Below are positions 1-64,000 of a stretch of 64,000 nt of DNA, piece by piece. The position numbers and the translations under genes were made by a program. The notes beneath the pieces are model-generated. The model was not told where the DNA came from and ran no database searches. It saw only the letters and a program-made list of their open reading frames with translations. Numbering within the stretch: position 1 is the first letter of the stretch; every line of letters starts with the position of its first letter. The DNA is from Iphione sp. A-MEVVRFRX5 (lineage: Eukaryota), in the NCBI GenBank assembly GCA_976226885.1, contig OZ320321.1:52390001-52454000 (forward strand), read 5' to 3'.

Positions 1-350
1 GACTGTCGATGGCGCCATGTCAGCAACATGATACACCTGTTGTCTGTGAATCGAGGATCCGCGTTAAAAGACTTATATCTATACACTGTACAATTAGAAC
101 TCTCTCTCTCTTACCACTACGTTTCACGGTCATATTCGTCATAGCACGTATGCACAATTATATTCGTAATGAACACAAAATCGTATGTACGAAATTGCAT
201 TCATAATGTATGCAAAATACAATGTCCACCAAATGACCATAACACAATGTCTACGTGTCTGCCAAACTCATGGTTCACATGTACGTGAAACTCAATGTCC
301 GCAATATGATGTCCGCGAAACCGGAATGTCCGCAATATAACACTACTGTG

Positions 351-1637
351 TTACACTAACTCTTCGAGCCATTGGGCCATCTGGCCTTCCGGTTCCCGGA
401 AATTCATTAGCCAACGGAGGCTCCCGTGGTCAGTGCGAACTACTACCTTCCGACCACTGACATAGGTCTTAAATTTCTGGAGGGCAAAAATAACGGCTAG
501 CAGTTCTTTCCTGGTTATGCAATACTGGCGCTCTGGTCTGGTGAGGGTGCGGCTGGCATACATCAGCACTCGCTCCTTGCTGTCCTGCTCCTGGGAGAGG
601 ACGGCACCAATCCCCTCCCCCAAAACGTCCGTGTCCACAATTAAATGTCCTTCCGGCTGGGGGTACCCGAGGATGGGGGCGGAGGTCAAGCACCGCTTGA
701 GGTCTTCGAAGGCGGCTCCTTCCTCCTCTCCCCATCAGAACTCTGCTCCCTTGTCGAGCAGCCAGTGAAGGGGGGCGGCCCGTCGAGCGAAATTCCAAAT
801 AAATGAGCGATAATAAGATGCTAACCCCAGGAAAGCGCGGAGGCCGGCCAAGGCCTCTGGGACTGGGCACTCAGCCATGGCCCTCACCTTCTCGGGGTCC
901 GGCCAGACCCCACCCGCACTGACGATGTGGCCTAGGTACTGTACTTGTTCTCAAAGAAGTTGGCACTTACTGGGTTTGACTTTCAGTCCCGTGGTCTCCA
1001 GCCACTTGAGCACCTTCGCCAAGTGGTCGCACATCTCCCCCACCATTTTGGCCATGATGATGACATCATCCAGGTACACGAGGCAGGAATCTCCGACCAG
1101 TCCACGCAGGACGACATCTGTCAACGGTTCGAAAGTGCAAGGAGTGTTGCAGAGACCAAATGGCATAACACGGAAGTGGTAAAGTCCGGAGGGGGTGCAT
1201 ACCGCTGTCTTCGGATGGTCCTCTGCCCAGACCGCCACCTGCCAATACCCGGACGCAAGGTCAATCACTGTGAAATATTTGGCACCGGCCAACGCATCCA
1301 GGGTATGGTCTACCGGTTGTAGAGGGTAGGCATCCTTGCGGGTGCGCTCTTTGAGTTGTCAGAAATCAATGCAGAACCTCCACTCTCCATTCTGTTTCTT
1401 GACCAGCACCACCGGCGAGGCCCAGGGGCTGCTAGAAGGTTCCAACACCCCTTATCACACTATCTTCTGAATTTCTGCCTCTGCAATCCGCATCTTATGT
1501 GGCGGGAGCCTCCGAAAGCGCTGCCATATGAGGGCGGCCTCCCCCATGTAAATTTCATGCTCCACAAGGGAAGTGCGACCCATATCAGTGGCCCCTCTCT
1601 GGAAGGCACGGCGGTGACTCCACAATACCTCCTTCAA
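351..1637 (-). pseudogene. pol: Frameshifted Gypsy RT-RNase H remnant
   Basis: ORF-track pieces 1455-1637, 951-1292 (YLDD) and 351-689 are consecutive RT/RH segments in different frames. Confidence 0.93.
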
Positions 1638-2249
1638 TCACTGACATTCCTCCGGCGTACACTCCAAGGGTAATTCAGTCATCAATCCCTCCACCAGTCG
1701 CATGTAGGATGACTCCTCCACCCGAGAATGTCTGGTCCTCCGCTTCTGAATTCTCCTGGCCCTCCTGTGCTTCAAGTTCCTGCTCAAGCTCCTCCGCCTC
1801 CGCCACCTGAGTCCCCCTCCGCAGCCAAACCTTACCCTCTGCCACATTCAGGCAGAGGAGCTGGGCCTTCCCCTTGTCCACGTTGGCCACCACATGGGGT
1901 ACCCGGACTCCAGCTCTATACTCCAGCGCGGGGACTGGTCCCACCACCTATTCACCTTCCTGGGCCTGACCAATGGTTACTGACACAAGGGTCTCAGCTC
2001 GGGCCTTCAGGCAGGTATCCTCTGCCAAATGTACTCGCTCCGTCCGCACCCCGCAATTCCTGATGGTTATCGTTCCGGTGGCTGTATCCACTACAGCCCT
2101 CCTCCAGCGAAGGGCGTCCATCCCCAGGATGGCAGCACGCTCCACCTCAGCGACCAGAGCTCCCATCGTCCATGGCATTTTCCCGAGGAACACGGTTACC
2201 TCGGTCCTCCCCGCACAGGGAAAGGGGATTCCATTAGCTGCTATGATTC

Positions 2250-3802
2250 TGTTAGATCAACGACTCCCTCAAAAATCAATACCATCATAGAAAGGCGAAT
2301 TCTGTCTTACCTAAGCTTTTCGTGCCGACTTGGCACTTGGTGTACACCCATCCCAGCCTTTCCCATTCCGGAAATACCAACGTTCCTTTCAAAAAGACAG
2401 TTAGCAATGCCCAACATTTCGTGACGCAACTCGAAGCAATGTAAAACAGCCATGAGTAATTCCTCTCTTTCGCAACCCACACAGGGTAGTTACCAGATCA
2501 AAAGAGAGTTCTACCTCATAATAACTCAACCTGATAGGGGTCCGACAGGTGAAGGATGTTTTCCCTTTTTGTAATTCCACTTCTGGGTGTCCAGCATGTT
2601 CAGCTAAATTCCTGTCTTTATGGCTCTGCTCTGAATTCCTCCCCTGAATGAGCTAGACCCGGATCTCGGCCTTTTCAAAGGGCCTGGAATCCTACCTCAT
2701 CACCTGTCCAATTATCTTTCCTAGCAGCTGACAAGCGTTATGGCCCTGAGTACAGACTTTATGAGAATTCTGGTACACTTTTAGCTTAAACTGACGTTTA
2801 TGACCCTCATCAGTCTTGGTCAGCAGATTGTGCAATTCCTGAGGTCCCCGTTTGTCTTCACCTGGAATCCCTTTGATCTTTAGGATTTCATCATGGGGTA
2901 CTTATGTATGTGAGCCAATCAGAGCAGTTCTCTCCCCCAACCGTCCAATCGGAATGGCTCCTTTTCAGCCAATGGGAAGGAAGACTCTAAAACTAGGGAA
3001 GTATATAGGGAGGCTGCACAGCTTCCTAAAATATCAATATCAATATCGAGATCTAGCTCCCACTAAGACTCTCTCAAGAGCTCTCTTTCTTAAGGCCTCC
3101 AGACTCAGACAGGTAGGAAGAAGAGAGAGACTGAAACCCAGAGGCTTAATGATATAGTCTCCAACACCTTTCGAATGGCTGAGACCAGGCCAGAGCCCTG
3201 CTGGAGGAATCATCTATCCTCCGGCCTGTCGCTGACTGCTGTCCAGTCGAAAGAACTCCGGTCTAAGAAGGACTCCAACCCTGCGGCTTAGGACTCGACT
3301 CCACATGGCTCTGGTCTGCCTCGTAAGTCCCGACCCTACCTTACTGTAAGCTCCTATTGCCACGCGTCTGCCATCTTAGGCTTTATTGTCAGAGGGGGAA
3401 ATAAGAGTATCATCCCACTGATGTACTCGGAATAAAGCATGATAAAGCCTACACTCGGGATCCTCGTTTTCCTGTTCTACCTTTTACATTATCTTGTGTG
3501 GCTGACGATCATAAGCCCCTTTGAAAACAAGATAGAACAACACGGGACAGGTGTATCTACTTCAACCTTTATTAATCCCTGATGGAAGAAAGAAAGCATC
3601 AGATTCAAGACTAAACGAAAGAGGACTGGAGACCGCCCTGAACTGCTGAAGAACACAGAAACAGGATTCGAGAAGAAAACCCTGAGGTAGAAGGTGCTTT
3701 ATTTCACATTGCCCACCCAATCGATCCCTGAGGAAAGTGACATCCTCCAGAAAAAAAAAAATCCAGAAGACCTCCCTCACCAGGGGAGGCAGGAACGTCA
3801 CA
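2250..3802 (+). mobile_element. Long solo LTR A (1553 bp) inserted in the Gypsy protease, 4-bp TSD ATTC
   Basis: Termini are TGTTAGATC...ACGTCACA, flanked by ATTC at 2246-2249 and 3803-3806. Removing it restores protease GRRIIAANG. CCAAT at 2915, 2945 and 2969, TATA at 3002 and AATAAA at 3431. Confidence 0.92.
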
Positions 3803-4725
3803 ATTCGTCGTCCGGGTAGGGCTGTTACGGGCAGGCGGAGGGCCTCCGCCGTCCTCACCTTGAGGATAGTAGTAGAAGCCACCGTATCGACAAGCCAGGT
3901 TACCTCATGTCCTTCAATCTTCCCCCGGATGCTCAACACCCCAGTCTGGGGGTCCGCCCGCCCTTTCAGGACGATGAGAGCCCCTTCTTGTTCTTTGGTC
4001 GGCTCCATGGCTGCCCTTTGTTGGAGCCAGTCTTCGAGCTGCTCCTTGGGGATGGACTCCTCCACCGCCTCCCCCAGTCCCCTTACTGGGAGGGCGGCAC
4101 GTCGTTTTCCGCCGGCTTCAGACGCGAAGGGCAGTCTCGCTTGAAGTGGCCCTCCTTCCCGCATCAGAAGCAGCCATTGTGACCTCCGCGAGGAGGACTC
4201 CGCTCCAGTCGTTCCTCCAGCTGGTCTAACTTTTTGGCGAGGCCGCTAAGAAGGTCCTCTTTGTGCTTAGCATTGGTTGCTGCCTCTGGGGCACCTTTGC
4301 ACCAAGGGCCTTCCCAACTGGTTCTCTCTCCCTCCGGCCCTGGAAATATGCTTCCCCAAACAGGGCCTCCGACACCGCCACCCGGAAGTTGGCCACCCTC
4401 CGCTGAACCACCCACTTCCTCACCTTTTCATCTGCAATAGCCTGGATGAAGCTCTCCTTACATAACTCGTCGGCCCAAAGTTCTTGTACTCCCGGGTACG
4501 CTCGCTTCACCAAGTTCTCCACATTATCTGCCATTTGGGATAAGTCGGTCTCCCCTTGCTTGTGGGTCTTCAATTGTTGTTTGTATAAGTCCATCTGATC
4601 TGGTGACCGGAAGCGGCTGTGGAGGGCCTCCACCAACTTCTGGTAGGCGTGGGGGTCATGGACCCGCACACTGGAGTTCCACATGGTTGTTCTCGCCGGA
4701 CCATGGAGACTGATTCCGAGATGAA

Positions 4726-5015
4726 GAAATCTATTCATTATCATGGGCTCAGCCTTTGGAATGGTCTTGATCCGATGATCAGATCAATCAATAGTATGGA
4801 CATTTTTCGACAACTATCCAGGTTTATTAATTAGATAGCACTTGCACTTTAATAGCAGACTGATCACTATTACTCTCACCAAACTGTATAATTATTGCTA
4901 TTGAATACTGTATGTCCTACACCTTTTTGTACTTGTGCAACCATCCACCCTACAATAACGTCTCAATGAGACAAAGTGAGGATGAAATAAATTATTTCTT
5001 ATCTTATCTTATCTT
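4726..5015 (+). mobile_element. 5'-truncated CR1/L2-type LINE 3' end with (TCTTA)n tail, 5-bp TSD ATGAA
   Basis: Encodes KKSIHYHGLSLWNGLDPMIRSINSMDIFRQLSRFIN*, closely similar to the C-terminus of ORF 48327-49130. ATGAA occurs at 4721-4725 and 5016-5020. Confidence 0.9.
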
Positions 5016-5562
5016 ATGAATGGCCTTTTCCTTACTATTCCACCTATTGGCAGCAGCAATGAGGCCGAAGTGGTGAAGGTAATCGTCAAGGTCCATCGAG
5101 CCGTCGTAGGGTTCAGGTTTAGCTATGGTTTTCCGAGGCCGCTCCTCCGGATCCTCTCTTGTCTCCTCCTCCTCCTCCTCCTCCTCCTCTTCTGACTCTT
5201 CAATGGGGTCATCCCCTCTGAGTGGCTCCTCTTCCCCCCGGGCTGGCTGCTCCCCCCCTGTACCGGGGGCCTCCGCCTCCTCGGGGTCCTCCGCAGGGTT
5301 GGACCCTCCCGAGCCTTCCTCTCCGCGTCCTGGGGGAGATACTTGTTCCCCCTCCGTGCCTTTTCCCCCCCCTAGCCTCAACTGGGTGCAAACTGGGTGT
5401 GGCCTCCCAGTGGGCAGTTGTGCGGTCTCCCCCTGTTTGGCGTCCTCCGCAGTGGTACTGCGGGTGACCCTCCGCGTCCCTGTTTCAGCGGTCTGCTTTT
5501 GCGGAGGGGGCGTCTGTTCCCGTTCAGGGCCTCGAGTTGTCGGCCCTGAGGTTCCCCTCCGC

Positions 5563-5580
5563 ATTCCACTTCTGACACCA
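5563..5580 (-). promoter_or_regulatory. Primer-binding site complementary to the 3' end of tRNA-Leu(CAA)
   Basis: The minus strand reads TGGTGTCAGAAGTGGAAT one base after the LTR end, one mismatch from the recalled tRNA-Leu(CAA) 3' end ATCCCACTTCTGACACCA. Confidence 0.85.
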
Positions 5581-5581
5581 A

Positions 5582-5784
5582 TGTTGGCTTCCGCCATAAT
5601 AAAGATGACATGTGTTGAAGGAGATGATGTTTATTGCTGAAGAGCACACACACAACTGACAACGAGATCGCGAAACAGCGTCTTTTTATAGTAAATGTCA
5701 TCCCTCCGCAATACTCCCTCTGCATCCTCCGCCCCTCCGCTTTGTTACCCTCCGCATCCCCAACCGTCGATACAATATAAAACA
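5582..5784 (-). repeat. 5' LTR of the decayed Gypsy element (~203 bp)
   Basis: TGTT...AACA termini, minus-strand TATAAAA (~5684-5690) and AATAAA (~5630-5635), adjacent to the PBS. Confidence 0.75.
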
Positions 5785-8700
5785 TCTTTGAAAAAGTCTC
5801 AAGGGTGACCAGGCGATCAACATGCTTACCTAAATGATTTGCTATGATAGCGAACTTCTCAGGCTGATAAAGATTATATGGGTCAGCCTGATTATGACAA
5901 AATGTACGACACAAACTCAGTCACTGGATTGTCGCTCACCTCTTGCTCTCAGATGACTGTGAGAAATATGCACTAAAGCAACTTCTCACCAGAGTTATAT
6001 CCCTGCAAATATGATGTGTTACGGGCAGAGCATGATGTTTGGTGCTCAAAGTTTAATAACCTGATGGACAGTATATCCTCATTATAGTTTAGGCTAAAGC
6101 CTAGGTTTAGTAACACTGCTGCTTGTAGGGGCCATTGAGTACAAGACTTAGGGACAATGAGTGCAACTCCTGATGCCACTGTTACATGCACTTTGAGGTC
6201 AATGAGTGCAATTTGATGACCTCATGGAAAGTTCCACTACTGTGTTACTGTATTGTGATTAGCTGGTAGGAGACCACCTCATCTCCCTTAAAAGGTATTA
6301 GAGCTGTGATTGGCTACTGAGAGATCACCCCATAGCTTCTTACTTTGTATCTCTTCCTGAAATATGTATGCTCATCGGTGGAAAACATTCTTTTAACATG
6401 ATACATTGTTGCAACTGACAGAACTGTGTCCTGATTGGTCCAATAGGGGAGCTAGGCCTCTGATTGGTTAATTAGTGCTTAGAGAGGCTATATCAACACT
6501 GGTTTTATAAGGAAATAAACAGTTTGGAACCAGCAGCTTTGGTGTTCACAGCAACGTTATTGGTCTACTTTACAATACAGGGTATTCACGCTGATGGAAA
6601 TAATGATGCAGTGCATGAAGTGTTCCCAATGTTGCACCTGTATCTACACGAGAATGACATAATTGATGGGTATCGCCGGGTACACATGAGGTGCAATAGG
6701 TGCAGGCAAGTATATTCCCCAAAGTTCTGTCAGGAATTAAGTCGTGAAACAACGCTTCTCTTTATCAAAAACATAAACCATGCAAAATGTCCATATTCAT
6801 AAAAGAGAACATTCGTTCTTTGTGTATCGGTGACCACAGGGTATTGCAAATTCATCATTCTGAGTGTAAATCATGGTTACTAATATTACAGTGCTCTACA
6901 TCATGAGGACAACAATTTAGCATGCGTAATTCTCAATGGACTGAGTGCTGCAGGAGTGAGGCAGCTAGGAAGGTGTTCCCAGCTTCCACAAAACTGGTAC
7001 AAAACCAGCAAGAAAACCCGTTATAAAGTAATAGAATCCTAATTCCTGATGAAGTCTTAAGCCCATCGAGTTGGATTGATTGTGGGGAGAAATCGATTGT
7101 TCAGTGTGGTATTGATAAATTGTTTAACTCGGGCTTACAACTAATGCATAATGCATGTAGCATGCTTCAAGGTATATTCACAAGGAAGAACTTAGTGGAT
7201 AATTAACTGGAACAAATCCGTTACAAGAAATTATTAAGTGCTATTGTATCCGTTGCCATGTCGATGTCACCCTCCCTCAGCCCCTGCACTCTCGCAGGTA
7301 ATAAGTACGCATCCTCATTCTAAAACTTGCGGACTAAGGGATGTTTTCCAACTTTACATGTCCTCAATTTTTGAAAAAAAATGGAGGAGGTTTTCGAAAA
7401 CCACCTGCTGTTTTTCAAGGATATCCTCCATCTTTCATGACAATCTTTATCAGGAGAGACTTTGATATATTCGTCACCTGCTTTTGTCGTCAAGGCTACT
7501 GGCTACTTCTAAAGGAAGAAAAAACTACACTAAGGTGAATAGGTATCCAGTACTTGCATTTGGAAACGTCAGCATCTCATTTAATAAGGGTGTTTTTTAT
7601 AACCAAATGTCGGCATTTTGTACAAAAAGGGGTGCTTTTTACTGGCACAAATTCAGCTAAAAGTGGTATTTTTGATTGTTGAGAACTTGTATTTAAGTGT
7701 GTGTTACTGATATCAATGAAATGAGAAGCCTACTTGCTTCGTGATTTAGATTTGCATTGGTTAGTAGATTCTTGCTCTAAAGGACATCTATCGAGAGCTA
7801 TGGATATAAGCAACTAATTGGCCGGTCTATATTTGTAAAAAGTAATGCTTCCCTAGACTTGATCTTCACTAATAGCCACCTTTTTCTTAATGTAAATTTA
7901 CTACCACCTAACCATGACTGTCACCCACAAAATGGCATGTTTAGCCTGGTATTCAAGAGTCTAGTGTTGCTACCTACTTTAGTAAAGATATATTCATCTC
8001 CCAGCCTTCATCTGCATCCCAGACTGTCCTGTTGGAGTCATCAATCGTCAATATTACACGTTAATTCTCCTTGGTGTTTCAGCGCGACCTCACACTTTCC
8101 CCCTGTTCCAGAATGGAGGTGTGAAGTAATCAAATGGTTTATGACATTTTGTCTTTTATTCTAGGTGTTACGTATTAATAGTGTAATGTAGTTCAATAAA
8201 TGATGAAGTTAACACCAGAATTTTTTTTCAGACTGTTTATAATACTTTGTGTCTCTCTAGGTAAAGGTATCCATACAGCTTAATGTCTAGACAAGCCGAT
8301 GCTTTCCCCGCATTTTTTCGTATATCTTATGCCGAGTCTGGCTTCTAATATGTATCTCATGAAAAGAATAAAAACCAACAATCAAACATGGCACTGCATT
8401 GTGTGATACAAAGAAGAAATAAAAGAATGGAAGCAAATCAATAACGACATCTCTTGCCATTTAAGTAAAGTTGGTTGATCTCTCTATCAATCGGGGATCC
8501 ATGCTTTTTCAGGAGACGTCTCTACCAGTCCTTGGCTTTGAAAGGTAACACAATTATTCCTGCATTAAATAACACGCTAATTACTGCACTTGATGACTCC
8601 TTCAAATTTTAAGCTGTGGGGAAAACAGACTATAAGGCTTTCATCACATTACAGCTCATTAATCGCATGGGAAGTTATTACTTCTAGTTTCAGTCCAAGA

Positions 8701-10138
8701 TATGATTGTGACCCCGATGAGACTTCAGATGTAAGCGTTAAAGACTACCGTTAATTCTCGCACTCTATAAAGTTTGACTGTGTTTCCTGTTAATTTGCTA
8801 ACGGTTCAGGGTGCACTACAGTAATCTTAAAACATATTTGTCATGTAACTACATATATGTTGGAGACGTGTTGCACAGGTGTTTCCGTATTGATCAAACC
8901 ATTTAGTAGCATAAGGCACATGGCAATATGGCTCAGTCTAACAGCTATTTGATGAATTACGAACTTACATAAGAGATAAACCAGAGTGTGCATTTTAGCA
9001 AAGGGGTTCAGGAAGAATGTGACACGAGTATTAGCCAATTTGTTATGAAAAGTACGGCCTTTAAGGTACACGGCGAAAACCTTTGTAGTAAACGGAACTG
9101 TGGGAGAGATCCGGCAGGATATCCCCATCAAAGTACCTAAATCCTGTTTCAAAAGGGTCTATGGGTGCGTTTTAGTCCTGCACTGCTTTAGAATTTATCA
9201 TGTTTGGCACTGGTATATATGATTATGAAGCCACTACTAAAAATTACAATGTAATACACAATACCTCTCTAAGTAAAATGGTTACAAAGACAAACCTTCG
9301 AAAGATTCTCCTCCTCTGGTTGTTCGTTTGCAGTTTAAGACTGTATGCAAATATATTTCACTCCAAAAATACCAGTACGCTTCCTTGACTGGCAAAATCT
9401 TCTTGATACAAGCCGGAAGCCTGAATTGTTAAATTGTAGCCAGCATTACCGAGACCGCCACCTGTCGGCTGTTTCACAGCTTTGAATGGCATTTCATTAC
9501 TTTGAATGTCACTAACTGCATCATAATTGTGGTGTATGATGTCTTTTTGTTTCCACCCGCAAGAAAAGAATGGTTTGTTACTACACTGTCCCCTGAAATC
9601 CATATATTGTAACTAAAATAACACACTGAAAACGTATTCAGTCGTGTGTGCAGAAATGTATGAGTCCGTTTGAAGGCATGTCACATTCAACTCCCGATTT
9701 GACAATGTTCGTGACAAGAGTGGGCCCGTGCTATCATGAAGGGTGCCCATGAGGGTGTATTTAAGTAAATATTGTATCGCTGCTCATTTGAAACGTCGCC
9801 AAGGTTATCATAACACAGACGTCTATAAGTGACGCGTAGAGAAGGCTAGACGTTAGATCACCACAATTTGTTACTGTGTATGTGACAATGTGCATCACAA
9901 TATGCGTGTTTCTGTTCGTGGTCCCTCTTGCTCCATTCTCGCTCTTTTCGCTTTGTTTTTTACATCCCAAATTTGAACGTGCCAAGTGTTTTAACAACGC
10001 AGTACGACATTAAAGACAGAACTGGCATTGTAGGGGAGAACAGGGCTGGTTGGTATAACATATATCTTTTTCAAATTACACCTGTTCCTTTCTTTCTATC
10101 TGGAATTCTAGCGCCAAAAAAATATTGGGTGATAGTAG

Positions 10139-10395
10139 TGTTGGGCCTAGCATAGTTGCTGGATTGTTACTCCAGCTGAAGTCTAGTGGAGTATAGTGAG
10201 TTACTCCCCCAGGGTTTGCCGGAGGTTGCCGGAGTTTCTGCCCTGCAGCACAGGATAACTTTGGCTATATAAGGGACTGCACTGGAGGGGTTTGTTGCCT
10301 TTTCCTGTTTGAACTCTCATGGAATAAACCTCATTCAAATCTGCTCCATCCTTCAGACTGATATTGTTTCACTCATTCAGAAACCTATCACAACA
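10139..10395 (+). mobile_element. Probable short solo LTR
   Basis: TGTTG...CAACA termini with internal TATATAA and AATAAA. No matching TSD was found. Confidence 0.45.
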
Positions 10396-11268
10396 TCCAA
10401 GATATTAATGGATATTTGTAAAATATTGTTCATTTGCTTGGAGGCTACAGCTCTCCCTGACAATCCCGGGTAAACATGCAGAAGGAATCAGGACGTGGTA
10501 AGATATCTCTCTCTAGCAACTGGAGGCCCTATACATAGAGGTTAACAACCCGTATATATGCCATATAAGGGATTTATATGGATATTGGTGGGGAACCGTT
10601 GAGATGGATTCCAGTAACCCTATCAACATCAACAACATGCTTAGCTACCCTGATGATGTCTCATGTAAATGGAATGTATTGTGTACCAACCGCCACTTTG
10701 CTTTGAAAATCTTTTCTTTGTGAAGTAATAAAGCCAAAAATTGTGTGTAAACCCCCCAATTTTTGTGTTTGTTACGTTCCTTCAATATATACATGTATCT
10801 CAAGGAAACTGTGCTTTAAAATGGCATACTACATAAATGGTGCCTTCTTCTTTAAACTATGTGAATGTGGTACCTTTAATCCCTCAAGCAGACATTTAAA
10901 GAAAGAGTTCAAAATCTTTATTTGTTTGACATCATAGGCTTTCGGCTTTGGTTATGATATATTACAACAGCACATTGAAATCTTTATTGTTTCTTCCACT
11001 CCGCCTGAATTTCAATGCATAGGTTACGACTCTTCAAAGCAGATTTCATACGAACTACATCGTTACTCTACACATAGCCTGGTAACTGGAGAATACTATT
11101 AGAACAAAATTATGTATCAGGTAAATTAATCTAGACCATATTTTATATGTCTGCCAAGTAAACTACATCCTAATATATTGAAATCGCCAAATCCCTGAGT
11201 GAATTTGCACACAAGAGTTAAATTTGCACTACTCTTTAAGCTGCACACGATGCCAGTTACCCGTCCGT

Positions 11269-11424
11269 TTATGGCCTACGTTTGATCCACGCTGCAATCC
11301 TTTCGTCATTGTTAACTCTGTCCATCATTGCTGCAATCTTTTTGAACTTCTGCCGATCGATAAAAATGCCCATCTCCTCCGTGCTAGGAACTTCGGCAAC
11401 GAACTTGATATCTGCCCAGGTTAT
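11269..11424 (-). CDS. gst: GST last coding exon (ITWAD...IAAWIKRRP*)
   Basis: Acceptor ttccttcggcag. Contains the GST C-terminal N-capping motif TWAD. Confidence 0.92.
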   Translation of the reverse strand: MTWADIKFVAEVPSTEEMGIFIDRQKFKKIAAMMDRVNNDERIAAWIKRRP

Positions 11425-14400
11425 CTGCCGAAGGAAATTACAGCGGATTCTTATCTGACAATGTCTAAAGGTCACAGACGAAGAGCATATATTCAGGAAG
11501 AACTTGTTTGTAGATCTTTCCCCAACACCAAAAATTATTTATAAATTTCAGCACTTTCTTTGATACACGCGTCGGGAAAACACTGCTATCGAAAAGGTTT
11601 GTTTCGAGAGGAACAATTAAGCACTGACGATTGATTGAACTGAACGATAACATGTTTCATTTTCAAACATGATGTCAATTTCTAGATGTGATGATTCTCG
11701 TTATTGAAAATCCCGATTGCCATACGTATCACGGGTGAAATATCACAATAGTACCTTGTTAAATTTAGTCAGCGCGTAAATACCGATAAATTATCAAGTC
11801 ACGTGAATAGTAGCAACCACGTCTTCATAGGGGTCGGACAGCTCATTCTTCTGCACAGTCAGTTTATTGTTGTTTTCGTAGTTAAATTTCAGTCAGTGTT
11901 GTCAATAAAAGTAGCATACCTCACCGCCGCAAATTGTGCCGCCACCCTCAGTTAGCAGGTTTTCATACATAGTAAGAAACTTTGGGAAGAACACGGTCTC
12001 GTATTCCTTTAAGCGTGCCGCCTGAAAAAAATCCAATCAATGTTCAAAACCTTATAGCTATTTAACAACGTCGCAAACTCATTGTCCTCTTTAATGTGGT
12101 CTATTTCATGAAAATGCTCCTTGTCACCTTTTCTTTTTCAATGCGTGAACTCTGTTTACCTAGTATTAAAAACATCTTCACAAGTGTGCATATAGCAATC
12201 TGATTGGACGCTTTTCACAGTGCTGCGTAAATCAAAATGCCCATTCCTATTAATTTTACAAAGTGTAGGCCTATCTAAACTGCTTGAATTGAAAGTACTC
12301 GAATACACTTTACATATTAGAATATGTTTTCCAAGAATAAAAATCGTGCTAGCCTGCTACTGATCTAGACATTTAATGTTACATGAAATCGCCGATGACT
12401 TACAAATAATTTGAATCATTCCTGGAGGAAACTTTAAATGGTATAAAGCGCCAATCTTTACTACCCGACCTGGAGAAATTTAAGCCAGTGGATGTGCCAT
12501 GGTGACATTAAATGATAGTAGTAATAGAACCCAGGAGTATTGGCGTCGTTCGAGGGCAAACGAAAGTACATGTAGTACAAGATTCTGCCGTCGTGCCTGC
12601 GATATATCCAGGCTTACTTTTAATGCAATAAAACGTTGGATGTGTTGTGAATACTAAATAGGACGCTCCAGTTCTGTTACCATACCGGGGAAAAGAATAT
12701 AACTTAAATATCTATATATTATAAAGCCAATATACAATGTATTCCACATACTGCAGTACACATACCGCATTGCAAGAATAGTCCCTGTTATTACCTTGAA
12801 TCCTTTAAATTCTCATCATTTGTCTTATAGTAGCCAAAAACGAATGCCAGTGAAAACCTCCCTAACCCGAAATGTCTCTAGGAGAATATTTCCCCATAAT
12901 GAAAATGTCCTCAGTCAAACTTGTCCCTTGATGAAAATGTTCCCAATAAATACATGTAAAATGGCTTATGGAATGTTTATTTCTTTTTGACAGAGTAAAT
13001 ATTTTTTGTTTCAATATGTAAAGAGTCTTTACAGAATTATTACTATTCTACAGTAGAACATCTATTTCTGACCACTAACCCGGTCTGAATTCAGATGGTC
13101 ATAATAGTGAAAATAGTTGGAAATCAATTGGGGCTTTGGTCACAAATAGGTATTAAAATACAATGAAAGTGACTGTTACATGTGTGGTGGCAACTTGGTT
13201 TTGATCGTAAATTGATTTGGTCATAAATAAATCACTTTACATACTGATTTAGTATAGAAATATTTTCTTTTCGACTTAAAGTGAATGTAATATCAAATTT
13301 TGGTTGGAAATCAGTATGGTCAAAAATGGACGCTTGACTGTAGTTCCTAACAATAGTACATGTGTGATTTTCTTTAAATCTATGACAGAAATACCTCATA
13401 ATTTCATTACCACACGTTTCTACTGCATACTTTCATATTATCATTATAATAAACAAGATAAAACCATCAACATTTTTATGCTGCAACTCATATATGCAAC
13501 TGGGTAAGCAAGTCTGACAAACACCAGCCCTAGGTGTGACTCCCAGAGGTGAGGCTGCAGCATTTTCGCTTGCCTTTATACAGAATAAGGTGAAATTGAA
13601 AGTATGAGGATATGATCTAATATATATATATAATGCATTATTTCATATGTTCTAAATACTACACTACTAAATAGCATGGTATGGTATTACATACAGATAC
13701 ATTACATAAAGAAACAACTATTCTTTAAGATACTAAAGGACATTTTCATCTGGGGATAATGTTACCAAGGAACTATTTTGGATGTGGACGTTTTTACCTG
13801 TTAACACCACAATTGGTAATAATTCTGAGTATATTTTATAATCACTCATTATTTTATACGTGCTCCAAAATGACTGGGCCATATTCCATGATCCTGATGT
13901 GATGTAACAAAGATTTATATATTGATATATATATGTGTGTACTGTGCCAAAATCTTAACTGACAATAATTAATAAAGCTCAGTGTCATTTTACATGTAAA
14001 GCATTGCCTCTAAAATATGCATCAACAAAAAAAAAGAATTTTCTTATCCATAGCAGACACTTTGCTGCTTTTGCTAGTTGTTCCTTTGAGAGTTCCTTTT
14101 CTATACAGATCAGTATCATATGCATCCTCAGTACATGTATATAAGACTAAGGTCATAGGTCTACGTTCCATACTGAAGTGCTATAAGTAATTATGCTGTC
14201 ATCTAGGACAATGGATCTGGAATATGGAAGTGTCTAACCGCAGTCTTAAATGATTTGATTACCTGTTTTTCCTTGTCCGGTTCGCCCAAGGCAGAAAAGA
14301 ACGGATCTAGAATACCTTCAATAAAGTCAGCTGCCTGGTCTATCTTTGCCTGATCCAGCTCGGTCTCCCCAGCGATATTCCCAACTGAAAAGGTGATTAA

Positions 14401-17400
14401 CAAATAAGTACAAGAGAACTAGTAGAATGTCCACCATTCCAGAGAAAGTAGTTGGACTAGTGACTAATTCTACAATTTCAATTTCAATTAAAAAAAAAAA
14501 ATTTCATTGAACCACCATCTTAAACAAGCTGTTTTCATAGTACAGATGTGTTTGTATACATGTTCATGTTCACGAATGGGTTTTGTTGTCAGTCTGCATA
14601 TGATCAGGCTAGCTGGTCGGAAGCATTAAGAATTACAAACTTTTGAGCACACGTAACTGTAGTTTAACAAAGATTAATAAAAAATAAGATCTCTTTCATA
14701 TGCTGATGTTTTGCGCCGGTAATGCTGTTGATTTCAATTTTTAAACAATAAATGATTTATGATTTACTTCCAGCTCGTGTCCCTGGTACCTTCGCCAGAT
14801 ATCTAGCGATGGCTCTGCTCTCTGAAAGCATGTAGCCATCAGTCTCCAGGACAGGGAGAAATCCGAACGGCATCTCTAGCAAAGAAAAAAAAACAGTTTA
14901 CCAGGGAGATTTAGTCTCGTGTCACAAATGTATCAGCACGTTAATGTGAAACAAAGTTGGATTCATTCCATAGTCTAGCAAGGTGTTTAGCACTTATGAT
15001 TAAAACAGATCGCTTGTATCCTTCCATATTTCTCCCTCTACATTGTGTTCGCTGATGGTTGCATTAAAGGTGACACAAAATGGTGAGCAAGCAAACGCCT
15101 CTGTCCCAACAGTCAACAATGCTATGGCAGATTAGACCATCCCTGGAAATGACCGACATAGAATTGAGGATTTTAAAGTAAAAGAATCAGGAGAAGGGCT
15201 CATCTGCTACATAAAAAGACGACAAAGCACCGTATACATAGTAAATCACCAGGTATAACAGGTCACTAGAATGTATCTGGCTAGAGCGATGAGGGATGGG
15301 CAGCACGACCCTTATAAATATATTTGTAGAATATACCGTCCCCCTGATGGCGATATTGACTTCATGACAGAATATCTTCTATCGGATTCGCAGAGGTTGG
15401 GCTAAAAACATTGGAAAGTAAGGGAATAACTGTGTTGGAGGAAACGAAGAAATAATTTTTTGGAATGCTAATGTTTGATATGCTACATTTGAACTTTTTC
15501 AAAAGTATCATGAGACATGCGACTCGGGCTGCAAAAAATGAAGAAATAGTGTTTGACAAACCAGTATTTGAGAGCTATCGTAGCAGCTATCTATACCGTG
15601 GTGTTCAATTATGGAATAACCTACACCTAGCCTACAGGAAAGCTAATAAAGGCTGCTATAGGGGAGGACTAAGGAAATGGTGTAACACATAGGTATGGCT
15701 TAATGTACATAGTTCTGGTCCGTAGTCGGGAGACAGCAGGAGACTCCTTCAGAGTACAGGAGACTCGAATGCGTATTTGTCTTTTTGTTTCCATATGTTC
15801 TACTGTTAATCTCTCTGAGCGCATATTGGGAACCACTTAGTTGAAGTGACAATGATGCTCAATAAAAATACTTTGACTTTGACTTTGACTTATGATAAAA
15901 GGACACATAAATGTAGATCTCTCAAAGTAATTGCATCACTTTTTTCAAAACAAGTAACAGGTGCAGGCAGGGCTGCAAATGGAGGTCATATTCTTCCGCT
16001 ATAATGTTGAAATGGTACATGTGAATTAATAGTTGCCAAGATATCGTAGTTTTTCTCTTTACACATGCATACACCGGTTCACCCTGACAATCTCCTATTG
16101 CCTGCATCCATTGCCCTGGAGCATTTTGGTTGAAGTTCCCTCCTTCTATATACAATAGTTTCTAAGTCATCACAGTTTTTTCTCTTTACCCATCTTTTGA
16201 CTGGGTCACTCTACGTTCATAGTCTTCAATATATTCTCACTCACACTTATGTTCTCATTCATATTCCTGCTCTCTTCATATTCTTACTGACACTCATGTT
16301 CTCACTCTTATTCTTAGTTATGTTCTTACTCACACTCATACTCTCACACACATACTCTGTTATGTTCTCACTCATATTCATGTTCTCATTAACATCTGTA
16401 CTCTCTTTATGTTCTCACTGATACTTATGGTCTCATTCATAATCTCACTCATGTTCTCACTGATAGTCATTATCTCACCCATGTTCTCACTCATACTCCT
16501 ACTCGTGTTCATGAAGAGAGCACCAGTATGAATGAGACCATGAATATGAGTGAAAATATAACAAGTATGTCTGTAAGAGTATGAGTATGAGTGAGAACAT
16601 AACTAAGAATAAGAGTGAGACCTTGAATGTCAGTAAGAACATAAAGAGAGCAGGAATATCAATGAGAACATGAGTGTAAGTGAGATCATATTGAAGAGTA
16701 TGAACATAGAGCGACCCAGTCAAAAGGTGAGTAAAGAGAAAAACTGTGATAACTAGGGAAACTATTTCACATAGAAGGACACGACTTGAACCAAAATACT
16801 ACCGAACAATTGATGCAGGTGATAGAGGCAGCAACAGGTGACCTAGTCAAAAGATGGGCAAAGAGAAAAACTGTCATAACTGTGAACTTATTACACATAG
16901 AAGGACAAGACTTGAACCAAAATGCCACCAACCAAATGACGCAGGTGAAAGAAGTGACAAAAGGTGACCTATTCAGAAGGTGGATATAGAGAAAAACTGT
17001 CATAACTGGGAAACTATTGCACATAGGACAGGACTTGAACCAAAATCATACCAACCAAATGAGCCAGGTGATAGAGGTAGTACAACAGGTCACCTAGTTA
17101 AAAGGTGGATAAAGAAAAAACTGTCATAACTGGGAAACTATTGCACGTAGAAGGACAGGACTTGAACCAAAACACTACCGACCAAATAATGCAGGTGATA
17201 GAGGCAGCAACAGGTAAACTAGTCAAATGGTGGGTAAAGAGAAAAACTGTCATAACTGGGAAACTATTGCACATAGAAGGACAGGACTTGAACTAAAATG
17301 CTACCGAACAATTGATGCAGGTGATAGAGGTGGCAACAGGTGATCTAGTCAAAAGGTGGGCAAAGAAAAAAACTGTCATAACTGGGGAAACTATTGCACA

Positions 17401-20400
17401 TAGAAGGACAAGACTTGAACCAAAATCCCCCCAACCAAATGACGCAGGTGAAAGAGGCACCAACAGGTGACCTAGTCAAAAGGTGGGTAAAGAGAAAAAC
17501 TGCGATAACTTGGCAACTATTGCACATAGAAGGACAGGACTTGAACCAAACTGCAACCAACCAAATGACACAGGTGATAGAGGCATCAACAGGTGACCTA
17601 GTCAAAAAGGTGAGGAGGAGGAAGAGGGGGAGGAAGAGGGGGAGGACAAGGAGGAGGAGGAGGGGAGGGAGGGAGAGGGGGAGGAGGAGGAGGACATGCC
17701 GGGGATGAGCCGGGGAAGGGGGGTGGTAGGCCGAGGAAGGGAGGAGGTGGCCGGGGAAGGGAGACGGTGGCCGGGGACAAGCTGGGGATGGACGGTTATG
17801 TAATAGCCAGGGGAGGCATAGCACCAGGGGGGGGCGTATCGCCACCGGGGGGTGGTGTATCACCACCAGGGGTGGCGTATCGCCACCGGGGGGTAGAGAG
17901 GGTGCAGAGAGTGGTGGAGAGCAGCAGATAGCAATCAAGGTGATGTAATAGAGATGGGCGGCCGAGAGCAGCTGAGAGCAGCCGGGAGGTGGTGGGCCTT
18001 GGCGGGCCAAGGACCATGGGTGGCCGAGAGCAACTGAGAGTGGCCAAGAGCCGCAGATAAGAGACATCAAGAGGAACACATTTCTCAGTTTAACATAGGA
18101 TTCTCCATAGGGCTCTCTGTCACAGTAAAGGTGATGTAACAGGCAAGAAGCCAGCCCAGACATCAAAGAAAAGGGTCCTACCACTCTCAGTACTGTACAC
18201 ACAGCTCAATGATGGAGGTCAGACCTCCGCTGAAGGAGGCGTTGACTCATCGGGGATCTGACCTCCATTGATTACTGACTAGTCAGTGTCGGGGGACCTA
18301 GTTCAGCTGGTTCGCAGTCATGCGAGAGTACCAATATAGTGCTATGGAATATAGGTAAAATGTAACTGTCTGTATTTGGCAATATCCTACCTGACCGCTG
18401 TGTAATTTCATGTCGGTTACCAAGCAACATTCATCCAAAAGAAAGGAACCGAGAATAGATACATATAGGCGTATGTACTTTACCACGGCCAAATGTGCAC
18501 CACCAAACTTTCGGTAGATGAAGAAAGATTGGTAGAGATAGGTAAGAGAAATAGAGAAATCTAGCAGCGATTTGCGATAAACTGAGTTAGTACGCGGGGG
18601 AGGAGCACTCCAGAGGACCACAAACCTATAGCTCCGTAGCTTCATAAAGACGGGCGATACACATATGTGTTAAACCTCTTATAATCAGATCAGTTGAAAA
18701 AGGCAACGTGGAACAATTTGTATTTGGCTGCAACAATCAGCACAGCCATCTGTGTCAGTTAGGGTGCAGGTCCTATATAGGATGTCTACCTCCCTGAATA
18801 AACGCCGTGCTATTGTCCTTAAATATAATGCTAACCACAGTTGGCTGCTGCCATCAGCTGGGCTATCTGTGTAGCCAAGCTCATGACTACACCATCCACT
18901 ACCGTCCCTTACTGAATTTGTGGACGGGGCACTACTATTACCAAGTGTACTATGTGCATGAAGATATTAACAATTGCATAACCAAACAGTACACAGCGTC
19001 TATTGCTGCAAGCATTTTGGTCCCTACATTATTGCTAAGTGCACTATGAGTATGAAGATATCAACTAAACAGCGTCTCATGCTACAAGCGTTTCAGTCAC
19101 TGTGCTGCTGCACTAGACAGGCATACACGTATACCTGCCTTGAATGACGTGTCATATTACTTCAATGTGTCTTGAACCTGCCCCTGTCATAATTTGCAAT
19201 AGGTCTTGCGTACTTGCTCCAGTGATAATGCGTTATAAATTCATAAGACAGTGTGATTTGTCTGTGCACCTTGATTTTCATTTTCTACCAATCAACTTGG
19301 AAAACTCTAAGTTTAATAAAACTTATAAAACTTGAAACAGAAACAATACATCTTGGGTTAAATTCTAAGATGGGTAGTTGGTATATCTATTAATTTCCGA
19401 CACGCTATGATTCTACGAGTCAAAATACAATCATTGCCAAAATAACTTCAACTGATATTCGGTCTGACCTATCATGGCTCAGAAGCTACCTGCAGGACAG
19501 ATGGCAAACCAGAAAAGAACCCAATAAATCTAAAATTTGGGAGAAATTGTCAAGAAGGGGTTAGAGTAGATGCTTCAACAAAATATAGAGTCTAATATCT
19601 GTCAAAGTTTGCAAAGAGTCTAGTGCTAGCTATAGCGGAATATGTATACATTGCATTGTTTAGCAAACTCAAGGTAACATGAACGAGAGATAACTCGAAA
19701 TCTAAACCAATTTGGCCAACTCCAAATTTTTAACATTTTTAGAATGCAATTACATATAAGGAAGACATATAAGGGAGGAAATTATCAAAAAGTACTCACT
19801 ATGGTCCAAAAACTCACTTCATTAAAAGAACAGCCAAAGAACAAAAGGATATGAACACAAAAACCACATTGTATATTTAAGCTTAGAAAACTTTTCCAGT
19901 CTATGGAGAGCTAGCACCTACTGGGAATTGAACAAGAGACCTTTAGCATTACAGGCAAACACCTAACCAGCTGAGCTAAAGGGGAAAGCCTGCTAGCCAA
20001 GGGCTAGAGTTTGACCTTTTGGCCTCATTAAATTAACTCTCCCTTACACAGTTGAATTGGCATATACCACTCAGCCTTTACTTTATATGCCCTTTGCTAG
20101 GCATTTTTCATATATTGGGATACTTTTGGTTCTCCGAACACCAGTTTAAGTTTAAGAAGACTTTTCCAGTCTTTCGAGAGCTAGCACCTGCCAGGAATTG
20201 AACACCAGCCTTTGGCATGACAGGCCAACACCTAAACATCTGAGCTAAAGGGAAATCCCTATTAGCCAAGGGCTAGAGGTTGATCTTATGGCCTCATTAC
20301 CTTAACGTATATGTAAATAACATATCTCATCAAACCCATTGTATTATTGTAAATATGAATCACCATGTTTTCAATGGATATATGTCTATATATTTACATA

Positions 20401-20909
20401 ACCATGTAATGACATGTGACATGTGACATGTGACAATCATAATTCTAATATAGTCAAACATGTGTGACAGTGTCGCTTGAATGTTACCTAAATGTCATGT
20501 TAATTCATCTATAGGAAAATTAAAATTGTATAACCTGATAGAGCATAGTCTAACATATCAGAGATCAGGGTGAATAAAGTTTAAGATAGGCATTAATATC
20601 CAAACAATAAAGAGGAACGAGTTGCTTACAACACTAAGGAGTCATTGAACTATCTAGTCTGTCATTTTCTGTATCGGTTCCATCTACAGATGCTTTACGT
20701 AAGTCTTTAAAAAGATATTATATAGATTTATTTCATAGCTATTTTGATATTTATGAGACAGCCATGACTTGTAGATACTTACGTGGTTTCAGGTCAGCCC
20801 ACTGAGTTTTTTTGTCTATCCGAACATCTTCATACGGAATACCCTTGTATTCCATTATCATGCGTAGCACTTCACCACGGCCTTGGATGTTGAAGTAGAT
20901 CAACTTCAT
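11269..20909 (-). CDS. gst: Cytosolic glutathione S-transferase, sigma-like (5 coding exons, 204 aa)
   Basis: Exons 20909-20783, 14875-14768, 14384-14263, 12021-11920 and 11424-11269 total 615 nt. All introns are GT-AG with matching phases (1,1,0,0). The product reads MKLIYFNIQGRGEVLR...WADLKPQMPFGFLPVLE...SESRAIARYL...ITWAD...IAAWIKRRP*. Confidence 0.93.
11920..12021 (-). CDS. gst: GST coding exon 4 (AARLKEYETVFFPKFLTMYENLLTEGGGTICGGE)
   Basis: Acceptor ttttttcag, donor gtatgc, 102 nt, phase 0-0. Confidence 0.9.
14263..14384 (-). CDS. gst: GST coding exon 3 (GNIAGETELDQAKIDQAADFIEG...KEKQ)
   Basis: Acceptor ccttttcag, donor gtaatc, 122 nt, phase 1-0. Confidence 0.9.
14768..14875 (-). CDS. 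gst: GST coding exon 2 (MPFGFLPVLETDGYMLSESRAIARYLAKVPGTRAG)
   Basis: Acceptor ttctttgctag. The phase-compatible donor is gtaaat at 14767. An upstream GT (AAG|gtacca) is phase-incompatible with the next exon. Confidence 0.85.
15362..15892 (+). mobile_element. CR1/L2-type LINE 3' fragment with (TTTGAC)n tail
   Basis: ORF 15465-15692 ends with a typical ORF2 C-terminus (SYLYRGVQLWNNL), followed by AATAAA and tttgactttgactttgac. Confidence 0.8.
16080..16870. repeat. Imperfect foldback (inverted repeat, ~350-bp arms) built from ATGAGTGAGAAC-like subunits
   Basis: ORFs 16197-16421 (+) and 16499-16723 (-) translate to similar peptides (MTGSLYVH...). The left arm also contains an inverted copy of the 126-bp array unit. 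Confidence 0.85.
16725..17610 (+). repeat. Tandem array of ~7 units of 126 bp
   Basis: The anchor ACATAG/ACGTAG recurs at 16769, 16895, 17021, 17145, 17271, 17398 and 17524. Confidence 0.92.
17610..18060 (+). repeat. Purine/G-rich low-complexity tract plus three 21-bp palindromic units (17833-17893)
   Basis: (GGA)n-like runs, G-tracts, and GGTGGCG-TAT-CGCCACC units. Confidence 0.8.
19430..19850 (+). mobile_element. Highly decayed LINE RT remnant
   Basis: SWLRSYLQDRWQ matches the WxxSYLxxRxQ RT motif. The rest is scrambled. Confidence 0.5.
19880..20299 (-). mobile_element. Two tandem copies (period 270 bp) of a tRNA-derived SINE-like head
   Basis: The minus strand has A-box TAGCTCAG(C/A)TG and B-box GTTCAATTCC. 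Copy 2 has the anticodon arm TTGGC-CTGTCAT-GCCAA (GTC). Confidence 0.7.
20783..20909 (-). CDS. gst: GST coding exon 1 (MKLIYFNIQGRGEVLRMIMEYKGIPYEDVRIDKKTQWADLKP)
   Basis: ATG at 20909 lies 14 nt downstream of acceptor ctctgcag (exon starts at 20923). Donor gtaagt. Catalytic Tyr and the GRxE motif are present. Confidence 0.93.
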
Positions 20910-21990
20910 CGTCAGTTTGATTACTGCAGAGTCAGGGCAAGCTGAGAACCTTAAATATTCAAAGATATAACCCCTTCCTGTGAGATCATGTTTAAGTAAT
21001 TAGGGGGGAGCACTAGGATCGGGACGCGGTCTTTCTCGCTTTCCGGAGAAAGTGTATTTTAGACGAAGTTTTTGGACAAGAGATTCGGGCAATATGTGAA
21101 GGCAAATGCGGGGTACATTTTTGGAGGGTGTATCCAGCACATATCACTGGAGAAATATGAATATTTATGTACTGACATCTTTAATATTGGGGGGGAGGGG
21201 GGGTGTCACATTCACAGTAAGCGCTGTGATGTATGCACACTGATGCTGTACACTAATGACTCCAGCGGCTTTTTCACTCCCGGCTCCCCTTCTGCCTAGT
21301 AGCTGAGATGAGATATCTTAGTAAATCTTAAAATGGGGCACATCTGGTCTGTATATGCATTAGTATTAAGCGCGACTGGCCCCTCATTCATGGTTGAAAC
21401 GGGGTAGATCGTATCGTAATTAGTAATACATCTTATATACATTCATATATTGCGAAATTCTGGAAAAGAAAGGTTTGTAAAGATCAGCCGTAGTCATTAC
21501 ATCGACCAAAAGGTGTCAAGATAACTCTAATACTGTAGAACAGGGCAAAAACAATACCATATCATGGACAGACCACAATCCGGACATAACTAGAAGAAAG
21601 ACAGTTTTTAATAGTACGAAAAATATTCATTGTAATATATGATCACCTTGTAGACATAGCCACCTTATGAACGGTTAAAGCAAAGAAGCATCAAGGGCGG
21701 TCACCTTTGTGGTATTCTAATGTCCATTTATCAACAGATGTACACATTTCATGATCTGGAATCAGGCAGTGGTTTATTATTCAGAAGTTAGACATTCTTA
21801 TTATTTTGTTTATCCTAATTCGCAGTTATGACCTTTCAAGATATGAGGTCTCAAAATTGTACCATTTCAATTTCAATTTGTATATTACTTAGGACCTCTC
21901 AAAATGAGTGAAGATTTTCAAACAGCCAGATGGCGCTCAATCTGTCCACTCACGCTAAATTGGCTGTAGTGATGACATGAGTTCCAACTT

Positions 21991-23056
21991 TACTGAAAAA
22001 ATATACTTGTCCTGGCCTTGTCTCTGGTAACAAGTTTTGCCTTGTCCTGTTGACGGTCATACAATGTACAAGTTTAGCATTGTCGCTCAAAGTTTGTGAC
22101 AAGGAAGGTTGTCATAAACTTGTTAATATGACAAGGTTAAATTTGTCACTATGAAGGACTAAACTCATCATAGGATTGTCTCTAATGACAAGTTTTACCT
22201 CATCCTATTGATTGTCATACAATGTACAAGTTTAGCATTGTCGCTCAAAGTTTGTGACTAAGAGGTTGTCATAAACTTGTCAAAATAATTTTTCTTGCAT
22301 ATGGAGCTACACACCATGCCTCAGTGCTCACTTGACTGGGTGCTGCCACTGGCACTTGGTAACCCACCTCCTCACACCCAAATGAGTTTTTTTGGAGGGG
22401 CCCACATCAGGGCCAGCCTGAATTGGATACCACCAGTGGTAGTCCAGCTCTACACAGAAGATCAGCGAACAGCAGCACCAGTGGACCTGCAACAGCTAGT
22501 TCTCTGTGGTTACATCGCGATGTATTGTGATCAGACATTTTTGTAAATTCAAGGTCCTAAGCATCATGTAAGACAAATCCAATGCAACAGCCATGTAGGG
22601 GAGGTTCTTAGCTTCATTTTGGTATAAAACACTTCTTTCTAGGACTATGTAATCAGTTAAAATGTTTACTCACCCCAGACAAGTGCCTCCTAACTCCATG
22701 ACTGTTATTTAAGGTATGCTTCATTTGCATTTGAATGACAGGTTTTTCTTTCCTTTCTCTGATCTCAAAAAACCTTTATATAGAGTTAAGTAACTCTACT
22801 AATAATACTCTATAATTCACAGTTGTATATTTATAGATATCCCTAAAATAATGTGGGTTTAGATTCTCTCACTTCACTTTAGAATAACTGCTGTAGTGAG
22901 ACCTAAAGGATGACAAGTCTATGACAGGTTTATGACAAAGCAGTACTGTCAATTTGATTATATCTTTGCCATAGATAATTTAGATTGTCAAAACCTGAAT
23001 GACAAACTTAGAAATTGTCATATTGACAATGCCAAGACAAGTTCATTTTTTCAGTG
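21991..23056. mobile_element. Non-autonomous TIR element with (C/T)ACTG termini (CMC/EnSpm-like), putative 2-bp TSD TT
   Basis: Left end TACTGAAAAAATATACTTGTCCTGGCCTTGTC versus reverse complement of the right end CACTGAAAAAATGAACTTGTCTTGGCATTGTC. Subterminal TTGTC/GACAA repeats and an internal ~50-bp duplication (22058 and 22214). Confidence 0.75.
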
Positions 23057-23299
23057 TTAAATTTCTCTGCGAGGTTGATTCTAATAGCAGGAACATAGAT
23101 AATAGCAACATATTATATTACTTGGTAGGCCTGATACCATTAGTGCCGTTTCACACCCAATAATTCCCTACTTCGTTGTAGTAGGTGTATAAAATTAACC
23201 AAGTAGGTTAGGGCAGGTATTTACCATAGTCCTACTCATCAACCGGTCGGCAATTTGTTCCGCAATTTGCTACCTGTGTAGATTCTGATCAAAGATCTC

Positions 23300-24400
23300 A
23301 GATACATCTGCGGTAGGTCAGCTGAATCCGAAGTGAGTGTTGTGACCTTCTCTGGAAAAGCTTTTTTTCCTTCTACTTAACAGTCCAAGTTGCAAGATCA
23401 TAGTCACGCATTCACAGTAATAGAATGTAGCCCTGTCTTTGTCTTCAAGTCAGATTTATTTCTGTACACCGCAATAAGGTCATGTGATGTCTATCCAGAC
23501 ATCTGAACGGTTTGCTTAACATTTGCTCGCGCGTTTGTAACAAACTTTCAGTTTACTAGGATATCAAACCTGCATGCTGAGATTGATGCTGCTATCTTTG
23601 TTTTGAGTAGTCTTTGTTGGAGATCTTGAATTAGATACTGTTTTAATTTCCTAAATTTCGGAGTTGATCCTTTTATGCTCACACCTAACGTATAGGTTTC
23701 ATAATTGTTGATTCAGGGATGCACTGGAAAAATTGTACATTGAAGATAGAGTCATATTGACAACTGATTTGCCAGTGTCCAAAAGCAAATAATGAAGGGA
23801 CAGTGATCCATGTGAATAAAACTGTCTGTTTGGTTCAGTAGCTGTGACTGAGAAGCGACACAGCTTCACGAACCCCTTGAACAGCCTAGCAGAGGTAATT
23901 TTCACTAAAATCCAGACATCAATATTGCAAACCCATTACTTAATTAACGCACGGATATCCTGCTGCGCTGCACCATGGGACTAGTGATAGAAATTAAATG
24001 AAGTCCTTGTCCACACGGTAAAGTTTTGATTCAGGCTACATGAAATTAACTCCCTCATTACCTCCTTTGTATAGCTTAACCTTGGGTTTTCAGCTTGCAC
24101 GTCCTTTGTTATCATCCTTTTAGAAACGTGATCCGTAACAGGAAGAATACGCAATGTAGTTCCATGTGGAAATAGACTACTAACAGCAGAGCATGCTGGA
24201 AATGTGAATCTCTTAATACGGAGTTATGTAAGCGGCGTTTCTTTTGTGCTCAGTCCATACATGTAGAAATAATCCTCCGCGATTACATAGTAGACAGACT
24301 TAATGCTTTACCTTCAATATACTGTCCAAAAGCTAAACCAAGCACGTCTGGCCAAAACTATAACAAGCTGGATACATTCACGTAACGGTAGCCGTTTATT
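23300..24400 (-). pseudogene. Decayed DNA-transposase-like ORF
   Basis: Minus-strand CLDFSENYLC...KQTVLFT resembles the DFxENY...Q...HW...QxTL motif that I recall from a widespread invertebrate transposase family. There are many stops. Confidence 0.45.
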
Positions 24401-24629
24401 TGCGGGCACTGTCGACATTCATATATTATAAACTGTGGATCATAACATGCCCGTAAACTACATACCTCACACCACACTGTATAACTGGCGTCATCAGCCC
24501 ACTTAGCAAATGCACGTTTATGTTCATTCTTTGCCTGGATTTCTGTCTACTGGCTTTTCCTGTACGCATGTATATTTCAAACGATGTCATGACAAACCCT
24601 AATTGCCTTTCGGGTTTCACCGGGCTTAA

Positions 24630-24799
24630 CCTTAGCTTACCCGGTGCTGGTTGATAGTGCTGGTAGCATTTGAAGCATTCATCGTGTGAGGAGGGTTCGA
24701 ATTCCTCTTAGTTGTTATCTTCAATCCTATAGCTATCTGGATAAACCTCGAAATTGAAAGATTGCTTTTACTACTCACCGCAATTGCAATGCAGTATTT

Positions 24800-24830
<31 letters not shown>

Positions 24831-24841
24831 AAGAAGAAGAA
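24630..24841 (+). mobile_element. SINE-like element with B-box and (AAG)~13 tail
   Basis: GGTTCGAATTCC near 24693 and a pure AAG microsatellite at 24801-24841. Confidence 0.5.
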
Positions 24842-25844
24842 ATAATCCTCCAATATGCACCCCGTGTAGCTTCTCGCCTGCCGACAGGTGCACGTATTGA
24901 TCACCTTGCCTCACACATCAAAGCAGGTCACCACGAAGCTCTGATGTTGGAACGTTAGAGCGAAGAAATGGGTGGATATAAGGGACACGGGGGTATCATG
25001 AACGGCCTTCAGTTGGACATTGCCAATGACTATTAAGCAGCAGCGCTTACACCTAGGTACTATTTCGAAGGTTCAGTCGTATATAATGATTATACATGTA
25101 CACGCATTTACAGGAATCCTTTAAGGTATTCATGTAAACCATTTTCCCCAAAATCACCTCGAATCATTCCACATAAACTCTATGATATACTTAAAACGTA
25201 TCTAATGGCATCTCTGAGTTGGTATCAATCATTATTATATATATGTGCCTTGCATGTGGAAGACAGTTCTAAAACGTTACTCTTAATATCAAGTAAATTG
25301 TCGCCTTTAGAGAAACGCAAGATGTATTTTGTAATGAAACTGCATGTACATGTACATGTATATATAAAAAGGCAGTTTTGATCAATTCATGGGATTTCAT
25401 ATGTAATTGAGTTTGAAATGATAATAATTATAGTGACTTAATGGACGGTTTACTTTCATAGTTCATAGTTCACTATATATTTTTAGAATCAGTTCAGTTC
25501 AGTTAAAGTGGTGTCCCTTAATGAACCCGAATTCCTAACATGAAAACCTCGTTGTTTAAATCTAGTAACGGCTATTCTTCGTTGACTTCTGCATACTTGA
25601 CTTTTACGAGTATGTCCATACATATTATTCTTAGTCTGTATTTATGTGGTGGGGAGAACGTAGAGAGTCTGGATGACAGCTACAACAGAGGATATTAAGA
25701 ATAAAGTCGCATGTGGATAGTGCGCGTTGGGATGGAAACAAAGAATTCAGACCGAAAGAATCAGATAGAGCAAAGGTAACTAATAAATACCCAGTAGAGA
25801 GAAACGATGGAATAAGACGGAGCAAAGTTCATGCAAAAACTTAC

Positions 25845-25940
25845 CGGTCGGGGCTACCTCGTTGGCGAGTCTGTGCCTTTCCCAGCAGTCGCGCTCTATA
25901 TATACCAGAATTGCAGTGCCGGGGTCAAAGAATGAGGTCA
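25845..25940 (-). promoter_or_regulatory. Probable GST core promoter and short non-coding exon 1
   Basis: TATATATA at 25897-25904 and strong donor gtaagt at 25844, about 50 nt downstream. The GST ATG exon has its own upstream acceptor, so an earlier exon is required. RGGTCA half-sites at 25922-25927 and 25935-25940. Confidence 0.6.
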
Positions 25941-27136
25941 CCAGATCCTCCAACTGCCGGGGGGTGATCGTGATGTCTTCATTACAGAGCCGCAAATAGC
26001 TCTTCACTTAGCAACAGACAACAGCCGGTATCATTCACAGTCAGCCACCTTCGTTGTTAAGGGAAACAATATCATCGAACGTACAAAAGGAAGCAAATAA
26101 TGCATGAACCATGCGGCGAAATAGGCAATCCGATCGGCGGTTTTTTTTTTTTTTTGGGGGGGGGGGGATTGGACACCGTCACCGATACGGGAAGGAAATA
26201 TTAAACGAAAAGGTGAAGTATAGTGATCTGTGTGCATGTAATTGTCATCAAAAGTATCCTGCACATATTGATCACTTGCATGTCCATATGGTAGTGAGTA
26301 TCATTGGGTTCGTTCTGAGGTTGTTTCATTGATCCATGCCTCCATGTCTACCTGTTCCGCCCCATTCCCCAAGGGTTGATCTACTACATCTGCACAACCT
26401 CCAGCTATGTCAGCTTAGTCATACAAGTAGCTTCAGTTATGATCTACATCGATGGGCTAGTGAGGCATCAAATATTGGAGGGGACCTGAATTATTAGAAA
26501 CAGTTGCTAATGCTCCATCAAAAAGTACATCAGTGGTGTTTTGGGGAACTGTAATGCACTACCCATAATGCAAATCTAAACGGTCGCTGTCAGAAACTAA
26601 TTGGTCAATTTGCTTTTATTTTTCATAAGATTGTATCAGTGGATGCATGGTCAAGTTGACACTTTCGTGCGCGTAATCTTATTTTGGTTTAGAGGAAATA
26701 AATAGTCCTATTTTTAAACTGCATGTACACTGTACATATGTTCCTAAAGAGCGTTCATAATACGAAGTGAAGCTATCATAATAAGATTATCCGGTTTTCA
26801 ATGAAGGGCAACTGACACTCAGCATATTATTTATGGCTGATGGAACGTGCATAGTCCACATTATTAATGCCTAGGTGAGTTCAAAGGCACCATTATCAGG
26901 TATACTCTTAGATCCATTCAGAGGCAACTACATGTGCCAAATATTCCCTATCACCTCAGCATATTAGCCTCATACAAAAGGTGTATGAAGGCCATGACTT
27001 GATCTATTGTATCGAGACATACGCTCTCCTGTTGGCATTGGTCAAAAGTGACAGTTTTGCTACTGGCTGCAAAGCTATGATTCTACACTCAATTCCCATT
27101 GTATGTTTTATCGGTGTAATCTAGTGTACATGTAAA

Positions 27137-28719
27137 TGTGAAGTTCGCGTTGCCACAGTGGCACGCAGGGATTCACTTTCCCTCGGGATCGCAATGGGGT
27201 AAATGTAAGAATAGAGTACCTCTGGTAAAGGACTACTTTCAGGTCCTGCACTTCCTTCTTCTCCTTCTCCCTCTCTTTGATCCGGAGGCTGGTTCCAGTC
27301 TCGGATCACAATCTGATGTCTTTCTTCTCTTTCCCCAGCAGGGCTCAATAAAGTTGTAGTTTCCCCAACAGGCCTCAATAAAGTTGTAGTTCTGTCAGGG
27401 CATTCTGTGTTGGTGTACTTTTTCGTGTTGGTAAAGACACTTTCAACAATTGGTATCATGCAGTGGAAGGGAAATGACAAGGAGTCCTGGTGTACAGTTT
27501 CCAGAGGGTTTTATTCTGAGCACATCAATGGGATGATGCTCTCCCCCTCCTGACAGCACAAGATAATACAGTGGATACGTGGCAGACTTAACTCACTGGG
27601 GATGAATGTTGGGCTTAGGAGTCAGACCAGAATCTCTACCTTGCAGTCCCAGGCAGGAGAGCTAGAGTCCATGTAGTAGATGAAGGAGAGGGCCCAGGTT
27701 GGCCCTTGGCAGGCTGGGTGGCTGAGAGCCGGGCTGGCTGACTGGCTGCCTGGAGAAGACTGAAGGCTTGAAGGCTTCTGGGGGGCAGGAGAGCCCTGGT
27801 CTGATCTCGGTCGCCGTCTTCAAGTGTGGATCCCAGGAGTGAGACACCCAGGGGAGGTCTGCCTGCTCCTTATATCCTACCCTGTCCCTAGCTACTCTCT
27901 TCCTATTGGCTGAGGGATGGACTGCTCTGATTGGCCAGTTGGGGAGGAAGGGCTTCTCTGATTGGCTCGCATAAGTAAGCACCCCATGCCTGAATGCCAG
28001 AGGATCAAAGAAATTCTTGGTGGATATTAAATGAGGGCCGTAAACCGGTCATAAACCGAAAAGGCAATAAACTTTGGACTCAAGGTAGGGCTATAAACCA
28101 CTCATAAACCGAAAAGGCAATAAAGTTTGGACTCAAAATCATAAAGCCTGGTGCTGCCCGGGGAGCATGAAGGCAGAAGGGGGCCCAGGTTCTTTGAAGC
28201 GGCCGACATCTGGTTTTGGGTCATAAAAATGGAGGATTCTGTTGTGGTGTGTTAGCTCCCTTTGGCTGGGGTCCTAAAAAGGTAGGAATCCTTCTGATCT
28301 GCTTACTACCTTGAAGCTAGGTCGTAAAAAGGGAGGAATGTCTTGAGATCTGTTAGCTCCCCTAGCCTGGGTCATAAAAAAGTAGGAATTTGTTTGATGT
28401 GCTTGCTACCTTCTGGCTGGGTCATAACAAGGTAGGAATTTCTTTGATCTGTTTGCTACCTTCTGGCTGGGTCATAAAAAGGGAGGAATTGCTTTCACCT
28501 GTTAGCTCCCTTTGGGTTTGGGTCATAAAATGGTAGGAGTTTCTCTGATCTGTTTAACTACATTCTTGAGGGGAGTATTGGTGTCTCTGGAGTGGGAGGG
28601 GGGTGTATGTGTGTTTGTGTGTGAGTGTATGCCAATGAGTTGGCGCAAAGGGCCCAGAGAGGGTTTCAGTCTGTTTTTGTATGGGAAAATCGATTTTCGA
28701 GGGAGTTGTTGATCTAACA
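27137..28719 (-). mobile_element. Long solo LTR B (1583 bp), 4-bp TSD TAAA, related to LTR A
   Basis: The minus strand starts TGTTAGATCAACAACTCCCTCGAAAATCGAT (LTR A: TGTTAGATCAACGACTCCCTCAAAAATCAAT) and ends ...ACTTCACA. TAAA at 27133-27136 and 28720-28723. CCAAT x3 (27961, 27930, 27905), ATATAA at 27870-27875 and AATAAA at 27510-27515. Confidence 0.92.
28050..28560. repeat. U3 tandem repeats of LTR B (2 x 53 bp, then 7 x 50 bp)
   Basis: A TCATAA-like anchor recurs at 28221, 28272, 28322, 28372, 28422, 28472 and 28523. A 34-bp near-identical pair sits at 28050 and 28103. Confidence 0.85.
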
Positions 28720-29929
28720 TAAACAGCATGGTCGATTTTATGTACCAGAATTTAATCACCCCCGACCCACCAGCCAAATTAGCAATATTTCTCTGAACTT
28801 GGATTTCCCGATTCCCTGGACAATATGAAGCGTTTTAGGACGATTTATCCAGATAAGAAGTAATAATCCTGGGAGAGTTTCTACTTACATATCTTTTATA
28901 TTATTTTGGAACAAATAGATGCTGTAAGATTATTTAACATGAATAGTTAAATGTATTATAGTATCGCTTTTATTCGGATTATAGAGAAGCATTGCATGCA
29001 AAAAACTATTTCACTCTCTCTCATGTTATGGTAAAGCCATAGTTTGATGTATGAATAATATGAAGTGACATCCAGCAGGTATTGTGGATCAGACCTTGTC
29101 ACTATGTGACTATATGCTGAACAATTAACTACATATTGTAACGTGTCTATCGTTGGTATAAGCTTTGGTAGCCAACAGAAACTATGTAATGATTTTAGTA
29201 AAGATAAACGAATAAGATTCACTCCAAACACAGTGAAATAGTTGTGCATGAAATGGTCTCTCTCAAAGGAGCTAAGAGAAAGGGTCTGTTTATTCCAGAA
29301 ACACATGGGTTTATATATGACAATGTTACATAAGAGTTGCTAAAAATAGGATGTCTAGACATACATTACTGGGCATTAAATAAACAATCCGTAAGGTACC
29401 TCTACTACGCAGTGTCTATACAAGTCTGCTAGGTGTCACGGATTTCACCTTATCACGGATCGCGGATTCTGTCACGGATCGCTCTCACGGACTGCCAAGC
29501 CTTTAAGCACTATACACTCTTGTTACATGCACACTACAATATCTTAGTGCTCACTTGTGTACGGATGAACCTAAGGTGACAATAGGATCAATGCAAGGTT
29601 AAGATATGATCTCTAGAGGTCATTTGCTGACCTATGGGTCACATTTGAATATTTGTCGACTGGAATATAAAAATATTTGCGGATTGGAATATAAAAACTG
29701 CTTGTTAATTTTTCATAAAAACTGTTTGTTAAATTTTGCATGAGGCCTGCTGGACAAATGTTTTGCTGATACGCATATTGTGCAATCTTTCCTGCAATGA
29801 AAGATGTATCAATGAAGGAAACCGGTGCAGTGCACTCTTTAACCTGTTACAGCGGTATCAGAATTATATACACATTGAACAAATGGTGATGCCTTTGAAA
29901 AGAGTGGCTGACATTGACTGAGATTTGCA

Positions 29930-30380
29930 CCTATCTGACAAACCTCCCTGCACCTAACCGCACAGATGAGACTATAGAACAACCTCTAAGAACCTTCAAT
30001 TGGAAATGCCCCCACCCCCTCCAACCACTGGCTATCACTAGAGACCTGGAGACTGCACATTATTTCCGCAGACTTAACAGGACAGGCTCAGCCACCCATG
30101 GCAAGCAGGACCAGGCCATACATAAAAACACATAATTCAATCAAGAAACACTGCAGTGTCCACAAAAGTAACATCGAAAGAGATAGACACTGCAGTGGCA
30201 AGACACTTCAATCCCTGCCTCAAATCAATCCCTAAAGGGGTGGGAGGCATGTAAATAGCCGTAGTTGAATTCTATCACTCAGCAGTATCAGAAGTCAAAT
30301 CTATAAGAGAAAAGCTACAACGGAGATTGATACACTGAACAGTAATCCCAAAACACCAAATCTTGTTTCTCCAACCCCCT
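29930..30380 (+). mobile_element. Decayed Penelope-like GIY-YIG remnant
   Basis: TAVARHFN matches the xVAxHFx motif of Penelope-like endonucleases. The surrounding frame is broken. Confidence 0.4.
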
Positions 30381-32341
30381 ACAGGAGAAAGACTTGGTCT
30401 TTCTATGCTCAAATGACCAAGCAGTGACACCATGCACATGACGGTGCTACTCCAACCATCTTAGGTTCTATAATATTTACGATCACAAAGAAAACCAAAT
30501 TAAAGTTCAAACGTTAGAAGTAAATATATTCAGTGCACATAAATAGGTATACACTGACATTTAGACAGAAAACATACCAGTTCACATTTTATGTTACATA
30601 TTATAAATAATTGATAACTATCAACAAACCAGGGATATTATTGACACAAGAGCTTCTCCTACAAGATTAATTGACTGTGTTCCGTCCCGAGGCATAAAAC
30701 CAGTAAAGTCACAAAAAGAAGTAGAACATTTCTGAACACAATGGACATTTGGGATCTAAAAGTGGTCACAGGAACATTGATATCATATGCATCTTACGGT
30801 TTCAATTAATAGTCAAAGACGCTTACTTGGAGTTCACTCGCTTCATTCTAAAGAGATGCAAGTGCATGCTGACATGAATATGTCTTTAGGAGTACCGAAG
30901 CCCTCTGTAAACCAATGCCTCCACTCTCCACTCTGGACCAAGTCTTACACTAATTGCTAGTATATGAGAATTTTTTAGTCTGCTCTTCATCGGACTTTCT
31001 TCTCTTTTTTGTAGGTTAACTGTAACATTCTCCTCTTTGTGACCTTCACATACTCACATAAAGCCTATCTTCGCCTGTTTTAAGCAGTAACTTGCATTGA
31101 AAAGGGGAGTCTCTATGGTAGTGCTCCCTGCTTTCATGTTGTATTCATCTGTCTCATGGAACAATTCGTGGTCTATGAGGAGTACATGCCGGAAATGATT
31201 CTAAAGGCAGATAGAATTTGAATTGTCCTTTGTTCTTCAGTCTGCTTTCAACCTGTCAGACCTACACTTTTGACTTCCTAGAGCGAAATTCGAACGAGAT
31301 CAATTTCAAGATTATTGTCATTTGATGAATAAGATGTGTAAATATTGGCGATAGCAGACGATCTTTCAGAATCAAAAAAGCATGTGCAGAATGGTAATTT
31401 AATATGATATTGGCGAATATTTTCGTTTCAAAGGCAAAGTAACACAAATAGATTGGGAGGACATGCAAGAAGATGAAGGTATGTATAACGTATTTCCAAA
31501 ACTAAAGAAATATACTGTAGCAGATGCACATTATCGGACTAGGGATCCAACATTGCGATCTGACCAGAATATCTGATAGTTGAAGAATCCGATAAGAGGT
31601 TGTTTGATGTCAGATGTAGGAAGGTATTGCAAAATGATTAAATGCATTGTGTCTATTGGTCGATGTTTACATCCAGATATTATGTAAGCCACTAGGGCTC
31701 TGTGTATATAAAGGACACAATCTTTCTGAGTAAACAGACAGTCTCTCTTTACACCTAGAGAGAGTTACACCCAGCAGAAATCCTTCAGTGGAGTGAACCA
31801 GATTTCCTTGTGTTGGAGTTGATTCTTGCCTAAAGATCTCTGTCCTTCTGGCAATTCGCCTGAGCCTCTCAACTATTCACGTGTTACAATACCTTAAAGT
31901 ATATCTGTGAAATAGTAAAATACACAGATGATTTTATCTCAAAATAATAAATGTAAACCTTTAATAATAGAAAAGCAACCTAAATGCAGATTATACATGC
32001 CAGAACACAAGAAGTATATAAGATGAAAAATATTTGTTTATCACAGGTAACAGAACTCCAATAGACTAACGTGTTTAAAATTCCGGAAGAAATCAAACCA
32101 CTTAAATGCAATAATTACAGGAAATGATTGTATATGGTTGCATATAATTATTAAAGTGGGTCGGTTACATGATTAAAACCATCCCTGCTTGGTCTCTGTT
32201 TTCCTACAACCACCCCCCTTATTTCACATATTTCGCTGATCGTATTTGGTGGGTCTGTTGGTCCCTCGGATTTTGGATGCGCGTTGCCCTCCTGTCGCCC
32301 TCAGATGTCTCCATACCTCAACAAGTCAAACCCTTCAGTAT

Positions 32342-32412
32342 TACAACACCTCACTATAGCAGGCATAAACACTTGGTACCAAGAAATGTCATTATAGTGA
32401 GGTTTTACTGTA
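32342..32412. mobile_element. Small pogo/Tigger-like MITE
   Basis: CACCTCACTATA...TATAGTGAGGTTTTACTG|TA inverted ends. Confidence 0.55.
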
Positions 32413-33779
32413 TACTTTCTCCCGCTGTGCGGGGGACTCAGACGCACCAGTTGTCGATGCCACACATCGCCTAGATGATTTCATGCACTTTACAGAATGC
32501 CCACCAGTTTTAGTATTGCCTTGTATACCCTATTTCTGAAATAATAGATCAGTTTTTCAAGGGAATTTCATGCTGATTTTCTGGCCTCACTTTACCATCG
32601 TTACTCATTCGGTAAAACAACAGTAACAACTGGCTTGCTCTGGACATGTCCTTGTTCGTGGTTTTATGTCAGCTGTCACCCAGCCACAGATGGTATGTTC
32701 TTTTGCCCTGTTCGTCTATAGGTCGCAGGCATTAGGGTTCTTTGTACCGGCTTTGACAGTCGCTCTATCGCTGGTTCATCTTCAGGAAGCAGGCCCAAGG
32801 TGAGAGAGGTGGAGCTGTTGGTAATAGCGGTTGCAGGGCATCGGAATTCCTTTCACCTAATGCCTGGTAGGATCCTGTGACCACTTCTAAAGGCAATTGC
32901 TTGTTCATCACGTTCTACATTGTTTAGACGGTTGTAACAAATTACCTCACCTCTGTGGCCCATATGTATTCCTACCTTCCATATGGCAGCCTAAATGCAC
33001 ATTCTATAAAGATATGCGTCTAAGGTATGTACACCAGCTGCATGCTGTAATAGATATCGCTCATTTGTTCAGGAAGATGGCGCAAGACCCTCCACAAGTC
33101 TTGAAAAATTAAAAATACGCCTAGTGTGGGTAGGTACAGTAAATTGCCTTACCATGCTTGGATTTGGTGTATATTTAATGGCCCCAGTGATAGTTTTGGC
33201 CGATGTCTGTGATAAATGATATTGTAGCCGAGCTCACCGTAGGCAGATCTACCGGAACCTTTTGATTATACTCCGCCCAGAGTCAAAGTTACTGTATACA
33301 TTGCGCCCGGGCGGAGCATCATTGTGATTCATTCCTTTACTGTTCAGCAATAAACTTGGAAACTCTATTCAGTGTCATGCCACTTCATTTGGGGCGAACA
33401 ATATATTCCCTTCCACTGGCATCTAACCCAGTGTCTTGATAGATGACTGTACTGCCCAAGAGTTGCTTAAAGTCCTCATGCGTTATTATAATATCAGCTT
33501 GTATGCTTTTGCACGCGCATACCGTCTGCGATTAGTTCCTTTCGTTGTGCGTCAAGGACATAACAAATGTGTTTAAGTTCAAGTTCAAGTTCTTTTATTA
33601 ACCTTCTCTATTCAATACAGAGATTTTCCAGATCAATTGGTTGGCTAGATTGTGCTATGCAAAAACAATGTAGCGACTGGAATAAATAAGGGATAACACT
33701 TAAGCCTGTTTCGGTGGGAATGTATACAATGGGAAGCTATCACAGGCAGCGGCATAATTCGACGGAATGACTAGGTGAT

Positions 33780-33912
33780 AGATACATAACGAGTGTGTGG
33801 CTGTACGTGAAATAATCCCACGGTTTTGCATGGGTGCATGAGGCGCAGCCGAGTGTATTCATGCAAAACTGTGCGATTATTTTATGTCAGCCACACACGA
33901 GCTTATGTATCT
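33780..33912. repeat. ~133-bp imperfect palindrome centred on GAGGCGCAGCCGAG, downstream of the Crypton ORF
   Basis: Arms AGATACATAA-GTGTGTGGCTG-AAATAATC-TTTTGCATG are mirrored on the other side. Confidence 0.88.
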
Positions 33913-34236
33913 CACTTTGTTGTTAGTGGAAGCTGTGAAAAACCGATTAGATAATACTTAGTAAGGGTCGCGCTGTTGAGTGAAGAGTGACACATACAGT
34001 TTAAAACTGGAAATGTTTATTTAAATAAATAAATGGTCGCAAATTCAATGCAATAGATGAAAAAATACAAAAATGATAAAAATAGTGTTTCAATAAATAG
34101 GAACAAATAAATCATATTGCATACATTTCATATTAAGCGATGCAGTTAAAAAAAGGCCTTAGATCACATTGCCTAAAAAATAAATAAATTTGGATACAAT
34201 TCGGATTAAGCGAGGTATTAAAAAAAGGTCATTAGT

Positions 34237-35995
34237 TCAAAGCTGCACAATTACCTTCTTGCCATCTTTAATGACCGATACAATTTTTACATTTCTGGGT
34301 ACAATGACTGTGAAGGTCTCTTCGTCAATTAGTTCTGCTCGTTTCTTCTTTCTATCCATTTCCCCCTGAGAAATAAATGCAGGTGAAGATACTGTCGGGG
34401 TAATGGACTGAGGGGTTGGAATATTGGATTGACATGGGACAGAGACGTCGGAGGAGGACGGCAAGGCTGGATTCGGTGGAATATTGGCAACCGGTGGGGT
34501 AGTGGGAGTAATTGTTTTGGGTGGAAGGGATTGTTTCGGAGTGACCGAAGTGGATGGGCATGGAGTAGGTACACTTGCAGTTGTGGTGGACGAGGTGTTA
34601 GATTTGGACACTTTAGGATGAGGGGGCTGGAGAGAGTCGCTGATTCGTTTTTCCAACTGAACTGAGGGACGTTTGTACAGGCGAACAGCGTTTGATCTGT
34701 GGCCACTGCGTGATGTTATTGCCTGGTCGTCAAAGTTTTTGTCATACAAGGTGGTACACAGAGTGACTTTACCAGAGTGGCCTGTGATATTGCGGCCCTC
34801 TGTACTAATGCCTGCCTGTTGAAACATAGCACTCATGTATCAAGACAGTTTGTTAATGCCAACATGTTGAACACTGAACACAATTGCGCCATTCACATTT
34901 TGCATCGGGCATCTATAGAATCGACCAGTAGGTGGAATATTTTCCAGGTACCTGGAAAACAACTTGAGGACACAACAGTCATTATCTGGCTGAGCATAAT
35001 GCTTGACAACTCTGGGACTAACTTTGGAACTGACTTTCCCTGTTACTGTCTTAGCCAAGCGGCCATTGAATTGAATATATCTGGAACCATCTGGTTCAGA
35101 GCCAAAGGTATATTGTTCCACTTGAAGGTTGGTGTGTTCGTCTTTGGCTCTGAATCCAAAAATCTTACAGTTATAATAGTAGACCGCATAGGATAGAGAC
35201 TGGGCGGTTTCAAATCCTATTACCCCGGAATCCCACAACTGTGTTTCGTCGTCGACGGTGACTGGTTCAGCTCGGTTTGGGTGGGCTCTGATTCCTTTTA
35301 CCAACAACACCGTGCGACGAGCATCGAGGGCATCACGAAAGGTTTTGAAGTTAATATCATCTTTTTTCAAAAGCCAGATGTGTGCCCTATGGAGCTCATC
35401 CCGTAGGTACCTTTGAATGCCAGCGGCGATGTTTGTCAAACTGCCTGAAATGAGAGATGACATTTTGAGTTCAATTGCCTAAGGGGATCCTTGCCTCTAA
35501 GAATGTAATGAAATTGAACTTACCAGGTGGATAATCCGTTCCGTCCTGCTTCCTTATCTCCATGATAAAACGTGAGAGCCAGTAGTCAAGAAGTGGTAAA
35601 TCGTCCATTTCTAGTGCTGGGACTGGCCATTGAGGATCTCGACGGGTCTCAAATTTGCAATTTCGCCATGTTCTCCACTCACGAAAAATGCCATGGGCCC
35701 AATTAGATGCGTTTTGTGTGTTTTTGGGTACCCGCTGCATTAAGGCATCCTGGAATTGACCCGGTGACTGTATGTGTCCAAATCATCCATCAAATGCATC
35801 AGACTGGACTGGGAATACATGAGTGTCGACTGGGTCTACTGGGTCAGCTTGTGAGTGAAATGTCCCCTCAAATGCATCCTTTTGGCCTGTGGGCATGTCA
35901 TCTTGAGAGGATTGAGATGCATAGTACGATCTCTCAAGTTCGTCAACTTGAGTGAGCAGATCGAGGTCCAAATCAAAATTGGGTATGTCCATCAC
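34237..35995 (-). pseudogene. Crypton-type (DUF3504/ZMYM-QRICH1-like) tyrosine recombinase, one 79-bp intron, two in-frame TGA
   Basis: VPKNTQNASNWA, YWLSRFIMEIRKQDGTDYPP|GSL (intron 35523-35445), GFRAKDEH, AKT, TGHSGKVT, SGHRS and YKRPS motifs. In-frame TGA at 35783-35785 and 34840-34842. Confidence 0.9.
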
Positions 35996-36077
35996 GGTGG
36001 TGAAATGAAGACTGCGACAATTCCGGTTAGGTTTGAATGGGGGTAATGAATATTCGAATCAGACATGTGGCCCTTCA

Positions 36078-36232
36078 GTAGGGGCATTGTTGTTGTTGTT
36101 ATTTGTTGAATTGGTTGTTTGGGACCGTGGTTTAAGTGAGATACATAATCTCGTGGGTAGGGGGACGGCATAGGGGCATTGTTGTTGTTGTTATTTGTTG
36201 AATTGGTTGTTTGGGACCTTGGTTTAATGTGA
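36078..36232. repeat. Direct repeat pair (~60 bp) upstream of the Crypton ORF
   Basis: TAGGGGCATTGTTGTTGTTGTTATTTGTTGAATTGGTTGTTTGGGACC occurs twice, about 91 bp apart. Confidence 0.85.
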
Positions 36233-39200
36233 GTTAAGCAACAGTAGTATAACAGGTGGTAAGTTTTACACAGTCATATGGACCAGAATAAGATATTGAG
36301 ATTTGCATTTCCATATCGCAACGTGAATAAGCATATTTGATAATACAGTTAAAGAAAACGGCTTGAATATGAGAGCAATATATCACAGTACATTTGTATA
36401 ATATTGACAGCAGGTAGTGAGGCGCAGCGTTACATCACACGCACGACCGAGGCGGTGTTAATGATAGTTCTACAGTACAAGAGCAACAAATATGTTATTA
36501 TCCTTATGTAGCTGTTAAACTAGAGCTCTAATACCTACACATATTACTGTAATTAGGAGAAGTCACGAGTAGCTATCACAGTTACAGACGAAGTCATCTG
36601 AGTGAGTAGTATGGATCACATAACAGTTGTAGATTGACTTAACTATAGTTTCACAATAGTCCGTTTGGTGGGTGTTACATGGATATACAAGAGTACAGAA
36701 GAGGAAATGTCTGATGAGATGTATGGAATAACATTTTTAAATGTCACATTAAGTCCCTATCTTTCTCTTTCCGACCAGCACATTGAATCGAGGAAAACAC
36801 TGTTACACAGACAAAGTAAATACCTCTGGCCAAGCACAACACTGATTGAGTTATAAAATATAGCGTTAGCACCAATACGCCCATTTCTATTTCTAGTCTA
36901 TGGCAATTATAGTGGATTCACCTAACGCATGCTGGTCTAAATATCTTATGGGCAGTAAGAGGTTGCAATAAGAGAAAAACTAAACAGGAATAAGCTTGAT
37001 CAATGGAAACGTATACCTGTGGCAGGTCAAGGTAGTCTTGTCTGTCGCGTCCCTAACTATTACCATCATGAATGGCGCGGCGAACACTCTTTGTCCACCA
37101 TTGTAATGCTTTTACCTGCACTGGTCAGCCGTTCCAGGTTAGAACACATCTGATTTTTTAGTAGCCACACATTTCCTCAGGACATCTGGGATATATAGTT
37201 GTGATGTTGCTGCAAAATACATCAAGGAACCTGGAACGAGAGCTTGAGGTGGTTAAATGCATGCCTTCATTGTTTTTGCTCTCTTCATTACACATTTTAA
37301 TTTTTCGAAGTTTTATTTGCGTCACTCGGTTGGTGGGAACTGTCTTCATGGCCTCAGTATTGAAAAGTGCAAGCCACAAACTATAAAATAAGGAATCTCT
37401 TTTTTCAATGATTTTATAGGGCAGCTTGCATAGGAAAGTGTGTTATCCTACGAGTTCTGCCATTCTCGTCCAATCTGTGAGAGGGGCCACCACCCAGAAG
37501 TTTTTGGGTTATGTCGACATGGCAGTTTATTTTTGGACATAAGCTTGCAATTCCTGACGTATTAATTTGAATAATTTTGCCTGCAGTTCTGTGTGTGGAA
37601 ACAGGTCTGGCTTGGCCAATGCGATAGTGGCAGTTGTTTGAGATGTGGTTATCTATGAATAGCATAATGCATACAGTGTTATTTTTGTACCTTGAAGAAT
37701 ATATTGTCTCATAGTTAGCTATATACACAAACGTTTCTTGGAAAATGAACAGTCTTACCCTCTTCTGATTTCGCTGTATTTCAACACATGATCTTAGAAA
37801 TTATCTTCTGGCTGCTTCTGCATTTCCTCTGAGGCTTTGTCATGGATAGGAACCTTGAGTTGCGATAGCGTAGCCTCATCCAAGGAGTCATTGTCTAATC
37901 TTGTCGTACCTCTGTCATCGAATGACTGAATTGCTTTATATTTCAGCCGCTTTTGTAATGCTAGTGCAGACTTCCTTAAAATTACAAGTGGTTTCTAGGT
38001 GTAAACTGAGGATCTCCTTATGCCTACTGCAAACGTAGGCCTAAAACATCTGTGTTTCTCAGTAAGAAGTAAACACGTAATAGGGTGGGTCGGTCAATGG
38101 TTTCTTTTTTCATACAAATTATCTAGTGAAAAGCATAGACAGCACTTTGCAATCATGGAACCCACCACTCAAGGAGACAGACCATACGGACGCTGATAAT
38201 CTAAGGAATATTTTGGTGTATTGTATAAGTCTGTAGCATTAAGTAGCCTACCAGTGCCTAGTGCAGAATGTCACTACCCTCTCCCTTAGACCTCGCCAAA
38301 GAGCTGAATGTAGATTGCTGAGCGGCGTACATGACTACGACTGTCATTCGCCAGGCCCACTAAAAGAATATCTTTATGGTTGACGTTTGCTAGACTTTGC
38401 TAGATCTTTGAGGTGCAACCGAGTTGTGGGTTGCTAGTCCAGCTTCTTGCTATTCATAAATGTGTGTTGGTGGTTGTTTTTGGCAACCTATGCGGCCTCA
38501 CAAGGGTGACAAGGGCATGGCAGGTTCTTTCCACTATGAGGCATTTTTTCCATATTTAAAGCCACTGATACAGCCCCTTTCCAGACAAGTGTTAAGTAGA
38601 CTCCTATTCCTATGTGTCAGTAATCTAATCCAGCATCAGGCCATTAACGGTCGTGTATGGCCACAACCCATCTCAGTCTGGTTTTCTGTAACACCACTAT
38701 TCCCGCAGTCAGTTGGAGTATGTTGGATTGGGGGAGAAAGTGCCCAGACATAATATGAGCCAGAAGCCTTATCATTGGCCGTACATATGGTCTCATCAGG
38801 AACATAATTAAATATTTTAATATAATCAAGGTTGATACAGATTTCTGTGGAATATTTTGATGGTCCCACTCACCAATAAAATCTTATGTTGTGGAATTAT
38901 TTTAAAAAGAATATTTTTGTTCCTGGTAGCCTGACCGAACCTCCATTTTGGCCTATTGTAACTTTTATATTATTATTATTTTGCAAATATCTTGATAGAA
39001 AATAATGCTACAGACTCATATAGTGGATCATGTTGGTCCTTACATCATTCGCTTTCATGTGACAGTAGTTAGAAGTGAACATTCCAGGGTCGGAAGTTAC
39101 TGTCTGGCTTTCTCAATGGAGCATTTGAATGGTAGAAAGACGTCACCCTACCGACCTTTTCCTCTTTCCTGAAACAGATTTGTTTTGCTTCGTACATAAT

Positions 39201-42200
39201 ATAGGAAGTTTTGGATTGATCCGTTAGACTAGACATTATTGATGTTCAAAGTTAATGATCGATGCTATTCCATATGGCAACGTCATTTTGCACGCACAAG
39301 GGTGATCTGAAATGTAATCTGAAAAAGAAAAGTACAGCATATCCGATTCATTTTTTAGGCATTATCATCAGAACATATCTGTCCAATTATATCTTTGTTG
39401 GTTCTAGATATAATGTCACTATTGATTTCACCAAAGCATTATTAAGTAGGTTGGGCTTACAGGCGGCTCTGCTAAGTGTCATCTACCATCAATGACACCC
39501 TTGCCAACAAATCTTGGTATAAGCGATCATACACTTCTGGACTCGCATCTAGCTGACTGCTTGGGGCTACATTGGTGACACATGTGGTGGTTATCAGTTC
39601 TTTTTTCAACACAGACATTGCTAGTATACGGATTCTCACTCTAATAGAGCTGCCTTGTTGCAGCTGCTTTCATATTTGTCCTGTAGTCACTTTGTTTGCG
39701 TGTGCCTTTTGGTTTTTTTATGCTCAGTCACATTGGACTACTCGTTGGCAACCTAGTCAGCAAATGACCACCTAACAAATACTTAAATTGTATACGACAC
39801 CATGTACTGCTAATTACCTCATGTATATACTAGGTAACACGTGATGGTGTGAGCTTCTTTCAATTGAGCTAATAATAATTATCAGTATACCCACACCCAT
39901 CCGTGAAAGGCAACCTTTCTTTTCTGACTGCCATTATACTGTAATCACATTATTGCATGCTATACATTATGTTTGCACTATTTATTGTTAGATTGGACAT
40001 TGTTCTTGTCCATGAAAAACGATTAATTTCCTCTTGGCGAGATAGTCAAATAAAAAAAAATTGAATCTTGAATCTTGGCAGGGGAGGCAGTCTTACTAGA
40101 TCTGGATATCAATATCCAAGACTACTTTCTGTCAATTCCATAAAACAAAAGAATCGATAGAGCCATACAAGAAGATAATTCCATTCTTAACAAGAATGCA
40201 ATATACGATGAAATATTTTACAAATTTTTAGGATAAATATATTTCGGTTTAACATCCTGTCTGTAAGGCAGACTCTTTGTCTTTGAACCACAGTACGGCG
40301 TAGCACGAAAAAGAAAGCAGATCAATGGTTCATGTGTCCAAAGCTGGAAAGAATTATATGACTTGATTTCATTCATACTGACCGCCGTATAAAACGTTTA
40401 AAACGTATAAAACGTACATACAGACAGACACAAGCGGAGAGCATTTCGCCCTTTTCATGCATTGAATTATTGAAGAGAAAAGGGTTGGTTGACACAACCA
40501 GCAACAGACCCAAGGACGACCTCGTTCAAAGCTCAAGCACGACAGGAACGAGTGACGGCACCTCAAAGAGCAAAAACACACCTAATCTACACTATATGAA
40601 CAGGAAGTATGGGAAATAAAGTATTCAGGAGTCACATGGGAACAAATAGAGAGCAAGAGTGAGAAAGGGAGAGAGAGAGAGAGCCAGATCCAGTCCATAT
40701 GTCTTATAGCTCATAAAGATGGGGTTTACTAAACCTGCAACATCCAATGCAAATATTCACCTGCTCTGGCAGAGAAAATATGTTGGAAAGAAATTTGGAC
40801 GAAAGAAGGGTTTCAAAGAACGACAGTTGGATGTTCGTCAACCTGCCAAGGACTACAATGTAATTACAGATGTTTACATTAGTCCACTGTATTGGGACTT
40901 CAGGCTGCAATCATTAAACTACTTAGCAACTACTAAAAACTGGTTACTTACTCGTTAATTATCTTATAATTGATTACTACATTCTAACAGGTTAAAGATT
41001 ATAATCTTAATTAAACTCTATAGTTGTGTTGATATGTCATTACTAATATTGTAAGATAATATTAAGTATTGAAATGAAGATTAACATTGACAAACCAAAT
41101 TTCATAATGCAACAAGGTTTACAGTGTCTACAAATATTTGCTCTAGGAATTCTGAATAATATCGAAACTGGATGTTATAGGGTATTATCAGTTAGTAGCT
41201 TTCATTGAAGAAAACGGAATAGTCATCCCAGTTGTCTAGTATCAAAACCAACATTTCGAAAAAGACAAGTTATGTCGCAATCTGCTCATTGCACACTAAT
41301 ATTTCATATTAACAGTTCAAGAAATCAGTTTGCTGGTTGACACCACGGCACCCAATCCTAAGTATGTTCGCTCGTGAGAAATTAGGTCCTGCAGATAGGG
41401 TTTTTAAATCACCCTGCACATACCTGAAAATATTCACCTTATCTTTTCTATGGTAAACATGACTGATAAACCTTTGTGCATAATAAAAAGTAAGTACAAC
41501 AAGCCCCCGTTTTGTTTTCTTCTCTCAGATACCCTTTACGTATGCTTTCCCCAAAATGCTAGTTTCCAAATTATTTTATCTACCAAAGTAGATAATCCTG
41601 TTAGGGTCGCGGTGTTTATTAAAAGAACGGAGAGAAACGAAGGTGCCATAAAATTACAGAAGAAAAGGAAGACATGAGATGGTACCACCATCATATTTAT
41701 AGTAAATTGTTGTCGTATGGCGCCTCATTTTGCAATTGCCGCATTAATTAGACTCAACCTCTCATTAAATGAGTACCAACATCGATCGCCTAAGGTTACA
41801 GCTTGTCTATTTGAAGTATGAAGTACCTAAACCTTATACGACACATTATTCTGAGTGACAAGTGATGGATTGGTTCACGTTCCATGAATTGCTCATTAAA
41901 CTTGTTTACTTGACTGATGGGTATTATAAGAAATTTGCACATTTCCTTCGGGACTCACACTTTTCTGATCACTAAAGACTATATCGCTGCTCCTGAATAA
42001 AAGGCTGAAGTACAAACCCATTGGTTTGGTGTGCATTTTATTGTTACAATACAATAAGTTCACACGTCGGGAAAATCATAGCAAAACCAACGGTCACCTT
42101 ATCTGATCCACAGTACAGCAATTTAAAAACCGTCGTATCTCTGCTAATTGCTGCCAACTTCTGCACGAAATGAGACGGCGGTTAAACTCAGCGTCTCTAT

Positions 42201-43356
42201 CGTTAACGTATACTTCCAATAAAATACATGTATAGACTGAAATGTTGTAAAATGGGGACTTTAAAGTGGAATGTGCGAGTTTCCAATATAGAACGTCGCA
42301 ATACAGTTCCACCTGGTTATTTACCCTTTCAGTTTACTGTTTTCAGTTCTTTTCTCTTTCTGTTTACTGTTCCAGCTGACAAATCGCAATAGAAAGCAGA
42401 CTCTGTCTTTGATGAGAAAATGCTTAGCGTATTATTTTAGAGTAAATAAGTTTACAGGCAAAGCTCTGTTAATGAAGCAGATGTATTCCTTCGTTCTGAT
42501 AAACTTCATTAGAGGTTGGCCATTTTAGTGTGATTTTACACAGACATTACTAATATTTATCTGAAATAGTTGCATATTATATGTTTGTGTGGCTGTTTAA
42601 ACTCTAAATGAATATGTCATAGCAAAATTTCGTGACAAGTTGCCGTAGGTAACTACGTTTTCAGAAGTAACCAACTTCTTTATAAAGATGTTTTGTTCCG
42701 AGATCTAAATGATCGAGGTAAACCTGTGTTACAAAACATACCAGTTTAGAAAACGCTAGCGTAGAAGATGAGATGGTTCAAAGAGTCCCCCTTCTCCGCA
42801 TACACAGGCTAGTATACCGTGTCTGGTGATGCCACCTGTCACTTGGTATAAAGTCACTCACAGTCACTCCAACCTTGCCCAGACCATAGCCAGGCTTTGT
42901 TTTATCCATTTAATTGACTTTATACATACATGTACATATACACACATGTATATAAAACACATATATGTGGTTTATTACACAAAGAATGAACTTATAACAG
43001 AGTTGACTAAATTTGAATGAGGAAAATCTTTTTATTCATATTTCTTACAACCATACACATACATGTATCGGCGAATTATTTACAAGGTTAGTTTTTGTCA
43101 TCCGAGTGATTATATATGTACTTTATTCGGTATCTTCCATTCACACAGTTACCAAGGGTGATCCAGGACTTAGTTTGGCGTACACCCATCCACACCCTGT
43201 CCCCACGTTCTTGAACTGGGTAATGTGCCCCCTCCCTAAAGTTACCTGGTACAAATATATATGAACAAAGGCCTCTTCTTGATCCTCCCCTGGCTCGTAT
43301 GTTGTTTTTCATGAGCCTCTTGACCGTCGGTCGGCTTACGTTCCTTCTGACGTTCG

Positions 43357-43482
43357 TCAGTTATCTAGTCTGAATTTAATTGGGCCTGCGATATACCTGC
43401 CGGGAGTGGCGGGGTCAGGGGACAGATAGAAGTCAGCAAAGAGCTGCTGCACTCGTGGTAGATCAAGCGGTTTCTCCCCTCC
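43357..43482 (-). CDS. EF-hand gene last exon (GGEKPLDLPRVQQLFADFYLSPDPATPGRYIAGPIKFRLDN*)
   Basis: Acceptor ttcatcatttcag, phase 0, 126 nt including TGA. Confidence 0.9.
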   Translation of the reverse strand, partial: GGEKPLDLPRVQQLFADFYLSPDPATPGRYIAGPIKFRLDN

Positions 43483-46400
43483 CTGAAATGATGAAAAGGG
43501 CCTTTGTCTAGAACATGCTGTCCGTGCACCTACATCGATAGAGGATCAGATGTGTGCCGGTAGATTCTCGTGATGTGTATGTGGGTTCGCATTCTAGTTC
43601 AATTTAGAAATCCACTCCAAACTGTTTTAGTGTTAGCATTGGTTTAATGGAACTTTGTTGTCATAAAAACATCGCTTCTTCAACGCATAATATGCAGATG
43701 TACATCTATGACTTTGATGAAGTGTTAATTACTAAGACGAAGTGTTAATTACTAAGTGACTGAACAGTGAAAAAAGGACAACAGCTTCCGTTATAATCAC
43801 ACATTTATGAATATGGTTCACAATTGTGTACTTACCTCTGTCATGTGTGCAAAATATCGATCCAGATCTTCGTCTGATGCCAATCTGTAACCCCCGACAA
43901 AGTGCCAAAAATTGCGGTACTCATCTTTGTCCAGGACACCGTCACCTGTAGGTAAATGAACGTTCTCAGATGAACATTACCATCACGGTCTTCCCGGGGC
44001 TGTCGCCAAGGGAAGAAGCAGAAGTCGACCTGGTTGCAGAATTCATATATACAGGTACTTGTATGATGCCTTAATTGACCTCGTCGACAATCGAAATATG
44101 TAATGCACAATTCAAATTAACAGGAGGATCTGTAAAATCGATTAGGGGTCTACTATGAGAGGAAACTGAGATTGTCTCTACATCGTTATTTCATTAACCA
44201 TTTTTAGCGCTTTGTCTCGAGAAAATAGGAAAAACATACTATTTCTGGTTCACATATTTCAGTTTGTGGGCATAGGCTATGGAGCTTGATGAACCTTGAC
44301 TTACAGAATATACAATTCAGACCTTTTATGTCAAGCACTGGGAAGAGCGAATGTGGCACCAGGCGAACCCACTGTGGTAAAGATGCTGGACTTATATCCT
44401 TACTGGCCGCCACAATGTCCTCCCATAGGTGAACCCATTCTTCTCTGATGTGTAAAGCAATCATCCAACATCAAAAACTTGCCATTGAGATAAACGTGTG
44501 CGTCTGATAATTTTAAAAAGTCCGCCGGTACCAATTTGGTTGTCAAACATGTGTTTCATATACTACTTGGCTTACTACTACATGTATATACTATTACGTT
44601 GAAACTTTGTCCATGCAAAATTTAAAGTAGTAACTAAATAGGAATACAGGTATACATCTACTAACAAATTCTATTCATTCTGTAGTAAAACTTCACCGTG
44701 GGAAACTTTATTACAAAGGTACGTAATTCCTGTATGACGTTTCAATGTTTTTGAACTGACATATTTTAAAGTATCATTTTTTATTGTAAAGCTACATATC
44801 TATACTTTCTATTCTGTTCTAATTAATTTTGTGAAAATAGGCTGGTAAAAGTGGCCTCAGACTTCACAGCATTTGAACAGAAAATTAACTTCGATATCAA
44901 GAAGCTCTGTTCTCAGATGCTTCATCAACATAAGAATACCTGTATACAGACAAATTGTCACTTCATGTTGAATCTAGGGAGAGAGGACATTTCATCAATA
45001 TAAAGAATGTCTTGCGTATACCTTTTAGTTTACACAGAAGAGAATAATATAAAATTAGTTTCAAATGACGCACCTGGAAATATAGCCGTCCTTGTTTGTA
45101 TCGGCGCTTTCTAAAAGAATTGACCAGTAGTCGTCATACCCGGCTTTATAAACATCTTTCACTGCTTTGCCATGGAATTCTTCCGTATATTTTCTGAGCC
45201 GCTAAATCGAGAAAATGATTTGATTTTTCAAAGACACGTCACCACGTACCACACCACAAAGTAGCATTGTTCAGAAGGAGAGGAGCAATGTCAAATACAA
45301 GACATTTTGTAACTGTGATATACATGTACATGGTGTTTTAGACACCCAAGCTACACCTTTGTATTTTCGCGTCCAATTGATGGGGCTAAATAATCAAACC
45401 TTAAGCAATAGATGATCAGAATGCAGTGCACATGATATGTTGTATTGGAACGTACTGCTTCAGAAATTTGGGACTAGAGAGTCTCATTGTTAACACAAGG
45501 AGGCACCACTGGGTATGATTCATGTCTGCTGTAGAAGACGTTAGATATAGTGTGCGTCCTGATTCAATCTGGAGCTCATGCCAACTCCACCATCAATATC
45601 GTGAAAGAGAGTTTTTACCAGCCCACTTATTGTAGATATGATTTGAGATTTAGGAGATTTTTCAGAATTTTTCACTGAAAACCATATTCTAAAATTCTTT
45701 TTCAGAAGATTCGGCATGCTGAATATGTCCTACTTTGATTACATATGTAACGGTAGAGATACAGTCGGATATGATTGTATGTGTCTCATACATGAACAAA
45801 CGTTCTTTGACTGACTTGCATTGGTTGCAAAGTGTTGTGTTCCATGTGGATAAAACCATCGTGCCCATTACCGAAATAACTAATAGGCCTACACTGCACA
45901 CTTAATAAGCCTAGATGTGAGACAATATGACGGCAATCAACATATCTCGAAAGTTAGCGCAGAGTCACATCTTGCGCAGAGTCACAATCTTCTCCAAACC
46001 CGAAATATTTTAAAAGGGTAAGTAACGGTAACACGTACTTATCATTTATAAAGCAAGATATTTCTACCCCACTGAAAGAGATTAGATGGCTACACTACAA
46101 GTTTTAGCCTTAACTGGGCATAGGGCTCACATCTAACATTTATTCCATATATGCATTTACTTCACTACAATGTTAGCATAAACCATAAAAGTAGCTAGTT
46201 GACGGGTGCTCGAATAAAATGTGACGGACTGATCAGAAAGCTGCGTCCTTTATTAATATTAACACAGTAAGGTTACAAACCCTCTTAAAGGCATTAATGT
46301 CTGCGCTGTCAATGAAACCATCACCATCAGTATCTGAAATTAAAAATTAAACCATACAATGAGACACTGTAATGACTCAATCAATATATCTTTGTGATGG

Positions 46401-49400
46401 AGCCACGATATGGGGAGCAATTAGATGTGAAATGCTTAACATTAAAATCTATTCTATTTCGGATAGTTGCGTTGTGACTGTGCTTGGGACATTACCGAAA
46501 AACTGTTTAGTTTTTTTCTGATTTTTAGCATTGTCTGTGCGCAAATATAAATGCTTAATACAATGCAGCAGAATTCAAAATGATAGCGACGTTGTAAAAT
46601 CCTGCAGCTGTCATAGTTCAAATGTTTGACACCAGGCAGCACCACTGTCTTGACAGATGTAAACTCAGTACGAGCATAGATAAAATGGAATTGAGTTGAG
46701 AACAACTTGTCAGTTATCTGTGATAATAATTTATGCTTTGGCATATGAATAAGTATTGAAAGATAGTATTTGAGAGTTAGTACCATACCTTTCCACTATG
46801 GCTTATTGGGCATTTACACTTATAGGCTATGCACTGTGCTGCCCTCTACATTGTAGTCTGCAACTGAAGCTGGCGATCATGATAACGGCATCATATAGAG
46901 CCAAAACGATTTTACCCCTTGCAGATAGAAACGTATAGAACAGGTGACACATCGCTATCGTTACATCGTCCAGCATGGTACTTACTGTATGAAACCAATA
47001 CAAGCGTTACAGTGATTATCGACGGTACACTGGTACACCATTAGATTCGCCTGTTTAGCTGCATGTCTATGAGGGGAAATGAAAGCTGCTAAATCATTAG
47101 CTGGCATGTCAAATGAAAGAAACAGTATATTTAATCTCTCGTTGGCGGTGTAATGATGATAATTCCTTCTCTGTTTATAGCTATATAGCTATCGTAACAT
47201 CTCTTTGTCCCTTTGCTAAAATTGGTCCACTAGGCATTATGCCTGCGTTTCCTCCGGGTTTTTTAACACCGTAACGCGGTGCATATTGATGGTGTTTTGT
47301 GCTGATCAATGATAAGCTACACAAAGTGTCAGTCTATACTTTACAGTGTGTTCAATTTAATGATTTTGCTGCTAAATCATGTGAAGGTGATATATATATA
47401 CTATATGTATTCATTTGACGGAGATCAAGGAAGTGCATAAATCTTACCATATACGTGATCAAAGTCTTGTGTTATCTTTCGCAGCTGAAAATCATTGAGA
47501 CTGAATGCCAGTCGCTGTCCCGTTGTATGCACAGCTCGTTTTTCTCTCGTCTGGCCTACAAGATTAACAGAAACACATTGTTCCCTATTGAGATTGCAAC
47601 AGTTTGTAACATGAGCCTGGTTCGAAAAGTGATGTTCGTGAGTAAAGACTGTCCGCCCAAAAATATCTGGTTCACTATATAGGCCTACATGCAAAACTCG
47701 GCTGGGTGTAACTCTCTCCAAGTCCAGTGAGCGAATATCTGTTTATTCAGTGAAACGTGGCCCTTTATATAAAAAGCTGCTTCTAAACATAGGCATAGCC
47801 ATATGGAAAGATGCATAACAGACCTATCTCTGGGGAGAGTTGCATAAAACACTTAGCTATATTTAGTAGGCCTAATGCTTCTGGTTTAATACATGATTCT
47901 TCCAACTCAAACGGGAAGACATCCTGAATAGACATCTAATATGCAGTTCCATCTCCAAATTAATAGGAGGCAACCACAGCTATTCTGACTCACAAATTCC
48001 GAATGGAGACAGCCAGAATTAGTGTAAATGTCATACTAATTGATGTATGCACATCATGGTTTTGCCACATGTGAGGTGGTGGCCTCAGCCATCGTTTTAC
48101 TTTTGCCATGTTTTCTCCTATTTTACAAGCTAAAAGTATGGCAGACGGAAGTCTAAGATAAGATAAGAAATAATTTATTTCATCCTTTCTTCGCCTCGCT
48201 GAGGCGTTGTTGTAGGCTGGATGTTGGTAACATATATACAGTACATGACAGTATATACAATTCAAATTGATATGATATTTCAGTCTAATTGTTGCTTGTC
48301 TCTAATGAAAAGAAAAAATTTCTTAATCAAACATTAAATCTGGATAATTGTCTGAAAATGTCCATTGATTGTATTGACCTTATAAATGGGTCCAAACTGT
48401 TCCAGCTCTTTAGGCCTTGATAATGTATCGATCTTTTAATAAGTTCTGATTTTGGCTTGGTAACAGTTAGCACAGTAGCATCGTGTTGTCTAGTAGTAGC
48501 AGGTGCCTGTCTGGGCAGCAGATTATGAAGAGCCAAACAATGTATGATGCATAGGGTAAACATTTTTCTCCTGTTGCTTATTTCCATGCAGTTAAACAAT
48601 ATATGTAGTTCATGACTAGATAACATTCTTTTCGATCTCTTATATGCTGGTGTTGTAGTATAGATAATTGATAGAGCTTTGTCCTGTAATTTCTGTAACC
48701 TTTCAAGATGTCTCTTATTACAGCAAGATAACATAGCCGTTGAATAATCAACATGTGGCAGTACAAATCCTTTATACAGCCTTACCATATCTACAGTGCC
48801 CAAGTATGGCTTAAGTTTATACAGTAGTGACACTTTTTGCAATATTTTCTTCGTTACCTTTTCAATTTCATTAATGAACTTCATTGATTTTTCAAGAATT
48901 ATACCTAAGTAAGTGTATTTCTCCACATATTCAATTTCTTCATTACCAAGAAAGATACGTCCTACTGGATTAGTGTTATGACAATAGACTGGAAGAATTT
49001 TGGTTTTACCTATATTCATGACTAGCTTGTTCTCGTTGCACCAGTGGAGTAGTTTAACATAATCTAATCTAGAATATAGGATTTTTTCAAGAATGATTAG
49101 TAACATTAAGCTCTGTAATGTCCCCAGCACTTAGTACAAAGGTCTGATTGTATGTGAATTCAAAAGATTAGGCCTAAAAAGAAGTTCTGTGTTTCCAGTA
49201 ACAAGCCAAAAAAAGAGAGGGTCGGTCGGTAGGTACTATTTTCTTTATTTTTCTTTTCTGGAGCGTGTCTCTATCATTATTTTTCTTTTATATAACATGT
49301 CTCTCTCACCATTCATTCTGAAGTTATTCCAAAAACAAGAAAAAATAAATAAAAAGTTACAATTGGCCATAATATGGGGCCGGTTGGGTTACTGGAAACA

Positions 49401-52400
49401 CATATATTTTTCGTTTAGGCCTTAGTGGCAATTTCATTTAAATTTGTAAGTATGCATTTACAGAGAGAAAGATAGAGACACAGAAAGAAAGAAAAAAAGA
49501 AAGAAAGAAAGAAAGGGAGATGGAGAGGGACTGGGAAGATGGGAGGCTCTCCATCAACTTGACTAATAAGGAAACAATGGGTGGCAGGCGCCACCAATGT
49601 AAGATTACAAAAATACAAAGGAAAGGGGACATGTCTGTCGCTTTCTCTCCCTTTGCCTCCATGTTCTTTGGACTTGCCGGCCCCTAGAGGATCTGCTCTC
49701 AAAAGATAGGTGCGAAGTAGATGAATACAATGTATAGCATGCATCACATATATATGTACAGTTGAATGCAATTATGCTACCCTCTCTCAGATTTTTCCTG
49801 CTTTCGCCGCAGTACTGATTTTGGTCATCGTTGTCAAACCTTTTCTCTAATGGAAATAAATGAACAACCAGTAAACCTCCATTACTCTACTTGACTGCGT
49901 CTTCTGGTTTGGGTGAAAAAAACTCGCTTCTTCTAGATTTTTGTTCAATTGTTTGCCATTTTGCTGTGTTTTAGCCTAAAAAACTGTTTAATTTACTTCT
50001 GACCTTATGGATGTCTCCAAATCCCAGGGTTGTGGTCTTGTCATGTACTTTATATAACAGGTGGTGTACCATGCCACAATAAACCTTTCACCAGTTGGCA
50101 TATGCCAGACTCCAGAAGCTCAATATCCCTCGAAACCTGTTAGCCATTTCCAAATCTAACTAGACTATTGTTAGCACTGACCTCTCATACGATACGCTTA
50201 GACTTTCACTTAAAAATACAATCTATTCTCCTGTGTTATAACGTGCAAGTCAGGCTTCAGTTATAGCCAAAAAGGTCGTATGATACTGGCAGCACGTATC
50301 GCTTAGGAGTTCTCGCTTCATATAATATAGCTGTTGTCGACGAACGGGTCCAGTTGACATTTGAGCAGTATCAGTCACATTAAAAAGAAAGAAAATCTCT
50401 CGAAAGACCTCATTTGACATTTTACATAGGCCCGTACTTAAACTTCTTTTTCGCGCAAGTGGACATTTGACTAACTGCACGTATTTGTAAAAGGGTTTCT
50501 ATTGATATAATTTACTATTAGTTATGTTTGTATTAGCTGGGACGGTGTATGTAGCATAAAACATGAGAATCCTTCAAATCCATTCTATAGTGGGTTCCTG
50601 TCATGGGGATGGAACTCCACTCCTCTGTGGGGGTACAGTGAGCCCCACGATCCCCACTGTTTATGGACCTGTTATAAGCTATTCTTTTATTATTTGACCT
50701 GCCTCTGTATGAAAACTGCTTTTTATCGCAAAATCAAATTAATCACTTGTGTGGCCTGATATAATTATGCTGTCTGGGTTGCCAGGTTACCTTGAACCGG
50801 CAAATCACCCACCTAACAATCAAAGGGGGATTTATGATTTATACATGTATGTTGCTACTTTAAGGGGTTATTTTGTCATCTAAAAAGTCTCCCACAAGAG
50901 TGTATACAAATAAAAATTTAGTATGTACATATACATAGTATGTATTACCTTTAGTTTGAATTTTTTATTGTAGAGTTTATTTATACTTCTGTTGTGTTAT
51001 AGGTAATTTTGTCTCAAATAGTTTGGCCATCACATTTATTCATAGTTATTCGTGATTTTTTTCATTTTCATTTCATTGTATCTTTTACCAGGAATATATT
51101 CACCTATCATCAAGACAGGGCTCTTTTATATCCTCCTGGGTAGCATACTACCATCTCTTATTGAGGATTAGAGACCAAAATAACTGAGGTTGTCCCCTAC
51201 TCTTATTTTGAATAGGTTGCTGGGGTCTTTATGTGCATGGGGGACAAAATCCTATACACCAACAGCCATTTTATGAGTTGTGGACCACTTTGGGTTGGGG
51301 CTACAGTAAATCTGTCTGGTGGTGATCAAGAGTCCCAAGCCCAGGATTGAAGCTGTGACCTCTCAATCAGTGGACCAGTGCTCTACCACAGACCTAATTG
51401 TTTCATTTAGTTTGACATACACGTCTGAATTTATATATCCTTGATTACTTAAGATCTAGAGTTATTTAATATTATCATCTTTAGTGCGAAAATGTTTTTT
51501 TCATATTCTATTCACAATACATGCCGGTGCATCACCGCAGGCCCGCGGCATGGAGCAACTTCAATCACTGCAAGGAAACCCCAGATACGGCCAGCATGGG
51601 AACAGTATCTCTCTCCCAGTGAGCAGGCTATTTCTTGTAAAACTCCAAGATATTCCGTTTCCGAGATGACCTACAACTTGATCTTTAGTTGACCGCCCTG
51701 GACAAGTATGACAGGCTCTTCTGTGCCACGTTGGGATTTCTTTAAAAAAGTATCAATGAAGAGAATTATACATAGTTCAAATTCAATCTATTCTTACGTT
51801 TAATCCAAATAATCAATGATCATATATCTGTAGAAATGCGCAAATATCGTAAAGCGTGGGGCGGAACCAGACGTGGAGCTTTTTTTTAAAGCACTTCTTA
51901 AAATTCGGTCCTAGTCACAGAGGAACCCAAGCTATTATACCCTCGTACAGTGCACTCTCTCGATTCCAGACACCCTCCGTTCTGCGTCAAATCGTCTGCA
52001 TTGTAGACGCGTCCGCATTGGAGATCGGACTGGGGGGGTCATGCTTGGAAATATTATCCCCTTCTCCCTCTCTCTCTACTGAATTTGACCAGTAAAAGCC
52101 CTAAAAGTCCTGAATTTGACCAGTAAAAGTCCTAAAAGTACTGAATTTGACCAGCAAAAGTCCTGAATTTGACCAGTAAAATTCCTGAAAGTACTGAATT
52201 TGACCAGTAAAAGTCCTAAAAGTCCTGAATTTGACCAATTAAAGTCCTAAAAGTACTGAATTTGACCGGTAAAAGTAAAAAAGTAATGACTACTGGAGCC
52301 TTCTTGGAGCCTACCTGGAGCCCCAAATTCACGCGACAACACTTCGTACACAGGGGTTATTCATCTCTACCTTTGAAAATGACTTCTGGAGCCTCCCTGG

Positions 52401-55400
52401 AGCCCCAAATTTGCACGACAAGACTTCGTACACAGGGGTTATTCATCTCTACCTTTGAAAATGACTTCTGGAGCCTCCCTGAAGCCCCAAATTCGCGCGA
52501 CAACACCTCATCCACAGGGGTTATTCATCTCTACCTTTGAAAAATGACTTCTGAAGCCGTCCGCAGGGAGGCGTCCCCTAAATTTTGCCGTCCGCATTGG
52601 AGACATAGGCTTATAATGGTTAACTATAGGAAATCATTTCGTTCTGCGTCAAATTGTCCGCATTTGAGGCGTGTCCGCTTCCGAGACGCGTCCGCAGGGA
52701 GTGTACTGTATATACCTCGGTCCTTTTATGTGGACGTGACTGTTTGAAATAAGTACATGTATAATATTTATGGTGGGGGGGCAGCGAAATATCTGTGTTT
52801 CCGGTAATGTGGTGAAAAATTGTAGGGTCGGTAGGTCGGTGGGGTTTTTTATTTTTATTTTTTTCAATATAAATAAATCCATAAAATAACAAATATATAC
52901 GGTGACATGAGTTCTACTGCTTAAATTTTAATGTAAATTTTACCAAATGAAATGAGACCTTGACTCATGTTGCATCCAACACTTTTGCTAGGAGATATAT
53001 CTAACTTGCAGCAGAAAATGACTCTTAGCTTCTATCTCCCTTTCTCTGCCTTTCTCTCGCTGCCTATCACCTTTCATTTCTCTAAGTTGCGACATGCAAC
53101 AGTTACTTATAAGGAGCAATGGTCCAACTGGTAGCTTGGTTATTTACTACAAGCCAACTTGAGATAGTTTTATGATATATATTAGCATGAACTATTGTAC
53201 ATCATGTATCTATAAATGTACAGTAAGGCAAAACAGCGAGGGCACTGAAAAGTGAGTTGTTGGAATAGCGAAGGTTTTTTTTTTTTTAACTTTTATTTAC
53301 CCTGGCCACAACTGAGGCCAGTCATAATTCTACACGTGATTAATCCATCTTAAAGCTAAGATATTTACAGTTAATATATACACTATATACAATATATACA
53401 GCTATGTACAGTATATACAGAAAATGATATTTTCAACAGTTTACAAAACAAGAAAAAATTAATAATGAGTAACATGCGCCAGACAAACAAAGAGAATTTT
53501 TTAACATAGTGAGGCAGGTTGTCAATGAAAACAAGTTTGTCTTACGATTCATGAAACTTTCCAATTTCCTCTTGACAAGCGATTAAACAGTTCTTGTTTG
53601 ACTTTTCTCTTAAAACATGGTTTTTTTCTCTACTTTCAGGTTGTCATCAAGATCATTCCATAATTTTGTGGCAAAATAGGTTGGATTCACTTTAAATGTT
53701 GACCTTTTTGGGAAGGGGAGTGGTAGTGATGTTCTCCTAAATCTTGATTTGGATTTTAATTCTAGGTAGGGGGTTATTAAATGTTTATGGAAAGTCGAAA
53801 GGCAATAGTAATGACTACGTAGTATTAGTGGGAGTATGTTCAAGGTATTGCTTAGGGAGTGATAGTCATTGTAGTAGTCACCTGTGGCTAGTCTCATTGC
53901 TTTTACCTGCTGGGCCTCCAGCCTTTGGAATTCAGAAGAGTTATACATATTGATCACACCAATAGCATAATCCATGATTGGAATGAAGAATGATTTTAGG
54001 ACTTGAATTGCTATGTAACGACTTATCCATTTTGATTGCCGTATCATGTGTATTATGGAATAAGATTTTTGTAGTTCTTTATTCATTTCCAGCTTCATGT
54101 TCAGATGGTTGTCTAAGATTATGCCTAGGTATTTGTAACTTGAGACATGGTTAATTTGTTTTGCACCTATTTTTATACTGATTTTATGCCGACTATATTT
54201 GTGCCGATTGCTAGAAAAAAGCATGCTTTCAGTTTTATCTAGGTTAATTTTTATTCCGTTGGTTGTACACCATTCATTCAGAGAATTGACATCTCGTTCA
54301 AGTACGTCCATAACCGTTGAGGGTTCCGTGTTTGCATATAGTAGGATGGTATCATCCGCGTCCATGACGCAATGTGAATTTCTTAATGTTTTAACACTAT
54401 CATTAATAAACAGGGAAAATAATAAAGGACCAATTGTACTGCCTTGTGGAACGCCTGTTTTAAGTGGCAGTGTCTGTGAGACGTGATCTGCTATTTTGGT
54501 TTGTATTGATCTATTAGACAAATAGTTATTGAACCATTCAATGGCATTAGAAAAACCCAAATATTTTAGTTTCTTTAACAATACAGAATGCTGAATGCTG
54601 CCGAAGGCCTTTTGGTAATCTACAAATATTGCCCCTACAATTTTCCCTTCATTCATATGAAGATGAATGTAATGAAGGACATCATTAAGGGCACCTACTG
54701 TTGACCTCGACTTCCTGAATCCATACTGGTTTTGACATAGAATGTTATGACGGTCGATGTAATTGATACATTGATCATAAACTAGTCTTTCCAGGATCTT
54801 ACCAAATATTGAGAGAATACTAATGGGTCTATAGGAATTTGGGCTATAGCGATCACCCTTCCCCTTATAGAAGGGGGTGATGCGGGCCCTTTTCCATCTT
54901 GCTGGGATAGATCCAGATCTCAGTATCAAATTTAGCAAGGTAGTAAATTCAGAAATTACAACAGTTAGGCTGGTTTTTAAGATTTAGACAGATTCTATGT
55001 CAGTTCCGGTAGGCTTTGAGCTTTTTTGCTTCTGTACCACCTTTAACACATCGGCATTAGTAATTGGACTGAGACAGAATTCTTCAGATGGGGCCTTCAC
55101 ATAGTGTAATATTAATTTATGATTGAGATTATATGGACAGGTTCCTACTGTTGCAAAGTGTTTGTTAAATTTTTTGGCAGAGGCTTCAGTTGATAATAAT
55201 GACTCACCTTCTTTTAGTAATGGCGTTGCCCCTGCTTTCCATTGGCCAAGACATTCGTTCAGAGCCTTCCAGTATTTTTTAGGGTTACCTCGGTTTTCAG
55301 ATACCTTGCTTGTACAATATTTGGATCTATCCAACTTCATTAATTCTGAACACCTACCCTTTAGAATTTTGACTTCCTTAAATAGGGCATCTGATTTGAG

Positions 55401-58400
55401 AATCAATGCTTTTTTGAACAGTGTATTTTTCTCTTTAATCAAGTTTCGTGTAGCTTTGGATAACCACAGTTGGTTTTTATGTAATGAACGACTAGTCTTT
55501 CTTCTGCTTATATTGTTTACCGCATGTTGTAGATACAACTCAAATCTTAATGTAATATAGTCAATGTCGTTAGAGGATGCAAGTAAAGTCTGAAGAGTGG
55601 GTATATAGTCCGATATTAGTGAGTTTGTTAGTCTGCTATTATGATCATCGTTCCATGGTCGATAAGTGAAAGGTGTAGTGTTATTTACTGGTTTCTGGAA
55701 TTTTAAGCTTATTGTGGTAGCATAGTGATCACTGATGTAGGTTTGAATATAGTTGTACAGCTATTGATTGTATCATTTGTCAATATTAAGTCTATGCAGG
55801 ATGATCTTTGAGGCGTTCATCTAGTCGGTTCTTCTACAGTCTGGGATAAGTTGTGATTATTACAAAAGTGTTTTAATTTGAGTAAATTTGGATTGTTATG
55901 ATCTAGGAAGTCTATGTTGAAATCTCCAGTCAGAATGATTGTTTCTCCTCTCATGACTAGTTTTTTGACAGTGTTTTCAAGTATGTCGAAAAATGTATTA
56001 ATATTGCCACTTGGAGGTCGATAGAGTGCTATTATCAATAGTTCGTTACCTAAAGAGGGGCATATTTGATGACATGAAATTTCAATATGTTTACAGCTAA
56101 CATTGAGGGGCATAAATCGCATACTATCCAAAGGAAGGTGTTCTTTATAGTACACTACCAAGCCCCCTCCAACGCCAAATTCTCGGTCCATTCTAGACAT
56201 AAGGTACCCATTAATGTGGAGTACACTATCAGGAATGTCCGATGTCAACCATGATTCTGACTCATGAGCTCTCCCTTTCTGTGTATATATTCAGCCCATT
56301 AGGTTTAATTTCCATGTGAATATGGTTTCACGGCATGGCGCCATGTTTTCCACGTATTCTCTGGAGTCTATCCTTATCTACTGAGGTATTGCCATGTGGG
56401 GATGCTCCATGCTCAATCTCCCGTGGTGCTGTGTTTTTCAAATTGGGACGTCCCAAATCTCATGGTCACCGCACCATGTTGCCATTGTGGTTTTTGTTGT
56501 GAACATGGGTAAAACAGGAGTGAAACAGGGAAACAAAGTTACCCCCATCCTTTCTCATCATAACTTCTGTATTGATTTATTGGGATGGGGAGTTAGCTAA
56601 GTTGATAAGAGTGCTGATTGGCACTGGTTCAGTGATTGAGAGGTCGCAGGTTTTGATTTGCAAAATGTTTATTCTGGAACATATGCACAATTATGGTTCA
56701 TATTGCCCAGAGATATATAGGCTCAATCCTGTGCCTGGAACTCTTGATCATGATCAGATTTACTGTAGCCCCTACCTTGAGTGGTCCATAACTTGTAACA
56801 AAGGTCATAGGTGTATAGGATTATGTTGCCTATGTACAAAAATACCTAAGAAACCTGTTCTTAGGGCAACTCCGGGTATTCTGGTCTCCTAGTTCTCAAT
56901 AATAGATAGTAGTATGCTATCCCAAGAGAATAAAAAATGAATGTCTAGTTCATAGTCAAAGATACAATTTAAGTGAAAAAAGAAATGAAACATTTATTGG
57001 TGTTTTTTTTCTAATCAACCTCGGTTTACCGATACAAAAGACTAAGATTTCGATGAATGTGTTAATATGAGAACATATTCACTCAACAATCGAACTGATA
57101 CTTTACTATTCATTGATATATATTAGGCTTACAAGTATTTATAGATGAATATTTTTGTGGAAAAGGAATACAAGAAAAATGTGGCCAAAAACATTAGCAG
57201 TAACATGTCACACAGTCGTATACTTACCACTTCATTTATTTAATTACATGGTTCTTCGTATGTAGGATACTCTTTATGGGCACAGGTTACTTAACTCAAA
57301 AGTCTTTTGACATGATGAAGTATTTCACCAAAAATAGACGGTATTCCGCACAGAACTAATTATTTTCAAATTAAATGAAGACTACAAACCAATGTTAACC
57401 TAATAATCTCTATTGATCAGTTTCATCACAAGTCCTCCTCAACGTCTTTCTCAGGGGATATGAGGAGCGAAGAAATCCTCGATCTGTACGAGCAGGTTAG
57501 CACAGCAACAACTCTGCTCACTTCTCAGTAGTTACTGTAGTTGGGAGCGCTCCAAGATTTACGAGATAGTTTCCATGGCCATAATCCAGTCAAAGCCCAG
57601 AAGGAGTGGTTCACAGACTGATTGCAGTGCGTCAAATATGCAACGCTTAAATGCACATATATAATGTTATATTCCACATCTACCTGACCTTTCATCATTA
57701 TCCATGATATATGTTCTGGCCGTGTTTGTTAGGAATAGTCCCCACTTGTTACATGCATATTGTACCGAGTCCCTCGCCTAGAGTTCTATTTTCAACTCGC
57801 GTACTGGACTAGGGCCTCTCTTCAAGTTTTGAGTTTCATTCGAATGACCAACAAACACTTCACCGGTGGCGATTTTAACCTCCAAATTTCAGAGTCTTTG
57901 AACAAAACATGAAAGAAAAAGTCTCCTAAAGTTTGATGGAGAAATTGTAACTAAATGCTAGAAAAAAATGTACCGTCATCTCAAAAGTAAAATACAGCAT
58001 CAGTAAACAACTACAGACACGTCTATACATCTGACCCACATTTATAATAGCATGTGTTCGGAACTAAGAGTAATGGCTGGCTAACCAGACGGAAGAGGTC
58101 TGTGTTCTTATAACAAGTTCCGTGTGCTCGCGTTAAATGCTCTTCCCTATTGATTCCTTGAATATTCTGTTAACATGTAATCATTAAATTATAGTTTGCA
58201 GAGTCCCGTTTTATGAAATAAGAGCAAATTAAAAACTTCAAAGAGGTGGTGTATCCACTCTCAAGGAGCGACATTCAAATAAGGTAAGGATAGCTTGTAT
58301 CGACAATCTAAAATGGAAGCAACATATTTGTGTGTATCATAACACCTATACGGATTTCTAGTGGCCTCCCCTCCCGGCTTCCCCTACATAAATGTAACAA

Positions 58401-58947
58401 GTTCGGCCATTTATACAAACACCGGCCTATAACAGATAATGAATATCACATGGATCAAATACCCGCACAGAGATCGTGCCAATTCAAACATATATTTCTT
58501 CTGGATATGCTGATTAGACTAAAACTAATCATAGCGGTGTGATGGGTCATGTAAACTATGACAATTTTTTTAAAGAACATTTTTAAGCCCAGATATCGTG
58601 TTACAAATATATAACATGGATACTCCCCGACTGCTGTTCAGGAATACCCTCCCAGTTCGCTCTAGACTGCTGCGTCGTTGTCACAGTTACAGGAGGCCTT
58701 ATTCCAAACGTTTCAAAAGACAAAGCTTACCTGATCGAAAAGCAAATGATCTTAATCCCGGTAACAGCATGCGGCGAATAGTCGACAGCATACTCGAGCT
58801 GCGGACAGGCTACAAAGTGCCGGGGGACGGGAGTTCAGATAAGCAGCGGGCGTAGTAGTAGTCTCAGCAGAACACCTTTACCTCTGCTGGCCTCATTTGA
58901 GCTCCAAGGCTCTGACCTGAGCAAGTGCTACTTACGCTACTGGCCAT
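43357..58947 (-). CDS. Calexcitin/SCP-like EF-hand Ca2+-binding protein with a predicted mitochondrial presequence (~235-245 aa)
   Basis: Exons 58947-58936, 58809-58731, 47555-47448, 46333-46281, 45201-45074, 44444-44323, 43945-43836 and 43482-43357 are all GT-AG and in phase. EF loops are DTDGDGFIDSAD, DTNKDGYISREE and DIKGDGVLDKDE, with a degenerate fourth. SLNDFQLRKITQDF, LPQW and the DPATPGRYIAG C-terminus are calexcitin-like. The core is secure; the 5' exon link is a model. Confidence 0.8.
43836..43945 (-). CDS. EF-hand gene exon (DGVLDKDEYRNFW...FAHMTE)
   Basis: Acceptor catttacctacag, donor gtaagt, phase 1-0. Confidence 0.92.
44323..44444 (-). CDS. EF-hand gene exon (EEWVHLWEDIV...LPQW...LFPVLDIK)
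   Basis: Acceptor ttacacatcag, donor gtctga, phase 2-1. Completes EF2 and starts EF3. Confidence 0.88.
45074..45201 (-). CDS. EF-hand gene exon (RLRKYTEEF...ADTNKDGYIS)
   Basis: Acceptor ttctcgatttag, donor gtgcgt, phase 0-2. Confidence 0.9.
46281..46333 (-). CDS. EF-hand gene exon (DTDGDGFIDSADINAFKR)
   Basis: Acceptor tttttaatttcag, donor gtttgt, 53 nt, phase 1-0. Canonical EF1 loop. Confidence 0.9.
47448..47555 (-). CDS. EF-hand gene exon (GQTREKRAVHTTGQRLAFSLNDFQLRKITQDFDHVY)
   Basis: Acceptor tgttaatcttgtag, donor gtaaga, phase 1-1. There is no in-frame ATG nearby, so an upstream phase-1 exon is required. Confidence 0.85.
48158..49135 (-). mobile_element. 5'-truncated CR1/L2-type LINE with (TCTTA)n tail
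   Basis: ORF 48327-49130 has the RT thumb/C-terminus (YTYLGII, LYKGFVLPHVDY, WNSL). The tail AATAAATTATTTCTTATCTTATCTTA is the same as in the insertion at 4726-5015. Confidence 0.9.
49169..49424. mobile_element. Kolobok-like MITE (GGCC termini, TTA flanks); related ends at ~38035-38110 and ~52780-52870
   Basis: AGGCCTAAA...TGTTTCCAGTAAC is mirrored at both ends, with a GGGTCGGTCGGT subterminal motif. The superfamily label is inference. Confidence 0.6.
51120..51400 (-). mobile_element. tRNA-head SINE copy
   Basis: Its reverse complement aligns with 56600-56940 (GATTTACTGTAGCCCC, GGTGTATAGGATT, GTAGTATGCTA). Confidence 0.7.
51948..52708. mobile_element. Tc1/mariner(pogo)-like MITE, TA TSD, with internal tandem arrays
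   Basis: TA|CAGTGCACTCTCT...AGGGAGTGTACTG|TA ends. About seven copies of CTGAATTTGACCAGTAAAAG (52079-52280) and three ~82-bp units (52290-52550). Confidence 0.75.
53275..56268 (-). mobile_element. CR1/L2-clade LINE (APE + RT), 5'-truncated, inactivated
   Basis: APE motifs SESWL, YRPP and TGDFN (55817-56248). RT ORF 53610-54938 has YRPISIL, GVPQGS and YKYLG, but YADD reads DADD. There are frameshifts, and the 3' UTR ends AATAAA-poly(A) at 53297-53275. Confidence 0.93.
56590..56940 (+). mobile_element. tRNA-head SINE copy (inverted relative to 51120-51400)
   Basis: Shared blocks with the 51.1-51.4 kb copy, plus a ~70-bp internal insertion. Confidence 0.65.
58731..58809 (-). CDS. Candidate presequence exon of the EF-hand gene (PVRSSSMLSTIRRMLLPGLRSFAFRS-G)
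   Basis: Pyrimidine-rich acceptor cccgtcccccggcactttgtag, ATG at 58791 and strong phase-1 donor cag|gtaagc that matches the phase-1 acceptor at 47555. Confidence 0.7.
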
Positions 58948-59132
58948 CTATATCTGAGCGTTAACGGCGTGAGGAACAGACAAAAATCTGGGTACGAAAA
59001 TGTTCGCGCGGGTAGCGAGTGTTGATGACGGCTCGCCTCGCTGTCCATCTGTGACGTGCTGACGGTTGAGCACGGAGAATAGAGCATGTAGCTAGCTATA
59101 TATATCTCCGATATAACATTCGTGATGAGTCA
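58936..59132 (-). promoter_or_regulatory. Probable promoter and exon 1 of the EF-hand gene
   Basis: AP-1 site TGAGTCA at 59126-59132, TATATATA at 59097-59104 and donor gtaagt at 58935. ATG GCC AGT AGC (58947-58936) is in frame with the next exon. Confidence 0.62.
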
Positions 59133-59559
59133 CCCTTTTTATTCGTTTCTCTAATTAAAAAAAGTCCATTACACTTTCATAAATTTCCATTAACGGTCCA
59201 CTTAGTACCGGCTATATGTCTGAATAAAAAATTAATTGCATTGATCAGGATTGCTCAATACTAAATTTGAGCCAATACACATCCAAGCCAACTCGACAGT
59301 AATAACGGTGTAAAGAACACAGATGTGAACTAATTAATAGATGCATCCCCCACTTTTACTTGAAGAGATTAATGCAAGGGCGGCCAGGATATGGTGTTGA
59401 GGGTGGTTTATTCCACGCTTGTGCAGTAAAAGGCCAATGATCGGCCAATTATACTAACACTACTAACCAGTGTAGACACAGGAAATTGAATTCTCCTAAG
59501 TAAGTTTCAATATGGTGACTATAATCTACCAATAAGTAGAAGTAGAATCAGCACTGACC

Positions 59560-59900
59560 ATGGTTTTATAACTTGCCACCTATGTAAGACCAATATATGA
59601 ACAGGCAGATAAATTTCACTACAAACTTGTCTGTCCAGCAAATGAAGGAACATAGAGAAAAGTACATTGAGAAATATTTCAGAACTAGACCAAATGTCAT
59701 CAAAATGTCTCAGTTATTTAATTCGAAGGATATAAAAGTACTAACCCAAACAGCCAGATTCATAAAGAAAGTCATGTCTTACTTTCTGAAAACCACTGAC
59801 CAAAAATCAAAACTTCACTCAAACTAGGAGACATTGCTACAAGTAAGAGATCAAAATAGTGCATGTAAACTGTGATTAACACATGGTGCTGACCAAACCA
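59560..59900 (+). mobile_element. LINE ORF2 3' remnant
   Basis: REKYIEKYFRTRPNVIKMSQLFNS...ARFI resembles a common LINE ORF2 C-terminus. Confidence 0.55.
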
Positions 59901-59954
59901 TGGTGCTAGTTGTATAAATACCCTCTATGTGTTACTAGTTCTGTAGTTTTATAG

Positions 59955-60141
59955 TGTTGCGGGCTCCGCTCACCGGAGCCCGCTGTTGGCGGAAATTGTG
60001 AAATTGGGGCTCCGCCCGGAGTAGCATTCTGTATATAAGTCGGGCCGGGCGGAGCTTCGTTGTCATTTGTGTCCTACCCTTAAAGTAATAAACTTCATCA
60101 ACTGTTATCTGGAAGTCATGTCTCTTCGATCGGGGCGAACA
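59955..60141 (+). repeat. 5' LTR (~187 bp)
   Basis: TGTTG...GAACA termini, TATATAA at 60032 and AATAAA at 60087. An alternative start at TGTTGG 59984 is possible. Confidence 0.75.
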
Positions 60142-61380
60142 ATTGGTGGCAGCGGTGGGATCCCTGCCCTAGGGGCTGAGGCAGAGGAAGAGGCGGAAGC
60201 GGTCAAGCTCCGGGCGGAGTCGGCGGAGCCTGCGGAGCCCGCCGAGTCAGCGGAGGTCGCCGAGGAGCTGCCGGAGCCCGCCTGGCTCCGCCCGGAACCC
60301 GCCACTGACTGGGACGCACAGTCTATGGAGGGGGATCAGCCTCTGGGTAGCGGGGATGCCCATACCAGAGATGAGGTGGGGCATGGGGCTGACGAGGAAG
60401 AGAGAGAACACGGGGCCCCCACCTCATCCGCCCCACACAGATCTAACGAGGACACTGATGACCACCCTCCTCCGGAGGAAGACGAAGGAGAGGGGGAGCC
60501 GACCGACCAGGCAGCCGAGCCGCTCTGGACTAGCTTTGTCCAGGAGCTGAGTTCCGCCCTCCGGCCGGAAGGAGGAAATAAGAAGAGTCTGGTGAAACCT
60601 GACACTTACGATGGGAGTACGCCCTTGCGGGACTTTCTACAACATTTTGAGCTGGTGGCCCTGGCAAACCGTTGGGGGGCCGGAGAGAAAGCCATCCAGT
60701 TGGGCATCACTCTGAGGAAGTCGGCACGGGCGGTCCTGCGGAGTTCGGGGATCGATGTGGAGAAGCCCCGAGCTTACCAGGAACTGGTGGCCGCCCTCAC
60801 GGAGAGGTTCCAATCCAAGCATCAGACAGACGCATACATCCAGCAACTGAAGGGGCGTCGGCAGGGGAAGGCCGAGGCCCTAGCGGATCTTGCAAACGAA
60901 ATTGAGCAATTGGTACAGCTGGCCTACCCTGAGGCGAAAGGGGCCTGGAAGGACCGGATGTGCCGCGAATACTATGTCGGGGCCCTCAGCAACGAGAAGG
61001 TTCGGAAGTGGGTGACCCAGGCCCGAGTGGCAACCTTTCGTGAGGCGTTGTCAGCATCGCAAGTAGCGGAGTCTTATTATCAGCATAAGTCCGAAAGGGT
61101 GGGACCCAAGCGCGTGCATAAGCTGGAAGTGGCCACCGAAGAGGCTTCGACCAACAAGTCCACCCCCAAGACCGAGGCTACAGCGGCAGGCTTCGAACGG
61201 CTGGAGCTCCTGCTTCAACAGTTATTGGCAAGCCAACAAGGGGCGGAGAAAGAGAATCGCCGGCCGAACAACAAGAAATGCTTCAACTGCGGGGAGCTCG
61301 GGCATTTCAAGCGCAACTGTCCCCAGCCCTTGAAGGAGCAACCGTCGGGAAACGGGGCAGCGGCCGCCCCTCGCCAGTAG
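60118..61380 (+). CDS. gag: Gypsy Gag (acidic N-terminus, capsid, CCHC knuckle)
   Basis: Open from ATG 60118 (MSLRSGRT). Contains KPDTYDGSTPLRDFLQHF...ANRW and CFNCGELGHFKRNC. Confidence 0.93.
   Translation: MSLRSGRTIGGSGGIPALGAEAEEEAEAVKLRAESAEPAEPAESAEVAEELPEPAWLRPEPATDWDAQSMEGDQPLGSGDAHTRDEVGHGADEEEREHGAPTSSAPHRSNEDTDDHPPPEEDEGEGEPTDQAAEPLWTSFVQELSSALRPEGGNKKSLVKPDTYDGSTPLRDFLQHFELVALANRWGAGEKAIQLGITLRKSARAVLRSSGIDVEKPRAYQELVAALTERFQSKHQTDAYIQQLKGRRQGKAEALADLANEIEQLVQLAYPEAKGAWKDRMCREYYVGALSNEKVRKWVTQARVATFREALSASQVAESYYQHKSERVGPKRVHKLEVATEEASTNKSTPKTEATAAGFERLELLLQQLLASQQGAEKENRRPNNKKCFNCGELGHFKRNCPQPLKEQPSGNGAAAAPRQ
60144..60161 (+). promoter_or_regulatory. Primer-binding site complementary to tRNA-Leu(AAG/TAG)
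   Basis: TGGTGGCAGCGGTGGGAT is the reverse complement of the recalled 3' end ATCCCACCGCTGCCACCA. Confidence 0.9.
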
Positions 61381-61391
61381 AGAGGGCGGCC
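61347..61391 (+). promoter_or_regulatory. -1 ribosomal frameshift signal
   Basis: G GGA AAC in the gag phase at 61347-61353, an 8-nt spacer, then stem GGCCGCCCCTC/GAGGGCGGCC. The -1 frame is the pol ORF. Confidence 0.85.
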
Positions 61392-63597
61392 AGCCTCCAA
61401 CCCCATTTGGAAGAACATCTCAGGATGATTCGGCTGTCTTGTGAGCGGGAGGTCACTCTGGAAGGGGAGAGCGGCCCCGCAACAAACATCACGCTACCTA
61501 GTACAATCGACGGTCGGATAGTCCCCTGGTTAGTGGATACCGGGGCGTCACTGACCCTGCTGTCGGAGGAAGTCGCCGACACCCTGTCGCTCGGGGAGTT
61601 GGAGCCGACAGTGGGGGGGATTTTGTGTGCAGACGGGAAACCCCTACGAGTGAAGGGAAGGACGAGGTTGAAGGCGAGTTTTCAAGGGATCGAGTTGGAA
61701 GTCAAAGCCTGGGTTGCCCAAATCGACTGCCCCGCCATCTTGGGGCTGGATACGCTTCACAAATGGAAAGCACAGGTGGACACGGAGGGGGCCGCGCTGC
61801 GGGTGCGGGTCCCCGAGGACAACGGCGCGAGTGGATGCCGGGCAGAGTTGGCGGAAGATTGCCACCTGGACGGGAGGAGCGCGGTGCAGGCCCCCTTGCG
61901 ATGGACGGGGCTAGAGACCGACACTGGACCTGTGGTGGTGGAAGCCTCCCCCGAGTGGGAGGGTCGCTCGGGGATGCTACTGGCACGGACGGTGTGCCAG
62001 GCGGGAAGTCAGTCCGGAGTGGCAGAAATAACCAACCCTGGCCCCGTGGGGCGTCGACTGAGAAAAGGAACCGTTGTCGGCAGGGTCCAGCGGGTGGACG
62101 GGCCAGTGCGGGTCGTCCCGGAGAGCGAAGGGGTGGCGGACGAAGACGTGGAGCTAGGACCAGCGCTCAGGACCCTGCTGGAGCGCCTGCCACCCATGAC
62201 TACCGATGAGCGGCAGGGGGTCGAACAGATGCTGCGGCGTAACGCGCGCTGTTTCCAAGAGGACGGGCAACCGCTTGGGCACACTGACACGGTCCAGCAC
62301 CGGATCGACGTACAAGGACACGCCCCCATCCGGCAGAGGGTACGCCGCCTCCCCCCCGCGAAGAAAGCACTAGTACAGCAGGAGGTGAATCGGATGCTGC
62401 AGCAAGGAGTGCTAGAGGCCTCTACCAGCCCGTGGGCGTCGCCCGTGGTTCTGGTCCGGAAGAAGGACCAATCTTGGCGATTTTGCATTGACTACCGCGC
62501 CCTTAACCGAGTAACGAAGAAGGATGCCTACCCCCTTCCGCGGATCGACGAGACACTGGACGCGTTGGAGGGGGCACGTTTCTTCTCGGCGATTGACCTG
62601 GCCAGTGGCTATTGGCAGGTAGGAGTGAGACCGGAGGACCGAGAGAAGACGGCTGTCTGTACTCCAGGTGGGCTTTACCAGTTCCGGGTCATGCCCTTCG
62701 GACTGTGCAACGCGCCCTCCACCTTCGAGCGGTTGATGGAGGCCGTGCTCCGGGGCCTGGTTGGGCAGTCCTGCCTGGTCTACCTGGACGATGTGATCGT
62801 GATAGGGAGGACGGTAGAAGAGATGACCCGCAGGCTCGATGACGTCTTCAGCCGCCTGGGGGAGGCCGGACTTAAAGTAAAACCGCAGAAGTGTCAGCTG
62901 TTCCAGAGGGAGGTGGCCTATCTGGGGCACCGCGTGTCGGAGGAGGGGGTCCAGCCCGACCCTGAGAAGATCCGGGCCATTCAGGAGTGGCCTCCCCCGC
63001 GCTGTATCACGGAGTTGAGGAGCTTCATCGGACTGTGCTCCTACTACAGGAGCTTCGTGGAGGGGTTCGCCATGCTGGCGGCCCCCCTGCACGGACTCTT
63101 GGAGAAAGGACAGGAGTATCGCTGGGACGCCGAATGTCAGCAGGCGTTTGAACAGTTGAAGGAACGGTTGGTGACCGCCCCCGTCTTGGCGTACCCGCGG
63201 CCAGAGGGACAGCTAGTGCTGGACACCGATGCATCGGCGGCTGGGATCGGAGCCGTACTGTCGCAGGAGCAGCAAGGACGGGAACGGGTGTTGGCCTACG
63301 CCAGTCGAAGTCTTGCGCGCCCGGAGAAGAACTACTGCGTCACCCGGAAAGAACTGTTGGCAGTGGTCTTCGGTCTGCGTAAGTTTCGCTCTTATGTTGG
63401 AGGGCGAAAGGTGGTAATCCGGACGGACCATAGTTCCTTACGTTGGCTATGCAGCTTCAAGGAACCCGAGGGACAGTTGGCCCGCTGGCTCGAAGAGGTC
63501 CACTGTTATGACTTGGAGGTGATACACCGCCCGGGAAGGAAACACGGGAACGCTGATGGCCTCTCGCGAGTCAAGTGCCCCCAGTGCGGACGGGACC
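61347..63597 (+). CDS. pol: Gypsy Pol: protease, RT, RNase H
   Basis: LVDTGAS, IDLASGYWQV, MPFGLCNAP, YLDD, DTDASAAGIGAVL and TDHSSL, uninterrupted. Confidence 0.96.
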
Positions 63598-64000
63598 GGA
63601 AGAGGATCTGCCGACCCTGGGGCAAGTTGCTACGGTGTCAGTGGCCCCGGCCGCATTGGACTCCTTAGCCCAAGCCCAGAAGGCTGAGCCCGAAGTGGCG
63701 GCCCTCATTCGAGCCTGGGAGGCGGAGGAGCCTCTCCCTGGACTGACTGGTAGTGATTCCCCGGAGGGGAGGTGGCTGAAGAGTGAGTCGCGGCGGTTGA
63801 GGATGAAGGACGATCTGCTTTGTCGGCGTTGGGAGGCGGAGGACGGAACGCTGTACTATCAGGCTTACGTGCCCCAGCCATTGAGATACGACATCTGGCG
63901 TGAAGTCCACGCAGGAGCGTTGGGAGGGCATCTCGGCGCTGAGAAGACAGAAGGTGCCCTTCGCCGGAAATATTGTTGGCCAGGACTCCGACGTGATGTG
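63596..64000 (+). CDS. pol: Gypsy integrase N-terminal zinc-binding region (out of frame with RT-RH by 1 nt)
   Basis: PEEDLPTLG...YQAYVPQPLRYDIWREVHAGALGGHLGAEKT...KYCWPGLRRDV is open to the window end. Confidence 0.9.

Follow-up and report, generated by a model that had tools for sequence, protein, structure and literature searches.

Calexcitin of Loligo pealei (PDB 2CCM, 4NDB-4NDD) is described as a cytosolic neuronal Ca2+ sensor with K+ channels and ryanodine receptors as its targets (PMC13042319). It has no leader, and its fold consists of an LSDFQ N-terminal helix, three canonical EF-hand loops, a degenerate fourth hand, and the C-terminal motif F-Y-L-S-x-D-P-x-x-P-G. The SCPs of amphioxus and crustaceans (PDB 2SAS, 7WBO, 2SCP) are leaderless soluble muscle Ca2+/Mg2+ buffers, compact in build, with four EF-hands and an acidic mature part. 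In insects, juvenile hormone diol kinase (JHDK; PDB 6KTH, 7PJD) is an enzyme-annotated branch of the same family and fold, also without a leader. Mitochondrial Ca2+ handling is described in terms of channels, exchangers, membrane-associated EF-hand regulators (MICU, EFHD1, Miro, SLC25 carriers), and phosphate buffering; in model organisms, phosphate is regarded as the main buffer of matrix Ca2+. MICU1-3, EFHD1, Miro, the Ca2+-binding SLC25 carriers, and LETM1 have EF-hand architectures unrelated to that of the calexcitin/SCP family and are mostly membrane-bound or intermembrane-space regulators.

Here, we describe a locus in a 64,000-nucleotide stretch of Iphione sp. A-MEVVRFRX5 DNA (GenBank assembly GCA_976226885.1, contig OZ320321.1, positions 52,390,001 to 52,454,000), referred to below as the window, to which all coordinates apply. 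The locus, in an animal genome of invertebrate type, is a nuclear gene that is intact and encodes a calexcitin/SCP-family four-EF-hand protein. Eight joined minus-strand exons, with AG/GT at each internal boundary, give an open frame of 738 nt (245 aa, TGA stop; Table 1). The features described in an earlier sequence-only reading are present in the sequence where that reading had placed them. Its statement that the six core exons are without a usable start codon and need a phase-1 upstream exon was confirmed by a reading-frame check: the frame of exon 3 is open upstream as far as 47742 with zero ATG, and the first Met of the core lies far downstream, so an upstream phase-1 coding exon is required.

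Table 1. Features of the calexcitin/SCP-family locus and its upstream region, in window coordinates
Feature	Position	Strand	Remarks
Promoter-like motifs	59097..59132	(-)	TGACTCA at 59132-59126; TATATATA at 59104-59097; inside small CpG-rich patch; promoter role putative
Upstream out-of-frame ATG	59046..59048	(-)	Strong context, A at -3, G at +4
Candidate exon 1	58936..58947	(-)	ATG + 3 codons, donor GTAAGT; least certain part of the model
Candidate exon 2	58731..58809	(-)	Phase-1 donor CAG/GTAAGC; basic, amphipathic N-terminal part of leader; internal in-frame ATG (58791), A at -3
Intron	47556..58730	(-)	11.2 kb
Exon 3	47448..47555	(-)	Phase-1 acceptor; C-terminal part of leader and first helix of fold (LNDFQLRKITQDFDHVY)
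Arg-10-type motif codons, RAVHTTGQRL	47509..47538	(-)	End 3 residues before LNDF helix
Exon 4	46281..46333	(-)	EF-hand loop 1 (DTDGDGFIDSAD); first codon of loop split with exon 3
Exon 5	45074..45201	(-)	EF-hand loop 2 (DTNKDGYISREE) begins, finishing in exon 6
Exon 6	44323..44444	(-)	Family-specific Trp-rich helix region
Exon 7	43836..43945	(-)	Most of EF-hand loop 3 (DIKGDGVLDKDE), begun in exon 6
Exon 8	43357..43482	(-)	Degenerate fourth EF-hand, C-terminal family motif (FYLSPDPATPGRYIAGP), stop codon

Assignment to the calexcitin/SCP family, as originally suggested from the letters of the window, is supported both by profile matches (E ~1e-26) and by calexcitin being the closest fold. Single exons alone gave weak, generic EF-hand or chance matches against Pfam and PDB, and an Atlas search with exon 5 brought nothing informative. 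A profile composed of the six core exons as separate rows and five orthologs matched amphioxus SCP 2sas best among solved structures (3.4e-26), followed by calexcitin (4ndc, 5.5e-26; 2ccm, 1.6e-25), JHDK (6kth, 1.8e-19), and SCP 7wbo (1.1e-18), each match spanning about 180-195 residues. None of MICU, EFHD1, Miro, the SLC25 carriers, or LETM1 was among the 52 PDB profile matches.

The fold was tested on an ortholog that is 49% identical to the window protein (P0010). Its AlphaFold model (pLDDT 87, pTM 0.80) is a compact globular fold of four EF-hands in two pairs, as is characteristic of the calexcitin/SCP family, and in Foldseek it matched calexcitin 4ndb/2ccm best (TM 0.87 by target), with 2sas and JHDK next. 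Calexcitin thus shares fold and domain length with the ortholog model, and the LSDFQ helix, the three canonical loops plus degenerate fourth hand, and the C-terminal motif are further features in common; identity is about 24%; 2SAS is about 30% identical to the ortholog, and the similarity of JHDK is lower. In the window protein, EF1-EF3 have canonical 12-residue Ca2+ loops (sequences in Table 1), and the fourth hand has no canonical loop. Ca2+ binding is predicted; because the last residue of EF1 is Asp and position 3 of EF3 is Lys, affinities may be unusual. The C-terminal motif F-[YF]-L-S-x-D-P-x-x-P-G-x-x-x-x-G is present, and exon 8 is colinear with the C-termini of the JHDK and SCP chains and of all relatives. 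No PTS1-like sequence was seen when the C-terminus was inspected by eye. The predicted mature part is acidic (about 196 aa, pI 4.9), as in the SCPs.

With exon 6 as query, orthologs were recovered from JGI 3300060324, 3300008038, and Ga0126339 and from SRR14325532. Five expressed orthologs (P0008-P0011 and P0002) are 47-57% identical to the window protein over the full length; we consider them transcripts because their contigs (1-2 kb) are intronless and carry 5' UTR sequence. A second profile search (A2) gave four related loci, of which the genomic ortholog L004 was the useful one. Just upstream of the motif, L004 has a phase-1 acceptor nearly equivalent to that of exon 3, without an in-frame ATG, so the two genes have the split-leader layout in common. 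In L001, L003, and L008, the start codon is preceded by in-frame stops. The nearest annotated relative found, a scallop ‘SCP I, III and IV-like’ protein (P0012), is 33% identical and has a C-terminal extension but no N-terminal leader. By sequence comparison, the gene is a member of a small and as yet unannotated clade of orthologs with an N-terminal leader of 30-50 residues, unlike the rest of the family. Since the clade is missing among the annotated proteins reached, it has probably gone unnoticed.

The leaderless start typical of the family is found neither in the window model, with its 49 basic-leader residues before LNDF, nor in the orthologs, with 32-43 aa; by comparison, the profile match to calexcitin starts at residue 3 of the 2CCM chain. 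Checking the orthologs for presequence character, as the sequence-only reading had proposed, revealed an N-terminal extension in all five expressed orthologs and in one genomic ortholog, and its absence from 21 other family members compared. Those with a recognisable first helix begin 1-15 residues ahead of it, mostly 1-6. The composition first reported for the window leader (8 Arg, 1 Lys, and a single acidic residue) holds: among the first 46 residues the acidic one is a Glu, and Asp is absent; the leader also contains 13 S/T and has a net charge of +8. Sequence is not conserved among the ortholog extensions, yet all are basic with few acidic residues (net charge +2 to +8, 0-3 acidic residues). 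The first 35 aa of other family members have a net charge of 0 to -5 in 20 of 21 cases, the remaining one (P0027) having +7.

Each leader contains two to five phi-x-x-phi-phi motifs (TOM20-type), and the maximum 11-residue hydrophobic moment is 0.62-0.83; some leaderless relatives have similar values. A hydrophobic core was sought in all leaders and found in none (maximum 9-residue Kyte-Doolittle mean 0.76-1.5; window, 0.98). The presequence call is one from hand-computed, uncalibrated features. In the model of P0010, leader residues 1-36 are of low confidence and lie outside the fold.

The processing motif of Oct1/MIP substrates has Arg at -10, and an octapeptide of the form (F/L/I)-x-x-(S/T/G)-x4 comes next. 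In a published account of Oct1 substrates, Arg is likewise at -10 and the octapeptide is removed (PMC8847149). A pattern of this kind (MPP, then MIP), ending at the calexcitin fold, had been noted in the window; it is indeed present and, as a pattern match, is kept in six of seven orthologous sequences. In these six, the last position of R-x-[FLIVM]-x-x-[STG]-x4 lies 2-6 residues ahead of L[SN]DF, against an expectation of 0.35 sequences from shuffled leaders; as the sequences are related, this count reflects conservation rather than independent occurrences. The conserved variants are R-x-(F/I/V)-x-x-(S/T/G)-x4, with Val at position 1 of the window octapeptide. L003 is without the Arg motif, and the leader of P0008 has acidic residues near its end. 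Because the motif lies within exon 3, it is independent of the distant exons 1 and 2.

These features lead us to lean slightly towards reading the leader as a cleavable mitochondrial matrix-targeting presequence on a soluble Ca2+ buffer or sensor. The mitochondrial reading originally advanced has gained from the ortholog leaders and the conserved motif, but import, cleavage sites, and sub-mitochondrial compartment are still what we infer from sequence features. If the reading is right, the precursor would bind the TOM/TIM23 import machinery through its basic amphipathic N-terminal segment and be cut twice: first by MPP, two residues past the conserved Arg, and next by Oct1/MIP, which would take off the octapeptide (V/I/F)-x-x-(S/T/G)-x4. 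This would leave a mature N-terminus 2-3 residues before the first helix, as in leaderless family members, and the processed protein would serve inside mitochondria as a soluble buffer or sensor for Ca2+, possibly for Ca2+/Mg2+. The broader proposal, that an invertebrate lineage keeps a dedicated soluble SCP/calexcitin-type matrix protein with two-step (MPP, then Oct1/MIP) presequence cleavage, is one to which we give a little less than an even chance.

Assignment of exons 1 and 2 as the first exons, 11 kb upstream of exon 3, is plausible. We scanned the minus strand from 47556 to 64000 for ATG-initiated exons with a phase-1 donor and obtained 24 candidates. It is conceivable, though rather unlikely in our estimation, that the gene and its extension are real but that the first coding exon lies elsewhere, either within the 11-kb intron as a different small exon with an ATG (e.g. 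53077-53071) or beyond the window, in which case the N-terminal half of the leader would differ from the version first proposed. The existence of so many candidates favours this alternative, as do the weak exonic context of the exon 1 donor (AGC/GTAAGT, 5/7) and the situation at the proposed transcription start. The TATA/AP-1 promoter that had been suggested upstream consists of motifs that are present in the sequence, but the out-of-frame ATG at 59048, ahead of the start codon, counts against a TATA-driven start: if transcription begins upstream, a uORF of 56 codons from this ATG spans both candidate start codons.

The alternatives fare less well when compared with the orthologs. The exon ATG AAA G/gt at 53077-53071 (donor 5/7) was rejected, the resulting leader being much shorter than any ortholog's; with short alternatives, the motif Arg is preceded by only about 8 residues, compared with 16-25 in orthologs, and the remaining long ones are acidic or inside LINE ORFs. 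Among the 24 candidates, the best donor outside transposon ORFs belongs to exon 2, which is also the only one to give a leader of ortholog-like length and charge, with 26 residues before the motif Arg when read from its internal Met. It adjoins the CpG-rich patch at 58750-59249 (CpG observed/expected 0.88-1.41, against a background of 0.56). As the motif is encoded by exon 3, the presequence reading would largely survive a different first exon. The 11.2-kb intron is filled with same-strand LINE fragments and tandem repeats (52046-52550); its LINE ORFs comprise a reverse transcriptase (53610-54938), an endonuclease (55817-56248), and further frames at 48327-49130 and 54984-55538. The best matches of the reverse transcriptase reach only 35% identity, and the named ones are from Pinctada imbricata and a clam-symbiont MAG entry.

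We consider it unlikely, though worth weighing, that the extension is not an import signal and instead forms an uncleaved disordered regulatory or membrane-/partner-binding segment of a cytosolic Ca2+ sensor (e.g. a basic amphipathic helix or a nucleolar-type signal). Calexcitin and SCPs are described as cytosolic (PMC13042319), and sequence features alone do not prove import. The AlphaFold model of P0010 has a long predicted helix at residues 12-34, and a Cys-x-x-Cys in the leaders of P0010 and P0011 hints at another role there; the window leader, however, lacks these Cys residues. Against such a segment, what is conserved in the leaders is character and not sequence, which is typical of targeting peptides rather than of binding segments. 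Moreover, the sole conserved element fits a processing motif, cleavage at which would yield the N-terminus of the leaderless relatives.

A silent or decaying gene copy, with upstream exons in a chance arrangement, is very improbable: a large transposon-filled intron does separate the parts of the gene, but the frame is intact over eight exons, all splice sites are canonical, the three Ca2+ loops are intact, and identity to expressed orthologs extends over the full length, and a pseudogene was therefore rejected. An ER signal peptide on a secreted or luminal protein, for which PMC5935387 offers a precedent in secreted salivary family members of insects, was rejected as the least credible alternative because the leaders have no hydrophobic core and are charged along their whole length.

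Returning to the mitochondrial presequence, the basic leader and conserved cleavage-type motif suggest an undescribed soluble calcium-binding protein inside mitochondria. The sequence-only reading had held that the family has not been placed in mitochondria, and this agrees with our literature search for calexcitin or SCPs with mitochondrial targeting, in which no mitochondrial member and no linking paper were found. If the matrix reading is right, the protein would share compartment and EF-hand Ca2+ sensing with the recognised mitochondrial EF-hand proteins, but as a small, soluble, high-capacity SCP-type protein, it would be a different kind of component. A matrix Ca2+ buffer or sensor of this SCP type is not known from model organisms. 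The clade is set apart from known family members by its N-terminal leader. Should the presequence reading be true, the matrix would gain a small, acidic, three-site SCP-type protein buffer or sensor, and a second compartment would be added for the calexcitin/SCP family, whose members have until now been treated as cytosolic.

The eight-exon, minus-strand gene model proposed by the sequence-only reading is present in the DNA: when its exons are joined by script, all acceptors are AG, all donors are GT, and the result is a 738-nt frame of 245 aa that ends in TGA. As that reading had argued, a phase-1 coding exon must precede the six core exons (exons 3–8), because the exon 3 frame is open up to 47742 and holds no ATG. 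Searches with single exons return generic EF-hand signals only. A profile (A1), in which the window's six core exons were entered as separate rows beside the orthologs, matches at nearly full length the amphioxus SCP 2sas (3.4e-26), calexcitin (4ndc and 2ccm, ~1e-25), juvenile hormone diol kinase (JHDK, ~1e-19), and the crab SCP 7wbo (1e-18). For an AlphaFold model of the ortholog P0010 (pLDDT 87), the nearest fold is calexcitin (TM 0.87 by target), followed by 2sas and JHDK. The earlier assignment to the calexcitin/SCP family is thus established by sequence matches and, via the ortholog, by fold. In the window protein, EF-hand loops 1–3 are canonical, EF1 having Asp as its last residue and EF3 a Lys at position 3, and the fourth hand is degenerate. 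The C-terminal motif of the family is there too, and the mature part has an acidic pI of 4.85.

Exons of the calexcitin/SCP-type gene model (exons 1 and 2 as candidates) and mobile or repeated elements around them (window positions)
Feature	Position	Strand	Basis or remarks
Exon 1	58947-58936	-	minus-strand reading and exon join
Exon 2	58809-58731	-	minus-strand reading and exon join
Exon 3	47555-47448	-	minus-strand reading and exon join
Exon 4	46333-46281	-	minus-strand reading and exon join
Exon 5	45201-45074	-	minus-strand reading and exon join
Exon 6	44444-44323	-	minus-strand reading and exon join
Exon 7	43945-43836	-	minus-strand reading and exon join
Exon 8	43482-43357	-	minus-strand reading and exon join
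RVT_1 LINE ORF, 442 aa	53610-54938	-	within intron, same strand as host gene
Exo_endo_phos_2 endonuclease ORF, 143 aa	55817-56248	-	within intron, LINE piece
Further LINE fragment ORF	48327-49130	-	within intron
Two adjacent tandem arrays	52046-52550		within intron; a 31-nt unit (ACTGAATTTGACCAGTAAAAG-like) repeated ~7 times, followed by an 82-nt unit present three times
Ty3/gypsy-type element	60067-63668	+	gag ORF with zinc knuckle; protease-RT-RNase H ORF
Second Ty3/gypsy-type region	3562-5597	-	gag-like ORFs 4226-4744 and 5004-5597

The intron upstream of exon 3 owes its 11.2 kb to LINE pieces and tandem repeats; the best database relatives of the intronic LINE reverse transcriptase are only ~35% identical, and one of these hits bears the name of a pearl oyster. 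A Ty3/gypsy element with a GC content of 0.61, compared with a background of 0.39, begins on the opposite strand, ~1 kb upstream of exon 1. Because gag-like ORFs at both window ends have a KPxxYDGS...ANRW motif in common, one Ty3/gypsy family probably flanks the window in opposite orientation. Elsewhere, two adjoining minus-strand ORFs (207 and 199 aa) occupy 34237-35463, the upstream one matching DUF3504 (1.1e-14), a domain of Crypton-derived/ZMYM-type genes, and the second being Pro/Ser/Thr-rich. A dense repeat cluster at 16177-17607 (180-nt inverted arms, 89% complementary, then ~126-nt tandem units) overlaps a minus-strand ORF of 285 aa that is rich in Pro.

Compared with a representative library, exon 6 found seven proteins, among them P0002, a partial ortholog of 195 aa. 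Word searches using P0002 and profile A1 then recovered P0008–P0011 and, past these, nothing but remote SCP-like and bacterial EF-hand proteins. The five orthologs are 47–57% identical to the window model, and their contigs (1.0–1.9 kb) are intronless and have 5′ UTRs; they therefore represent transcripts, sequenced either in metatranscriptomes or in an RNA run. Three stored gene calls start late, two of these at a codon other than ATG: an in-frame ATG lies 12 codons upstream of the called start of P0008 (locus L002), and ATGs lie 31 codons upstream for P0009 (L007) and 51 for P0002 (L003), so that the database proteins hide the leader partly or wholly. The N-termini encoded by L001 (P0010), L003, and L008 (P0011) are complete, since an in-frame stop precedes the ATG.

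With 5′ ends reread from the upstream ATGs, the L(S/N)DF helix of all five orthologs is preceded by a basic leader of 32–43 residues; a conserved presequence character in orthologs had been suggested as a check. Another 21 family members start 1–15 residues (mostly 1–6) before this helix, where it is recognisable. The composition first reported for the window's leader is correct (the first 46 residues contain 8 Arg and 1 Lys, with a single Glu and no Asp); ortholog leaders have net charges of +2 to +8 and 0–3 acidic residues, and the first 35 residues of the other members have net charges of 0 to -5 in 20/21 cases (P0027, +7). The leader sequences cannot be aligned with each other, and each contains several phi-x-x-phi-phi motifs. 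In the P0010 model the leader is of low confidence (block means 52–69), the well-predicted fold beginning at ~residue 39. The P0010 and P0011 leaders, from one metatranscriptome, have a common C-x-x-C-x4-C pattern (KCAKCMLQAC and TCRKCLAAGC), which the window's leader lacks.

One conserved leader motif, R-x-(F/I/V)-x-x-(S/T/G)-x4, ends 2–6 residues before the helix in six of seven orthologous sequences: the window has RAVHTTGQRL, and its relatives have RSIHTSGALR, RDFHVGGALY, RQISTGRCLC, RNFHATRCVC, and RGFATTARVC. Shuffles of each leader give an expectation of 0.35; because the sequences are related, the observed count reflects conservation, not independent occurrences. The window's motif codons (47538-47509) lie within exon 3, and the motif is therefore independent of the distant exons 1 and 2. 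Judged by sequence, the layout of this candidate site matches two-step processing by MPP and then Oct1/MIP, whose substrates have an Arg at -10 and lose an octapeptide to Oct1/MIP (PMC8847149). In this pathway MPP cuts two residues past the Arg. The predicted mature N-terminus falls 2–3 residues ahead of the first helix, at the place where relatives without a leader begin. Alternatively, the same Arg may mark an R-3 or R-2 single-step cleavage site.

The split-leader layout is common to the window gene and the genomic ortholog L004 (JAAUXT010142827.1), in which a phase-1 acceptor lies just upstream of the motif without an in-frame ATG; relative to the motif, the acceptors of the two genes are offset by three codons. 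Scanning 47556-64000 on the minus strand for ATG-initiated exons with a phase-1 donor gave 24 candidates; apart from exon 2, those with strong donors all lie inside LINE ORFs. The donor of exon 2 scores 6 of 7, and outside LINE ORFs this exon has the highest charge and hydrophobic moment. Use of exon 2 is probable, and that of exon 1 doubtful. The exon 1 Met stands 36 residues before the motif Arg, and an internal Met of exon 2 (58791, A at -3) 26. Short first exons, including the ATG AAA G (53077-53071) named earlier as a competitor, would leave only ~8 residues before the motif Arg, compared with 16–25 in orthologs. That some other first exon is in use, the remainder of the reading being unchanged, is possible if unlikely. 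The proposed promoter motifs are indeed there (TGACTCA at 59132, TATATATA at 59104), and a CpG-rich patch covers 58750-59249 (observed/expected 0.88–1.41 vs a background of 0.56). An ATG in strong context at 59046-59048 (minus strand) would open a 56-codon out-of-frame uORF spanning both candidate start codons, which counts against the start proposed from the TATA motif; transcription may instead begin downstream of this ATG, or the gene may be under uORF control.

The ortholog evidence strengthens the presequence hypothesis at the level of sequence, and on balance we favour a nuclear-encoded SCP/calexcitin-type protein that would be imported into mitochondria via a cleavable presequence. MPP would cut two residues after the Arg, Oct1/MIP would remove the octapeptide, and the mature protein would be a soluble Ca2+ buffer or sensor inside mitochondria. 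We think it rather unlikely that the basic extension stays uncleaved and has another role in a cytosolic protein. A silent gene copy is highly improbable given the intact frame and splice sites, and secretion is scarcely credible, as no hydrophobic core was found in the leaders (no 9-residue Kyte-Doolittle mean above 1.5).

Published work presents calexcitin as a cytosolic sensor (PMC13042319), and our literature search found no report of a mitochondrial calexcitin or SCP. The nearest annotated relative reached, a scallop SCP-like protein (33% identity), differs in having no leader. The leader-bearing clade was found in unannotated sources only, by a word-based search able to miss relatives, and searches relying on gene calls such as those stored for three of the orthologs would miss this feature.
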